From a virus, in the IMG/VR virus record IMGVR_UViG_3300028594_000085, positions 1 through 38,549 of that record: a stretch of DNA of 38,549 bases. One strand, 5' to 3'. Positions 1 through 38,549 of the stretch are shown piece after piece. Both the position numbers and the translations under genes were made by a program. The notes under the pieces were generated by a model. The model did no database searches. It saw only the letters and a list, made by a program, of their open reading frames with translations, and was not told the origin of the DNA. Position 1 is the first letter of the stretch, and each line of letters opens with the position of its first letter.

Positions 1-55
1 GATTGGGCTTTTTAACTTTGTGTTTTTCCATGTTATAAAAACACTCCATTCATAC
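1..55. repeat. Terminal direct repeat, copy 1 (identical to 38495-38549)
   Basis: Base-by-base comparison: gattgggctttttaactttgtgtttttccatgttataaaaacactccattcatac occurs at both window ends. Confidence 0.97.
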
Positions 56-100
56 GGAAGTAGTTTGTAACATAGAAAAAAGGGGTTGACGTATCAAGGG

Positions 101-129
101 TTCCGGTCCTCCTAATTATATGGTATTAT
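101..129 (+). promoter_or_regulatory. Candidate extended -10 promoter for the 159-758 gene
   Basis: TGgTATTAT at 121-129 fits the TGn-TATAAT class. The -35 position (TTCCGG, 101-106) is poor. Confidence 0.3.
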
Positions 130-158
130 GTGGGTAGCTATCATTAGGAGGGTCATTT

Positions 159-758
159 ATGGAAAAAAGATGGTGGGTGTGGGTGCTTGCAGCCCTTGCT
201 GTTTTAGCGGTATTCGCGGTAGTGCAGGGAGCGCTCCAGCCCCAGGATGAAATGGCGGAAGAAGCAGACGAACCAGCTGCCGAGGAAGAGGAACCGGCTG
301 AAGAGACAGCCGAACCTGTGGCCGAAGAGGATCCTGCGGAAGAGACAGAACCCGCTGCCGAGGAAGAAGCAGCTGAAGCAGACAGCGAACCCCTGACACG
401 TGAAGAAGAGCTCGAAGCCCGGACACTTGAGATCATTGAGGAAGATTTAGATAGCACTTCCGTCAATGAAATTAAAGTGAATTATAACGCGGGGCTAGAT
501 GATGGTTCATATCTGGTGTTGCCTCATCTTGTCTGGGATGTGCAAAACAGCGCAGGCACGACCAGGGATATGCTAGAAATGTATGCAGACCATCTTGCGG
601 CTAGTCTCGCAGAGGAAGGCGACATCAGTGAGATTACCGTATTCTGGGAAGTGCCTTACCACCTGGAGGGCGACAACGTAGCAAAGTTTAACTACACGCC
701 TGCAGGCGACGGCATGGCAAAAGGCGACATATGGTTTGGTCCGGAGCTTCAGGACTAA
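159..758 (+). CDS. Membrane-anchored or secreted protein with a long acidic Pro/Glu/Ala-rich linker and a C-terminal globular domain of about 110 aa; function unknown (moron)
   Basis: SD TAGGAGGG 7 nt upstream of the ATG. N-terminal hydrophobic helix WWVWVLAALAVLAVFAVV. About 75 aa of E/P/A low complexity. Followed by a strong terminator. Confidence 0.75.
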   Translation: MEKRWWVWVLAALAVLAVFAVVQGALQPQDEMAEEADEPAAEEEEPAEETAEPVAEEDPAEETEPAAEEEAAEADSEPLTREEELEARTLEIIEEDLDSTSVNEIKVNYNAGLDDGSYLVLPHLVWDVQNSAGTTRDMLEMYADHLAASLAEEGDISEITVFWEVPYHLEGDNVAKFNYTPAGDGMAKGDIWFGPELQD

Positions 759-787
759 AGACCGCTAGAGATAGCGGTCTTTTTTCT
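759..787 (+). terminator. Rho-independent terminator
   Basis: agaccgcta-gaga-tagcggtct is a perfect 9-bp stem (759-780), followed by TTTTT. Confidence 0.85.
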
Positions 788-821
788 TTACCAAAATAAA
801 TAAAAAACTTTTAAAAAGGCA

Positions 822-850
822 TTGACATAGTACGGCAACCGTACTATAAT
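822..850 (+). promoter_or_regulatory. Consensus sigma-A promoter with a palindromic operator in the spacer
   Basis: TTGACA (822-827), 17-nt spacer, TATAAT (845-850). The perfect inverted repeat TAGTACGG-caa-CCGTACTA at 828-846 overlaps the spacer and the -10. Confidence 0.8.
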
Positions 851-894
851 AAAGTTAGAAGTTAAGAGACAGCATCCGAAAGGAGGTTAAACAA

Positions 895-1323
895 GTGGAA
901 ATCATTAAAAGAAATATCAAAGTGCTGCTCGATCACCAGGGAATAAGCAACTACCGCATCCATAAAGAAACTGGGATCGCAAAGATGACACTGTCCGACC
1001 TTGCAAACGGAAAGAGTGAGATTGGAAACATGAAACTGGATCACGCCTTGAAACTCAATGAATTCTATAAAAAATTAGAGGAGGAAAACAAAATGGAAAA
1101 AGTAAAATTTGAGGGTAGAGAGTACACACTGACGCAGGATGCTTATTTGGATGGGCTTCCGGGAGAAACACCAATTTTTAAAGCAGCTGCAGTTGATTCT
1201 GAAGGGGATGACTTTGAGGTAACTTGGGATGTAGTGGATAACTGGGAGGAAGTTGCAGAACTTGGGGACGATCAGGCAATGGTAGAGGACTGGGGCTCTC
1301 CGGTAAGTGTGGAAAGGTTATGA
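895..1323 (+). CDS. XRE-family HTH domain (about aa 1-65) fused to an acidic C-terminal domain of unknown function
   Basis: GTG start with AGGAGG 8 nt upstream. N-terminus has an XRE-like HTH (GISNYRIHKETGIAKMTLSDLANGK). An internal SD (AGAGGAGGA, 1077-1085) sits 7 nt before an in-frame ATG at 1093. Confidence 0.75.
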   Translation: MEIIKRNIKVLLDHQGISNYRIHKETGIAKMTLSDLANGKSEIGNMKLDHALKLNEFYKKLEEENKMEKVKFEGREYTLTQDAYLDGLPGETPIFKAAAVDSEGDDFEVTWDVVDNWEEVAELGDDQAMVEDWGSPVSVERL

Positions 1324-1613
1324 GAAAAGCCCGCCATTAAGGTGGGCAATCTCTAAGCCCTCGGGCTTATAAAATAAAACATAGTTTCAATCCACAGCCG
1401 GGAACGGCCCGGCTGACACCGTAATGCATGGCTCATCCCTATTTACATCCCGTGTATTAGATAATATAGTAACTGTTATGTATTGTCAATCAAATTAAAT
1501 AAAAAATACGGGGACAGGTTTTCCAGGCCGGCCCCCTATATAGTGTTAAATCTACATAAGCATAACATAGCCATAAGCTTGAGTTACGTTGCGACTAAAC
1601 TAATGTTAGTATA

Positions 1614-2807
1614 TCACCTCCTTAAAATATTTAACAGTTGCCTGTTTTGGGCAGCTGTTCCCCGATAATTACTAATACCGTGCTGCTCTGCCAAGCGCTT
1701 GCGGTTGCTAAAACTCGACCCGCCTAAGTGCTTGTTACCTGGCAGATTGAGATAGTCTACAATACTATCCCCCGTGTAGCTGGTGACATTTCTGTTAGTA
1801 GACCCTCCGCTACTGCCCCGTAATGCATTTAACAGTCGGGTGTTTTGAGCAGCCGTCCCGGTATACTTACTGATGCCGTGCTGGGCGGCCAGTCGCTTCC
1901 GGTTATTAAAGCCAGAGCCGCCCAAGTGCTCGTTTCCTTTCAGATTAAGGAAATCGACGATCGAGTCTCCTGTATAGCTTGTCACATTGCTGCTACTAGG
2001 TTTGCTCACTGGAGCGGATCCGCTGCGTAGTTTGTTCAGCAGTTCCAAGTTCTGCGATTCTGTTCCGCGGTAATTGCTGATGCCATACTGATCTGCCAGT
2101 CGCTTGCGGTTTGCAAAGGAATGATCTTCGTCAATGCTGATTAAATAGTCTACAATGCTGTTAGTCTGCATGTCCGGCTGTTTACTGCTGCTGCCGGAGC
2201 TCTTTGTCTGTTGCTTCGGTGCTGGCGCTGTCTTCTTCGGTTGCTTGTCCGCAGTAGACCCTGCAAAGACCTCTACGAGCTTTTTAGCGTACTCCTCGAC
2301 GTTCTCTGTCATGATGCGGGCATCCTCTTTATTCGTACCAAAGCCCAGCTCCAGGAGACGGTAGGTAATGCCTGCGTTTGCTGTCCGGTTGACGTTTGCC
2401 AGGTCACTCCTGCCGCTGATGCCCCGGTGTCCGCGGTGCTCATAGCGGATGCCCACCATATCCTCAATCACGTCTCGGAGCGCCAGGTCTACATCATCCG
2501 GAGCGTATCCGCTGTAAACAATCACATGGCCGCCGGATGCTGCAGCAGAAGCCGCGTCAAAGTGGAACTCTGTTACTTCATCGGCATTAAAGCGCTTGGC
2601 CAGGTCTACAATGTTGCCGTGAGCAAAGACGTTGTAATCGTCAAATAGAATAACGTCATGATCAGCTGGCAGGAACTTCTTAATCGCCGGGAACAGATCC
2701 TCGGACATATAGCGATGCTCTCCTTTTGAGATAAGGCCAGTCGCTCCTGGATCAAAGCTGCCGTTTGGACGTCTGCCGTGTCCTGCAATGAGTAAGTGTC
2801 TAGTCAT
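1614..2807 (-). CDS. Endolysin: N-acetylmuramoyl-L-alanine amidase (Amidase_3-like) with three C-terminal wall-binding-type repeats
   Basis: N-terminus has IAGHG..DPGA and FHFDA motifs typical of MurNAc-LAA amidases. A Ser/Lys/Pro linker follows, then three repeats of 47-57 aa (SIVDYL..F.NRKRLA.QHGIS.Y.GTA.QN..LLN.LR) at aa 216-262, 275-331 and 341-397. Last gene of the lysis cassette. Confidence 0.85.
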   Translation of the reverse strand: MTRHLLIAGHGRRPNGSFDPGATGLISKGEHRYMSEDLFPAIKKFLPADHDVILFDDYNVFAHGNIVDLAKRFNADEVTEFHFDAASAAASGGHVIVYSGYAPDDVDLALRDVIEDMVGIRYEHRGHRGISGRSDLANVNRTANAGITYRLLELGFGTNKEDARIMTENVEEYAKKLVEVFAGSTADKQPKKTAPAPKQQTKSSGSSSKQPDMQTNSIVDYLISIDEDHSFANRKRLADQYGISNYRGTESQNLELLNKLRSGSAPVSKPSSSNVTSYTGDSIVDFLNLKGNEHLGGSGFNNRKRLAAQHGISKYTGTAAQNTRLLNALRGSSGGSTNRNVTSYTGDSIVDYLNLPGNKHLGGSSFSNRKRLAEQHGISNYRGTAAQNRQLLNILRR

Positions 2808-2828
2808 TGTGAGTCCTCCTTATAAATT

Positions 2829-2856
2829 AAAAAAAAAAACACCCGTTTACCGGATG
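2829..2856 (-). terminator. Rho-independent terminator between holin and endolysin
   Basis: Minus-strand RNA: catccg-guaaa-cgggug, a 6-bp stem with one G-U that would be A-C on the plus strand. Followed by 11 U (plus-strand A-run 2829-2839). The hairpin overlaps the holin stop codon. Confidence 0.7.
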
Positions 2857-3095
2857 TAATTCTTGTCGTCTTTTGGCTTGTCGTATCCCTGCGCCTGCTT
2901 ACTGTCACTTAATCCTGCTACAGTAGGGTCCGTTACAATTCCACCAGCCACTAAAACAAGCAAAATAGCCTGTACATAGCGCTCGTATTGTCCGGCATCC
3001 ATTAACCCTAAGTCGGTGACAATCAGCCCCACAAAGGCAGCCAGCGCTACCCAGAACTTGTAGGATTTAAAGCGTACTTTCCAATTGATTTTCAT
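2847..3095 (-). CDS. Holin (phi LC3 / Phage_holin_1-like)
   Basis: The start MKINWKVRFKSYKFWVALAAFVGL, the later VTDPT..GLSDS motif, two hydrophobic segments and a charged C-terminus resemble the phi LC3 holin family. Position fits. Confidence 0.8.
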   Translation of the reverse strand: MKINWKVRFKSYKFWVALAAFVGLIVTDLGLMDAGQYERYVQAILLVLVAGGIVTDPTVAGLSDSKQAQGYDKPKDDKNYIR

Positions 3096-3098
3096 TTT

Positions 3099-3446
3099 TT
3101 ACCCTCCTATCACGTATTTAACAAACTCAAACAGCATATAAGCCAATCCCCCGCCGCCAACAGCTGCCGCGATAACACCCCATTTATGATTGTTGCTGTC
3201 TTTTTTAATGCCAAGGGTGTGTTCGAGCAGGGTGTCAAATATCATCCGCTGCTCTTTCTGGTGCTTCTCTATCAGCTGTTTTTGCTCGGTATTCTGGCTG
3301 TACAGCATGTTTTCAATTTTTGACTGGGAAGCCTGGACGGCATTTAAATCTTTTTTGACTTCGCCATAGTTCTTTTCCAGCTCAATAATACGGCGCTCGT
3401 GATCCTGCACCATCGACTCCATGTCGATCACTTCCTTTTCATCCAT
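3099..3446 (-). CDS. xhlA: XhlA-like lysis-associated membrane protein
   Basis: N-terminal coiled coil plus a single C-terminal TM (WGVIAAAVGGGGLAYMLF). Located immediately upstream of the holin, as in PBSX-type lysis cassettes. Confidence 0.65.
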   Translation of the reverse strand: MDEKEVIDMESMVQDHERRIIELEKNYGEVKKDLNAVQASQSKIENMLYSQNTEQKQLIEKHQKEQRMIFDTLLEHTLGIKKDSNNHKWGVIAAAVGGGGLAYMLFEFVKYVIGG

Positions 3447-3485
3447 TTTCGACCCCCTATTTAATAAGATTTCTCATATTTCCCC

Positions 3486-3515
3486 ATAAAAAATAACGCC
3501 CTATTTCTTGGCGTT
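3486..3515 (-). terminator. Terminator-like hairpin (bidirectional) at the end of the 61-aa ORF
   Basis: Perfect 6-bp stem aacgcc(3495-3500)/ggcgtt(3510-3515) with a 9-nt loop. A U-run follows on the minus strand (plus-strand A-run 3488-3493), and TTTTT also follows on the plus strand. Confidence 0.5.
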
Positions 3516-3686
3516 TTTCTGTTCTTGCTGCTCTTTCATAATCTCAATTTGAGAGTGTGCCAGGTTTAAATTAAGTGTAAGCTCCGCGACTTGCATGCTT
3601 AAACGGTCAACGGTCCGCTGTAGTATTGCTTCCATCTCCGTCTGTGGTTTGGCTTCCTTTATAGGTTGTTGTGCATTCTCTTTCAT
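3501..3686 (-). CDS. Small coiled-coil protein, unknown function
   Basis: AAGGAG SD 7 nt upstream of the ATG. 61 aa, helical and charged. Confidence 0.65.
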   Translation of the reverse strand: MKENAQQPIKEAKPQTEMEAILQRTVDRLSMQVAELTLNLNLAHSQIEIMKEQQEQKNAKK

Positions 3687-3843
3687 CTTTCCACTCCTTC
3701 CCTGTCCATATTGGATTGCTTATATTTTCTGGTATGGGTACTTTCACAACGTTTTCAGGCGCTTCCCCGTGATAAACTACTTGATACAAAGGACGGCCGT
3801 CAGAGCCGACTTCATAGCCTGTACATCTCTCCGGTCTCTCCAT
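3607..3843 (-). CDS. Possible small ORF overlapping the Tal 3' end and the 61-aa ORF; uncertain
   Basis: The segment YEVGSDGRPLYQVVYHGEAPENVVKVPIPENISNPIWTGKEW looks protein-like. There is no clear SD, the C-terminal part is low complexity, and it overlaps a gene with a strong SD. Confidence 0.3.
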   Translation of the reverse strand: MERPERCTGYEVGSDGRPLYQVVYHGEAPENVVKVPIPENISNPIWTGKEWKDERECTTTYKGSQTTDGDGSNTTADR

Positions 3844-6800
3844 CCAAGAGGATGGTCTCTTGTTCCGGCTGCTCTTCGACACTGGCAATTTGCATCAACT
3901 CCCCTGTCTCTTCTGCGGCTTTCATATCTGCCCAGAAGGAATTTTCATACTCTACGCGCTCACCGACAAAGCGTATATCAGTGACGCCGTTCCCTTTTAT
4001 GATAATGTAGCCGCTGCCTTTTTCGACCACTTCCCCATTGTTAGGAAATGCCGCAAAGTTAGATACGGCTTTCAGGTACTTATCATCCAGCATAAGCTTA
4101 GTGCCGTGCGGAGAGAGCTGTACATCAAACTCAATATATTCGATGAGCACTTGCGGACTATCGACTGGTGACATTCCAAGGTTTTTGCGATCAATTTCAA
4201 TGGATCCGCCGCTTTTCGACCCGTCAGAAGCAAATATATGCCTTGCTGTGCCTCCCGACCGGAATTCCACCTGTCCATCTTCAAATACCATTATCCTGTT
4301 ATTATGGTCATACCTAAAGTCAATAGCGTTCGCGTAAGATTCTATACCTGCCGTTCCTTGTGATCCGATTCTAAATTGGGTATGGTTTAATCTAAACAAT
4401 CCCCCAACTGTCAACCGGGAAATAAATTCTGACGGACGTGAGACTTCCAGGGAATCGCCGATGTAAACGGGGTCAGAAAAAGAAAAGCCTCTACGCCCGA
4501 TGCTGTCATCCATGCGCCATATCAGCCTGACCGTGTACACACCACCATCATCATGATCGTGGGACCAAGTCATAAAAGAAGCATTGTTAGTGACCTGGAA
4601 TGACAAACCTCTATGGTTTGGGTCAGATTCCCAGTGGGATGTACCAATGTTTCCGATGTGGTTTTCGTCCCGGAAAAATCTGTGCCCTCTATGGTCAAGT
4701 AACGATGTGCGGGTAAGTCCGGAAAATGTTTCTAAACCTACGCTTGATATTTTTACGTATTGAGAGACATTGTTAAAACCGGTTGATACCTGCTGCGCTG
4801 TTATACTGCCTGTATAAATGCCATTAGAATCAAGGTACGTCCCTATACCTCCGTCAATCTGGATAGCTCCCCCAGCTATATAAAGGCCTCTATGGTCCAG
4901 TCTGGCGTACCTGCTAGCGTTTGACGTATAGGCAGTGATGCCGTCGCTGTTTTGCCTAATGGATGTAGGCAAAGGAGATTCAAGACGCAAGTCTTCGCGT
5001 AATGCGTCATCTGATTCAGCTACTTTATTTGTCGTTATGCTTTCCAGAGCATGTTCAATTGTCTGGAGTAAAGGCGACATAAATTCTTTATACGTCTCAA
5101 ACGCTTCGTTTACTGATTCTCTTTCTTCGGAAGTCGCCTTTCCGCCGGCGATTGCCGCATTTATGGCATCCACTAGATTGTTGTAGCGGACCATATAGCC
5201 AGCACTACCGGTGTAAAACGTTTCTTCTAATATAAGGGCGTTGATGTCTGCTATTTGATTGTTTGCTAGTAAAGCATCCACACGACCCTGTAAGATGTTC
5301 TTTTCCGTCTCCAGCATGTGCAGATAAGATTCTATCGCCTTAGCTTCGGTCTCTTCTATTATCCCATCATGAAATGCGTTATTTACATACTCCTGGAAGG
5401 TTCCCAAGTGCTCGTCTGCATGCTCTATGGCGTTGCTTTCCGCGCCGTCTGCTTTGGTCTGTGCAATAGCATCTAACGCCTGCTCAAGGCGAGTAGACAG
5501 GGAAGCTTTAGCATCCGCATAGGCCGCAAATTGAGCATCGACAGCAGCCTTTTCGTTAGGTGTAGTCTTTCCATCTTCAATAGCGTCCAGAATCGTCTGG
5601 ATGAGTGTTTCATAAGCCCCGTTATAGTTCACTTTGGCATTTAATAAGTTGGTACGTTCTGGACCTGGCAGATGGATGTTTGTGTAGATTTCTGCATAGT
5701 GTGCATCGTTTTCTGCCTTTTCGCTCTCAATCGTATTGATATAACTTTCAATGGCTTTCGCTTCCGATTCTTGAATAATGCCATCCCGAAAAGCGCCCTC
5801 GACAAGCTCCCGGAATTGGTCCATTTCAACGACAATTTCAGTCGGGTCATACCCTTCTGCAAACTCAGTTCCTGGTCCAATCTCAATATGATTCGCTGAC
5901 AGCTTACCGATTGCCCCAGCTGTAAGGACGAACCCATCAGCGGTAACAGCTTCGCGGAAGGTATTTCCGCCGTCATTACTGATGCCGATTCCTTCGGAGT
6001 TAAGCAGCACTAATCTGTTAGGGTCATTTTTGTCACGGGCAATGATGCCGTTGTCAAAGATTAATTCCGTTAGCGCCCGTTGCAATGCTGCGGTAGACGT
6101 GCGGACGGCTTCATCCAGGGCGTTGTATCGTATCACGCCGTCATCCGTTACGATCCCATCCAGCTGCTTGCGGACGTTATCAAACATGGTACCAGCAAAA
6201 GACTTCTTATGATTGGATAGTGTGACTTCGGTTTTGTAGGGAACAATCTCTCCCGTTGCCTGGTCATATTTGAAGTGCTCTGTGATCTCCATGATCCGCG
6301 TCTCCAGGAGAAGTTCATCCATGGGCTCATAGATCAGCCAGACGCGATCCCCTTCATTCGGAATGGTATACGGGTAGCCCGCGGCTCGCAAGTCTACAAA
6401 ATCGAGCGTGAGCGTGACCAGGGGTTCATCCTGCAGCCTGGAGATCAATTCTTCTCGGAGAGCATCATCTGACTTGAAACGCTCGTCCTCTACGGGATCA
6501 GCTTCAATCTCTCCGAATATATCCACGTTGGGGCTGCGATAAGAGGCAGAGACGCCAAGCTCCGGATCTCCCGTACCACTGATAACTGTTGCAAGGTTTT
6601 TTGTATCGACTTCCCGCTTGATGGCCTTAATGTTATGGCCGTATCGGAATTGAAAATCGGTATCTCTTCCAATCCGATGGTAGAAATAGACTACATTTCC
6701 TCTCAATTCAAACTCTGCCTTGAAACGATCCAGCCCTTTCTGGAGGAGTGCCAGGCGGTTCTCGTTGCCCAGGTTTTCAAAGGATCGGGCATAGAACGTA

Positions 6801-7171
6801 TCGACGACAACAAAGGTGTAAGGAGTGTCTTCAAACACCATTTCCATGTAATTGTGGAAGGTGATTGATCCGTTATGGATCCGCGGCTGCTGTTTATTAA
6901 TCAGGTCCACGTAAAACTGATGGATGGCTGTTACTTTCTTTGTATACCGCTTTCCTTTTGATGCCTCATTGAGCTTTTTAATCACATAGTCATCATCCAG
7001 AACATGCAGCGTCGATTCCTCTTTAACCAGAGGAAAAGCATGTGCGTTTTTAGGAGAGGGGAGGATCGTCAACTCTGTTGTTTTTTCGCCGTTTACTTTC
7101 CTGCTTCGTTTCAGTGCCTGGAAGTGGGCGAAAGGTTCCTCGGTGCCTGTTAAATCTCGGACAGATAGCAT
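3812..7171 (-). CDS. Tal-type distal tail / tail tip protein (prophage endopeptidase tail N-terminal domain), coiled-coil stalk, C-terminal receptor-binding region
   Basis: 1119 aa, downstream of Dit in the tail module (separated from it by the 178-aa and 73-aa ORFs). The N-terminal ~300 aa have the siphovirus Tal / phage minor structural protein signature. Internal duplication of about 130 aa at aa 452-585 and 592-720. Confidence 0.85.
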   Translation of the reverse strand: MLSVRDLTGTEEPFAHFQALKRSRKVNGEKTTELTILPSPKNAHAFPLVKEESTLHVLDDDYVIKKLNEASKGKRYTKKVTAIHQFYVDLINKQQPRIHNGSITFHNYMEMVFEDTPYTFVVVDTFYARSFENLGNENRLALLQKGLDRFKAEFELRGNVVYFYHRIGRDTDFQFRYGHNIKAIKREVDTKNLATVISGTGDPELGVSASYRSPNVDIFGEIEADPVEDERFKSDDALREELISRLQDEPLVTLTLDFVDLRAAGYPYTIPNEGDRVWLIYEPMDELLLETRIMEITEHFKYDQATGEIVPYKTEVTLSNHKKSFAGTMFDNVRKQLDGIVTDDGVIRYNALDEAVRTSTAALQRALTELIFDNGIIARDKNDPNRLVLLNSEGIGISNDGGNTFREAVTADGFVLTAGAIGKLSANHIEIGPGTEFAEGYDPTEIVVEMDQFRELVEGAFRDGIIQESEAKAIESYINTIESEKAENDAHYAEIYTNIHLPGPERTNLLNAKVNYNGAYETLIQTILDAIEDGKTTPNEKAAVDAQFAAYADAKASLSTRLEQALDAIAQTKADGAESNAIEHADEHLGTFQEYVNNAFHDGIIEETEAKAIESYLHMLETEKNILQGRVDALLANNQIADINALILEETFYTGSAGYMVRYNNLVDAINAAIAGGKATSEERESVNEAFETYKEFMSPLLQTIEHALESITTNKVAESDDALREDLRLESPLPTSIRQNSDGITAYTSNASRYARLDHRGLYIAGGAIQIDGGIGTYLDSNGIYTGSITAQQVSTGFNNVSQYVKISSVGLETFSGLTRTSLLDHRGHRFFRDENHIGNIGTSHWESDPNHRGLSFQVTNNASFMTWSHDHDDGGVYTVRLIWRMDDSIGRRGFSFSDPVYIGDSLEVSRPSEFISRLTVGGLFRLNHTQFRIGSQGTAGIESYANAIDFRYDHNNRIMVFEDGQVEFRSGGTARHIFASDGSKSGGSIEIDRKNLGMSPVDSPQVLIEYIEFDVQLSPHGTKLMLDDKYLKAVSNFAAFPNNGEVVEKGSGYIIIKGNGVTDIRFVGERVEYENSFWADMKAAEETGELMQIASVEEQPEQETILLDGETGEMYRL

Positions 7172-7172
7172 T

Positions 7173-7209
7173 GTTTCACCACCTTATGTTATAATTAAGG
7201 TGGCGAAAC
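7173..7209 (-). promoter_or_regulatory. Hairpin sequestering the Tal Shine-Dalgarno sequence
   Basis: 14-bp inverted repeat 7173-7186 / 7196-7209 with a 9-nt loop. The single mismatch is a G-U on the minus-strand RNA but A-C on the plus strand. The arm at 7173-7186 contains AAGGUGGUGA, the SD of the ATG at 7171. Confidence 0.6.
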
Positions 7210-7216
7210 CATAAGA

Positions 7217-7258
7217 GAAAAGCGACTGCCTCCCGCCCGGAGATTCAGTCGCTTTTTC
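7217..7258. terminator. Bidirectional rho-independent terminator between the 73-aa ORF and Tal
   Basis: aaaagcgactg (7218-7228) pairs perfectly with cagtcgctttt (7246-7256). An inner ctcc/ggag pairing extends the stem. U-rich tracts follow on both strands. Confidence 0.7.
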
Positions 7259-7288
7259 TTGTTTTATACACTTGATATTAGACGTGCG

Positions 7289-7510
7289 TTACTTGAGTAC
7301 GCCTCTCTTTTTTAGTCTGTCAAAATAAAGTTTCAAGCCTTCCGAATTCGTGGCGTCGATCATTTCTTCAGCTGTTTCCAAGTGCCCAAAATGATCATTT
7401 AAAAAATCTATTGATATACCTCCTGGAACCCACCTTCCATTAATTTTAACTGCATAAGGGTTGTGCGCCATCCCCGCTTCAGTTTCTGTTAGCAGTTCAT
7501 AGAAGTCCAT
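7289..7510 (-). CDS. Hypothetical 73-aa protein (low-GC insert between Dit and Tal)
   Basis: The ATG at 7510 shares one base with the upstream stop (TAATG), with GGGGGTGAG as SD. The track start at 7525 lies inside that SD, so it is less likely. Confidence 0.6.
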   Translation of the reverse strand: MDFYELLTETEAGMAHNPYAVKINGRWVPGGISIDFLNDHFGHLETAEEMIDATNSEGLKLYFDRLKKRGVLK

Positions 7511-8046
7511 TATCTCACCCCCCATAATGCCAAGGTATAGACTTTATCGTCTGCACTAAGGTTCTGCAAGCCTATCCCCACGTTGTCTCCCATCACATCT
7601 GTGTGGTCTGTCACTGCGCGGTAGTCATTATCTACTTCTTTCATAGGTTCAAATCCGTAAAGCGCGGTGTTTAAGCTTTGGCTGTAGAAACCTAAAAGTA
7701 TCCTGAATTTATGCCTACTGTTATTTTTTTCTCTTGCAGCCGCAAACAATCGACTGTTACTGATGTCATGTCTAATAATATTATAGCTATGACTTCCCGC
7801 TGTAAGAACAATATTATCGGCCGTTCCAAGCTCTTCTATACTCCCAGTTACCTGAGTATGGGCTGCACCTTCTGGAGTTCCTTTTTGTGGTACCCAGATC
7901 CCGCTGTCTGTCATTACATGGTTCCCTGTAAACTGGACGCCCTGCTGCCCTCGCAGGTCCTCGTATCGGTCTGCTGATTCGTTGTAATACTGCGGTATCA
8001 AATCGCCGTTGCTGTCCTCCAGCATTTTGCGTGTATTATATGCCAT
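7510..8046 (-). CDS. Hypothetical 178-aa protein (low-GC insert between Dit and Tal)
   Basis: Own SD (GGGAGTGAGG), 12 nt after the Dit stop. No family recognised by eye. Confidence 0.65.
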   Translation of the reverse strand: MAYNTRKMLEDSNGDLIPQYYNESADRYEDLRGQQGVQFTGNHVMTDSGIWVPQKGTPEGAAHTQVTGSIEELGTADNIVLTAGSHSYNIIRHDISNSRLFAAAREKNNSRHKFRILLGFYSQSLNTALYGFEPMKEVDNDYRAVTDHTDVMGDNVGIGLQNLSADDKVYTLALWGVR

Positions 8047-8058
8047 TTCCTCACTCCC

Positions 8059-8913
8059 TTAAAATTTAAATTTAAATTCAATCGTAATCGGGTTCGGGCG
8101 TTCCGAATCATCCATCTTACGCCTCGGCATGTTAGCCTGTACCGCTTTCCGCTGTCCGTTGGGGGAGCCGGATATTTCAAGGTCATTCCATCCATGCGCC
8201 AAGCTGATCAGTTTCTTGTTGGTGTCACGGTAGATAGACAGGCCGCTTTTAGTGGATCGAATACCATCAATGGTAAGCGTCTGATTTTCATTTGAGCTGC
8301 CGTTATACCGCCAAACGTCTCCAGTCGTAAGGTTGCGGATCTGCAGGTTGCTAGACTGCCCACGCATACTTATCCGTAAGTGGTCATGGATCGAGCGCGG
8401 ATCTATCGGCTTGCCTGGGTTGTACACCTGGAAGCGCGTCGCCCGTATATTCCTGTAATCATTCGGTCCGACTGGCAGGTCCAAGTGTCTATAAGTCACA
8501 GATTGGAGATTCGTTCCCAGTGATTCCGCATAGCCGGTGAAGGCCGTAAAAGCTACCTCAAAATTACCGTATACGTACGTCTGCGGGATCGTATAGCTGC
8601 TAGCCGTTTTAACCAGCCAGCGTTGTCCGGGTTTCCGTTTCTCGATTAAATAAAATGGCTCGGTTCCGCGGAAGATGTCAAACACCTCGTCGCGGATCCG
8701 TGCAAAGTCGATCGTGTCCTCGGCATCAAATTTAAAGAGGCAAGTGATTTCCCGCGGGCCTTCCTCGGTTCCTAAATCTACAAGACCGGGCATGCCGGGG
8801 ATGGGTTCCATCGTGTGCTCGGGTGCAGGTGAGCCTACGATGAAGTCCTTTGTGCGGATGCCGTACTGGTCTAAATCTATGCTGCTGCCGTCTAGTTTCT
8901 GGACTAATGTCAT
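8059..8913 (-). CDS. Distal tail protein (Dit, siphovirus tail component family)
   Basis: 284 aa, directly after the tape measure gene. Its N-terminus resembles the phage tail family typical of Dit. Confidence 0.8.
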   Translation of the reverse strand: MTLVQKLDGSSIDLDQYGIRTKDFIVGSPAPEHTMEPIPGMPGLVDLGTEEGPREITCLFKFDAEDTIDFARIRDEVFDIFRGTEPFYLIEKRKPGQRWLVKTASSYTIPQTYVYGNFEVAFTAFTGYAESLGTNLQSVTYRHLDLPVGPNDYRNIRATRFQVYNPGKPIDPRSIHDHLRISMRGQSSNLQIRNLTTGDVWRYNGSSNENQTLTIDGIRSTKSGLSIYRDTNKKLISLAHGWNDLEISGSPNGQRKAVQANMPRRKMDDSERPNPITIEFKFKF

Positions 8914-8917
8914 AGGC

Positions 8918-11647
8918 TTACCTTTCTCCTCTCATATATGCTTCTAAGTCCATTCTCGCCTCCAGGTCTAAGTCCAGTGGATCCATAATCGCATTTAGAA
9001 TTTCCTCGCCTTCCACCTGGACGCTGACCGGGCGGGACGCAAGTTTTTCTATTGCCCTTGCCAGGTTCGCCAGCTGCCCGATATTCTGCTGCGGTGCTGG
9101 TGTGATTCGAGAGCCCGGAGCGATCCGAGGTACGTCCAGCATGGCATTAAGTTTCGCCTGAATGTCTGGTATCGCGCTATCAATCGAGTCGCTGATCGGG
9201 CCTTCAAAATTAAGCTTATGAATATCAGTTAACGGGCCTTCTTTAGCTGGAGAAAACGGGAGGAAGTCCCTAATTTTCCCGGCCACGTCGCTGATTGCTC
9301 CTGTGACTTTTCCGACGGCGTTCTTGATCCCGTCTGCAATACTGGTGACGATGTTCCGGCCAGCGTTGAAGAAGTCCTTGACTCGATCCGTTACTGCCCG
9401 CAATGCGCTTCGTATCCCATTTGACACTGCGTTTCTTACGCTGTTAAAGGCGTTCGACACGATGCCCCGCAGGGAATTAAAGATATTCGAGATGGTGTTT
9501 CGTATGCTGTTTACCACATTCGAGATCGTATTGCGGATGCCGTTCCAGATATTTGATATTGTACTCCGCACGCTGTTCATGACGTTTGATATCGTGTTCC
9601 GGATCGCATTAAAGACGTTAGTAATTGTATTTCTGATAGAATTGATGACGTTTGAAATAGTATTCCGGATATCATTAAAGACGTTTGAAATGGTATTCCG
9701 GATGTTATTAAAGATGTTTCTGGCCTGTTGATACAGGTTTGTGAAGAAATTGACGACTCCGTCAACAATACTTTTAACGAGATCAATCGCTCGCTTGAAT
9801 AAGTCCTTAAACCAGTCGACAATTGCATTGACCATATCCGGTATGATCGAGTTTCCGACCAGGGTCATATACAAGCCCTGGAAAAAATCAATGATCGACT
9901 GGACAAAGCCTTTTACAAAGTTAGCAAGCCCTTTAAAGATATTGATAAAGAAATCTACCGCTGACTGTCCGGCATCCTGCAAGAACTGGAACGCTCCCGC
10001 AAAGTCACCAGTAAAGAGCGCGACAACGGCATTGACTACATTGACGATAAAGTCCAGCAGGTTTACAAAAGCGTTTATCAGCGGGCCGATTGCCGCAATG
10101 ACTCCCGTAAAGACGCCAGTAATGACTCCGAAGACAGCCATAAAGGCTGCACCCACTAATTCAAGCAGCGGGATCAGGCTCTGCCAGAGGTTTTTCAGAC
10201 TGTCCATGATCGGACCGACCGAATCGAGAAGCGTCTGAAATGCCCCCCGTACCGTCGCCAGAAGGGGCTCGAAATGTCCAAAGACGTCGATTGCCTTTTC
10301 CTTGACCGTCTCCCAGTTTTGATAGAGTAAGACCCCTATGGCAATGAGTGACCCGATAATGGCGATCACGATTCCTACCGGTCCGGTCAGCGCACCAAAG
10401 ACGGCGCCTAACAGTTTCAGACTTCCCATAATCTGACCGACGGACGCGATAAGCGTTCCGAGGATGACTAATAGCGGTCCGATAGCAGCAGCTACCGCAC
10501 CGATAATAACTGTGATTGCGATAAACTCATCTGACAGGCTGTTAAACCAGTCTACTGCCTCTTGTACAATGCCGATCACCGTCTCGATGGCCGGCTGCAG
10601 GGACTCCCATATACGGAGGGCGACCTCTTCCAGGGCTGACCGCAGCTGCAGCAGTTTCCCGGCTGTCGTATCTCCCATAATCGCGGCCATCTCTGCAGCA
10701 GCGCCTTCGGCATCATTTAAGCTGCCGGTAAAATCTCCCAGGTTTTCAGACCCGGCAGAGATAAGAGCAGACCAGCCGGAAACCGCCTGCGCCCCGAACA
10801 GCGTTTCAAGCGTTGCTGTTTTCTGCTGATCTGTCATTCCTTCCAGACCTTTTTCAAGCTCTCCGATCACTTCCGGCATCGACTTCATTTGACCTTCAGC
10901 GTCGAAGATCTCCAGCCCAAGCTCGTCCATCAAGTCAGATACAGCAGAAGTAGGGGAGGCCAGGCGTAAAAGACCAGCTCGCAGGACAGTACCTGCTTGT
11001 CCACCGGCGATACCTGCATCTCCCAGGACCCCGACGGCTGCTGCGGTTTCTTCTACGGATATTCCGAGGGCAGCTGCTACAGGTGCGACGTATTTCATTG
11101 CCTCACCCATAGACTCGACCGTGGTATTAGAGTTAGCTGTCGCAGCTGCCAGGACGTCTGCTACTCGTCCAGCTTCGGCGGCTTCCATGCCAAACCCGGA
11201 TAGGATGTTTGACGCAATGTCAGCAGCGACGCCTAAGTCAGCGCCGGACGCTGCAGCCAGGTCAAGCAGCCCTGGCATGGCTTCCATGACCTCGTTTGCA
11301 CTAAAGCCCGCACGCGCGAGAAACTCCATCCCTTCCGCGGCTTGGAGCGCCGAGAATTTAGTGGTAGCCCCAAGCTCCCGGGCCTGTGCTTCCATAGCAT
11401 CCATCTCTTCGGCTGTTGCCCCTGATACGGCAGCAACCCTCGCCATACCACTCTCGAAGTCCATCCCGAGCTTGACAGCGAAACCAGCTGCGGCCGTCAG
11501 GGGAACGGTAAGGCTTTTTGATAGGGTCTTACCGACGTCTTTGACACCGTCACCGGCTGACTTTAATTTATTCTGTAGATCGGACAGGCCTTTTTCCAGG
11601 CCCTTGTCATTTAACTCTGAATCTATGACGACTCTTCCATCTGACAA
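8918..11647 (-). CDS. Tail tape measure protein (TP901-family core)
   Basis: 909 aa. Core motif MARVAAVSGAT..ELGATTKFSA..AAEGMEFLARAGF, glycine-rich TM-like central region, and nine tandem 11-aa repeats (IRNTISNVxNx) near the C-terminus. TTG start with GGGGGTGA SD. Confidence 0.9.
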   Translation of the reverse strand: MSDGRVVIDSELNDKGLEKGLSDLQNKLKSAGDGVKDVGKTLSKSLTVPLTAAAGFAVKLGMDFESGMARVAAVSGATAEEMDAMEAQARELGATTKFSALQAAEGMEFLARAGFSANEVMEAMPGLLDLAAASGADLGVAADIASNILSGFGMEAAEAGRVADVLAAATANSNTTVESMGEAMKYVAPVAAALGISVEETAAAVGVLGDAGIAGGQAGTVLRAGLLRLASPTSAVSDLMDELGLEIFDAEGQMKSMPEVIGELEKGLEGMTDQQKTATLETLFGAQAVSGWSALISAGSENLGDFTGSLNDAEGAAAEMAAIMGDTTAGKLLQLRSALEEVALRIWESLQPAIETVIGIVQEAVDWFNSLSDEFIAITVIIGAVAAAIGPLLVILGTLIASVGQIMGSLKLLGAVFGALTGPVGIVIAIIGSLIAIGVLLYQNWETVKEKAIDVFGHFEPLLATVRGAFQTLLDSVGPIMDSLKNLWQSLIPLLELVGAAFMAVFGVITGVFTGVIAAIGPLINAFVNLLDFIVNVVNAVVALFTGDFAGAFQFLQDAGQSAVDFFINIFKGLANFVKGFVQSIIDFFQGLYMTLVGNSIIPDMVNAIVDWFKDLFKRAIDLVKSIVDGVVNFFTNLYQQARNIFNNIRNTISNVFNDIRNTISNVINSIRNTITNVFNAIRNTISNVMNSVRSTISNIWNGIRNTISNVVNSIRNTISNIFNSLRGIVSNAFNSVRNAVSNGIRSALRAVTDRVKDFFNAGRNIVTSIADGIKNAVGKVTGAISDVAGKIRDFLPFSPAKEGPLTDIHKLNFEGPISDSIDSAIPDIQAKLNAMLDVPRIAPGSRITPAPQQNIGQLANLARAIEKLASRPVSVQVEGEEILNAIMDPLDLDLEARMDLEAYMRGER
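9410..9725 (-). repeat. Nine tandem 33-nt (11-aa) coding repeats inside the tape measure gene
   Basis: Protein repeats NIRNTISNVFN / DIRNTISNVIN / SIRNTITNVFN and so on, read directly from the translation. Confidence 0.85.
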
Positions 11648-11656
11648 TACATTTCA

Positions 11657-11676
11657 CCCCCATTGTAAAATGGGGG
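11657..11676 (-). promoter_or_regulatory. Hairpin overlapping the tape measure SD
   Basis: Minus-strand RNA ccccca-uuuuacaa-uggggg (6 bp, 5 of them G-C). The 3' arm forms most of the GGGGGUGA SD of the TTG start at 11647. Confidence 0.5.
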
Positions 11677-11688
11677 CTCAATGGCTCT

Positions 11689-11802
11689 CTATTTTTTGTA
11701 TGAATTCAAGGTGCGGCATCGAGGGCATTTAATCTCCGCCTCACCTTTTACTTTCCCCAGCAGCTTGTTACAGCTTTTGCACCGGGCTTCCTCCAGTTTC
11801 AT
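11689..11802 (-). CDS. com: Mu Com-like zinc-ribbon protein (37 aa), absent from the ORF track
   Basis: Translation is MKLEEARCKSCNKLLGKVKGEAEIKCPRCRTLNSYKK. The pattern RCKxCNKLL...EI(K/R)CPRC matches the phage Mu Com zinc finger. The ATG overlaps the upstream stop (ATGA at 11799-11802). Confidence 0.7.
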   Translation of the reverse strand: MKLEEARCKSCNKLLGKVKGEAEIKCPRCRTLNSYKK

Positions 11803-12413
11803 TGCTTGCCACCACCTTTTGCAAACGTGCTGGCTACAGCATCCAGAGTATTTTCAAGCGTTTCTTGTTTCTCTTCCGGATCCTCCAGGGAGTGCAGCTG
11901 TTTCATTTTAATCACGTGGTTGCGGTATTCTTCCGTCGCCTGTTTTCCAGACGGGACTTTCATTGTCCGGTAACCAACAGCCTTTTTAAAGGCAGTGGAG
12001 TCTGATAGGTTGGTTAATAGGGCCATAAACTGACTCCACTGCAGCTGCCCCTGGACCTTAAATAAATCTATCTGATACTCGGAAAGAAAAGACGCGTAGA
12101 TCATCCCCGCATCTTTCTTCCAGTCCATTATTTTCTTTTTTGGTTGATCCTCATCTGTTTGCTTCTCCGGATCTAAAAACTCTTTCTGAATAAAATAGAA
12201 AAGCTCCAGCTGGTACTCAAATTCAAGCTGCATTATTTCCTCATGGTCAATAATCAGCATTTTAAGGGCCGTAGAGATCTTTTCATAGGCGTTAAACATA
12301 TCGTCCTCGAAAAGCTCAAAGAGCCGCAGGACGTTATCGTATGCTAAATTTAGGCGTATCTCCTGGCCGTCGAGTTCAAAACTACTCTCGGGAGGACGGG
12401 AGAGCGTTAGCAT
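11799..12413 (-). CDS. Gp15-like tail assembly protein (second chaperone-position gene)
   Basis: 204 aa between the chaperone and tape measure genes. The sequence is of the type annotated as bacteriophage Gp15 in Listeria and Bacillus siphoviruses. Confidence 0.6.
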   Translation of the reverse strand: MLTLSRPPESSFELDGQEIRLNLAYDNVLRLFELFEDDMFNAYEKISTALKMLIIDHEEIMQLEFEYQLELFYFIQKEFLDPEKQTDEDQPKKKIMDWKKDAGMIYASFLSEYQIDLFKVQGQLQWSQFMALLTNLSDSTAFKKAVGYRTMKVPSGKQATEEYRNHVIKMKQLHSLEDPEEKQETLENTLDAVASTFAKGGGKQ

Positions 12414-12801
12414 TTACTTTCAGCCCTGTATATTTTTTGAGTTGGTCAGCCCGAATACTTTCTGCTTTTTCCTTAATCGGTTCCGCCAGGAAATAAACCA
12501 TATCGACCATATTCAGCAGGGAGTTTCCGGACTCTTTATAAAGCCTCTCAAATTCCCCATCCCCAAGCATTAAGTCTACAAAGTCTTTGACCAGTTTCCG
12601 CATCTCCAGGAACATCTCATTCTGTTCTTTTGCGGATAGATCTTTGACATCTTTCTTCTGTAAGTCCTGGGTTTTCAAAAAGAACTGTTCAAATTCTCGG
12701 TTGTATTCCATTACTTTTTCGTCTGAAAAGTCTAGTGTGTAGGTCTTGCCTGCAATTTCTATGTCTTCCGTTTTCGTCTGAAACTCAAATTTTCTAGTCA
12801 T
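12382..12801 (-). CDS. Tail assembly chaperone
   Basis: Sits between the major tail protein and tape measure genes. The ATG at 12801 has GGAGG 7 nt upstream; the track start at 12816 lies within that SD. Confidence 0.65.
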   Translation of the reverse strand: MTRKFEFQTKTEDIEIAGKTYTLDFSDEKVMEYNREFEQFFLKTQDLQKKDVKDLSAKEQNEMFLEMRKLVKDFVDLMLGDGEFERLYKESGNSLLNMVDMVYFLAEPIKEKAESIRADQLKKYTGLKVNANALPSSRE

Positions 12802-12823
12802 GGTAATCCTCCTCATAATTTAA

Positions 12824-12848
12824 AGAGGGAAGGGGTTCCCGACCCTCT
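12824..12848 (-). terminator. Weak attenuator-like hairpin after the major tail protein gene
   Basis: 6-bp stem agaggg/ccctct with a GC-rich interior. Followed on the minus strand by UUUAAAUU. Confidence 0.3.
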
Positions 12849-12856
12849 GCATGGTT

Positions 12857-13363
12857 TTATTCTGCTTTCTGCTCTTCGAGCTGACGCGTTGCGGTCTGTG
12901 TGCTTGCTGTGCTTGTCCCGCTGATTCCATTGCCGGCTGTAAATTCCGGCTTACCGTTAAAGTGGATCTCGAAGCCGATCTCGCCTTTCGCTCCAGCTTC
13001 TCCGCCTGGTCCTGTAATAGCTGCAATAGTGACAGGCCCCTCATAAGAAGATCCGTCAGGAAGCGTCCAGCGGAAAGTTGTGCGGCGGGCAGGTCCCGGC
13101 TCTAATAAGAGTCCGAAAATATAATCTTGTGCTGCATCCCCGTATTTCCGGTGACCAGAAAACGTAAGCACCAGTTGCGCGCCGATAACGTCTGTCTCTG
13201 CAAAGCCTTCCCCGTCAAAATACCGGTCCTGGGCTGTCTCGTCGTTTGGATCTGGTTCCATGCTCGTAATACCAGCGCCCAGGCGCACAAAATTTTCATC
13301 GCCGGTTCCCGGAGATGTATTCAGTTCTAATAAGTGTTTCGACTGCAAAAGAAATTCTGCCAT
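12857..13363 (-). CDS. Major tail (tube) protein
   Basis: 168 aa, positioned upstream of the chaperones. Beta-rich sequence of the type seen in phi13 / TP901-1-like major tail proteins. Confidence 0.8.
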   Translation of the reverse strand: MAEFLLQSKHLLELNTSPGTGDENFVRLGAGITSMEPDPNDETAQDRYFDGEGFAETDVIGAQLVLTFSGHRKYGDAAQDYIFGLLLEPGPARRTTFRWTLPDGSSYEGPVTIAAITGPGGEAGAKGEIGFEIHFNGKPEFTAGNGISGTSTASTQTATRQLEEQKAE

Positions 13364-13366
13364 CGT

Positions 13367-13762
13367 TTACCTTCCTCCTTCTAATTCAGCCGTGAACATG
13401 GCTGTGTAGATAAATTCGTTGTGATCGGTTTCCTCCAGATAGTTTGGGTAGGTGTATACTTCACAACGGATAAAAACAAAACTGCCGTTCTCGCTTTTTA
13501 TCGCAGAGTTCGGCAGTCCGTCTAGTAACTCCGTAATCTCGTTTATAAGCCGTATCGCTTCAAACTGATTCGGGTCTTTTATTAAAATCTGAAAAGAGTA
13601 TTCATACGTCTTGCTGTTATCGAGCGACCGGGAGATCGGACTGGAGGGAGTGGGGCGGAGTGCTGCTGCCTGTTCTCCCTTGCCAAGTTTTCCGACGCTG
13701 AAAAACGACGGCATTTCTATCCGGTCCTCGATAAAATCTAGTAGGCGATCCAGGAAGTCCAA
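13367..13762 (-). CDS. Tail terminator / tail completion protein (minor capsid 2-like)
   Basis: 131 aa immediately upstream of the major tail protein gene. TTG start with AGAGAGG SD. Confidence 0.6.
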   Translation of the reverse strand: MDFLDRLLDFIEDRIEMPSFFSVGKLGKGEQAAALRPTPSSPISRSLDNSKTYEYSFQILIKDPNQFEAIRLINEITELLDGLPNSAIKSENGSFVFIRCEVYTYPNYLEETDHNEFIYTAMFTAELEGGR

Positions 13763-13790
13763 ACCATCCGCCTCTCTTTCTAAAAGTCAT

Positions 13791-14049
13791 TTACAACAAG
13801 TACAACAGAAACAACGTAATTCCTATATAGTCTAAATACACGTGTTATGCGTACACGTATACATGTACATACGCATATACTATATATTTATACTTACATA
13901 CTAATTATTGTTGTATCTGTAGTATATAGAGTAGTAACCCTTGGTGTGATAGGCTTTAAAGGTACTACAGACTGGCTTTTATTCTGTTGGATTGCGTTGT
14001 ATCTGTTGTATTCCTCTGAATTCAGATACTACAGACTTACAACAGAGTC
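13791..14049. repeat. Dispersed 259-nt noncoding repeat, copy A
   Basis: Hand-aligned to 25089-25347 at a constant offset of 11,298 nt: 13791-13823 (28/33), 13877-13942 (64/66), 13963-14049 (75/87). Contains TACTACAGA and ACAACAGA motifs and the palindrome TCTGAATTCAGA (14015-14026). Confidence 0.9.
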
Positions 14050-14066
14050 TGTTGTACTTTTTCGGG

Positions 14067-14432
14067 TTATTTCCCGTTAAAATATTGCTCGTAATTCTGC
14101 CGGACTTTGTCTAGCCAGAAACCTTTCCGGACAGCTTTCGCCTCCTCAAACCATAAGCCCCTGGCATAAGGGTTCTTGTCTGTCGAGAAATTATATTGCG
14201 GGTTGTAGTAAAGCCTCCGGGCGTATGGCGTGTCCCAGATGATCAGACCTTGACCAATCAGGCTGGATCGGATCCCGCTGCCTTCCAGCGTCCCGATCTG
14301 TTTCGGGATGTAGTTGTTGGAGTCTTTCAGGACGTCCTGGTCCAGCATCATCTGGGCAGCCCGTTTGGACTGGGTCCGCTTGGCGTCTAGCTTTGCCCGG
14401 TCAATATCAATCTGCATCTGAAACGTAAGCAT
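14067..14432 (-). CDS. Head-tail joining / neck protein (minor capsid protein-like)
   Basis: 121 aa within the connector block. The motif IWDTPYARRLYYNP..NPYARGLWFE resembles phage minor capsid / HK97 gp10-like neck proteins. Confidence 0.6.
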   Translation of the reverse strand: MLTFQMQIDIDRAKLDAKRTQSKRAAQMMLDQDVLKDSNNYIPKQIGTLEGSGIRSSLIGQGLIIWDTPYARRLYYNPQYNFSTDKNPYARGLWFEEAKAVRKGFWLDKVRQNYEQYFNGK

Positions 14433-14762
14433 TTAGATCAGCTCCAGTTCATAATGGTGCAGATCAAACGTATAGATCGGATTGATCTTGTTCACGGTCA
14501 TTGACTTGCCGTTAAAGGTGATCCTTGAGTTCTTGACAAACTCCACATCGGACGGCCTGGAGTGGACACAGTCAAAAAACAGGAGGGAGCTAAAAGCGAC
14601 CTGATCCGCCGTAGCTGACCGGCTGATATTGGAGACCGGCTGCACAAGTACATGCTCCAGCGTTACCGGTTCTTTAAACTCGTTCCCGTACCGGTCCCGT
14701 TCCGTGTACTCTTCGTACTCCACAGTGTGGATGAGAAGCTCTTTCGGCATCGGTTCAATCAT
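14433..14762 (-). CDS. Head closure / head-tail adaptor protein
   Basis: 109 aa, abutting both neighbours in the connector block. Confidence 0.55.
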   Translation of the reverse strand: MIEPMPKELLIHTVEYEEYTERDRYGNEFKEPVTLEHVLVQPVSNISRSATADQVAFSSLLFFDCVHSRPSDVEFVKNSRITFNGKSMTVNKINPIYTFDLHHYELELI

Positions 14763-15150
14763 TTACACTCACGCCCCGATAAAGCAGCCCTGTAGGCTCT
14801 AAATAGGCTAAAACAGCAGCGCTTGTCATTTGTTCTTCTCGGGATAGCTGATCAGCTCCAGCGCGGTCTGCGTACTGGAAGTTCCCAGCCCGCACAGAGC
14901 CGAAATTCCCGCCGCCCTGGGCGCGCCTCTCGCCATTCGTGACTAAATACTCCAGTTGGGCAGCAGTCGCTTTCTTGACCTGCTTCTGGACAAAATCAGA
15001 GAAGGCATCCAGCCCATGAATGGACACCAGGTGATCGGTCAGCATATCCACAATCTCGCTGGACCTTTTTGCTAAACGACTAAAGGAGTCCGCTGGAACC
15101 TGGACTCCTTCATACTCATTTTTATAATATTCTTCTGTGATATAAGGCAT
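14755..15150 (-). CDS. Head-tail connector protein (gp6-like)
   Basis: 131 aa. The N-terminus YITEEYYKNEY... is typical of gp6-like DNA-packaging / connector proteins. First gene after the capsid genes. Confidence 0.65.
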   Translation of the reverse strand: MPYITEEYYKNEYEGVQVPADSFSRLAKRSSEIVDMLTDHLVSIHGLDAFSDFVQKQVKKATAAQLEYLVTNGERRAQGGGNFGSVRAGNFQYADRAGADQLSREEQMTSAAVLAYLEPTGLLYRGVSVND

Positions 15151-15164
15151 CAGCCTTCACCGCC

Positions 15165-15329
15165 TTATTTTTTGCTGTCGTCCTGCTTTCCGCCTTCTCC
15201 CTTTTTGGCTGCAGGTTTCTGCTTCGGTTTCAGTTGAGCCTCCGTGACTTCTTTATAGCCGATGGCTTTAAGCTCACGGATCCGGCCCCCATCATTCTCA
15301 CGTAGAATAACATTCTCTTTCTTTAACAT
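15165..15329 (-). CDS. Small basic protein (54 aa), absent from the ORF track
   Basis: Hand translation: MLKKENVILRENDGGRIRELKAIGYKEVTEAQLKPKQKPAAKKGEGGKQDDSKK. GAGGTG SD upstream. An in-frame TTG at 15335 is an alternative start. Confidence 0.55.
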   Translation of the reverse strand: MLKKENVILRENDGGRIRELKAIGYKEVTEAQLKPKQKPAAKKGEGGKQDDSKK

Positions 15330-15359
15330 AGCCAATGATATCACCTCATTTTATTGTTT

Positions 15360-16253
15360 TTATTCTGCTGCAGTTTTATGAGATACCGCCAGTCCTTCAG
15401 ACTGGTGTTTCATTACGAATAAATCATGATACAGGCGGTTCTGGTATAGGTAACCGTCTCCTTGCGTATGCTGTCCAGGCTGGAAGAGATAAACAGAATT
15501 TAGTTTAGCCTTAGCAACGATTGCACCTCGGAAAACTACAATCCAGTTAAGCTCCAGGGAACCAGCATCTGGTGTAAACCCATCCGTAAAGTCAAAGGAA
15601 GTACGGAAGCGATCCACGTCGAATACTTCAATCAGCGTGACTCCGTCAAGAGTAGTGACGCGCGTTTCGATAGAAGTGCCGCCGTCTTGAATGGAGATCG
15701 TTCCTTTTCCTTCCCGGTAATCTTCTACCGCAGCCATAACGTCAGTAGAAACATAGCAGGTAAGGTTCGCAGTGCCGAATTTACGCAGTTTACGTAAGTC
15801 TGCCCGTAAGCGACTGACTACATCTGCTGGAGTGCCATCCGTTACATCTTCACTGGTAGCCTGATCTAACTCCATTGCTTTGGTTCCGATTTTGGAAAAG
15901 CGGTAGGCGTCAATTTCCGGCCCTGCATGCTCTTCGATAAATACTCGCGTTACGTTTGCAGCACTTGCAGCATAGTTTGACTCGTCCACGTCCATCTGGT
16001 CCACAAAGAATTCAACGTCACGGTCAAACTGCAGAGTGTATGGCTCGTGAGTAACTTCTACCGTACCGCGGTTGTATCCGCCGTTTCGGCTGTGAGTTTT
16101 ATAGCCACTTACTGCTAAGTTTGGAACGTGAAACGTTTTCGCTCCTAACCAGGTGACGTTAGGTGTTTCTAAAATGTTGGTAAGCGTGTTTTGAGTGAAC
16201 GCCTGATCTAATTCCGCTTGATAGCGCTCTGCATAGTTAATTGCGTTTGCCAT
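15360..16253 (-). CDS. Major capsid protein
   Basis: 297 aa directly after the scaffold gene. No stop-free competing frame. Confidence 0.85.
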   Translation of the reverse strand: MANAINYAERYQAELDQAFTQNTLTNILETPNVTWLGAKTFHVPNLAVSGYKTHSRNGGYNRGTVEVTHEPYTLQFDRDVEFFVDQMDVDESNYAASAANVTRVFIEEHAGPEIDAYRFSKIGTKAMELDQATSEDVTDGTPADVVSRLRADLRKLRKFGTANLTCYVSTDVMAAVEDYREGKGTISIQDGGTSIETRVTTLDGVTLIEVFDVDRFRTSFDFTDGFTPDAGSLELNWIVVFRGAIVAKAKLNSVYLFQPGQHTQGDGYLYQNRLYHDLFVMKHQSEGLAVSHKTAAE

Positions 16254-16266
16254 TAATAATCATCTC

Positions 16267-16911
16267 CTATTTTCCTAGTAATACGTCAGCGAATGAATCG
16301 CCTCCGCTTTTTCTTGAGTGGTTTCCGGTAGAGATAGAAGGCTTGCCAGGCTCTTCTGATCCTTCACCCAGGAAGTGAGGGTATTTCTCTGTGACTTTTT
16401 TGATCGCGTCGTCTATCGTGACGTCTTCCGTTACTTGCAGCTGGGCAAGGGCCACGACATCCTCTACAAATTCAGCGTTAACTCCAGCCTTCATTGCACT
16501 TACTTGAGCAGTAAGGGAGCTAATCGTCTCCTTGTCCTGGAGGCTTTCCTTCTCCAAGTTTTGAAGCTTTTCAGCCTGTTTCTCGGCGTCGGTTTTCTGG
16601 GCTTCCTGCCATTCCTGGAACTTTTTAAAGCCATCCTTGGCGTTTTCAAAGTCCTCAATGCCCAGCTCTTTAAAGAGCTTTTCCTGGGCTTTACGAGCTT
16701 CTTTAGCAGCAATGTTGTTAACATCTTCCTGCGTGAATGTTTTGTCCTCTGGCTTATCGTCTTTAGGCTCACCAGTATTGCCTTTTGGAGCAGGTGGTTC
16801 TTGACCTCCCGGATTGTCTGATGGCGCCGGGTCACCAGTGCCTCCAGCTCCGCCGCCAGTATCAGCAGCAAAGTACTGCAGGTTCATGCGTAAAAGTTGC
16901 TGTAATTCCAT
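16267..16911 (-). CDS. Scaffolding protein (GP20-like)
   Basis: N-terminal NLQYFA motif, Gly/Pro-rich segment, long charged coiled coil. Lies between the MuF and capsid genes. Confidence 0.8.
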   Translation of the reverse strand: MELQQLLRMNLQYFAADTGGGAGGTGDPAPSDNPGGQEPPAPKGNTGEPKDDKPEDKTFTQEDVNNIAAKEARKAQEKLFKELGIEDFENAKDGFKKFQEWQEAQKTDAEKQAEKLQNLEKESLQDKETISSLTAQVSAMKAGVNAEFVEDVVALAQLQVTEDVTIDDAIKKVTEKYPHFLGEGSEEPGKPSISTGNHSRKSGGDSFADVLLGK

Positions 16912-16976
16912 TTATAATTCCTCCCTGATGGGTAAATTTTCTTCTGTTTTCTGTCCGCCTAACAGATAAAAGGCAT

Positions 16977-17009
16977 AAGAAAAGCTCCTAACGCTTGACT
17001 GCTAGGAGC
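16977..17009 (-). terminator. Terminator-like hairpin after the 61-aa ORF
   Basis: Perfect 7-bp stem gctccta(16984-16990)/taggagc(17003-17009) with a 12-nt loop. UUUUCUU follows on the minus strand. Confidence 0.5.
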
Positions 17010-17011
17010 GA

Positions 17012-17197
17012 TTAATCTTCTTCTAATGCATATCCTGCTATATTTCCTCTATAAAAAACTGCATCTCTTCTCACTTGAGTAAAAACTCCAAAATAACTAA
17101 AATTCAATTCCTCTGAACCATCTTGAAAATTTTCCACTTGTTCAAACTTACAGGTGTTTCCGTTTGTTAACCAGATAATTAAAGTCTTATTTTTCAT
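17012..17197 (-). CDS. Hypothetical 61-aa protein (low-GC insert in the head module)
   Basis: AAAGGTGGTGA SD. A sampled 60-nt line is about 28% GC, against about 50% in the flanking genes. Bracketed by hairpins. Confidence 0.6.
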   Translation of the reverse strand: MKNKTLIIWLTNGNTCKFEQVENFQDGSEELNFSYFGVFTQVRRDAVFYRGNIAGYALEED

Positions 17198-17269
17198 GGT
17201 TTCACCACCTTTACAGGATACGAAACGGCTGCCCGCCCGGCAGCTGGGAGATGGGGATCACACTCCTCT

Positions 17270-17398
17270 CTAAGCCATATAGTTTGGCTCTTTGGGTTTT
17301 TTAAGCTCGCGGATCTCTTCCTCCTGACGGAGGACAATTTCCGTCAATCCCTGTACATGCTCTTTCAGCTGTTCAAATTCCTTGCGGGATACAAACAT
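17270..17398 (-). CDS. Small coiled-coil protein (42 aa), absent from the ORF track
   Basis: Hand translation: MFVSRKEFEQLKEHVQGLTEIVLRQEEEIRELKKPKEPNYMA. GGAGG lies 7 nt upstream, within the end of the MuF gene. Confidence 0.55.
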   Translation of the reverse strand: MFVSRKEFEQLKEHVQGLTEIVLRQEEEIRELKKPKEPNYMA

Positions 17399-17401
17399 GC
17401 T

Positions 17402-18547
17402 TTAACCTCCTATACGGCCTCTGACGTGCGGATTACCAACAGGGAGGACCTCACGCTGACGCTGTCTGGTCCGTCCGGTATCGTCGATAAACTTCCGCAT
17501 GTTAGCCTGTTTCTTTAGCACTTTCTGTTTGGCTTGTTCCTGCCCTTCTTTATCTTCCAGGGCTTGCATCATGTTATATTCACGTTTTGCCTTCCGGATC
17601 TCGCGCTCCAGGTGACGCTGCCGCTGACTCTGTTCATAGATCAGGGCATTTTCTGTAGCGTCTTCCGTCGGTTCATAAGTGCGTTGCGATATACCGGGGA
17701 TATACGGATATTTAAAATGACCGCAATTAATCCCAAACAATCCCGCAGGCTCACCGTAAGAAGTATCTCGGATTGAAGGATAGTTTCTGTCTCTGCCACT
17801 CTTTGAAAATACGCGGCCCTGATAGGGAGCGCATAGAGGACGAGCTCCGGAATGGCTAGATACTTCAAAAAGATCGACGCCGTATTCGTCCATTCTCGCA
17901 TCTTGCATTTCATGAGAGACATTATTGGTTACAGTGCGCGTGATCATATTGACATATGCCTCTGTAGACCATTGCCTGCCAGCCCGGTCAATCATGGCGG
18001 GGACGCCCATATCTGCCCAGTTTCTGGCAGCTTCCCGGAGAGCTTGTTCTGGAGTAGAAACGCCAGACATAACTTTTCCAGTAACATTGCTGACCACGTT
18101 TAAATACTGCTGCCGGGACTGATCCAGCATCGTTGTATTGACCATGTTCATCCATTCGCGCGCATGGTTCTCGTAAGCGTCCAGGATATTAAGCAGGGCC
18201 TCACTGTTTCGGATATCGGGAGGACTGGAGAGCAAGCCGCGCCTTACGGCCTCTGCCATATCCGGTTCGATTTCTTCCACGGCACTGTATCCGACCTCTT
18301 CCAGCATTTTTGCTACCTCATCAATGGCAAGATTAGACTTGCGGGCCATAAAGATAATGTTTTCCTGCGTCAGTCCGCCCAGCTGATTCAGCTTATCCGC
18401 CTGCCAGGAAGTAATGTCATCGTCCATCAGACTTTTGCCGCGCTTTAAGCGTTTGGCAGCATTGAGCAGGATCTGCTCTTCAATCTGCAGGAAGATCTCG
18501 ACAGTGGGGAGGGAGAGCTGCTGATGTTTAAGTCTCCTCATCGCCAT
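17402..18547 (-). CDS. Minor head protein, Mu F / SPP1 gp7 family
   Basis: 381 aa after the portal gene. The motif SHSGARPLCAPYQGRVF...GINCGH is typical of the family. Confidence 0.8.
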   Translation of the reverse strand: MAMRRLKHQQLSLPTVEIFLQIEEQILLNAAKRLKRGKSLMDDDITSWQADKLNQLGGLTQENIIFMARKSNLAIDEVAKMLEEVGYSAVEEIEPDMAEAVRRGLLSSPPDIRNSEALLNILDAYENHAREWMNMVNTTMLDQSRQQYLNVVSNVTGKVMSGVSTPEQALREAARNWADMGVPAMIDRAGRQWSTEAYVNMITRTVTNNVSHEMQDARMDEYGVDLFEVSSHSGARPLCAPYQGRVFSKSGRDRNYPSIRDTSYGEPAGLFGINCGHFKYPYIPGISQRTYEPTEDATENALIYEQSQRQRHLEREIRKAKREYNMMQALEDKEGQEQAKQKVLKKQANMRKFIDDTGRTRQRQREVLPVGNPHVRGRIGG

Positions 18548-18695
18548 CGACCTCTCTGAATCTTACGGTTCGGCTTTGTGCGATCTCTAGCATCATTCTT
18601 AAAAGCCATTCATCCGGGATGTCATTATCCCATTGATGCCGAATGAGAAACGTTTCCAGTTCATGCTTTAATGCAGCATATTGACTACCGTCCAT
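18528..18695 (-). CDS. Small hypothetical protein (55 aa)
   Basis: The ATG at 18695 has GGAGGAGG 8 nt upstream. Overlaps the portal end and the MuF start. Confidence 0.5.
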   Translation of the reverse strand: MDGSQYAALKHELETFLIRHQWDNDIPDEWLLRMMLEIAQSRTVRFREVDGDEET

Positions 18696-20187
18696 CCCCG
18701 CTGCCTCCTCCGCCATTTAATCCGAAGAAGTCAATAGCTTCTGGAGTAGTCCGGCGTTGCTCTTCTGCAATTCGAATCAGTTCATCCTCGGCTTCATCTT
18801 CAGTCAATCCCAGCAGGGCAATTATGGCTCGTTTCTTAGAAGCAAGGTCATTGGAGACAAGCTGCGTCCAATATTGCAGATCTCCCATTTTGTCCTCTGC
18901 TACTGAATCGTCAAAGGTGACAGTGACCTCGTAATCTTCCGGACGGTTGAACAGCTCATATTCTTCTGCCAGGTCCAGGATGATCTCCACCAGGTCCTTG
19001 ATGCCTTCCTCGATCATCGTTTCATGGGATTGTTTGGTGCGGAAGGTCTTACTGTTTTCTGACACAACTTCTGTAGCTGTTTTCATCGACTGGCCGTCAA
19101 AGCTGAATGATCCAGCAGAAAAGCCCGTCTGCATTGCAAACAGATTAAGCAGCGCATTTATAGCTGAAACATGTTCATCAACTCGGAGCTCTACTGAATT
19201 ATCATGAATCTTCTGCCCTTCAGGATCATCAAATTTAAATGCCTGGTAGACCTCGTCATCTGCGTCAAAATACCGCACCTGTTTTCCAGTCTCCGGATCG
19301 TTGACATATTTAATAGCAGAAGAGGGGACCAGGATCCGTTTCTTGCCTAGTCGGAATTCGCGTTCAAACGAGTCGAAAGCAATGTCGATAGCTTTAATGG
19401 TATCTAATGCATTCCCATAGATGGAAACGCCCATCGGGCTATCCATATCTACGTTGTTTGCGCTGTTCGGCTTGATGTAAACAAAGATAGGACGCTTCCA
19501 GTTATTAAATTCAATGACCGGCTCCAGGTCAGGGTAGAGGACCTTAATATCTACAGGCGTTCCAATCTCTCCGGTAGATGTCTTTGCTTCATACAGTTCA
19601 TGATCCACATAATAGGTGCCTTGCTTCCAGTAATGCCATTCTAAATGGGTATAGGTTTTATCGCCCTTCACCGTCTCATTGATAAAGACGCCCTCCGTTA
19701 CTTTCTTGTTGGTCCAGCCGGTAGGGATAAAAGAGTCTGCTTTAACATAAGCAATTTTCATCTGCTGATCTTCCACGTGCGCTTTTACGACAAAGCCGCC
19801 AAGCGCAAACATATACTCCAGGTAGCGCTGAAACTCTCTGCGGAAACCGTTATTGTCCAGCACATCCTCAATATCTTTCCTTAGCGTTTCGTCGGAGATG
19901 TTCACCTGGCAGCGCTCGTTAAATACGAGTGTAGCCATTTCTTCTGAAACAACTTTAGGCATACCCAGCGAGCTCCTGCGCCGTTTCTTTGTGCCGGAAA
20001 TGGTTTTATCTTGCGTATCATGAAAAGGCCCGTAATATCCCTGATAGAGCGCTTTCCAGGTCTCCATCTGCTGGAACATTGGTTCTGAAATGTTTAAATC
20101 TCGTTTATCGCTAAGGTCTTTTAGACCTTGAATCAATCCCATATTATAAAGCCACCTCCTCACTGTAGAGACGATACTCTTAAACAT
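18685..20187 (-). CDS. Portal protein (SPP1 gp6-like)
   Basis: 500 aa, located downstream of terL and upstream of MuF. Confidence 0.85.
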   Translation of the reverse strand: MFKSIVSTVRRWLYNMGLIQGLKDLSDKRDLNISEPMFQQMETWKALYQGYYGPFHDTQDKTISGTKKRRRSSLGMPKVVSEEMATLVFNERCQVNISDETLRKDIEDVLDNNGFRREFQRYLEYMFALGGFVVKAHVEDQQMKIAYVKADSFIPTGWTNKKVTEGVFINETVKGDKTYTHLEWHYWKQGTYYVDHELYEAKTSTGEIGTPVDIKVLYPDLEPVIEFNNWKRPIFVYIKPNSANNVDMDSPMGVSIYGNALDTIKAIDIAFDSFEREFRLGKKRILVPSSAIKYVNDPETGKQVRYFDADDEVYQAFKFDDPEGQKIHDNSVELRVDEHVSAINALLNLFAMQTGFSAGSFSFDGQSMKTATEVVSENSKTFRTKQSHETMIEEGIKDLVEIILDLAEEYELFNRPEDYEVTVTFDDSVAEDKMGDLQYWTQLVSNDLASKKRAIIALLGLTEDEAEDELIRIAEEQRRTTPEAIDFFGLNGGGGSGDGR

Positions 20188-20400
20188 TTACTCACCGCCT
20201 GTGTTTTCGTATCTGTCAACAATGCTGACTATAAAATCATTTACTTCTAGATTAAAATTTTCATGGAGTACATGAGCAGGAAAGGTTGCTGTTTTAACTT
20301 CCTTTGTTTGATGTATCCGGTACTTTATATAAACAGAAGGCCCGTCGTCAGGGTCTACATAGAACCGGGCTTCATACACTCCATATTTAGCTTTGGGCAT
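20188..20400 (-). CDS. Hypothetical 70-aa protein
   Basis: Abuts the portal start and follows terL by 12 nt. Confidence 0.6.
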   Translation of the reverse strand: MPKAKYGVYEARFYVDPDDGPSVYIKYRIHQTKEVKTATFPAHVLHENFNLEVNDFIVSIVDRYENTGGE

Positions 20401-20412
20401 CTCCAGCGCCTC

Positions 20413-21714
20413 CTAAATTACATAGTTTTTATAAAAATGGTTCGTGCTATAGCGGAATTCGTCCATGGCATGGTTATAGTCATCTATCGGCTTGCCGCTG
20501 TTTTCGTCGCGGACGTACATGCCTGCCTCTTTAATAAAGTGATAGTGATCATAGCGGTCATTCTCGATGAGGTAGAACTGCTTGTTAGTGATCAGGTTCT
20601 GCGCCCGTTCGATTCCTACTTCAATACCGCCGCCTTGCTTCCTGGCGTCTCGTGCATTATTATCTGCGCCCGTTGTATCAATCCCGATAAGCTCCAGCTC
20701 TTCCCGCAAGCTTTTAGCAGCCGGATCCACTAGCACCTCGGAGTATCGCATTTCAAACTTATCGACGCACCAGGTGATAAAGTCCTTGATCTCCTTGGCG
20801 TAAACACTCATAGCCTTTACCTGGCCTGTATCAGCGCCAGAGTGGTAATAGTGGGCTGCACGGTTTAAGCGGAACTTTTCTTTATAGCGCGTGACAATAT
20901 TGCAAGAAACAGAAGTCGCATCTGACTGTCCAGCATCCGCAGAAAAATACATTTCATACGGCTTGCCCCGTAAAACAGGCAGCTGGTGTTTCTGCGGATT
21001 GAACATAGAATAAATAACGCCTTCTGGCATGACGCGTTTCCCGTACCAGTCACGATCCAGCAGGTAAGGGTTTTTACTTAGTGTCTCGAAAATGGACTTT
21101 TTCCGTTCTTCCGTAATGATCGGGTTGTCGTTTATCGTCCAATGCAGCCAGTCCGTATCCTGGACCTCAAAGACATCACTAATAACCGGATCATGGGGAG
21201 CAGGAGGGTTCAGGTCTGCTAGATGGAAGCGATTCAGAGCAGCAAACGTCCGCCGGAAACATTCCTGTATAAACTTCAAGTTTAATAAATTGATCTCACA
21301 AAAAACGACGCTACCCAGGGACATCCCAGTAATAGCGCCTACGCTGTTTGATTTTCCGCCGCCCTTGTAGTAGACCTTTTTAATGCCGGTTGCTGTATGC
21401 ACTTCTAAATGTGATCCGTGTTCATCGTGGCGGATCCGTGCCAGGTCTCCAAAGATATGCTGCAATCCCGTACCGTCACCGTCGATAAAAAGGCGGTAAG
21501 CCTGTTCCTGGTTATAGGCAGCTATCAGATGGTTGGTATCTTTGGACTGATTGAGATAGTTTGCATATCTGAAATGCCCGGCTGTTGTTTTTCCACTTCT
21601 GGGCGTTCCCTCTAAAACCTCAAGGGTATGCTTAAATGGCCGGTAAGCCGTCCACAATTGCTTTTTAGAGAGCTGAAAGGTATCAGTCATCAGCATCACC
21701 TTTAAACTCGTCAA
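20413..21714 (-). CDS. terL: Terminase large subunit (PBSX / Terminase_3 type)
   Basis: Walker A GTPRSGKT and a C-terminal nuclease region. 433 aa. Overlaps the terS end. Confidence 0.9.
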   Translation of the reverse strand: MTSLKVMLMTDTFQLSKKQLWTAYRPFKHTLEVLEGTPRSGKTTAGHFRYANYLNQSKDTNHLIAAYNQEQAYRLFIDGDGTGLQHIFGDLARIRHDEHGSHLEVHTATGIKKVYYKGGGKSNSVGAITGMSLGSVVFCEINLLNLKFIQECFRRTFAALNRFHLADLNPPAPHDPVISDVFEVQDTDWLHWTINDNPIITEERKKSIFETLSKNPYLLDRDWYGKRVMPEGVIYSMFNPQKHQLPVLRGKPYEMYFSADAGQSDATSVSCNIVTRYKEKFRLNRAAHYYHSGADTGQVKAMSVYAKEIKDFITWCVDKFEMRYSEVLVDPAAKSLREELELIGIDTTGADNNARDARKQGGGIEVGIERAQNLITNKQFYLIENDRYDHYHFIKEAGMYVRDENSGKPIDDYNHAMDEFRYSTNHFYKNYVI

Positions 21715-22600
21715 ACGCTCCCTGCGCCTCTAATTCGGCAAACTGCTTCTGACTGTCCAGAAGAGCCTGCAGCTTGGACGTGTCTTTCTCCTCGCCCTGA
21801 ATTTGAGTAGTGCGGGCTTTGGTAAGATCCGTCTCTGCTTTCAGCTTCTCCTTCTGCAGCTGTTCCTTCTCGGAGTCGGAGAGGAGATCGAAATACTTCT
21901 CCAGCTTCTCCAGGGCTTTCATCTTGTCCGCCAATTTGACCGTGATTCCTTCCTTGCCTTCTTTGACCTCGGTAAGGATCGAGCCATCAATATCGTCAGA
22001 GTCTTTCAGCTGGAAGTAATTATAAGTCCTTGCTGATTCTTCGTAGATCGGGTTCTTATCTTCATCAAAACCGACAAGTTCCATTTTAGGCTGCTGTCCA
22101 AACTCCACAAAGTCGGTAATGTCTGCAAAAGCAATGTCGATATACTTCTGCAGCACTTCTCTAAAATCAAGCATCATTTCTTGCCGGGCTTCGTCTCTCA
22201 CTCGCTCAATTTCCTTCTTTATCTCTACTTTTCTCAACAGCCTATGCCCACTTCTCATGGCAGACTCATAGCCTACTCCATACGCTTTCTGGTAGGCTTT
22301 TGTCGCATTCCAGTACCTTGTATAGTAAATGCAGAAAAGTTGCTGCTGTTCGTTCAAATTGCCGTTTTTAATCTCCGGCTCTTTTTCCGCTTTTTGCGGC
22401 TTCGGCCTTTCCGTCGCGTTGCGTTGCGACGTTGCAACGTTCTTCTGTGGCGTTGCCGTTGCGTTGCGCTGCCACTTTTGGCGGCTCTTCCGGCTGCGGA
22501 CCGTTGAGTCCTTCACGCCATGTTTGGCAGCCAGCTCTTTAATCGTGATATCGCTGGACTCCCATTCTTTTCTGATCTGTTCCCAATTTATCGCCGTCAC
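21683..22600 (-). CDS. terS: Terminase small subunit (N-terminal HTH plus Terminase_2-like domain)
   Basis: GTG start with GGAGGTGGAG SD. HTH ITIKELAAKHGVKDSTVRSRK. The core QQQLFCIYYTRYWNATKAYQKAYG resembles Terminase_2. Confidence 0.8.
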   Translation of the reverse strand: MTAINWEQIRKEWESSDITIKELAAKHGVKDSTVRSRKSRQKWQRNATATPQKNVATSQRNATERPKPQKAEKEPEIKNGNLNEQQQLFCIYYTRYWNATKAYQKAYGVGYESAMRSGHRLLRKVEIKKEIERVRDEARQEMMLDFREVLQKYIDIAFADITDFVEFGQQPKMELVGFDEDKNPIYEESARTYNYFQLKDSDDIDGSILTEVKEGKEGITVKLADKMKALEKLEKYFDLLSDSEKEQLQKEKLKAETDLTKARTTQIQGEEKDTSKLQALLDSQKQFAELEAQGAFDEFKGDADD

Positions 22601-22628
22601 GTCATCAACTCCACCTCCAGCAATGGGA

Positions 22629-22658
22629 TAATAAAAAAGGCACCCGATTCGGATGCCT
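22629..22658 (-). terminator. Rho-independent terminator about 30 nt upstream of terS
   Basis: 9-bp stem 22636-22644 / 22650-22658 with one G-U that exists only on the minus-strand RNA. 5-nt loop, then UUUUUUAUU. Confidence 0.7.
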
Positions 22659-22669
22659 TTCTGCTATTT

Positions 22670-22786
22670 CTTACTCTTTTGCGGACCGCTGCGGCCTTTT
22701 AGCCGGGAGTCCTTCTTGCTTGTATTGGAAGAATTGCCTCGGCTTACTGGTCCTGGTTTCGTACGTCCTCGATCCTGTTTCGCCAT
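22670..22786 (-). CDS. Small basic ORF (38 aa), absent from the ORF track
   Basis: Hand translation: MAKQDRGRTKPGPVSPRQFFQYKQEGLPAKRPQRSAKE. GGAGGTG SD 8 nt upstream. Confidence 0.45.
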
Positions 22787-22869
22787 GGAAGCACACCTCC
22801 ATACTTATAATTTTACCTATTACCATCGTACCACCTATAGGGTGACATTACACTGACTACTTTTTGACA

Positions 22870-23397
22870 CTATCCAAACTTAACCCCATCTATCCCGAAA
22901 AGCAGTACTGCCAAGTCTTTGCAGGCTTTTTCCACGTCTCGATAGACGGTCCGATCTACCACATTTTGACATGCTGCCACTTCTTCGACCGTTTTCTTAT
23001 CATCGGAAAAGTAGAGATCATGAACAATCTGATAGCGGCGTTTCTCCTCCGGATCATCGGATGCCTCACTCATAACCTTATAGACGTTCATCATTTTTTC
23101 CGTGTACTTCACCATGACCAGGGTCTTTTTCTTGCTGCGCTTAATCGACTCCAATTTGAATTCATCTGAATCAATCGTGACGTAAGCCAGCCGGACGTCC
23201 ACCTCTTCGATATCCAGTTTGACGTTCTCGCAGTGCTTCTTGAAACTCCGGTAGTGTTTCAGCAGCAGTTTCACGTTCCGGAGTCTCCGGTCATGGCGTT
23301 CCTGTTTTTCCTTCTCCTGTTTCTCACTGTAGGCCTGAATCGCCTCACGGGATGCAATTTGGGTGATAGTTTTTAGTTGACGCTCAGTAATATGCAT
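22870..23397 (-). CDS. ArpU/RinA-like late transcriptional regulator (sigma-70 region-4-like C-terminus)
   Basis: Position immediately upstream of the packaging genes. The C-terminus YQIVHDLYF..KTVEEVAACQNVVDRTVYRDVEKACKDLAVLLFGI resembles ArpU-family HTH regulators. Confidence 0.55.
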   Translation of the reverse strand: MHITERQLKTITQIASREAIQAYSEKQEKEKQERHDRRLRNVKLLLKHYRSFKKHCENVKLDIEEVDVRLAYVTIDSDEFKLESIKRSKKKTLVMVKYTEKMMNVYKVMSEASDDPEEKRRYQIVHDLYFSDDKKTVEEVAACQNVVDRTVYRDVEKACKDLAVLLFGIDGVKFG

Positions 23398-24777
23398 TTA
23401 CGATCCACTCCCTTTATACTTTTCAAGCCGTGCTTTTACGGCGTCCATTAACTCATCTTGGCTGCTTGTTTTATTCTCCAGGGCCTTCATGACTTTCTCG
23501 TCAATGGAGTCCTCCACAATCAGATGGTAGATTGTGACGGTGCTTTTCTGACCTTGTCGGTAGAGCCTCGCGTTTGCCTGCTGGTAGAGCTCCAGGCTCC
23601 AGTTCAGTCCGAACCAGATCACGGTGTTTCCGCCATCCTGCATATTCAGCCCGTGTCCGGCACTCGCAGGATGGGTGAGAAGGACGGGGATCTCTCCGCG
23701 GTTCCAGGCCTTGAAATGTTCATCGGTCTCCAGCTTGACGGCATCCTTGATTCTTTCTTCGATACGCTCTAGGTCATGTTTAAAGTTATAGAATACAAGT
23801 ACGGGCTTTCCGTTTGCCTGCTCGATCAGATCCTCCAGGACGTCCAGCTTCTCATCATGGATGTGCTGCACCCCCTCGTTTTCGTCATAGACAGCTCCAT
23901 TGGAGATCTGAAGCAGTTTATTACTCAAGACAGCTGCCGTATCCGCCACTATGTCGCCGTCATCATACGGCAACAGAAACTCCTTCTCCAGCTGTTCATA
24001 CTTCTTGCGGGCGGCAGGGGAGAGGCGGACCTGTTCGATCTGGTCTATGCGCTCTGGCATCTTCAGGTAATCGTCTGCCTTCATACTGACACAGATATCG
24101 CTGATTTTCTTGTATATATTTTCCTCGGCTTCGGGCTTCGGCAGCCATTCATACACCACATGGCGGCTCGGATCTCCAGCCCCCGGAATGAAATATCGTT
24201 GCTTGTAGCCGGTAATCGTCTTTCCTAATCGCTCTCCCTGATCCAGCAGATACATCTGCGGCCAGAGGTCTATTAAGCCATTCGGTGCTGGCGTTCCGGT
24301 CAGCCCGACGATTCGTTTAATGAATGGCCGCACTTTCCGTAATGCCCGGAAGCGTTTCGACTTACTGGACTTAAAACTGGAGAGCTCATCAATCACAACC
24401 ATTTCAAACGGCCACTTGTCTTTATAGTAATCGACCAGCCAGACCACGTTTTCCCGGTTAATCGTGTAGATGTCTGCGTCAGCTTTCAGGGCCGCGATCC
24501 TGTCCTGTTTGGATCCGAGGACTTTTGAGACCCGGAGATGCCGCAGGTGCTCCCATTTCTCGATCTCATCCGGCCAGGTGTGCTTGGCTACCCGCAGAGG
24601 GGCGATAACAAGCACGCGAGGGGCTATCTCAAAATAGTCATACATCAGGTCAAAGACGGCGGTCAGAGTAGAGACCGTCTTGCCCATGCCCATATCAAGA
24701 AAGAGACCAGCTGCCGGGTTCTCGATGATTTTCTGGATGGAATACTCCTGATAGTCATGCGGGATAAAGTTTGTCAT
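23398..24777 (-). CDS. SNF2-family helicase
   Basis: Motif I GMGKT, DExx-box VIDELS, and helicase C region with QANARLYRQGQ. Confidence 0.85.
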   Translation of the reverse strand: MTNFIPHDYQEYSIQKIIENPAAGLFLDMGMGKTVSTLTAVFDLMYDYFEIAPRVLVIAPLRVAKHTWPDEIEKWEHLRHLRVSKVLGSKQDRIAALKADADIYTINRENVVWLVDYYKDKWPFEMVVIDELSSFKSSKSKRFRALRKVRPFIKRIVGLTGTPAPNGLIDLWPQMYLLDQGERLGKTITGYKQRYFIPGAGDPSRHVVYEWLPKPEAEENIYKKISDICVSMKADDYLKMPERIDQIEQVRLSPAARKKYEQLEKEFLLPYDDGDIVADTAAVLSNKLLQISNGAVYDENEGVQHIHDEKLDVLEDLIEQANGKPVLVFYNFKHDLERIEERIKDAVKLETDEHFKAWNRGEIPVLLTHPASAGHGLNMQDGGNTVIWFGLNWSLELYQQANARLYRQGQKSTVTIYHLIVEDSIDEKVMKALENKTSSQDELMDAVKARLEKYKGSGS

Positions 24778-25058
24778 CCTCCATGCACCTCAATTAGCCG
24801 GATCAGTTCGTCCACTTTGGCCTTGGAGTCGATGACCATTGCCTTAAAATTCATCTCACGTAATTCTTTCATGCGCTTCTCCTGGAGACGCCGCGCTTTC
24901 TTACCTGGTGCCTTGAGTTCAACAAAGAAGATCCAGGCGTTAGGGAATAAAACAATCCGGTCCGGCATCCCTCGAATGCCGGAATTAAATTTATAGGCTC
25001 TGCCTCCGGCGGCTTTTACTTTTTTCTTCAGATACCCTTCAATTTCTTCCTCTAGCAC
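24774..25058 (-). CDS. VRR-NUC domain nuclease
   Basis: 94 aa. PDRIVL....FVELKAPGKK..RLQEKR matches the VRR-NUC D..ExK pattern. GTG start. Confidence 0.75.
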   Translation of the reverse strand: MLEEEIEGYLKKKVKAAGGRAYKFNSGIRGMPDRIVLFPNAWIFFVELKAPGKKARRLQEKRMKELREMNFKAMVIDSKAKVDELIRLIEVHGG

Positions 25059-25088
25059 TTTTAGCCTACCTCCTTAAAAACTGCCCAC

Positions 25089-25347
25089 TTACTACAGATA
25101 CAACAGAAACAACAGAATTCCCCTATATATTAATAACGCGTGTTATGCGGATACGCGGGTGCCTATATATGCTTATACTATATATTTATACTTATATAGT
25201 AATTATTGTTGTATCTGTAGTATATAGAGTAGTAACCCTTGATATATCAATATTTACGGCTACTACAGACTTGCTTTTACTCTGTTGTATTCTGTTGTGT
25301 CTGTTGTAATGGTCTGAATTCAGATACTACAGAGATACAACAGAGTC
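25089..25347. repeat. Dispersed 259-nt noncoding repeat, copy B
   Basis: Fills the 308-bp gap between the primase and VRR-NUC genes. TACTACAGA at 25090, 25261 and 25325, and inverted at 25214. ACAACAGA at 25100, 25109 and 25337, and three tandem inverted copies at 25281, 25291 and 25300. AT-rich core 25175-25240. Palindrome 25313-25324. Confidence 0.9.
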
Positions 25348-25366
25348 CGATGTAAGTGAATCGTGA

Positions 25367-27769
25367 CTAAAGCCTCACATATGCCCGCTGCTGCCCGTAG
25401 TTTTTGCCGAATGAAAGGGTAGATCCGTACGGTTTCCAGCCTGGCATTTCTCGTAAAATATCATTAATATTGCGGGCGTCGACGGGACGAAATTGCTTCG
25501 GATCGCCATTGAAAACCTCGACCCATATCTCCAAAGCACAAACCCGGTCCCGTTTGGCCGTTCCTTCCTGACCGCCAAAATCGCCGCTTAGATAAAGCTT
25601 TCTGGCAGATATGTCCTTCTCATTCCAATCAGAAGGGAGGTCCATTTCTAGGAAGTTTTGGACCAGTCCAAACATTGGGTTTTCCTCCCGGTGCAGCTCT
25701 TGTCTTCTGGTGGCTTCCTGCTGCATTGCCGGGTCCTCCAGGTAGAGCTTCTCGCCTCTATGGTAATTCGCCACGGCCTCCGCCCATATCTGGTGTACGG
25801 TCTCTTTGGTCAATTCTTTCAGCATGCCTTTATTCTTTCGTGATTCATCTATGGTAACGGGCCAGAATCTCCGGTTCCCAGTTCTGTCTTTAAGGAAATC
25901 ATGGTCATTCGTCGTACCGATAAAAATGCACTGTCTCGGGAAGGACGACACCTGCCGGCCGTACGCTACCCGGAATATATCTTCTCGTTTAGATAAAAAC
26001 TGTTTAATGGCTTCATTGTCTGCTTTTCGTGTCGCTGTCAGCTCGGACATCTCAATAATCCAGACGCCCTGCAGCTGTTCATAGGCTTCTTTTCCTTGTA
26101 CCGTTGTGAGGGAGTCAGAGAACCAGTCCTGTCCCAGTTTATCCAGCAGAAGCGATTTACCGGCACCCTGCGGCCCGACGAGGGTCAGCATGTAGTCATA
26201 CTTCACACCCGGCCGGAAAATGCGAGCAACGGCTGCAGTAAGAGCTTTGCGGGTAACGGTCCGGGTAAACTTCGTGTCCTCGACACCCAGGTAGTCAATC
26301 AGAATCGACTCCATGCGTTCGACGCCGTCCCAATCCAATGATTCCAGGTATTCCCGGACGGGATGATGCCGGTGCCGTTTCATAATCACACTTAATGCGT
26401 CCTTGGCTTTACCCACCGAATCGACTTCATAAATACTTTCTAAATAATGTAGAAGCGCTGCATCGTCGTTATCTTCCCAGAGGCTTCCGGCTGTTGCATC
26501 GTCCCAGGGAAGATCCCCGAGAATAACCGGACGATGGGAAAACTCGTTATATGCAATCTTTCCTTTCAAGTTCGGGTCATTTTCCAGGATGATCAGAATG
26601 TTATCCCGGGTAGACAGGATCCGGCCGGACTTGTTGACCTCCAGCTTACTGAGCCATGCGTTGCTGTCTTCGACTTTATCAAAGACGACGCCAGCCTCTT
26701 CCAGCCGTTCCTCGCCCATGCGTTGCTTAACCGTCCCATCTTTTGCAACAAATTCGGTCATCGCGACGTAAGAGGGAAGACGGGTGACAGGCGTCCCGTC
26801 TTTTGCCTCGTCGTCCCGTATGCCAAACTTATGGATCCGTACCAGGTCAAAGGCATTGACCAAAAGCCCGCTGACCGGATCTGTTCCATGATGGGAATAG
26901 GCAAACTTATCATCGTAGAGCACCAGGCCGCCGGATGTGCTGCCTTTCGTGTAAGTGTAGCGTCCGTCCTGTTCCTGGCGATAGACGTCTGACAGAAACG
27001 TTGCAATGGCTTCAGGGATCGAATACGTCCGGTTAAAGGCACCGATCAGTCCCGGTTTTTCGTATGGATCGCCCTGTCTGTCCGCCATGCGCTCCCTGGA
27101 CTGCCGGACCCTGCTGGACTCGGGCCATAAAGACGGATCCGTCCAGTCGGAATACCGGGCCAGAATATCGTCCGGATCAATCCAGGGCATATCCTGCATC
27201 TCGAAGATAAACTGCCCGTCCTGGGACGTACTCGGCCAGTACATGAGCCGGTGCGCCTGATAGGTTGTATCATCAAAGAAGTCAATACCCAAGTCTGCGG
27301 CCAGCCGTCTGCTGATTGCCTGGTATTCTTCCGGAGTCACAGGCCGGGAAAGGGGGATGACCAGCCGGATTCTTGGGTTATCTGGTGTATGGGAGTGTGT
27401 CGAATAGGCAAGGCAGGCAAAGTCGAACAACGTCTCGACACTCGCCCAGAAGTCGCCTTTAATAAAATCGGCGTCCAGGGTAATGAGCTGCCGCCAAACG
27501 ACGGCATCCTGCTTCCTGCGTCCGCCTTTCAGTGTACCGCCGACAAAGCCGCCGACGTCCTTGATGTCATCCTGGACGCTCTTGGCGCTCTTGCGGTACT
27601 CTTCATACGTTTCACCCGTCCGCGTTGTGCGGGAGAGACGCCCGGCCAACTCGGACCAGAGCATCTCCCTGTTTTTCCATTGCGTCTCTTTTCTGTTGCG
27701 TCCCGTTGCAATCGTGAGCGTGCCGTCGTGCTGAATGTGTCTCTGCTGTTTATCTGCTTTCTCGTTCAT
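25367..27769 (-). CDS. DNA primase / helicase of the virulence-associated protein E (VirE) type
   Basis: 800 aa. Walker A GPQGAGKS in the C-terminal half, and a large N-terminal primase-type region. Typical partner of the DUF2800/DUF2815/PolA module. Confidence 0.75.
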   Translation of the reverse strand: MNEKADKQQRHIQHDGTLTIATGRNRKETQWKNREMLWSELAGRLSRTTRTGETYEEYRKSAKSVQDDIKDVGGFVGGTLKGGRRKQDAVVWRQLITLDADFIKGDFWASVETLFDFACLAYSTHSHTPDNPRIRLVIPLSRPVTPEEYQAISRRLAADLGIDFFDDTTYQAHRLMYWPSTSQDGQFIFEMQDMPWIDPDDILARYSDWTDPSLWPESSRVRQSRERMADRQGDPYEKPGLIGAFNRTYSIPEAIATFLSDVYRQEQDGRYTYTKGSTSGGLVLYDDKFAYSHHGTDPVSGLLVNAFDLVRIHKFGIRDDEAKDGTPVTRLPSYVAMTEFVAKDGTVKQRMGEERLEEAGVVFDKVEDSNAWLSKLEVNKSGRILSTRDNILIILENDPNLKGKIAYNEFSHRPVILGDLPWDDATAGSLWEDNDDAALLHYLESIYEVDSVGKAKDALSVIMKRHRHHPVREYLESLDWDGVERMESILIDYLGVEDTKFTRTVTRKALTAAVARIFRPGVKYDYMLTLVGPQGAGKSLLLDKLGQDWFSDSLTTVQGKEAYEQLQGVWIIEMSELTATRKADNEAIKQFLSKREDIFRVAYGRQVSSFPRQCIFIGTTNDHDFLKDRTGNRRFWPVTIDESRKNKGMLKELTKETVHQIWAEAVANYHRGEKLYLEDPAMQQEATRRQELHREENPMFGLVQNFLEMDLPSDWNEKDISARKLYLSGDFGGQEGTAKRDRVCALEIWVEVFNGDPKQFRPVDARNINDILREMPGWKPYGSTLSFGKNYGQQRAYVRL

Positions 27770-28293
27770 TAGGCTTCATCCTTTAACTGCTGCTGATTTC
27801 TCTTTTTATCCAGTACGTGATCCCGGCCATGACTCCACATCTTGGCTATTTCTTTTCTGGATATCAGCGGGATCGTGGCGGCATCTTCTAAAGTCCAGCC
27901 TCGTCTGACCCGTTTACAAAACGTGCCATATGATATGCCGTTTTCTTTTGCAAGGTTTATATATTTTAACGGATATTTGCGCCGCCTTGCTTTCCGTGCT
28001 CTTTTCACAACCTCTGACGTTTCCATAAGAGGTGCGGTTGCTGCATCTTCAGGAGTGAAGCCGTCCCTGTTGACTCGATGGTAAAAGGTATTATAGGGAA
28101 TACCGTTCTGCTTGGCTATATCAAGCAGGTCTTTGTCATACCGCTTAAACTGGCCTCTCGGGGGCTCGGTAAGAGCACGCTCTTTCTCCCAGCCCAACTC
28201 CCGGACCCGCTGGTTTAGGGTAGTATTCGATATCCCGTTTTGTTCTGCAATCTCATATTCTTCTGGCGTGATGTAAAAATCGTAAACACTCAT
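27769..28293 (-). CDS. DNA-binding protein with three tandem HTH-like repeats
   Basis: Repeats A(E/K)(Q/E)NGI(S/P)..T...RV...G(W/F)..E.A.T.P at about aa 8-44, 52-88 and 107-142. AAGGAGG SD. Confidence 0.7.
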   Translation of the reverse strand: MSVYDFYITPEEYEIAEQNGISNTTLNQRVRELGWEKERALTEPPRGQFKRYDKDLLDIAKQNGIPYNTFYHRVNRDGFTPEDAATAPLMETSEVVKRARKARRRKYPLKYINLAKENGISYGTFCKRVRRGWTLEDAATIPLISRKEIAKMWSHGRDHVLDKKRNQQQLKDEA

Positions 28294-28472
28294 ACTAGCC
28301 CTCCTTACAAGTGATGGCGGGTACGGTTCCGCCTCGGTTGCTGTTGCTGGTGCAGCTGACTCGCCCGTGCCGTACTCCGCGGAACGTGCCAGCTCTTCCG
28401 GACGTGCTGCTGCTGCCGCTGGGTGTCCTCCCGGACCTCTTCGACCTGTCCGAAAAACTCTCGGATGTTCTT

Positions 28473-28574
28473 CTAGAGATCTTTCACCAGCTCGACCAGC
28501 GCTTTGGCCGCTTCGATAAGATGTTCACAAAAGCGCTCCAGCATGTCTTTTTGTGCGGGGGTCAAACTATCCAT
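28473..28574 (-). CDS. Small ORF (33 aa) ending at an in-frame TAG; the frame stays open for 55 more codons
   Basis: Its ATG shares one base with the DUF3310 gene stop (TAATG). Hand translation: MDSLTPAQKDMLERFCEHLIEAAKALVELVKDL, then TAG. Confidence 0.5.
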   Translation of the reverse strand: MDSLTPAQKDMLERFCEHLIEAAKALVELVKDL

Positions 28575-28798
28575 TAGGCAGCACTCTCCTTCTTAAAAGT
28601 AATAAGTCGGTTCAGATACCACTGGGCTTTCTGCAAGTCCTCCAGGCCGCCTTTCAGCCGGTACCGGGTAACATACTTGATAATGTTTCCGACCAGGTAG
28701 CCCTCGAACATTTCCGGGCTTAATTTATCTTCGATAATGTCGATTGTCTCAATACTTCCTTGCGTATAATGGCTTGGTGAGTTAACGTTATCAGTCAT
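28574..28798 (-). CDS. DUF3310-family protein
   Basis: NSPSHY...IETIDII......GNIIKYVTRY..KGG.EDLQKAQWYL matches the DUF3310 signature. Confidence 0.75.
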   Translation of the reverse strand: MTDNVNSPSHYTQGSIETIDIIEDKLSPEMFEGYLVGNIIKYVTRYRLKGGLEDLQKAQWYLNRLITFKKESAA

Positions 28799-29177
28799 CT
28801 TTAATCACCAACTCCGGCAGATAAGGAAAGCCCTGGAAGTAGTAGGAGATATCTTCAAGCTCCAGGCGGCCTTGGTTGCGGCCGCGTGAATAAGTGACAA
28901 TCAAACGATTGTTTTCTACAAAGACCTCATAGTCATGGCTTCTAAGCTTCTTAATGAACGTCTGTAACAGCTTTCCGTTGAAGATTAAGCCTTCACATTT
29001 AACTGGCAGAGTCTTAGATACGGAATACATAAGGATCGATTTTCTTAAAAGGCCCATCTTCCCGGTATTAAAACTCTGTCTTTCCAGCTTCCTCAACTCT
29101 TTTGTTTTCTCGGCTCTAAGGGCCTTCATCATCTCTTTACCTTTGGTAAAACTAGCGTTCTTAATTTCTATCATCAT
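28791..29177 (-). CDS. Hypothetical protein (128 aa)
   Basis: Start overlaps the upstream stop. No family recognised. Confidence 0.65.
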   Translation of the reverse strand: MMIEIKNASFTKGKEMMKALRAEKTKELRKLERQSFNTGKMGLLRKSILMYSVSKTLPVKCEGLIFNGKLLQTFIKKLRSHDYEVFVENNRLIVTYSRGRNQGRLELEDISYYFQGFPYLPELVIKDD

Positions 29178-29599
29178 TCATCACCGCCTAGTTTCTCTAG
29201 CAGCCGAACCCGTTCGGAGCTTGTGAGCCGAAGTAGGAGCTTGTCTAGTTTCCTGTCTGCGATACGAGCTTCAAACTGTTTAGCTCGATCAACTTCGTCG
29301 AGAGTTGCATGACGGGAAATATCAAGTGCAGTACATTGCATTGCTACTTCACTGCCGTTCCGGGTGAACCAGACGCCCCTATACCAGCCATCAGTATGGA
29401 GGGAATCCACGCGCCCGATCATGCCGGTTCTGCTGATCACATAATCTCCCGGATCAATCTCTTCCGTTTCTACTTCATATCCGTGCAATAGGGCGTAGCA
29501 GAAATTATCAAGGGGTAGGTCAGGGAACCGATCCCCAAAGCCTGCCGCAAACTTCCGAGCAAAGTCTGCCTGTTCTTTCGTCAATTTGATTTTCTCCAT
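29174..29599 (-). CDS. Hypothetical protein (141 aa)
   Basis: GGAGGG SD. No family recognised. Confidence 0.65.
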   Translation of the reverse strand: MEKIKLTKEQADFARKFAAGFGDRFPDLPLDNFCYALLHGYEVETEEIDPGDYVISRTGMIGRVDSLHTDGWYRGVWFTRNGSEVAMQCTALDISRHATLDEVDRAKQFEARIADRKLDKLLLRLTSSERVRLLEKLGGDE

Positions 29600-29612
29600 T
29601 TCATAAACCCTC

Positions 29613-29714
29613 CTATATAGTCATAAAGAATAAAATAGTTAAGATTAACAGAATGATGATAATAGAGTAGTAGGGCGCCATAGCGTAAAGCTTAGATTTA
29701 AAGTACTGTTTCAT
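29613..29714 (-). CDS. Tiny membrane peptide (33 aa), absent from the ORF track
   Basis: GGAGGGTG SD. MKQYFKSKLYAMAPYYSIIIILLILTILFFMTI has a single TM. Confidence 0.5.
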   Translation of the reverse strand: MKQYFKSKLYAMAPYYSIIIILLILTILFFMTI

Positions 29715-29728
29715 CTTTTTTCACCCTC

Positions 29729-29887
29729 CTATATTTTGAGATCATCCGGACTTACTTCCTCAACAAACCAAACATCGCAGCCTCTTTTCTCCAGCTCCTT
29801 GCGGGCTTCTTCAGGAGGCGGAGCTTCTGAAACCTGTACATGCCTAAAGTTTCCTGCAGCATCTACAAACACCAACTCAAGAGTCAT
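29729..29887 (-). CDS. Small ORF (52 aa), absent from the ORF track
   Basis: TAGGAGG SD 7-8 nt upstream. MTLELVFVDAAGNFRHVQVSEAPPPEEARKELEKRGCDVWFVEEVSPDDLKI. Confidence 0.55.
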   Translation of the reverse strand: MTLELVFVDAAGNFRHVQVSEAPPPEEARKELEKRGCDVWFVEEVSPDDLKI

Positions 29888-29913
29888 TCTTTTAACCTCC
29901 TATTTAATTTGCA

Positions 29914-30072
29914 TTACCACTGAAGCTCTGTGCTGTCGGACACTTCATAGAAAAATGTTTTATCTTCCGCTTCTTCACAATCTGCGTCTGGACATTCAAA
30001 ATCAAGAACAACGCTAGGGCCTTCGGTAACTGAAACTAACTTTAAGGTGCTACTGCAGAAAGGGCATTGCAT
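29914..30072 (-). CDS. Small Cys-rich zinc-ribbon-like ORF (52 aa), absent from the ORF track
   Basis: MQCPFCSS...ECPDADCEE carries CxxC and CxxxC pairs. GGAGTG SD. Confidence 0.5.
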   Translation of the reverse strand: MQCPFCSSTLKLVSVTEGPSVVLDFECPDADCEEAEDKTFFYEVSDSTELQW

Positions 30073-30105
30073 AAGATCACTCCTATTTATTTTTTTTTAA
30101 AATTA

Positions 30106-30183
30106 CTATCTGTTTAAATGGTGGGACACTACTGTCGAGCAAATTAGAAAGGTAACAATGATGACTACTACTCCCCAGTCCAT
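30106..30183 (-). CDS. Tiny membrane peptide (25 aa), absent from the ORF track
   Basis: GGAGGTG SD 6 nt upstream. MDWGVVVIIVTFLICSTVVSHHLNR. Confidence 0.4.
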   Translation of the reverse strand: MDWGVVVIIVTFLICSTVVSHHLNR

Positions 30184-30198
30184 TGAGGGCACCTCCTA

Positions 30199-32130
30199 TT
30201 AATCTTTCTTGTAGTATTCCGTTTCAAAGCCGTCCGCACTTAATGGAAGACCTGGAGCCCATTCAATCGGATCAGACATTACCTGCTCTACTTCTTCCAG
30301 GCTTCCTTGTCCGTAGGGCATTTCACTTACAATTTCATCGTGGACGTGGAATATAATTTTGTAGCCCAGGGCATCCAGCTTCATGATGTTTTCAAACAGT
30401 AAGTCGCGGGATGTCGCCTGGACAATGTTCTCGACGAGCTTTCCGCCGTAGGTGCTTTCTTCTCCGCGAGCGCCGTCGAAGTGGATCGCATCCCGACCGA
30501 ATTTGTTCTCCTTTAATCTTGGTCTGACGTAGGCAAGTCTGCGGCCGCTTGGCAGCTGGATGAACAGAAAGCCGGACTCGTACCAAAACTTTAAACCGTA
30601 CTGCAATTCCACAAGCGTCTGATCCCGGACTGCCTTCATGGCTGCATCTCCGACGCTGTACCAGAAGCTGACGATCTTCGGGTTAGCTGCCCGCCAGTTA
30701 TCCTTGATCTCTTCCATTTCTGCCTCATCCATGCCCATATCCTCGGCGCCCATCTGTTTTAAAGCCCCGACCGCTCCCTGGTAGCCCAGAGCAAGCTCTG
30801 CAACTTTACCCTTGTCCCGCAGTCCGTTTTCACGGGTGACATTCTCGATCGGTACATTAAACATTTGAGAAGCTGACGCCTCGTAGATTTTGCCGTGTGT
30901 TTGGAATACGTCCAGCCGCCATTGTTCACCAGCAAACCAGGCAATCACTCGGGCCTCTATGGCGGAGAAGTCAGAGACAATCAGCCTGCTGCCGTCCTCT
31001 GGAATAAGAGCTGTCCGGATCAGCTGGCTTAGGGTGTTTGCGACCGGGTAGAGCAGTTTGAATGTTTCGAACTCATTCGACACAACAAGGCCCCTGGCAG
31101 CGTGCAAGTCAGCTGGAGTCATCTTAATGCCTGGAAGGTTCTGGACTTGCGCCAGCCGTCCCGCAGACCTTCCGGTCCTGTTAGCTCCGTAGTGCTGAAT
31201 CAGCCCGCGTATGCGGCCATCGTCGCCCCGTGTGACGTCCAAGGAATAGTATTTCTTAATGGATGTCTTGGAGAGCTCCTGCCGCAGCTCCAGGGCTCTT
31301 TTAACAGCTGGCGTCTTGACTGTCTTCATGAGCTTTTCGACGGTGTCCTTACGGACGTTTGGCATCTCATAGCCGTGCGACTCGACCCAATCCCGGAGCT
31401 TGGCAGGGCTGTTCGGGTTCTCCAGGCCGGTCACTTCTTTTGCTTCTTCCATCAGCTCCTGGCGGTAGGCGGTATCAAAAGCAATCGCGTTCTGGACCAT
31501 GCCATGATCCGATCGTACGCCGTTCCCGTTTATCTTCTGGTCCAGCTCCCAGAGCCGCTGCTCCCGAGAAGAAAGAGGGAAGCGCGCCAGCTTTTCCTTG
31601 ATGGCTTTCTCGACGATCACATCCTGGCGGTTATATTCGACAAACATATCCCATTTCACAAGATCATGTTCCGGCAGGTTACGCGTCCGCTGCCCGTTTA
31701 CCTTAGTTGGTTTACAGGGCATAGAAAAATACTTAATCAGCGCTTTACCAGACTTGTCTTTCTGCTGTTCGATCCGTAGCGCTTTCGCCACATTGTCAAG
31801 GGAAGCAGGGAGGCCCAGCGTCATGGCGTGGATCATTGTGCAGCGCCATTGGCTTGTGACAAGCCGTAAATCAAAATGCTTGGCAATACAGACCATTTCA
31901 AACTGGGCGTTAAAAGCGGTTTTCCGGACGTGCCTATCCTGTAAAGCATCGAGTACATGTTCCGGCAGCTCTTCCGCGGTCAGATCCACGACCTCGACCG
32001 GGCCATCGTCGAAGCTGTACGCAAAGAGCAGTATTTCAAAGTCCGGAGCCTCGACGTAGCGATAGACGCCCACATCTAGCAGGTTGAAGCTGCTGTAAGT
32101 CTCGATATCAATCGCCATTTCTTTGGTCAT
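30199..32130 (-). CDS. Family A DNA polymerase with N-terminal 3'-5' exonuclease domain
   Basis: Exo I motif AIDIETYS, motif B-like KGKVAELALGYQG, and motif C HVHDE. Confidence 0.9.
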   Translation of the reverse strand: MTKEMAIDIETYSSFNLLDVGVYRYVEAPDFEILLFAYSFDDGPVEVVDLTAEELPEHVLDALQDRHVRKTAFNAQFEMVCIAKHFDLRLVTSQWRCTMIHAMTLGLPASLDNVAKALRIEQQKDKSGKALIKYFSMPCKPTKVNGQRTRNLPEHDLVKWDMFVEYNRQDVIVEKAIKEKLARFPLSSREQRLWELDQKINGNGVRSDHGMVQNAIAFDTAYRQELMEEAKEVTGLENPNSPAKLRDWVESHGYEMPNVRKDTVEKLMKTVKTPAVKRALELRQELSKTSIKKYYSLDVTRGDDGRIRGLIQHYGANRTGRSAGRLAQVQNLPGIKMTPADLHAARGLVVSNEFETFKLLYPVANTLSQLIRTALIPEDGSRLIVSDFSAIEARVIAWFAGEQWRLDVFQTHGKIYEASASQMFNVPIENVTRENGLRDKGKVAELALGYQGAVGALKQMGAEDMGMDEAEMEEIKDNWRAANPKIVSFWYSVGDAAMKAVRDQTLVELQYGLKFWYESGFLFIQLPSGRRLAYVRPRLKENKFGRDAIHFDGARGEESTYGGKLVENIVQATSRDLLFENIMKLDALGYKIIFHVHDEIVSEMPYGQGSLEEVEQVMSDPIEWAPGLPLSADGFETEYYKKD

Positions 32131-32527
32131 CGTTTATCACCTGCTCGGCAATGGCAGTAGCGACAGCCGCTACCTGGATCAGCTCTTTATAGAGATTGTC
32201 CGAATCAGACTGCTTGTGTGCGACACTTCCTGCCTGCATGGCCTCGGCTACTTCTCCGACTTCCTCGACGAGGATCGCTAGCCATTTAGGGTATTCATGG
32301 TGCTGCTTGCCCCATTTGAAATTCTGGCGGTTTCTTTCGGCATGAATGTCATTAAGCACTTTTGTGCGAGTAGTTAACTCATAGCTTGTACTACTCAATC
32401 TCTCTTTTATTTGAGCTTCTTTATTGATTTCCTCGATTGATTTCACGGGAATTGTTCTGCTGTTCACTGTTTTATCTCTCCCTATTGCTAAAATTTTCCG
32501 TATGAGTTTATAAGAAAGGGGAAGCAA
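32108..32527 (-). CDS. MazG-like nucleotide pyrophosphohydrolase (start uncertain)
   Basis: ERNRQNFKWGKQ....WLAILVEEVGEVAEA matches the MazG-type all-alpha NTP-PPase signature. The TTG track start is doubtful; an internal GTG with a GGGAGAG SD is also possible. Confidence 0.6.
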   Translation of the reverse strand: MLPLSYKLIRKILAIGRDKTVNSRTIPVKSIEEINKEAQIKERLSSTSYELTTRTKVLNDIHAERNRQNFKWGKQHHEYPKWLAILVEEVGEVAEAMQAGSVAHKQSDSDNLYKELIQVAAVATAIAEQVINDDQRNGD

Positions 32528-32551
32528 GACACTTCCCCAGATAATAGATTT

Positions 32552-33127
32552 TTAGTTTAGAAAATCGTCCATGCCTGCATCGTTTGCAGCTCCGCCAGTA
32601 TCGACTGCCTCAAATACATCCTCTGCACGTGCACGGCCGCCTAGCGTTTCGCCGTCCCGTGTCTTCTGGAGGTTGTTCAGGCCGCAGGCAATTCCTTTGT
32701 TGCCGTTACGGTTATAAGCATAGAAGTTGATATCCGCGCGGCCATAGCAGCCGGAATAAAGTTCCGTAGAGTCAATGATCGGATTGACGTTTGCATCAAC
32801 TACTCCAGGCTTGGAAGTACTGTTAGCATTGATGAAATAGTGTCCTGCATACTCCGGATTGTCCGGGCGGTCTGTGTCGCCGTCACGGATCGGCATTTTC
32901 AAGTTTGGTGGAATCTTACCTCCGAATGTAGCTTGACCTGCAGTCTTGGCGTTTTCAATCGCTGTCTTAATGCGGTTCAGTGTCGCCGTGTCACTTTTCG
33001 GGATTAATAGACTGACAGAATACTTCTCCGGATCTCCCTGGTTTACTGCATGCGGCTGGAAAACGTGTAAATAGCTGAAACGTACCTCTCCTGTAACTAC
33101 TTGAGTTGCTTTGTTTGTGTTAGTCAT
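32552..33127 (-). CDS. DUF2815-family ssDNA-binding protein
   Basis: VTGEVRFSYLHVFQP...KYSVSLLIPKSD and the acidic C-terminal tail GMDDFLN. Confidence 0.75.
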   Translation of the reverse strand: MTNTNKATQVVTGEVRFSYLHVFQPHAVNQGDPEKYSVSLLIPKSDTATLNRIKTAIENAKTAGQATFGGKIPPNLKMPIRDGDTDRPDNPEYAGHYFINANSTSKPGVVDANVNPIIDSTELYSGCYGRADINFYAYNRNGNKGIACGLNNLQKTRDGETLGGRARAEDVFEAVDTGGAANDAGMDDFLN

Positions 33128-33147
33128 TTTTCATATCTCCTTTTAAA

Positions 33148-34350
33148 TTAGTTATTTGAAAACACTTCTGCTGCTTGTTCATTACTGCTAAGTGCCGGGC
33201 GCTTGTCCGACTCTGGCACAAGTGCAGGCTTGCCTGGCGGTTTAATGATTAGGTCAGACAGCAGGTTATTGACCTGGCTCTTTCCGATTGTCTTTTCAAG
33301 GTTGGTGAGCGTCAGCACTTTTCGAGGTGCGACGACTTCCACATCATAGTTATTTTTCAGAATTTCAAAGACTTCTTCCTCGTCTTTATACTTGCGGTTA
33401 CTGCGGCCTTCGACGACCTTCCAGCCAGGGATAGAGGCTTCATGATTGACGGCCTGCTCCTGGGCATAGGCTTTAACATCCTTGACCCATTTCTCCAGCT
33501 CGACCGCTTTAAAAAGGATCTGTCCGATCTCATTCAGATTGAGTTCGGCTGGATCAATCTTTTCATCCTCGTCGGTAAATGCGATCTTTGCCAGCTCCAG
33601 GTTCTTCTCTGCCCGCGCTCGGCAAGTGGAACGGATCTTACAGAATCGGCAGTGATCGCCTGCAACAAATTCGCCCTCACCTTTGGCAGCTTCTTCCGCC
33701 TTCGGCTTCACTTCGTTTTCTGCCCATTCAAGAAGGGTAGACGACTCCAGCGTTTCGGTTGAAATGTTATCTAGTCTTGGCTGCACAATCGTCATAGAGA
33801 CCGTATCAATGTCATAGAGCATGTCGTACAGGTTATAAGCTCCCAGGCCATACAGGCGCAGCTGCGGGTTATCCACGGCTGATACTTCGACACCCTTGCC
33901 GTATTTCAGGTCTATTACTTCCAGGACGCCGTCACTGATGATGACAACGTCACCGGTTCCGAAGCCCTGCGGCACCCATGCGCTGAAGTCCAGGCGCTGC
34001 TCCAGAAGGACGACGGCATCCGCAGAACGGCTCTTAGCTTCATTAATTTTCTCCACAACGATATCCACATACTTTTCCACATAATCCGCCATGCTCTCGG
34101 AATAATACGGGTTTTCCTTTTTGAATTTATTAATCCGACGGGTACGGGTTCCTTTGGCAATCTCTCCAATTTCATGCTGCAGGTAAATCTCGGACAGCTC
34201 ATGCGCTGCCGTTCCTTCTTTGGCAAACTCGCTGGACTGGTCCGGCACTTCTTTTTCCAGCATGGCGGACGGTGTACAGGCCATCCAGCGGTGAGCGCCG
34301 GAAGCGCTTAGGACCGCATGGTCTCTTTCCGCGTGATTGATTTCCGCCAT
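33148..34350 (-). CDS. DUF2800-family PD-(D/E)XK (Cas4-like) nuclease
   Basis: N-terminus HAVLSASGAHRWMACTPS..EGTAAHELSE, and a C-terminal Cys cluster CRFCKIRSTC. Confidence 0.75.
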   Translation of the reverse strand: MAEINHAERDHAVLSASGAHRWMACTPSAMLEKEVPDQSSEFAKEGTAAHELSEIYLQHEIGEIAKGTRTRRINKFKKENPYYSESMADYVEKYVDIVVEKINEAKSRSADAVVLLEQRLDFSAWVPQGFGTGDVVIISDGVLEVIDLKYGKGVEVSAVDNPQLRLYGLGAYNLYDMLYDIDTVSMTIVQPRLDNISTETLESSTLLEWAENEVKPKAEEAAKGEGEFVAGDHCRFCKIRSTCRARAEKNLELAKIAFTDEDEKIDPAELNLNEIGQILFKAVELEKWVKDVKAYAQEQAVNHEASIPGWKVVEGRSNRKYKDEEEVFEILKNNYDVEVVAPRKVLTLTNLEKTIGKSQVNNLLSDLIIKPPGKPALVPESDKRPALSSNEQAAEVFSNN

Positions 34351-34722
34351 TTACAGCTCACTCGCTTTCTCCAGCAGCTCCCCGTACTTATCTTCAGGGA
34401 TGTCAGACAGGCGTTTAGCTCCAAAGCTGGTGATAAGATCCTTGACTTGTGCCTGCTTGCCTTGCTGGGATAGTTCTGCCAGTTTGACCCGTACCGTGTC
34501 CATCGTGACGGAAGGGGTTTCCTGCTTAGTCTCTGGAGCTGGTGCTGGCTCCGGCTCTTTGGCAGCTGCCTGCTGTGCCGGTTCCTGGGTCGGAGTTTCA
34601 GCTGGTGCTGGGCTTATAGTTGCTGCTGGTTTCTCTGCTACTGGAACATTAGAGAAGGCGTTTGCCAGGGCATGGACCGCCTCTTCTAATCCTTTTGCTT
34701 CAATGTTGATTTTAATTTCCAT
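34351..34722 (-). CDS. Hypothetical protein with a Pro/Ala/Glu linker
   Basis: Abuts the DUF2800 gene. GGAGAT SD-like sequence upstream. Confidence 0.6.
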   Translation of the reverse strand: MEIKINIEAKGLEEAVHALANAFSNVPVAEKPAATISPAPAETPTQEPAQQAAAKEPEPAPAPETKQETPSVTMDTVRVKLAELSQQGKQAQVKDLITSFGAKRLSDIPEDKYGELLEKASEL

Positions 34723-34797
34723 TTTTATTGGATCTCCTTTCGTGCTATAATGAGCACATAGATGATTTTGTACCGACTCGTATTGGGTGGCCGCCCT

Positions 34798-34989
34798 TTA
34801 CGAGTCAAATTCTTCCAGGTTTTCCCGGAGTATCTCTGCTGTCTTTTCTAACATCTGGATAGCATTTTCAGCGTCCTCTTTCGTTTCCACTCCTTGGACG
34901 CGTACATCATCCCAGTCAGAAGTCTCCAAGATAAAGATAGGTTCTTCCTTAAAGTGGGCGTTGCCGTCTTCATCAATGAAAAATTCCAT
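34798..34989 (-). CDS. Hypothetical acidic protein (63 aa)
   Basis: The ATG at 34989 has GGGGGTGA 5 nt upstream. The TTG track start lies inside that SD. Confidence 0.6.
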   Translation of the reverse strand: MEFFIDEDGNAHFKEEPIFILETSDWDDVRVQGVETKEDAENAIQMLEKTAEILRENLEEFDS

Positions 34990-34994
34990 TTTAT

Positions 34995-35186
34995 TCACCC
35001 CCAAGTCCTCAGCTCCTTAATGTAGCGAATACTGTCTCGTCTGATTTCAAGCAGCTTGTTGTCCAGCTCTGCAAGCTCTTTTGAATAGGAATATCGCTTT
35101 ACATTCTCTGACTCCAGTAACTCGACAGCCCGTTTCATCTGGGCGATCAGTAGGACTCTAGTGTCTTCCGCTTTTGTCTCTGACAT
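34995..35186 (-). CDS. Hypothetical coiled-coil protein (63 aa)
   Basis: AGGAGGTGA SD. Confidence 0.6.
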   Translation of the reverse strand: MSETKAEDTRVLLIAQMKRAVELLESENVKRYSYSKELAELDNKLLEIRRDSIRYIKELRTWG

Positions 35187-35343
35187 CTATCTCACCTCCT
35201 TTCAGGCGTCTTAATAGCTCTGCTTCCAGGTCCCTGATCTCATCTAAGTTATTGGATCCGCGAGCGACAAAGTCCATGACCGCAGTCTTATGAGAAGAGA
35301 CAAGGTCCTCATCTGACATTTCTTCGATAACCATCTGGATCAC
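35158..35343 (-). CDS. Hypothetical protein (61 aa)
   Basis: Start overlaps the upstream stop. Early-region small gene. Confidence 0.55.
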   Translation of the reverse strand: MIQMVIEEMSDEDLVSSHKTAVMDFVARGSNNLDEIRDLEAELLRRLKGGEIDVRDKSGRH

Positions 35344-35558
35344 CCCCGTTTCCCATTAAGGAAATACTTATACCAGCGATGCCGATAAACAATTTCAAAG
35401 CATTTCTCAATCGGAATATATTTAACTTGCTTCATGTATTCGATGGAGTGTTTCTCCCGGAGCGCCGGATCCATTTCCCGGAGGTGTTTCCGGTAGAGAA
35501 TGACGAACTTATCTTTGAGCTCGGGCGCCAAACTCCGATATCCTTTGATGTGATCCAT
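35340..35558 (-). CDS. Hypothetical protein (72 aa)
   Basis: Tightly packed early gene. Confidence 0.55.
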   Translation of the reverse strand: MDHIKGYRSLAPELKDKFVILYRKHLREMDPALREKHSIEYMKQVKYIPIEKCFEIVYRHRWYKYFLNGKRG

Positions 35559-35562
35559 GCCG

Positions 35563-35763
35563 TCACCTCATTTCTTCAGTAATAGCTGCAAACAGCAGCC
35601 CGGCGAATGGATCAAAGCGTTTACCTTCATATGCCTGGATCAGATCGTCCCGGAGCAAGTACAGACGATTCTTTTTAAAAGTCTGGGCGCCTCCGATAAT
35701 CTGGTTGAAGCGTTCTGTCCATATCTGCATTTCTCCAAACTTCATGATTTCATCTTTTTTCAT
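35563..35763 (-). CDS. Hypothetical protein (66 aa)
   Basis: Tightly packed early gene. Confidence 0.55.
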   Translation of the reverse strand: MKKDEIMKFGEMQIWTERFNQIIGGAQTFKKNRLYLLRDDLIQAYEGKRFDPFAGLLFAAITEEMR

Positions 35764-35900
35764 TTCGACACTCCTTCCTTAATTTCCATCCCTGGATTGA
35801 GCAGCCGGAAGATCTCCGCTTCCAGTTGATAGGGAAGCCGCACAGCTGATAGATCCCGGATGATCTTACCGTCTTTGTTACGATTGATGATTTCCTGCAT
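35760..35900 (-). CDS. Hypothetical protein (46 aa, short form of the 115-aa track ORF)
   Basis: The ATG at 35900 has GGGAGAGG 9 nt upstream. The longer form would overlap the cro-like gene and the operator region. Confidence 0.45.
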   Translation of the reverse strand: MQEIINRNKDGKIIRDLSAVRLPYQLEAEIFRLLNPGMEIKEGVSK

Positions 35901-35971
35901 ATGCCTCATCCTCTCCCTGCCTTGCTGGGTATTTCGCGTCCATTTCCCAGCCAGCCATTGATGGCTGACTA

Positions 35972-35982
35972 CACTTAAAGTG
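35972..35982. promoter_or_regulatory. Fourth operator-like site, downstream of the cro-like gene
   Basis: CACTTAAAGTG fits CACT-N3-AGTG, and its extended form ACACTTAAAGTGCAGTG resembles the sites at 36255-36291. It is adjacent to the perfect 16-bp palindrome CAGCCATTGATGGCTG (35952-35967). Confidence 0.55.
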
Positions 35983-36001
35983 CAGTGATGGCTAAAAAAA
36001 T

Positions 36002-36214
36002 TTAATCTTCTGGTGTAGGAATGCGTAGATAGTCCGCGTCTACCTGGAACAGGTAGGCCATAGCATAAATCGCATAGGGCTTTACTTCGGACTCGCCGTT
36101 TTCCCATTTAATAATGGTGCGCTTGCTGACGCCCAGCTTTTGCGCTAAAGCTTCCTGGGTGTAGCCTCTTTCGACTCGTGCGGCTTTAAGACTTAAATCT
36201 GATCTTTCGCCCAT
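36002..36214 (-). CDS. Cro-like XRE-family HTH regulator
   Basis: HTH YTQEALAQKLGVSKRTIIKWENG. Divergent from the CI-like gene. AAGGAGG SD. Confidence 0.85.
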   Translation of the reverse strand: MGERSDLSLKAARVERGYTQEALAQKLGVSKRTIIKWENGESEVKPYAIYAMAYLFQVDADYLRIPTPED

Positions 36215-36246
36215 GTCGTTTTGCCTCCTTTTCTGTCGTTACATGT

Positions 36247-36275
36247 ACAATACTACACTTTTTGTGCAGTGTCAA
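36247..36275 (-). promoter_or_regulatory. Early lytic promoter for the cro-like gene
   Basis: On the minus strand: TTGACA (36275-36270), 17 nt, TATTGT (36252-36247). Confidence 0.7.
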
Positions 36276-36330
36276 CACTAAAAGTGCAGTTTTTTCTCTT
36301 TTATATGTTGCATATTCTTCACTTTTAGTG
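36256..36330. promoter_or_regulatory. Operator cluster (three CACT-N3-AGTG-type sites)
   Basis: CACTTTTTGTG at 36256-36266 (one mismatch), CACTAAAAGTG at 36276-36286, CACTTTTAGTG at 36320-36330. They overlap the two divergent promoters. Confidence 0.65.
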
Positions 36331-36336
36331 TATAAT
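36308..36336 (+). promoter_or_regulatory. Promoter for the CI-like repressor gene
   Basis: TTGCAT (36308-36313), 17 nt, TATAAT (36331-36336). AAGGAGGTGA SD precedes the ATG at 36360. Confidence 0.7.
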
Positions 36337-36359
36337 TTTCACTATAAGGAGGTGAAGAA

Positions 36360-37001
36360 ATGACAGAAGACATTACTGTATCAAGGCAAAGGGAGGTTTT
36401 AGCCGAGAACATAAAAAATTTATTAAAAAGTAAAGGCATCAGTCAGACGGATATGGCCCGAGACTTGAACATTGCAGAAACAACAGTTTCCAGCTGGTTA
36501 AACGCGAAACGGTATCCCGGACTTAGAAACCTGCAGCGCATGGCGGATTACTTCAATGTACATCGTTCGGATCTTACAGAAGAAAAACCGACGAACCTAT
36601 ATGAAGTAACTCCGCAAACGATTCGAGTGCCTCTCATCGGAGTGATATCCTGCGGCGATCCAATCATCGCAGAAGAAAACATTGTAGGATACCGGCACGA
36701 ATCGCCGGACACGCTGCCAAGTGGAAAGCTCTTCTACCTAACAGCAGACGGCGACTCGATGGAACCGACCATACCAAACGGTTCCCAGGTACTGATCCGA
36801 GAACAGAGTCAAGTGGAGAATGGAGAGATAGCAGCCATCTTATTGGAAGGCGATACCGAAGCTACACTAAAGAGAGTCAAGAAGCAGGGTGACGTCATCA
36901 TGCTGGTTCCGGACAATGCAAAGCACGATCCAATCGTTGTATCGGAAGATAACCCGGCGCGAGTGATTGGTAAGGCAGTACGGTTCACGCAAGACCTTTA
37001 A
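36360..37001 (+). CDS. CI/LexA-like repressor (XRE HTH plus S24 peptidase domain)
   Basis: N-terminal HTH ISQTDMARDLNIAETTVSSWLN. C-terminal GDSMEP (catalytic Ser) and LKRVKK (Lys) of the S24 autocleavage domain. Confidence 0.9.
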   Translation: MTEDITVSRQREVLAENIKNLLKSKGISQTDMARDLNIAETTVSSWLNAKRYPGLRNLQRMADYFNVHRSDLTEEKPTNLYEVTPQTIRVPLIGVISCGDPIIAEENIVGYRHESPDTLPSGKLFYLTADGDSMEPTIPNGSQVLIREQSQVENGEIAAILLEGDTEATLKRVKKQGDVIMLVPDNAKHDPIVVSEDNPARVIGKAVRFTQDL

Positions 37002-37029
37002 TTCTTTGGCCAAGGAATTAAACCTACAT

Positions 37030-37061
37030 AGAGCAGGGAGTCCGCTTCCTGCTCTCTTTTT
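37030..37061 (+). terminator. Rho-independent terminator after the repressor gene
   Basis: Perfect 8-bp stem agagcagg(37030-37037)/cctgctct(37048-37055) with a 10-nt loop, then cTTTTT. Confidence 0.8.
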
Positions 37062-37078
37062 AAAATCAGGGAGGTTTT

Positions 37079-38509
37079 ATGATGGAAGATAAAGAAAACG
37101 TACGGGCGTTTATTTATACGCGCGTCTCTACCCTGGAGCAAGCCCAGGAAGGGTACAGTATCGGGGCCCAGGAGAAGCGCCTGCGGGCTTATGCCGAAGC
37201 TAGAGGGTATGAGGTCATTAAAGTATATTCTGACCCTGCGTATTCCGGGGCAAACATGGACAGGCCTGCCCTCCAGAAGATGCTGGAGCAAGTAGAGCAG
37301 GGCGTTGTCGATGCTGTCCTGGTGTACAAGCTCGACCGGCTTAGCCGATCACAGAAAGATACACTGTATATGATTGAGGAAGTGTTCATTAAGCACGAGG
37401 TTGCTTTTGTCAGCATGAGTGAGTCGTTTGATACGTCAACGCCATTCGGGCGGGCCATGGTGGGGATCCTGTCCGTCTTTGCCCAGCTGGAGAGGGAACA
37501 GATCAAGGAACGGTTCATGCTAGGAAAACAGGCAAGGGCAGAAGCAGGCTTGTGGCATGCAGGGGGTGGAAAGGAAAGAGATGCTACCGGGTATGATTAT
37601 GTGCCGGGTGAGGGCCTTGTCGTGAATGAGTATGAAGCTGCCTGCGTCCGTTTCATCATCGAAAATTATCTGCAAGGTAATGGAGTTGCAAAGATCCATA
37701 AAGCTGTTATGGAGAAATTCCCGGGCGTCTTGTCATCGGAAACGACGGTCCGGAACGTTATCACCAATCCGCTGTATACCGGGAAGGTATCTTACCGGGG
37801 CGAATATTATGAGGGAGTCCATGAGCCACTTATCACGGAAGAAGAGTTCAAAACTGCCCAAGAGCTGCTGAAGAAACGGGCGACCAACTCAAGACCTTTT
37901 CACAGCCATTACTTACTGACCGGAGTAATCCGGTGCGGGGAGTGCGGCGCGAGGATGGCAGGGACGGCTGGAGCACTGCTGAAAAGTGGGGAACGCATGC
38001 GGTATTATGTTTGTCATTCCCGGCGTGGTACGCCGCTGCATATGGTTAAGGATCCAAACTGTAAAAAGCTTTCCGAGCGAAAAGAGCGTATAGAGGAAAA
38101 GGTCATCGGGGAGATCAAGAAAATAAACCTCCGCACCTTCCAGGCCATGAAGCCGGAAGAAGGCGGGGCAGCTGCCGATGTTGCGGTATATGAGGAGAAG
38201 ATAAAAGCGATTGACAGGCAGATCTCCAAGCTGATTGATCTGTATACCTTGGAGGACAGTCCGCTGGAGATGGTATCGGAAAAAATCGAGAAGCTAAAGC
38301 GGGAGAAAGACGGATTGAAGCGTCACCTGGAGGAGCTCACGAAAGAGCAGGAAGAATCAGACCTAAGCGGTATAATAGAGACAGTCTCCCAGCTATCCAC
38401 ATTTGACTGGGATAACGAGGAGACCGAGAGGAAACGGCTGATAGTCGCCAAACTAATCAATACAGTCGCCGTTTCTAATGATAATATTACCATAGATTGG
38501 GCTTTTTAA
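37079..38509 (+). CDS. int: Large serine recombinase (integrase)
   Basis: Resolvase-type N-terminus YTRVSTLEQ...YKLDRLSRS, then a recombinase domain, zinc ribbon CGECG...YYVCHS and C-terminal coiled coil. AGGGAGG SD. Confidence 0.92.
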   Translation: MMEDKENVRAFIYTRVSTLEQAQEGYSIGAQEKRLRAYAEARGYEVIKVYSDPAYSGANMDRPALQKMLEQVEQGVVDAVLVYKLDRLSRSQKDTLYMIEEVFIKHEVAFVSMSESFDTSTPFGRAMVGILSVFAQLEREQIKERFMLGKQARAEAGLWHAGGGKERDATGYDYVPGEGLVVNEYEAACVRFIIENYLQGNGVAKIHKAVMEKFPGVLSSETTVRNVITNPLYTGKVSYRGEYYEGVHEPLITEEEFKTAQELLKKRATNSRPFHSHYLLTGVIRCGECGARMAGTAGALLKSGERMRYYVCHSRRGTPLHMVKDPNCKKLSERKERIEEKVIGEIKKINLRTFQAMKPEEGGAAADVAVYEEKIKAIDRQISKLIDLYTLEDSPLEMVSEKIEKLKREKDGLKRHLEELTKEQEESDLSGIIETVSQLSTFDWDNEETERKRLIVAKLINTVAVSNDNITIDWAF

Positions 38510-38549
38510 CTTTGTGTTTTTCCATGTTATAAAAACACTCCATTCATAC
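38495..38549. repeat. Terminal direct repeat, copy 2 (identical to 1-55)
   Basis: Same 55-mer as 1-55. It contains the last 5 codons and the stop of the integrase ORF. Confidence 0.97.

Follow-up and report, generated by a model that had tools for sequence, protein, structure and literature searches.

The window, by which we mean the whole stretch of DNA analysed here (38,549 nt, positions 1 to 38,549 of IMG/VR record IMGVR_UViG_3300028594_000085), looks like a complete siphovirus-type phage or prophage with nearly all genes on the minus strand, among them endolysin, tail module, head module, terminase and replication genes. Read 5' to 3', the tail order begins with the major tail protein gene (12857..13363, minus strand), which is followed by the gene of a phrog_1061 protein (12382..12816, minus strand), a Gp15-like tail gene of 204 aa (11799..12413, minus strand; PF06854, E=2e-37; phrog_706, E=7e-52), a Com-like ORF of only 37 aa (11689..11802, minus strand; stop codon TAG at 11691-11689) and the tape measure gene (TMP; 8918..11647, minus strand; 909 aa; PF10145, E=2e-60; tape measure PHROGs down to 5e-153), with Dit and further tail proteins encoded downstream. 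A G/GT-type frameshift joining 12382..12816 to the Gp15-like gene was considered and judged unlikely; the frame of the Gp15-like gene has a TAA ahead of its ATG. The TGA of the Gp15-like gene (11801-11799) shares an ATGA with the ATG of the Com-like ORF (11802-11800), so that both the 37-aa ORF and its overlap with the upstream gene, as claimed in a preliminary description of this locus, are confirmed from the sequence. The Com-like stop and the TMP start lie 41 nt apart on the same strand, and the two genes are presumably carried on one transcript. TMP begins with a TTG at 11647, also in agreement with that description; it is the sole possible start after an in-frame TGA (11656-11654) and aligns with the ATG/GTG starts of 'MADG(K/R)V.ID' in relatives. 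The approximately 25 largest window ORFs, which were annotated, include no mom gene and no DNA methyltransferase, and none of 50,697 phage records was similar in DNA to positions 11400-12900, so the region is without an annotated close relative.

The product of the small ORF is MKLEEARCKSCNKLLGKVKGEAEIKCPRCRTLNSYKK, and its putative Shine-Dalgarno (SD) sequence, AAGGTGGTGG (11809..11818, minus strand), read from the sequence, lies 6 nt before the ATG; a comparable AAGG(C/T)GGTGG is present upstream of the Com-like ORF in relatives. The preliminary description had aligned this product with the zinc finger of Mu Com, and profile searches bear this out: the ORF matches Pfam Zn_ribbon_Com (PF10122) with 32.6 bits (E=5.3e-8; residues 3-35 on profile positions 2-36 of 52), above the gathering score of 22.9 bits, and has the four cysteines and their flanking signature in common with Mu Com. 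Its PHROG matches are phrog_6417, 'translational regulator' (9e-10), and phrog_13819, 'gpCom' (6e-7). The label 'untracked' that the same description gave to the ORF has no real meaning here, since the protein collection already holds it as a called gene with PF10122. The architecture is CxxC-14-CxxC, with cysteines C8, C11, C26 and C29, and the protein ends 8 residues past the last of these, without a C-terminal disordered tail. PF10122 is matched by all 26 aligned relatives; across this alignment, which includes Mu/D108 Com, R7, C8, C11, I24, C26 and C29 are invariant, L14, L15, E23, K25, R28 and N33 are at least 90% conserved, and RC..C.KLL...EI(K/R)C.(R/K)C is common to the relatives and to Mu/D108 Com. 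Because third-position diversity is far above that of codon positions 1 and 2 (0.48 against 0.19 and 0.13, for 38 distinct nucleotide versions of a 23-codon core), we conclude that the Com-like ORF is a real gene under purifying selection. A padded query (the 37 aa plus in-frame upstream residues) returned one word-level relative only, in a non-tail context, and tblastn against phages gave weak matches of at most 53% identity in Mu-like and P2-like phages and in the Bacillus phages Slash, Staley and BCPST. A sequence search of the PDB found no Com structure or complex. The ORF is thus a member of the Com zinc-ribbon family, and its product probably binds zinc and RNA.

Between this ORF and TMP lies a hairpin (11656..11677, minus strand) of the sequence GCCCCCAUU-UUAC-AAUGGGGGU, with its 5' arm at 11677-11669, the loop UUAC at 11668-11665 and its 3' arm at 11664-11656, which amounts to 9 bp with the closing G.U pair counted. 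The preliminary description had placed a hairpin at 11657-11676, approximately 12 nt after the ORF's stop; these positions are its Watson-Crick core, and the gap from TAG to hairpin is 11-12 nt. That the 3' arm holds most of the TMP SD was likewise seen correctly, as six of the eight bases of GGGGGUGA (11654..11661, minus strand) are within it, its GGGGGU being paired with GCCCCC. The TMP SD is separated from the TTG at 11647 by 6 nt, is kept in nearly all variants and differs by one base from GGAGGUGA, which we take to be the SD complementary to the 3' end of 16S rRNA. The hairpin alone is predicted at -13.8 kcal/mol and is present in both the MFE and the centroid structures; in a 140-nt context, the predicted probability that the G-run of the SD is unpaired is approximately 2e-5. 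As the 101-nt fold reaches a z-score of only -1.7, the significance of the hairpin derives from its conservation, covariation and co-occurrence with the ORF, as against the fold of the single sequence. A lower helix formed by the spacer and the 3 nt after the SD was rejected, since it forms in the window and fails a by-eye check in six relatives. Rfam covariance models gave no match at gathering score in the window and only noise (E > 2) at 11400-12000.

The spacer between stop codon and hairpin contains a putative Com-binding site, GAGAGCC-AUU-GAGCCCC (11673..11689, minus strand), a motif of the form GAGAGCC-N3-GAGCCCC that the preliminary description had overlooked. Nowacka et al. (2019) performed SELEX with the zinc-finger domain of Haemophilus Com and obtained a bipartite motif of two copies of 5'-GAG(N)2CC-3'; they also demonstrated binding to 5'-CC(N)2-3GAG-3' when a C-G pair closes it into a 6-nt loop; their best binder, RNA I (CGAGAACCAGAGAGUUCCGG), carries GAGAACC-AGA-GAGUUCC, and in Mu the Com site GAAUGCCUGCGAGCAUCCCACGGAG partly overlaps the translation-inhibition structure (TIS) (PMC6483171). 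The zinc-finger domain alone bound RNA, the C-terminal tail, which falls outside the Pfam domain, being dispensable for binding; the truncated Com bound without detectable hairpin opening, and the tail, according to Nowacka et al., may be needed for TIS melting (PMC6483171). The window element reads GAG(N2)CC-N3-GAG(N2)CC, contains CC-AUU-GAG and has the architecture of RNA I, so that, by comparison of sequences, the bipartite site matches the published Com recognition motif. Moreover, its 10-mer GCC-NNN-GAGC is the same in form as GCC-UGC-GAGC of Mu. A Mu-like mini-hairpin (GCC-NNN-GAGC with a C-G closed 6-nt loop) would have two Watson-Crick pairs only and is retained as no more than an analogy. 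The G of the TAG stop is also the first base of half-site 1 (11683-11689); half-site 2 (11673-11679) extends into the hairpin's 5' arm, to which it gives a G and four Cs that pair with the TMP SD. In relatives, the half-sites are conserved and the spacer is free in both sequence and length (2-4 nt), which is what the SELEX consensus predicts. Bipartite matches occur twice in the window against 0.23 expected; the short motif GCCNNNGAGC by itself shows no enrichment there (8 found against 5.7 expected). The motif argument rests mainly on conservation within non-coding sequence and on fixed position.

The survey of Com-like ORFs at the tape measure junction, which the preliminary description had suggested, was approached from three independent sides, the Gp15 protein, the RNA itself and a covariance model, and it yielded 18 such ORFs among 160 Gp15-type loci and a further 40 among pattern-found loci. 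An alignment of 37 Gp15 homologues led to 80 genomic and 80 viral loci, the genomic ones being mainly from Bacillaceae (Oceanobacillus, Gracilibacillus, Cerasibacillus, Halalkalibacter, Lysinibacillus, Pueribacillus and Pseudogracilibacillus). A Com-like ORF of 35-53 aa lies directly before TMP in the 18 loci, and approximately 89% of the Gp15-type phages are without the module; the RNA element accompanies the ORF in 17 of the 18 and occurs in none of the 142 Com-less loci. Where an extra gene follows Gp15, as in some loci, the Com-like ORF stays by the TMP start. Across relatives, the stop-to-start distance is 41-58 nt and the layout is UA(A)GAGAGCC-N2-4-GAGCCCCU-variable stem/loop-GGGGGUGA, then approximately 9 nt and the TMP start. 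An exact-pattern scan of the RNA gave 11 viral and 53 metagenome hits, and a Com-like ORF ends exactly at the motif in 40 of 63 pattern-found loci (10/11 viral, 30/53 metagenome), although such a scan inflates motif conservation, for which the unbiased set consists of the 18 protein-found examples only. A TMP-type gene lies downstream of the motif wherever enough sequence could be read, including locus L171, where the N-terminus of TMP differs and none of the upstream ORFs appeared to be of Gp15 type. Among the other pattern hits, two are truncated upstream, five are non-phage and the rest are GC-rich and chance-like. With a covariance model trained on the 18 protein-found examples, the window gives a single site, at 55.8 bits, and a next best of 10 bits; since the 55.8-bit site is itself a training sequence, the informative part is solely that no second site appears. 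The protein-plus-RNA module thus recurs in dozens of Bacillus-group phages.

The same hairpin folds in 48 of 48 distinct variants (-10 to -18 kcal/mol), with loops that range from 4 to approximately 20 nt and differ in sequence. With the register set by the MFE partner of each sequence itself, and with variants that come mostly from the pattern scan, stem positions pair in 91.2% of cells against 78.8% in shuffled sets (0/500 as high; 11 anchored pairs, 29 distinct stems), the covariation score is 0.351 against 0.149 shuffled (0/500), and slid registers pair in 36-58%. Double, compensatory changes occur in four stem pairs; pair 8:19, for example, is UA in 18 cases, AU in 7 and GC in 1, and pair 9:18 is AU in 12, UA in 8, GC in 3 and CG in 1. 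In approximately 23 of the 48 variants an AUG-UAA 'start-stop' lies between the SD and the TMP start; it is absent in the window, and we regard it as outside the core mechanism. The Com-less loci present a different picture: TMP starts approximately 30 nt after Gp15, none scores above 21 bits with the covariance model, the median local MFE is -7.5 against -16.2 kcal/mol with Com, and accessibility of the SD region is higher (0.49 against 0.30; p=3.5e-4). Some Com-less relatives have a true terminator just before TMP; throttling at the TMP junction may be a common need that is met by different means.

Outside phages, the five non-phage pattern hits also combine the motif with a Com-like ORF, which we regard as independent corroboration of the protein-motif link. 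At such loci the Com-like ORF is longer (59-78 aa) and is followed by two to three tandem copies of GAGAGCC-N2-3-GAGCCCC, the second half-site beginning a terminator-like hairpin with a U-run. They lie (L202, L205 and L223) ahead of genes that, from their N-terminal sequences read by eye, appear thiolase-like and hydroxyacyl-CoA-dehydrogenase-like, beside a large regulator-type ORF. On the protein side, a scan with a tighter Com alignment (distant members had made the alignment too diverse) yielded no fewer than 433 Com-like relatives among viral contigs, which suggests that the Com-like family extends beyond the TMP class. One clade precedes a scaffold-like gene and has tandem GUGC-AGAGAA-GCAC mini-hairpins, and GAGGCUC-N2-GAAGCCC variants are seen before TMP-like genes.

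The regulator family and the apparent mechanism are already known from Mu Com, and here they are the same. The Com of Mu/D108, MKSIRCKNCNKLLFKADSFDHIEIRCPRCK..., belongs to the same protein family, with the core RC(K)xCNKLL...EI(K/R)CPRC and four cysteines in common with the window ORF; in Mu/D108, too, one mRNA carries the regulator gene and, immediately downstream, its target. Likewise, Mu uses the motif type CC(N)2-3GAG / GAG(N)2CC, at a site that is 5'-adjacent to, and overlaps, a hairpin hiding the start signals of the target (PMC6483171). What is new is the proposed target, a core tail gene, along with the phylum of the hosts, the minimal size of the protein and the position of the site after the stop codon. 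The target here is a core tail morphogenesis gene, whereas that of Mu is a DNA-modification gene; the phages here are siphophages of Firmicutes (Bacillales), whereas Mu-like phages infect Gram-negative hosts; and the protein here is a bare zinc ribbon, of 35-46 aa across the TMP-linked relatives, in contrast to the 62 aa of Mu Com with its disordered tail of approximately 27 residues. Moreover, the RNA site follows the regulator's stop, while in D108 it lies inside com, which overlaps mom by 80 nt; the hairpin hides an SD here and a GUG start in Mu; and, unlike in Mu, the half-sites repeat in the same orientation and leave hardly any mini-stem.

Com has also been found before DNA methyltransferases in FluMu/Pnme1 (PMC3299994) and in the Burkholderia P2-like phage KS5 (PMC3091744), and before llpA and other cargo genes in Pseudomonas tailocin clusters (PMC6240691, PMC4684702), its general regulatory role being described as one that 'remains to be explored' (PMC6240691); we note Com before a DNA methyltransferase in clone 2F_1 as well. 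These systems resemble ours in that a portable regulator stands before varied single genes, sometimes within tail gene clusters, but their targets are accessory (methylases, bacteriocins), their hosts are Proteobacteria and their Coms are proteins of approximately 60 aa with tails. Neither a structural virion gene as target nor a conserved RNA element is found in these four reports (PMC3299994, PMC3091744, PMC6240691, PMC4684702). Generic SD-sequestering phage hairpins are similar insofar as a stem pairs the SD and translation needs its opening; here, however, the stem comes with a conserved, probably RNA-binding protein of its own and with a conserved motif, and Com-less relatives are without a comparable stem. 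A full-text literature search found no Com-like protein tied to a tape measure gene and no description of the RNA element, and with the negative Rfam result this is in line with the preliminary view that a Com-type switch on a tail gene is not known to have been described.

Given the family membership, the gene order, the conserved structured element, the motif identity and the co-occurrence of protein and element reported above, we consider it probable that the locus encodes a two-part translational switch of the com-mom type acting on TMP; the Com-switch interpretation put forward in the preliminary description is to this extent supported, at the level of sequence. The late tail mRNA would comprise the Gp15-like gene, the Com-like ORF, the non-coding element and TMP. 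By default, the element would fold and pair GGGGGU with GCCCCC, and because the hairpin pairs the TMP SD, initiation at TMP would be blocked. The Com-like zinc ribbon, whose ORF has a strong SD to itself and is tightly packed against the Gp15-like gene, would recognise the bipartite GAGAGCC-N3-GAGCCCC; since half-site 2 is the 5' arm of the hairpin, its binding should compete with the stem. Once the GAGCCCC strand is held, the stem would be prevented or opened, GGGGGUGA exposed and TMP translated. The sense of such an arrangement could be delay or proportionality, TMP being made after, or in proportion to, the upstream tail proteins and Com. It speaks against the switch that the protein has no disordered tail, which may be needed for melting, that the Mu-like mini-stem is nearly absent, with a stem of approximately -14 kcal/mol to be opened, and that most Gp15-type phages manage without the module.

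The tape measure protein is a low-copy component of the virion, and a feedback limiter on its level would fit this low copy number relative to the upstream tail proteins. The same protein-RNA pair could be imagined to work with the opposite sign, by stabilising the hairpin or blocking the 30S; the site adjoins the SD hairpin, which on steric grounds would allow either outcome, and the binding of truncated Com without detectable melting (PMC6483171) would be compatible with it. We nevertheless infer opening and activation and hold repression to be unlikely, since the stem by itself already silences the SD (2e-5 unpaired), which leaves little for a repressor to add, since Mu Com is an activator (PMC6483171), and since the motif at non-phage loci sits on strong hairpins resembling intrinsic terminators, where stabilisation would be pointless and only opening useful. 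The protein might also be incidental, if translation of the small ORF itself unwound the hairpin and TMP were reached by reinitiation. The stop 11-12 nt before the stem, at a spacing nearly constant in relatives, and the strong SD of an ORF packed against its upstream gene would suit such coupling. However, the peptide is under purifying selection with an invariant zinc-ribbon signature, and the 12 non-coding nt after the stop are conserved in the form of a specific motif that coupling would not call for. Moreover, the stop-to-start distance is 41-58 nt, and a terminating ribosome reaches, by footprint estimate, only the base of the stem; we therefore find this explanation decidedly improbable.

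Small zinc ribbons can mediate protein contacts, and the ORF lies among tail assembly genes, so that an assembly or structural protein that binds TMP or the Gp15-like protein may be envisaged, the hairpin being unrelated and serving to damp TMP or to stabilise the mRNA; nor did we find a solved Com structure or complex that would constrain the function. This would leave unexplained that ORF and RNA element are gained and lost together (17/18 against 0/142), that the pair travels with different TMP families and different upstream genes, that the element bears the published Com RNA motif (PMC6483171), and that motif and Com-like protein also occur together outside phages, for which reasons we give this possibility very little credence. 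Finally, a GC-rich stem-loop between genes might be a terminator, an RNA-processing site or a recoding signal for a Com-TMP fusion, and some Com-less relatives do have true terminators before TMP. Termination was rejected in view of the absent U-tract (the stem is followed by GAAAUGUAUUG) and of a terminator scan that makes no call on the minus, coding strand. Fusion by readthrough or frameshifting was rejected because the Com and TMP frames differ, with 155 nt between them (no multiple of three), and because the hairpin varies between 25 and 42 nt in relatives with no conservation of frame; additionally, the Com frame meets a stop 20 codons on. We thus regard this group of explanations as extremely improbable.

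Until now, Com has been associated with Mu mom and with methylase and bacteriocin cargo genes in Proteobacteria; here it stands before a core structural gene in Gram-positive siphophages. We may tentatively ask whether the minimal Firmicutes Com-like ribbons form a broad class of regulators that capture the 5' arms of hairpins, acting as translation switches in phages and in terminator readthrough in chromosomes; this wider proposal seems possible to us, albeit rather doubtful. If it were true, the phage targets would include the tape measure gene and possibly, in another clade, a scaffold gene, and the chromosomal use would be reading through tandem intrinsic terminators ahead of metabolic operons. 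The locus offers a testable protein-RNA pair of approximately 37 aa and 45 nt, which would be a second and simpler natural substrate for the study of Com-RNA recognition, and so compact a module could be an orthogonal translational switch in Bacillus. If the proposed switch on TMP is true, it would be the first case described of tape measure synthesis under trans-acting translational control, and it would bear on how these phages keep an aggregation-prone, low-copy protein in step with the upstream tail-assembly proteins.

Behind the Shine-Dalgarno (SD) sequence of the tape measure protein (TMP) gene, about 23 of the 48 distinct hairpin variants carry AUG-UAA-AUG (e.g., L020, 4757-4768, a relative of the window at 11645-11653). 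In these relatives AUG-UAA constitutes a two-codon start-stop, placed at ideal SD spacing and directly against the TMP AUG, which lies 12 nt from the G-run. This start-stop is absent from the window at 11645-11653, where an out-of-frame AUG (11652-11650) and the TTG start are found instead. On the opposite strand (11672-11699, +), the antisense of the bipartite motif, the putative Com-binding site, forms a 7-bp stem by way of G.U pairing; the T-run behind this stem comes from Lys codons in the Com-like ORF. A terminator scan scored the structure as terminator-like; since the C-terminal codons of the Com-like ORF vary among relatives, this fold is probably incidental. In the TMP gene itself (8918-11647, -), the matches to TMP PHROG profiles start with residue ~17 aligned to profile positions ~200-290, hence the encoded protein is devoid of the roughly 200-residue N-terminal region found in many family members. 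Separately, its residues ~645-760 (9558-9719, -) contain a tandem repeat with a 33-nt (11-aa) unit, IRNTISNVxNx, present in ~10 degenerate copies; TRF reports 4.2 copies with 77% identity.

Many relatives with a Gp15 locus that possess no Com-like ORF before the TMP gene (L017, L106, L108, L114, L119, L123, L133, and L159) exhibit an intrinsic-terminator-like hairpin with a T-run, followed, just ahead of the TMP gene, by a short GCC(U)-GAAA-GGCAGGUGA hairpin that contains the SD. These hairpins are placed about 20-60 nt upstream of the TMP start. They may represent an alternative throttle on TMP expression at that junction.

Variant elements were found in four viral contigs (L275, L280, L269, and L254), in which GAGGCUC-N2-GAAGCCC or GAGGGUCC-A-GAACCCC lies right behind the Com-like stop and the downstream genes encode proteins of 700-810 aa. 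The 3' arm of the variant hairpin again contains the SD in L275 and L280; in L254 the hairpin is terminator-like, with a U-run, and the gene that follows, of 700 aa, may encode a portal protein instead of a TMP. A separate Com-like clade, containing CNKLLGKIKGEAEIKCPRCG and a short tail, is present in further viral contigs (L231, L233-L236, L238, L240, L243, L245, and L247), where the next gene encodes a ~200-aa protein with the N-terminus MASLKELLGDAYKEG, which we take to be scaffold/GP20-like. One or two GUGC-AGAGAA-GCAC mini-hairpins are located between the two genes, about 20-130 nt past the Com-like stop; with a 4-bp stem and a 6-nt loop closed by C-G, they are similar in shape to the Mu Com site. 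In Bacillus phage Slash (NC_022774; L227, 2630-2680), a terminator annotated 9 nt after the annotated 39-aa 'gpCom' has a 5' arm beginning with GAGCACC, i.e., one GAG(N)2CC half-site, and no obvious target gene follows this terminator on the same strand.

The bipartite motif also occurs in non-phage metagenome loci. In L197 and L210 it is positioned at 935 and 1784, and a Com-like ORF of 64-73 aa marks the far end of a gene cluster, ~8.4 kb further downstream and with the same orientation; from their sequences, the genes downstream of the motif appear to encode cob(I)alamin adenosyltransferase and methylmalonyl-CoA-mutase. In three other loci, two to three tandem copies of GAGAGCC-N2-3-GAGCCCC come after a Com-like ORF of 59-78 aa (L202, ORF 1553-1747, motifs 1789 and 1919 on the - strand; L223, ORF 8394-8588, motifs 8627, 8744, and 8869; L205, ORF 4191-4427, motifs 4072 and 4493), and a GC-rich, terminator-like hairpin with a U-run starts at the second half-site of every copy. 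Judging from N-terminal sequences, the downstream genes look like a thiolase and a 3-hydroxyacyl-CoA dehydrogenase, and an adjoining ~700-aa ORF looks like a regulator-type protein. The Com-like protein of these three loci may be a cellular antiterminator.

Follow-up and report, generated by a model that had tools for sequence, protein, structure and literature searches.

The window, by which we mean the whole 38,549-nt stretch of viral DNA analysed here, contains a 304-nt gap (13763-14066) between its head-completion and tail-terminator genes. The sequence that fills this gap recurs 11.3 kb away, beside the gene of a primase-helicase. What this repeated element is, and why a second copy of it should lie among the late genes of a small phage, are the questions addressed below.

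A duplicated non-coding element

A preliminary description of this DNA, made by eye, had aligned positions 13791-14049 to 25089-25347 in the same orientation, with no net indel and an offset of 11,298 nt. Our recomputation agrees, with a constant offset and an identity of 209/259 across that interval. The homology reaches slightly further than those limits, and blastn delineated direct repeats at 13788-14057 and 25086-25355 (80.8% identity over 271 nt, E=8.3e-69, no indel), hereafter copy A and copy B. Block counts of 28/33 for the first block and 64/66 for the core (13876-13941) were reproduced exactly, while the third block stands with a recount of 76/87 instead of 75/87. Outside the repeats, the 100-nt flanks display 27-30% identity, which is the random level. 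The two copies differ at 54 positions, which excludes a duplication introduced during assembly. The independent Logan assembly SRR7705359 includes a contig of 11,227 nt that matches the window at 100% identity and runs from 25140 (in copy B) to 13914 (in copy A); it ends inside both copies, indicating that the assembler broke within each repeat. Taken by itself, a public contig that runs from copy to copy could represent a sub-genomic circle or, equally well, a plain assembly break at the repeat.

The gap had been described as devoid of open reading frames preceded by a Shine-Dalgarno sequence (SD), and its non-coding status was upheld. The sole sizeable ORF within it (13847-14080, plus strand) has no SD and was rejected as a coding sequence: mismatches between the copies are distributed 12/16/12 over the codon positions, the differing codons comprise 4 synonymous versus 23 non-synonymous changes, and copy B carries an in-frame stop. 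Copy A has a GC content of 34.5%, compared with 48% for the genome. Meanwhile, copy B begins 11 nt past the stop codon of the primase-helicase gene (25367-25369), the homology ending at 25355, and it ends about 25 nt ahead of the ribosome-binding site (RBS) of the VRR-NUC gene. The BLASTN search for a known family proposed in the preliminary description gave no match: neither blastn of the 304-nt gap in distant mode nor megablast of positions 12000-27800 retrieved anything from GenBank phages. Exact scans of IMG/VR and the JGI metagenomes with conserved-core and iteron-array patterns were likewise negative. The coordinates of all features are collected in Table 1.

Table 1. Elements of the two repeat copies and associated genes of the window
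Feature	Positions	Strand	Remarks
Tail-terminator gene	13367-13762	-	Downstream of copy A; TTG start, RBS GAAAGAGAGG
Copy A, candidate origin paralogue between head-completion and tail-terminator genes	13788-14057	-	Fills the 304-nt gap
Copy A, iteron cluster nearest the downstream gene	13792-13819	+	TACAACAAG, TACAACAGA, degenerate AACAACGTA; spacing 9 nt
Copy A, AT-rich centre	13866-13941		Contains iteron pair 13907-13924; 64/66 identical to copy B at 13876-13941
Copy A, distal iteron field	13963-14056		13963 (+), 13983/13993/14002 (-), 14027/14038 (+), 14048 (-)
Head-completion gene (Minor_capsid_2)	14067-14432	-	Upstream of copy A
ArpU-like regulator candidate	22870-23397		phrog_36, weak match
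SNF2-family helicase	23398-24777	-	Conserved replication module
VRR-NUC nuclease	24774-25058	-	Directly downstream of copy B; candidate structure-specific nuclease
Copy B, putative origin at family-conserved position	25086-25355	-	Same-junction element in 62/74 relatives
Copy B, iteron cluster nearest VRR-NUC	25090-25116	+	Tandem TACTACAGA, TACAACAGA, AACAACAGA; spacing 9 nt
Copy B, AT-rich centre	25164-25239		Contains iteron pair 25205-25222
Copy B, distal iteron field	25261-25354		25261 (+), 25281/25291/25300 (-), 25325/25336 (+), 25346 (-, degenerate)
Fused primase / SF3 (VapE-type) initiator-helicase	25367-27769	-	800 aa, putative iteron binder; phrog_256, PF05272
Helicase residues ~760-800	25370-25492	-	C-terminal helix and GW-xxxx-L-RFGxxYGxQR hairpin; predicted iteron-reading head
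Further replication/recombination genes	30199-34350	-
PolA	30199-32130	-
Gp2.5-like SSB/annealase	32552-33127	-
Exonuclease	33148-34350	-

Iterons and AT-rich centres

Both copies are ordered arrays of the 9-mer TACWACAGA, present in both orientations around an AT-rich centre. Exact matches to this motif occur 15 times in 38.5 kb, all of them within the two elements, against an expectation of 0.48 and a maximum of 3 in 100 shuffles. The positions and orientations of the iterons match between the copies, and the spacing within clusters is 9-11 nt. Copy A retains 7 exact iterons (8 within one mismatch) and copy B retains 8 (10 within one mismatch); allowing up to two mismatches, there are about 12 positions per copy. 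Each AT-rich centre is flanked by an iteron pair on one side and by an oppositely oriented cluster of two to three on the other. In copy A, the cluster beside the downstream gene points back to the AT-rich centre when read in the gene sense (minus strand), and 2/3 of its sites are degenerate. On the distal side of copy A, sites 13983/13993/14002 are spaced by 10 and 9 nt, and positions 14038-14056 form a perfect 9+9 palindrome, TACAACAGA-G-TCTGTTGTA. This ordered array had gone unremarked in the preliminary description.

The AT-rich centres of copies B and A rank first and second as the least stable duplexes of the genome in windows of 40, 60, and 100 nt. The least stable 40-mer lies in copy B (25164-25203, -35.9 kcal/mol), followed by 13876-13915 in copy A (-37.8 kcal/mol), against a genome mean of -54.1 kcal/mol (sd 4.2). 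Mismatches between the copies are rarer in the iterons and AT core (19/156) than elsewhere in the element (35/114; Fisher p=2e-4). GC skew and AT skew displayed no shift at either copy; the coding strand dominates these signals.

The adjacent primase-helicase and its relatives

The gene content next to copy B provided insights into the protein that may act on these arrays. Residues 368-776 of the primase-helicase match the SaPI1 protein Rep1 (E=5.8e-84) in PDB entry 7PDS, which is a Rep1-DNA complex (PMC9371898), and the protein scores 276 bits against the VapE-like family PF05272. A profile of its C-terminal domain aligns to Rep1 residues 289-465 of 477 (E=1.8e-24), and the segment of residues ~760-800 corresponds by homology to the final part of the Rep1 C-terminal domain (CTD). 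A single-sequence AlphaFold model of the last 143 residues reached a pLDDT of only 38.5 and was discarded, leaving a winged-helix fold unsupported by that model. The replication module consists of PolA, the SF3 primase-helicase, VRR-NUC, and SNF2; a scan of its genes revealed neither a DnaB-type helicase nor a loader. The phage is temperate.

This type of helicase is found in at least 345 GenBank phage records, and the relatives checked directly include phages of Clostridium, Clostridioides, Listeria, and Enterococcus. Using the SNF2-family helicase as an anchor for retrieving relatives, we surveyed 74 loci in which both a full primase and VRR-NUC were present. The gap at the junction between these two genes is typically 240-360 nt, and in 62 of the 74 loci it contains a 7-mer repeated at least 4 times (at least 6 times in 49). 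The same junction is occupied by such an element in the named phages phiCT453A, phiFL4A, and LWP01. The iteron differs phage by phage among the survey loci, mostly following the form TG-NNN-ACA. At one locus (L087), it reads TGACAACA.

Close pairs of relatives link these iterons to the helicase. The helicases of L018 and L021 are 98.9% identical, and all nine of their differences fall at positions equivalent to residues 780-800 of the window protein; meanwhile, on either side of the AT-rich centre, itself about 95% identical, all iterons have switched from GTTACC to GTCTAC. Over 16 kb, this pair displays one other cluster of differences, a patch inside PolA. Between L045 and L061, 11/11 helicase differences lie in residues 760-800. 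In these two pairs and in L094/L095, clustered amino acid changes occur only in residues 760-800, and all iterons switch along with them. We infer from these relatives, as opposed to the window phage itself, that iteron specificity lies in the helicase C-terminus. Part of the co-variation could reflect linkage, as the C-terminus adjoins the origin. Nevertheless, iterons past the conserved AT centre also switch and the pattern recurs in independent pairs, which argues against linkage alone. Among distant helicases sharing the same iteron, no simple residue-to-base recognition code emerged. A 174-aa HTH protein encoded upstream of the primase was considered as an iteron reader and rejected, being absent or non-varying in the swap pairs. 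The conserved junction element, together with the joint change of the last 20-40 helicase residues and the iterons, indicates that copy B is the cognate origin of this initiator.

Copy A is an insertion, and second copies are rare

The preliminary description had proposed examining the gap between the connector genes in related phages. In three Bacillus phages, 11-13 nt separate the head-completion and tail-terminator homologues, and the junction measures -4 to +17 nt in 12 metagenomic relatives. All 15 relatives fall within -4 to +17 nt, so the gap in the window is indeed unusual and copy A is an insertion relative to them. A search of IMG/VR with the tail-terminator protein as anchor retrieved no relatives.

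One diverged metagenomic contig (L136, RWZD01000193.1), which does not include the replication module, carries a 302-nt element, built on the same iteron, at the junction that copy A occupies. The genes on either side of it have reached saturation, with third-codon identities of 0.44 and 0.40, and within the element iteron columns are 79.6% identical, compared with 47.8% for the other columns. A sequence orthology to copy A specifically was not supported: of the sites that distinguish A from B, the L136 element has the A base at 29, the B base at 25, and neither at 15. The relationship that we claim, as judged from these alignments, is thus limited to positional orthology with concerted evolution.

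A different locus, L003, which belongs to an unrelated lineage, has two origin copies 12.5 kb apart, with the second at a different site; its primase is 49% identical to that of the window, and its iteron is GTCAACAAA. The duplicated iterons are intact, and the second copy lies upstream of early genes, outside the late region. L003 duplicated its own origin independently. A partial second copy was found in L083. Overall, second copies are rare: about 75 loci yielded 2-3 within +-10 kb, and the three complete named genomes yielded none. The short junctions of the 15 relatives, the element retained in L136, and the distribution of mismatches between A and B mark copy A as an old insertion under purifying selection.

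Possible roles of the second copy

Based on these findings, we are confident that both elements are Rep-type origin arrays. The preliminary description could not assign the element by eye to any described type, which proved too pessimistic, since it fits the Rep-iteron origins of SaPIs and PICIs. Among the explanations offered there, a second replication origin comparable to oriL/oriR of SPP1 is the one that our data favour: iterons and AT-rich anatomy are present in both copies, and the Rep1-homologous primase-helicase adjoining copy B has a C-terminus that co-varies with the iterons in relatives.

We propose the following model. The putative origin consists of about 10-12 TAC[A/T]ACAGA iterons, about one helical turn apart, in opposed groups flanking the AT-rich centre. 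The most likely reader of these iterons is the C-terminal domain of the 800-aa primase / SF3 initiator-helicase; like its SaPI Rep homologues, this protein would bind the iterons, melt the AT-rich centre, and load itself. Copy B would be the ancestral origin, at the usual place of this phage group, and copy A a paralogue that entered the junction of the head-completion and tail-terminator genes long ago. Selection on the iterons, along with exchange of sequence between A and B, would have preserved its match to copy B. Binding, melting, and firing in the window phage are what we infer from sequence, and with different degrees of confidence. Copy A is probably bound by the initiator in a functional manner. 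That it serves as a second site of initiator-helicase binding and unwinding, and so as another origin lying 11.3 kb from copy B, is the reading that we favour with some reserve, and whether it actually fires as an origin we judge to be close to an even call, if anything slightly worse. Two points speak against a second origin: for a 38-kb genome, two origins bring little gain in speed, and direct repeats put the intervening 11.3-kb segment at risk of loss.

Copy A, with its degenerate cluster sites, may instead bind the initiator without firing. It would then act mainly as a programmed barrier or switch, stalling forks from copy B and driving the transition from theta replication to concatemer synthesis (sigma or recombination-dependent), with the stalled fork processed by the phage nuclease, exonuclease, and annealase. 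We consider this unlikely, though it deserves serious attention. The model comes from phage SPP1, which has two similar origins 12-13 kb apart, oriR interrupting the late gene order, and for which oriR-bound gp38 has been suggested to halt the fork and set off the replication switch (PMC6316719, PMC3485210). The spacing of the copies is similar (11.3 kb here and 12.5 kb in L003), copy A interrupts the late gene order as oriR does, one of its iteron clusters is partly degenerate, and VRR-NUC, the exonuclease, and the Gp2.5-like annealase/SSB make up the functional set of SPP1 G44P, G34.1P, G35P, and G36P. Against this, copy A retains the whole AT-rich centre (64/66; the second least stable duplex), which would be superfluous for a pure protein barrier, and the second copy of L003 lies upstream of early genes and not in the late region. 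In addition, SaPI-type Reps presumably load as a pair of hexamers and replicate bidirectionally (PMC9371898), whereas SPP1 oriL is unidirectional, and the barrier model is itself unproven in SPP1.

More speculatively, the repeats bracket an 11.3-kb block encoding VRR-NUC, SNF2, the late-regulator candidate, terminase, portal, scaffold, capsid, and adaptor genes, and they might form a device that, late in infection, increases the dosage of the packaging and head module. Onion-skin amplification could result if both ends initiate repeatedly, or recombination between A and B could release an 11.3-kb origin-bearing circle replicated in trans by the primase-helicase. The encoded exonuclease and annealase and the 64/66-nt common core are compatible with such a device, which we nonetheless hold to be improbable.

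A use of the repeat as a promoter or activator array, serving once the middle genes (VRR-NUC, SNF2) and once the tail genes of the minus-strand unit, appears similarly doubtful. Phage origins and promoters often overlap, each copy immediately precedes a gene, with about 25 nt separating it from the RBS, and the phage encodes a weakly matched ArpU-like regulator candidate. Nevertheless, a scan for sigma-70-like promoters found none in copy B and just one, weak (9 of 12), in copy A, partly in a non-conserved block, so the late promoter array suggested in the preliminary description has no sigma-70-like site common to both copies; the counts of such sites are at shuffle level. The iterons, moreover, co-vary with the helicase C-terminus and not with a regulator, and the layout matches SaPI origins point by point.

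The rarity of second copies (2-3/~75 loci within +-10 kb; 0/3 complete named genomes) and the degenerate state of some copy A iterons are what would be expected if copy A were a functionless, drifting remnant of an accidental origin duplication, tolerated in the late operon. We find this quite improbable: the L136 contig retains the layout and iteron at the same junction despite its saturated flanking genes, mismatches between A and B avoid the iterons and AT core (p=2e-4), useless direct repeats should be purged owing to the deletion risk, and L003 carries an independent duplication with intact iterons.

It is very improbable that the repeat acts as RNA, be it as an antitermination or processing site akin to nut/put, as the preliminary description had suggested, or as a small RNA gene. 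The minus-strand RNA folds better than shuffles (z = -3.9 for A and -6.5 for B), but the predicted stems are pairings of opposed iterons, automatic in any such DNA array, and we therefore set these scores aside as evidence for RNA. The tandem direct iterons have no pairing partner, and a terminator-like hairpin plus T-run on the plus strand of copy A is destroyed in copy B. The Rfam search that had been proposed returned no family at gathering threshold; at permissive settings, it returned animal miRNA hairpins and the sxy element, far below threshold and differing between the copies.

Least credible of all is a small non-autonomous mobile element of the MITE kind, inserted twice: the ends do resemble terminal inverted repeats (TACAACAGA ... 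TCTGTTGTA) and copy A represents an insertion when compared with related phages, yet the apparent inverted ends are the iteron, which also recurs internally, neither copy has a target-site duplication, searches of GenBank phages, IMG/VR, and the JGI metagenomes revealed no further copies, the serine integrase is the only recombinase found and no transposase is encoded, and the place of copy B is held in 62/74 relatives by a homologous element with its own iteron, unlike a mobile element. The mobile insertion considered in the preliminary description is at odds with a repeat unit that is phage-specific and matched to a phage protein.

Implications

To our knowledge, phages with two origins are rare. 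The role of a second origin in a small phage genome is an old question that rests almost entirely on SPP1, for which the action of oriR as a fork barrier switching to concatemer synthesis was never proven. The window phage would provide an independent two-origin case, built on a structurally well-characterised type of self-loading helicase, that of the SaPIs. Natural controls are at hand in close relatives with one origin, in the diverged L136 with its copy at the same junction, and in L003 with its differently sited duplicate, which makes the second-origin question directly testable. These findings also suggest an annotation rule for a widespread group of Firmicutes phages, namely that the unannotated 240-360 nt gap after a VapE-type primase-helicase is the origin. 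Meanwhile, an iteron matched to the final ~40 helicase residues offers a ready system for studying how initiator-origin specificity diversifies.

Comparison with known origins

Short repeats matched to a specific initiator beside an AT-rich region are familiar from lambdoid phages (O protein and ori-lambda) and from iteron plasmids. The lambda origin is single and lies inside the O gene, and the initiators are unrelated to that of the window phage. Extra iteron arrays away from the origin can be control or sink sites, as in P1 (oriR plus incA). The incA array has no unwinding element, whereas copy A retains the whole origin, including its AT-rich centre.

SPP1 is closer in architecture. In both phages, there are two similar origins per genome, each with repeats and an AT-rich unwinding element (11.3 kb apart here), one phage initiator is thought to bind both, the second copy breaks an otherwise conserved late gene order, and a phage nuclease, exonuclease, annealase, and SSB are on hand for stalled forks. 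The machinery differs: SPP1 uses the origin binder gp38, the loader gp39, and the DnaB-type helicase gp40, compared with one self-loading SF3 primase-helicase here. Furthermore, oriL lies inside gene 38 whereas copy B is intergenic, and SPP1 is virulent whereas the window phage is temperate. The comparison with SPP1 made in the preliminary description thus stands for the architecture and fails for the initiator, which is unrelated to gp38, gp39, or gp40. The resemblance is probably convergent, making SPP1 an analogue rather than a member of the same class.

The closest match is to the origins of SaPIs and PICIs. The initiators are homologous, with the C-terminal domain aligned end to end with Rep1, and the fused primase-helicase of about 800 aa resembles the 790-aa PriRep5 of SaPI5 (PDB 7OM0). 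SaPI origins lie directly downstream of rep and contain 6-12 iterons around an AT-rich centre, with at least two per side in opposite orientation (PMC9371898). Copy B likewise lies directly downstream of the initiator gene, whereas copy A is 11.3 kb away, and in the window, too, a central AT-rich region divides the iterons, with two or more on either side in opposed orientation. SaPI iterons are read by a winged helix of the CTD, and PriRep5 without its CTD loses ori binding (PMC9371898); in the phage group, iteron specificity appears to track the same domain, as suggested by the co-variation among relatives. Differences include iterons of 8-9 bp, compared with 5-6 bp in SaPIs, and a complete temperate phage as opposed to a satellite. 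Most importantly, the SaPI description (PMC9371898) covers a single ori only, whereas the window phage carries two copies, the second in the late operon far from rep.

Genome context of the repeated element

The window has identical ends, so that its unit length is 38,494 nt; it is a complete temperate phage genome, circularly permuted, from a circular or terminally overlapping assembly. Nearly all of its genes lie on the minus strand. Two direct repeats are offset by 11,298 nt throughout, without an indel, with 80.8% identity over 271 nt (blastn, E=8.3e-69), and the similarity of their 100-nt flanks is at random level. A recount of the matches that the preliminary description had made by hand gave the same values except for block 3 (76/87 instead of 75/87). 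With differences at 54 positions, the copies cannot be an artefact of assembly. The sole other public contig with an identical head-completion protein (L193; Logan SRR7705359, 11,227 nt), from an independent assembly, is identical to the window over exactly the inter-copy segment, starting inside copy B and ending inside copy A. Its ends are most simply explained by an assembly break at the repeat; an excised sub-genomic circle would also give the same contig.

Features of the window and their setting
Feature	Position (nt)	Strand	Setting or description
Identical ends	1-55; 38495-38549		
Copy A	13788-14057	-	Fills the 304-nt gap between the head-completion (Minor_capsid_2) and tail-terminator genes
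AT-rich centre of copy A	13876-13915		
Copy B	25086-25355	-	11 nt after the stop codon of the 800-aa protein; ends just before the VRR-NUC nuclease gene
AT-rich centre of copy B	25164-25203		
Invariant 11-mer sites	13838-13852; 25136-25150		Copies A and B
Segment identical to L193	13914-25140		
800-aa primase-helicase	25367-27769	-	
SNF2 helicase gene			Directly after VRR-NUC
PolA, Gp2.5-like SSB/annealase, exonuclease			Upstream of copy B
Early-operon gap, about 600 nt, AT-rich	29600-30198		Between gene 29174-29599 and PolA; holds ORF 29736-30017 (+)
Imperfect 32-nt inverted repeat, 72% complementary	36258-36348		Divergent region between the CI-like repressor gene (36360-37001, +) and early minus-strand genes
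Five tandem repeats of about 21 nt	249-382		Inside ORF 159-758 (+); encode an acidic stretch rich in Glu/Pro/Ala
CI/LexA-type repressor and serine integrase		+	

The gap holding copy A had been described as noncoding, and the coding statistics of its one long ORF bear this out. Differences between the copies are spread over the three codon positions without bias (12/16/12), the differing codons are 4 synonymous against 23 non-synonymous, and the ORF lacks a ribosome-binding site and meets a stop codon in copy B. A small protein encoded by copy A is ruled out by these statistics.

Elsewhere in the genome, the early-operon gap includes the duplex stretches that rank third and fourth for instability, contains no iterons, and may represent a moron or a promoter/terminator region. 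The inverted repeat beside the repressor gene probably marks an operator/promoter switch region.

Origin-like anatomy of both copies

The 9-mer TAC(A/T)ACAGA has 15 exact sites in the window, seven in copy A and eight in copy B, with none elsewhere (shuffled controls: mean 0.48, maximum 3). When degenerate sites are included, each copy has about 12 iteron positions, whose offsets and orientations match between the copies and whose spacing within clusters is 9-11 nt, about one helical turn. In the gene sense, both copies consist of an inverted iteron pair, three direct iterons, one inverted iteron followed by a spacer, two direct iterons, an AT-rich centre, a short variable stretch in which purines and pyrimidines alternate, and finally two to three inverted iterons that end about 25 nt short of the following gene's ribosome-binding site.

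By nearest-neighbour energy, the centre of copy B (-35.9 kcal/mol) is the least stable 40-mer of the genome and that of copy A (-37.8 kcal/mol) the next (mean -54.1, sd 4.2 kcal/mol), and these ranks also hold at 60 and 100 nt. The GC content of the elements is 34.5%, against 48% for the genome. Differences between the copies affect 19 of 156 positions in the iterons and AT core versus 35 of 114 in the spacers (Fisher p=2e-4).

One 11-mer outside the iterons (minus strand CGCATAACACG, plus strand CGTGTTATGCG) does not vary among the two copies and the element of L136, a relative with an 88% identical capsid (about 5320-5335 of that contig), although the neighbouring spacer is scrambled. The hairpin that holds it has one compensatory stem change, ACGTG...CACGT in copy A versus GCGT...ACGC in copy B. 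This 11-mer may be where a host factor acts or priming takes place.

The primase-helicase as candidate iteron reader

Residues 368-776 of the 800-aa protein match PDB 7PDS (E=5.8e-84), the complex of DNA with Rep1 of Staphylococcus aureus pathogenicity island (SaPI) 1 (PMC9371898). A profile of the C-terminal domain, built from 23 relatives, aligns with residues 289-465 of the 477 of Rep1 (E=1.8e-24), including the final helix and the 'RFGxxYGxQR' hairpin. The protein is thus predicted to be a SaPI-type initiator-helicase. SaPI origins lie immediately downstream of rep and have a central AT-rich region and 6-12 short iterons, at least two per side and in opposite directions; their reader is a winged helix within the C-terminal domain of the helicase, which loads itself, and PriRep5, a 790-aa fusion, loses origin binding without this domain (PMC9371898). 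Copy B agrees with the published description point by point, and by the sequence-level features examined the element is of the SaPI/PICI Rep-iteron origin kind.

Comparison among relatives points to the residues involved. Two Clostridioides difficile-type phage contigs, L018 and L021, are 98.8% identical over 16 kb. Their helicases are 98.9% identical and differ at nine residues, all within window-equivalent positions 780-800; the iteron is TGGTAACA in L018 and TGTAGACA in L021. At the DNA level their elements are about 95% identical in skeleton and AT centre, yet every iteron is switched on both sides of the centre, a pattern that a single recombination tract next to the gene end would not give. 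The same nine changes separate the helicases of L094 and L095, and all eleven differences between those of L045 and L061 fall in residues 760-800. The sole other difference cluster across the 16 kb is a short mosaic patch inside PolA (L018 6000-6750), where several amino acids flanking a conserved motif are changed; the remaining DNA-binding genes show no differences. The variable helicase residues fall in the part homologous to the Rep1 C-terminal domain. Because of this co-variation and homology, we infer that the last 40 or so residues of the primase-helicase read the iterons and that the element is its cognate origin. No simple recognition code from residues to iteron bases was apparent in the helicase comparison.

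SaPI Reps are proposed to bind the iterons, melt the AT centre and load themselves (PMC9371898). By the same scheme, primase-helicase hexamers would use their C-terminal domains to bind the opposed iteron clusters, then melt the AT centre and self-load.

The element across the phage group

Relatives were gathered through three anchors (primase, SNF2 helicase and GenBank phages), and 74 loci with a full-length primase-helicase and VRR-NUC were surveyed. The gap between these genes is typically 240-360 nt, and holds a 7-mer repeated at least four times in 62 loci and at least six times in 49. Layout and AT-rich centre are common to the surveyed elements; the repeat unit is phage-specific and mostly follows TG-NNN-ACA (TGTAAACA, TGGTAACA, TGTCAACA, TGTAGACA, TGGCAACA, TGACAACA and others). 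The element is present in Clostridium phage phiCT453A, Enterococcus phage phiFL4A and Listeria phage LWP01, whose records carry no annotation of it. The closest replication module, in the Amphibacillus sp. MSJ-3 prophage (72-81% protein identity), has the same layout with iteron TGACAACA and structural genes unrelated to those of the window. In the distant relative L004, a tandem array of about 30 copies (18-nt period, about 87% identity; 3945-4497) stands upstream of the replication genes.

Age, upkeep and recurrence of the second copy

Among annotated structural relatives, the three nearest (Bacillus phages IEBH, PfNC7401 and vB_BpsS-140) have the two genes that flank copy A 11-13 nt apart; in 12 metagenomic relatives the distance is -4 to +17 nt. 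The gap is thus absent from 15 relatives and present in one, L136, where 302 nt at the same junction have copy A's layout and the same iteron, TACAACAGA, in the same positions. The flanking proteins are 64% and 56% identical between window and L136, and third-codon positions of their genes are saturated (0.44 and 0.40 identity). Iteron columns are nevertheless 79.6% identical, against 47.8% for non-iteron columns, which shows that the second copy's iterons have long been under purifying selection and contradicts neutral junk. On sequence comparison, copy A is an old, maintained insertion.

Non-iteron columns are 65% alike between copies A and B and 48% between copy A and L136, and L136 favours neither copy at the positions that distinguish A from B (29/25/15). 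The copies have therefore exchanged sequence since the insertion, a case of concerted evolution.

A second copy is rare, with 2-3 among about 75 loci within ±10 kb and none in three complete named genomes. L003 (primase 49% identical) carries two copies with iteron GTCAACAAA that share 87% identity and are separated by 12.5 kb; the second lies upstream of the early genes, in a divergent intergenic region. L083 has a partial second copy.

L083 has no VapE match and an origin-like element upstream of VRR-NUC; its partial copy is of the AT core and lies 2.7 kb downstream of that element (sites 9600-9720 and 12281-12390). L064, without a VapE-type primase match, has an iteron-rich region (CGGCAACA / CAGCAACA) at 15690-16030, about 4.5 kb downstream of SNF2. 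The two clear cases may understate how common relocation or duplication of the origin is in this module.

Function of copy A and alternative explanations

Both copies have full origin anatomy and an initiator homologue adjoins copy B, which favours the second origin among the candidates of the preliminary description. Since copy A keeps the iterons and the unwinding centre, we read it as a putative second binding and unwinding site, and hence a second origin. The main rival follows the model for Bacillus subtilis phage SPP1, in which the initiator at the second origin stalls forks and brings about a switch to concatemer synthesis. The phage encodes a corresponding set of nuclease, exonuclease and annealase, and one iteron cluster of copy A includes two degenerate sites, but a pure barrier would not need a conserved unwinding centre, and we consider this explanation less likely. 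GC skew was uninformative between the two.

The other proposals received no support. For a nut/put-type RNA site or an sRNA, no Rfam family was found, and the significant fold z-scores come from the inverted iterons. For a late promoter or activator array, a scan of sigma-70-like type found no promoter common to both copies. A mobile insertion such as a MITE is countered by the absence of a target-site duplication, by the lack of other copies in the GenBank phages, IMG/VR and JGI metagenomes searched and by the position of copy B, conserved across the family.

Comparison with known systems

In the literature searched we found no report of a duplicated origin of the SaPI/PICI Rep-iteron type, an absence that is no proof. 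The origin itself is ordinary; its unusual side is a conserved, recurring second copy within the late operon, which provides a second system in which to test what second origins are for. The two-copy architecture is like that of SPP1 oriL/oriR, but the initiator is unrelated to that of SPP1, so the SPP1 arrangement is an analogue and not a group to which this phage belongs, and the likeness is probably convergent.

Follow-up and report, generated by a model that had tools for sequence, protein, structure and literature searches.

A probable Pri-Rep-type replication origin and its second copy in the late operon of a temperate Bacillaceae siphophage

Two closely similar arrays of short iterons in a viral DNA of 38,549 nucleotides (IMG/VR record IMGVR_UViG_3300028594_000085, the whole of which we call the window) probably represent a replication origin of the Pri-Rep type, read by the primase-helicase encoded beside it, and a second cognate array for the same reader. 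The first, copy B, is a complete origin-like element of repeat family D1/D4 (25086 to 25354), situated between the genes for the primase-helicase and the VRR-NUC nuclease. The second, copy A, which was implied in the initial annotation by the very name 'Copy B', is present at 13788 to 14056 in the same orientation. For copy B taken by itself, we infer from homology and position, with considerable confidence, that it is the replication origin of the phage and belongs to the type found in SaPI and PICI elements.

Context and anatomy of copy B

The window is a complete phage genome of 38,494 bp, the initial 55 bases of which recur exactly at its end; nearly all of its genes lie on the minus strand, and an S24/HTH repressor (36360 to 37001) and a large serine recombinase (37079 to 38509) mark a temperate lifestyle. 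Copy B falls in a gap of 308 nt separating two minus-strand genes. The first encodes an 800-aa primase/SF3-helicase (25367 to 27769; Pfam VapE-like, 2.7e-82; PHROG 256), and upstream of it are genes for PolA, an Enc34-type ssDNA-binding protein and a DUF2800 PD-(D/E)XK nuclease. The second, directly downstream of the element, encodes a VRR-NUC nuclease (24774 to 25058), a neighbour retained beside the element in nearly all of the loci we describe below; it is followed by the gene for an SNF2-family helicase (23398 to 24777, minus strand), which belongs to the same conserved module, and then by those for an ArpU-like protein, TerS and TerL. The GC skew of the window tracks the coding strand only and gives no independent origin signal.

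Copy B is built largely from one motif, ACWACAGA, of which it contains ten perfect sites. Exact matches to this motif number 18 across the window, against an expectation of 2.06 +/- 1.43 (none of 100 shuffles reached 18), and 17 of the 18 sit in the two ~270-bp copies, a pattern far beyond chance. On the VRR-NUC side of the AT-rich core there is a triplet of iterons, TACTACAGA, TACAACAGA and AACAACAGA, with 9-nt spacing (25090 to 25116, plus strand). The core itself (25119 to 25206), a probable DNA-unwinding element, contains a short palindrome with some G+C at about 25137-25158 and, at 25161-25206, a stretch of 83% A+T, compared with 52% for the window as a whole. Across the core from the triplet stands an opposed iteron pair (25207 to 25222, minus strand), which is 100% complementary to 25090-25105. 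Beyond this are a lone iteron TACTACAGA (25261 to 25269, plus strand); three tandem inverted iterons TCTGTTGT (25281 to 25308, minus strand) that begin at 25281, 25291 and 25300 and so are spaced 10 and 9 nt; a palindrome TCTGAATTCAGA (25313 to 25324) composed of two opposed half-iterons, which is also in copy A and is missing from the closest relative; and, adjoining the primase stop codon, a further iteron pair (25325 to 25344, plus strand). Expressed as motifs, (T)ACTACAGA occurs on the plus strand at 25090/25091, 25261/25262 and 25325/25326 and inverted at 25214-25221, while ACAACAGA starts at 25100, 25109 and 25337. The initial annotation had described these motifs, the inverted repeats, the long-range complementarity and the palindrome, and we recovered all of them at the same positions. 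Two other readings of the repeats were considered and dropped, those of a DGR template/variable repeat and of a centromere (parS): the copies are non-coding and AT-rich, and the 20 genes scanned include neither a reverse-transcriptase family nor a partition family.

The adjacent gene suggests what such an element might do. Compared with PDB entry 7PDS, the primase-helicase aligns as a single sequence over residues 368-776 (E 5.8e-84) and as a profile over positions 376-806 (E 2.4e-109), so that the alignment covers the helicase part and runs through the C-terminal domain; by sequence, the 800-aa protein is a strong homologue of PriRep5 from SaPI5. The entry comes from a study of SaPI Rep proteins, which, the fused PriRep5 of SaPI5 included, are self-loading SF3 initiator-helicases that recognise iterons through a C-terminal winged-helix domain (PMC9371898). 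The SaPI ori lies directly downstream of rep and comprises six to twelve iterons with an AT-rich centre, at least two iterons being found on each side of the centre and pointing opposite ways; in the case of PriRep5, the protein binds ori5 and a plasmid with ori5 is replicated by it, which is no longer so once the C-terminal domain is removed (PMC9371898). PICI origins from Gram-negative bacteria always have two iteron sets around an AT-rich region (PMC6092414).

Copy B appears, at the level of its sequence, to possess every one of the features that characterise a Pri-Rep origin of this kind. The neighbouring gene encodes a predicted self-loading SF3 initiator-helicase, as judged from its Pfam VapE-like assignment and its 7PDS homology; the element lies downstream of that gene, beginning 13 nt past the primase stop (25367 versus 25354); and its ten perfect sites include a triplet and a pair placed opposite one another across the core. 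The resemblance to SaPI5 extends from the fused and homologous primase/SF3-helicase initiator gene, with the element directly 3' of it, to an AT-rich centre among ~10 short iterons, at least two of them opposed on each side, and, as among SaPI and PICI origins, the iteron sequence is variant-specific among relatives. There are also differences. A SaPI is a satellite island, whereas copy B belongs to a complete temperate phage, a siphophage of Bacillaceae that encodes a PolA of its own; the iterons here are of 8-9 bp and of a G-N-N-N-ACA type, while those of SaPIs and PICIs are penta- or hexanucleotides; an additional array (>> <<), rigidly spaced, lies upstream here; and a second copy lies 11.3 kb off, inside a structural operon. 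The initial annotation had proposed an origin because phased iterons and an AT-rich unwinding region occur beside replication genes, and this proposal is strengthened both by the presence of a PriRep5 homologue next to the element and by the recurrence of the element at the same position in ~50 related phages.

In the mechanism that we propose, the iterons of 8-9 bp would be double-stranded binding sites, and their most likely reader is the neighbouring PriRep5-like primase/SF3-helicase, through a putative winged helix in its C-terminal domain. Opposed site pairs flanking the ~90-bp AT-rich core would bring two hexamers into position; these would melt the core and load themselves on to it without a separate loader; once they were loaded, synthesis would be begun by the primase domain together with the phage PolA.

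A fixed layout and its reader

Cultured phages offered no counterpart: INPHARED DNA, queried with the element and with a 10-kb stretch, contained nothing similar, and an exact 23-mer of the conserved block had no viral match. An 18-mer iteron pattern did return 70 viral matches, all of which were due to chance and came without homologous genes. Relatives were instead assembled from primase-based searches of viral and metagenome contigs, together with a pattern search using the core sequence, which yielded about 90 loci. In ~50 of roughly 88 primase homologues from such contigs, a cluster of iterons in both orientations starts at the primase stop codon, and its layout is near-identical throughout, at 9 / ~20 / 12 / ~45 / 9 / ~95-100 / 9 nt. 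Read in the direction of transcription, this corresponds to a tandem pair (9 nt within the pair), a gap of ~20 nt, an opposed pair (12 nt within the pair), a gap of ~45 nt, a second tandem pair (9 nt within the pair), the AT-rich core with its short hairpin (~95-100 nt) and a final opposed pair (9 nt within the pair). In copy B, the pair at 25207-25222 is the canonical '>>' pair, which about 95-100 nt separate from the opposed pair that is its partner, and the triplet at 25090-25116 is the counterpart of the final '<<' pair. The sequence of the AT-rich core is itself conserved in seven loci (L001, L002, L088, L089, L091, L092 and L094).

What varies is the motif that occupies the layout. At least 15 different motifs were found on the skeleton of a G-N-N-N-ACA family, including GTAAACA, GGAAACA, GGCAACA, GGTAACA, GTTAACA, GTCAACA, GGATACA, TGATACA, GTCTACA, GGACACA, GGAACAA, TCTAACA and GTAGCAA, as well as others; the window and its closest relative, L005, use (GA)TACAACAGA. 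The element family is a single scaffold with many specificities. This kind of element and a two-origin layout are both already known, while our literature searches found no account of the origin of this particular phage module or of its duplication.

A scaffold with so many specificities raises the matter of who reads the iterons, and the C-terminal domain of the primase-helicase is the most likely candidate. The initial annotation had suggested a 174-aa HTH protein as a possible binder, which is now unlikely; it is found in the window and has no homologue in L005, which has the same iterons, or at the other loci. The ArpU-like protein does occur in L005 (63% identity) and is present at only three loci besides the window. 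Among ORF families, large and small, compared across 47 loci, none partitions by iteron type. This leaves the primase-helicase as the sole gene consistently tied to the element.

Nevertheless, iteron type is not mirrored in the primase-helicase in any simple way. A rival reading, which we consider quite unlikely, is that the element is an origin whose iterons are recognised by another protein, for instance a host factor or a small DNA-binding protein of the phage that evolves fast, and that the primase-helicase is recruited secondarily. Identity over the whole primase is uncoupled from iteron type, such that two proteins that are 87% identical accompany GGAAACA (L091) and GGATACA (L088), and a sliding-window partial Mantel test of 40-aa primase segments against iteron similarity gave a partial r of no more than 0.20 throughout. 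The residue X in the wing motif YG-X-Q(R/K) of the C-terminal domain partitioned nine sequences perfectly by iteron type, but as a one-to-one code it failed with ~50 sequences; what is left is a loose trend between K/R/H and GG(A/G), in that X as K, R or H goes with GGA/GGG-type iterons in 11 of 18 cases, compared with 4 of 33 for other residues, phylogeny being ignored in this count. Three loci (L089, L120 and L099) also have a second element in which the core is very similar but the iterons are of another type. Such foreign-iteron elements cannot easily be explained with one initiator and would fit additional readers within a single genome. The SaPI study itself found that Rep1 discriminates poorly in vitro, and raised a specificity factor as a possibility (PMC9371898). 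Against a separate reader stand the failure of every ORF family across the 47 loci to partition by iteron type, the narrow distribution of the HTH and ArpU-like proteins, and the position of the primase-helicase, which alone is universally linked to the element and whose homologue PriRep5 binds its own ori directly.

The ArpU-like protein also figures in a very unlikely reading in which the arrays are not origins but operators or enhancers bound by a regulator of transcription, for instance an ArpU-like late activator, and would mark the starts of middle and late units. Copy B does precede a block of VRR-NUC, SNF2, ArpU and terminase genes, copy A precedes tail genes, and the conservation of the ArpU-like protein in L005 would suit a regulator of both. 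Yet nearly all other loci that bear the element are without an ArpU-like gene; a promoter scan of the two copies gave nothing convincing, promoter-like hexamers being no commoner than chance in copy B and amounting to a single weak match in copy A; and the element keeps its place at the 3' end of the primase gene although the genes downstream of it vary, second copies being located in unrelated contexts.

The initial annotation had offered a structured RNA as an alternative to the origin, and this finds little in its favour on closer inspection: we consider it highly improbable that the two copies are a cis element in polycistronic transcripts, acting in processing, antitermination or stability, or a small non-coding RNA. 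Both copies are probably transcribed, because they are inside co-oriented operons and a scan of both found no terminator on the transcribed strand. Their predicted folds are also far more stable than those of shuffled sequences, with z-scores of -7.7 and -7.1 for the two strands, but the fold is equally good on either strand and so carries no strand signature. The complementarity of the arms also survives wholesale swaps of motif between phages; such swaps cannot decide between RNA and protein sites, however, because arm complementarity is kept either way. The deviant sites are more telling, since a change in one site was left uncompensated in its would-be pairing partner in ~17 cases and compensated in ~3. 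The spacers between sites differ in both sequence and length (those of the first opposed pair are always 2 versus 5 nt), and a single 8-nt motif supplies every 'stem', in tandem and in both orientations, which is typical of protein sites but unlike RNA helices. Rfam had no match to the whole window at gathering thresholds, and a permissive search produced noise, its best score being 28 bits against a gathering score of 70 (sxy), along with miRNA-like hairpins. The second element of L089 is, moreover, anti-oriented with respect to its flanking genes. Taken together, the comparisons support the view that the iterons act as double-stranded DNA sites for a protein and not as stems.

The second copy

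Copy A lies in the late operon, away from the replication genes, between a Minor_capsid_2 (head-completion) gene upstream (14067 to 14432, minus strand) and a tail-terminator gene downstream (13367 to 13762, minus strand). This placement was not considered in the initial annotation and needs an explanation of its own. The two copies are 82-86% identical and 11.3 kb apart. Copy A has seven perfect iterons and one near-perfect, compared with ten perfect iterons in copy B, and it could be partly decayed.

A TerL-based search of bacterial genomes led to prophages of Bacillaceae, among which the closest relative is L005, from a Pseudogracilibacillus MAG (TerL 81% and primase 74% identical). Here, both copies recur in the same two gene contexts, 11.1 kb apart and with the same type of motif. 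Nine prophages with homologous structural genes lack this primase, and in eight of the nine the gap between the minor-capsid and tail-terminator genes is 10-45 nt; the ninth, L009, yielded no tail-terminator gene from which to measure the gap and is therefore outside this count. Because the junction gap is just 10-45 nt in the eight prophages without the primase, copy A can be said to travel with the replication module and not with the structural module.

Within a genome, copies A and B are 86-88% identical, while any pair drawn from different genomes is 76-81% identical, near the 74-76% of the flanking coding DNA. Conservation between the copies is also greater in the iteron columns than in others, at 89% versus 79% in the window and 93% versus 81% in L005. 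These comparisons indicate that the two copies are kept matched, perhaps by gene conversion, by co-selection for one reader, or by both, and judged on these grounds copy A is best regarded as a conserved, co-evolving second site array for the reader of copy B. Further genomes with two copies (L104, L126, L155 and L147) carry the second one in other places; in L126 and L089 it is between an integrase gene, or a toxin-like gene, and an ImmA/ImmR pair. An apparent second copy in L010 was rejected, being a duplicated AP2/HNH-like gene instead of the element.

That second copies are found at different sites in different lineages, that presence at the head-tail junction varies among phages with homologous structural genes, and that this junction is an insertion hotspot (L010 has a homing-endonuclease-like gene there) might suggest that the element is mobile but non-autonomous, in the manner of a MITE, or that it serves recombination as one of two recombinase sites, and that it was copied into the junction with no role in replication. 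We give this almost no credence: the primase gene is always accompanied by one of the copies, the two copies of a genome have its specific motif in common and co-evolve, there is no associated transposase and no target-site duplication in the junction sequences read, and the sites of large serine recombinases are unlike iteron arrays.

If copy A is a second array for the initiator, its position among late genes might be functional. It could stall replication forks for a switch to concatemers, couple late transcription to replication, or do both. The broader idea that copy A is a programmed initiator site in the late operon and not a spare origin, and that the foreign-iteron elements are decoys or landing pads, is speculative and unlikely. 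Were it true, it would mean that SPP1, with its gp38/DnaB-type system, and phages of the PriRep type had arrived separately at this solution, and that the foreign-iteron elements of L089, L120 and L099 are natural origin decoys or landing pads in competition between phages or satellites.

Parallels in other phages and significance

The arrangement of one copy in the replication module and one among late structural genes, which the window and L005 share, has an analogue in SPP1, a siphovirus of Bacillus. In SPP1, oriL is inside gene 38 while oriR is part of a segment that breaks up the otherwise conserved arrangement of the late structural genes; ~12-13 kb of the circular map separate these origins, which share an organisation of repeats and an AT-rich unwinding element, and both of which are bound by gp38 (PMC6316719, PMC3485210). 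It is proposed that gp38 at oriR stalls the fork and thereby brings about the switch from theta to concatemeric replication, by way of a Holliday-junction resolvase, an exonuclease and a recombinase (PMC6316719, PMC3485210). In each case, therefore, a siphovirus with a Bacillaceae host has two similarly built elements, here 11.3 kb apart, one in the replication module and the other among the late structural genes, with the packaging region between them (terminase and head genes in the window); the replication module here has, in parallel, a VRR-NUC nuclease, an SNF2 helicase, a PD-(D/E)XK nuclease and an SSB. Unlike the protein described here, however, the initiator gp38 requires a loader, gp39, and a DnaB-type helicase, gp40; oriL is within the initiator gene where our element is downstream of it; and the repeats of SPP1 are direct 'boxes'. 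Families resembling gp38, gp39 or gp40 were not found among the 20 window genes scanned against Pfam, a set that lies outside the early region at 34.7-36.3 kb. Since the initiators are unrelated, the resemblance to SPP1 is one of analogy and not of membership; it is a likeness of layout, not of ancestry. The indications that one initiator acts on both copies, and that copy A might stall forks, are indirect, and consist of the shared iterons, the matched evolution of the copies and the nearby VRR-NUC and SNF2 genes.

A second analogue is phage P4. Work by Ziegelin and Lanka in 1995 reportedly described octameric iterons at two P4 loci, ori and crr, both bound by the alpha protein, crr being about 4.5 kb from ori and needed in cis. 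Like the phage described here, P4 thus combines a primase/SF3-helicase polypeptide with iterons at two separate genome loci, although its primase domain is of the DnaG type and its helicase only distantly related. The P4 alpha protein unites primase, SF3 helicase and C-terminal winged helix in one protein (PMC2777425). By this analogy, copy A might alternatively be an enhancer acting in cis. Two options for copy A therefore stand beside one another: it would be either a second origin or enhancer, like crr of P4, or an initiator-bound fork barrier that would bring about a theta-to-concatemer switch, as has been proposed for oriR of SPP1. We infer this role, as we do binding by the primase-helicase, melting of the core and firing of the origin, whereas the anatomy of the element and its conservation, the switching of motifs, the homology of the protein encoded next to it and the matched evolution of copies A and B were observed directly.

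A third comparison is with the Sfi21-type phages of Streptococcus thermophilus, in which a non-coding, repeat-rich origin follows the primase gene, and with the 'Per' form of origin-decoy resistance, in which cloned copies of an origin titrate replication factors. The placement of the origin after the primase gene is alike, and titration could bear on the foreign-iteron second copies, whereas the replication proteins are different and, to our knowledge, no natural second copy has been described for Sfi21-type origins.

This study offers a concrete and testable origin for a phage replication module that is very common and poorly studied. The module, made up of a DUF2800 nuclease, an Enc34-type SSB, PolA, a PriRep-like primase-helicase, VRR-NUC and SNF2, is found in Bacillaceae prophages and in many gut and environmental phages. 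For annotation, it follows that a late-operon gap of ~270 bp is not necessarily a missed gene or RNA and can instead be a duplicated origin. Three aspects are worth following up, namely the code used by the reader, the rigid scaffold with its many specificities and the second copies with foreign iterons. A single rigid scaffold that carries at least 15 iteron specificities provides material for understanding how self-loading SF3 initiators read DNA and for orthogonal replicons, while the recurrent, co-evolving second copy could be used to probe, with an unrelated initiator, the idea from SPP1 that a second origin serves as a fork barrier.

Genome ends and internal repeats

The first 55 bp of the window (1-55) are repeated exactly at its other end (38495-38549), which indicates a circular or complete assembly and a phage genome of 38,494 bp. 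Several further repeats lie outside the iteron elements. An imperfect 32-nt inverted repeat (36258-36348), located within the divergent intergenic gap directly upstream of the S24/HTH repressor gene, probably serves the lysis-lysogeny switch as an operator. Three repeats of approximately 94 nt, spaced about 200 nt apart (1613-2111), occur within an ORF on the minus strand (1614-2807), and periodic 21-nt repeats (249-382) occur within another on the plus strand (159-758). These internal repeats suggest that both ORFs encode repeat-domain proteins; those of the minus-strand ORF may be the cell-wall-binding repeats of a lysin.

The primase C-terminus and its upstream neighbour

A conserved motif, YG-X-Q(R/K), is found at the C-terminus of the primase (residues ~785-797 in the window, LSFGKNYGQQRAY). 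In a trend that is uncorrected for phylogeny, X is mostly K, R or H where the iterons contain GGA or GGG, and small or hydrophobic where they begin with GT or TG. X is a possible base-contacting residue. Upstream of the primase gene, the 174-aa multi-HTH protein (27769-28293) has no homologue in any of approximately 100 related loci, including the closest relative, L005, and it looks like a lineage-specific addition that lies outside the conserved replication module.

Second elements and displaced elements

The iteron element need not stay coupled to the primase stop codon: in the related locus L003 it lies directly upstream of the VRR-NUC nuclease gene (8656-8881; iteron GTCAACA), and an insertion of small genes, about 2.3 kb long, keeps it apart from the primase. 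Two loci of a gut-phage lineage each carry two iteron-rich copies with an AAACAAT motif, neither of which adjoins the primase gene (2893-3319 and 19848-20274 in L147; 2896-3184 and 20125-20403 in L155); the L147 copies are 100% identical to each other across 427 nt.

The head-tail junction is evidently an insertion hotspot, because in L010, a Bacillus benzoevorans prophage, an AP2/HNH-like gene of homing-endonuclease type (18912-19570) fills the place that copy A, the second ori-like element, occupies in the window. A paralogue of this gene is present in the early region of L010 (1114-1770).

Two ori-like elements also occur on the single phage contig L089 (2275-2540 and 12515-12760), with nearly identical AT-rich cores and different iterons: the element adjoining the primase has GGATACAA, and the other, flanked by an integrase and an ImmA/ImmR pair, has GTCAACA. 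L120 and L099 look similar. A second element of this kind, with differing iterons, could have been left behind when modules were exchanged, could act as a decoy, or could serve as the site of a second initiator.
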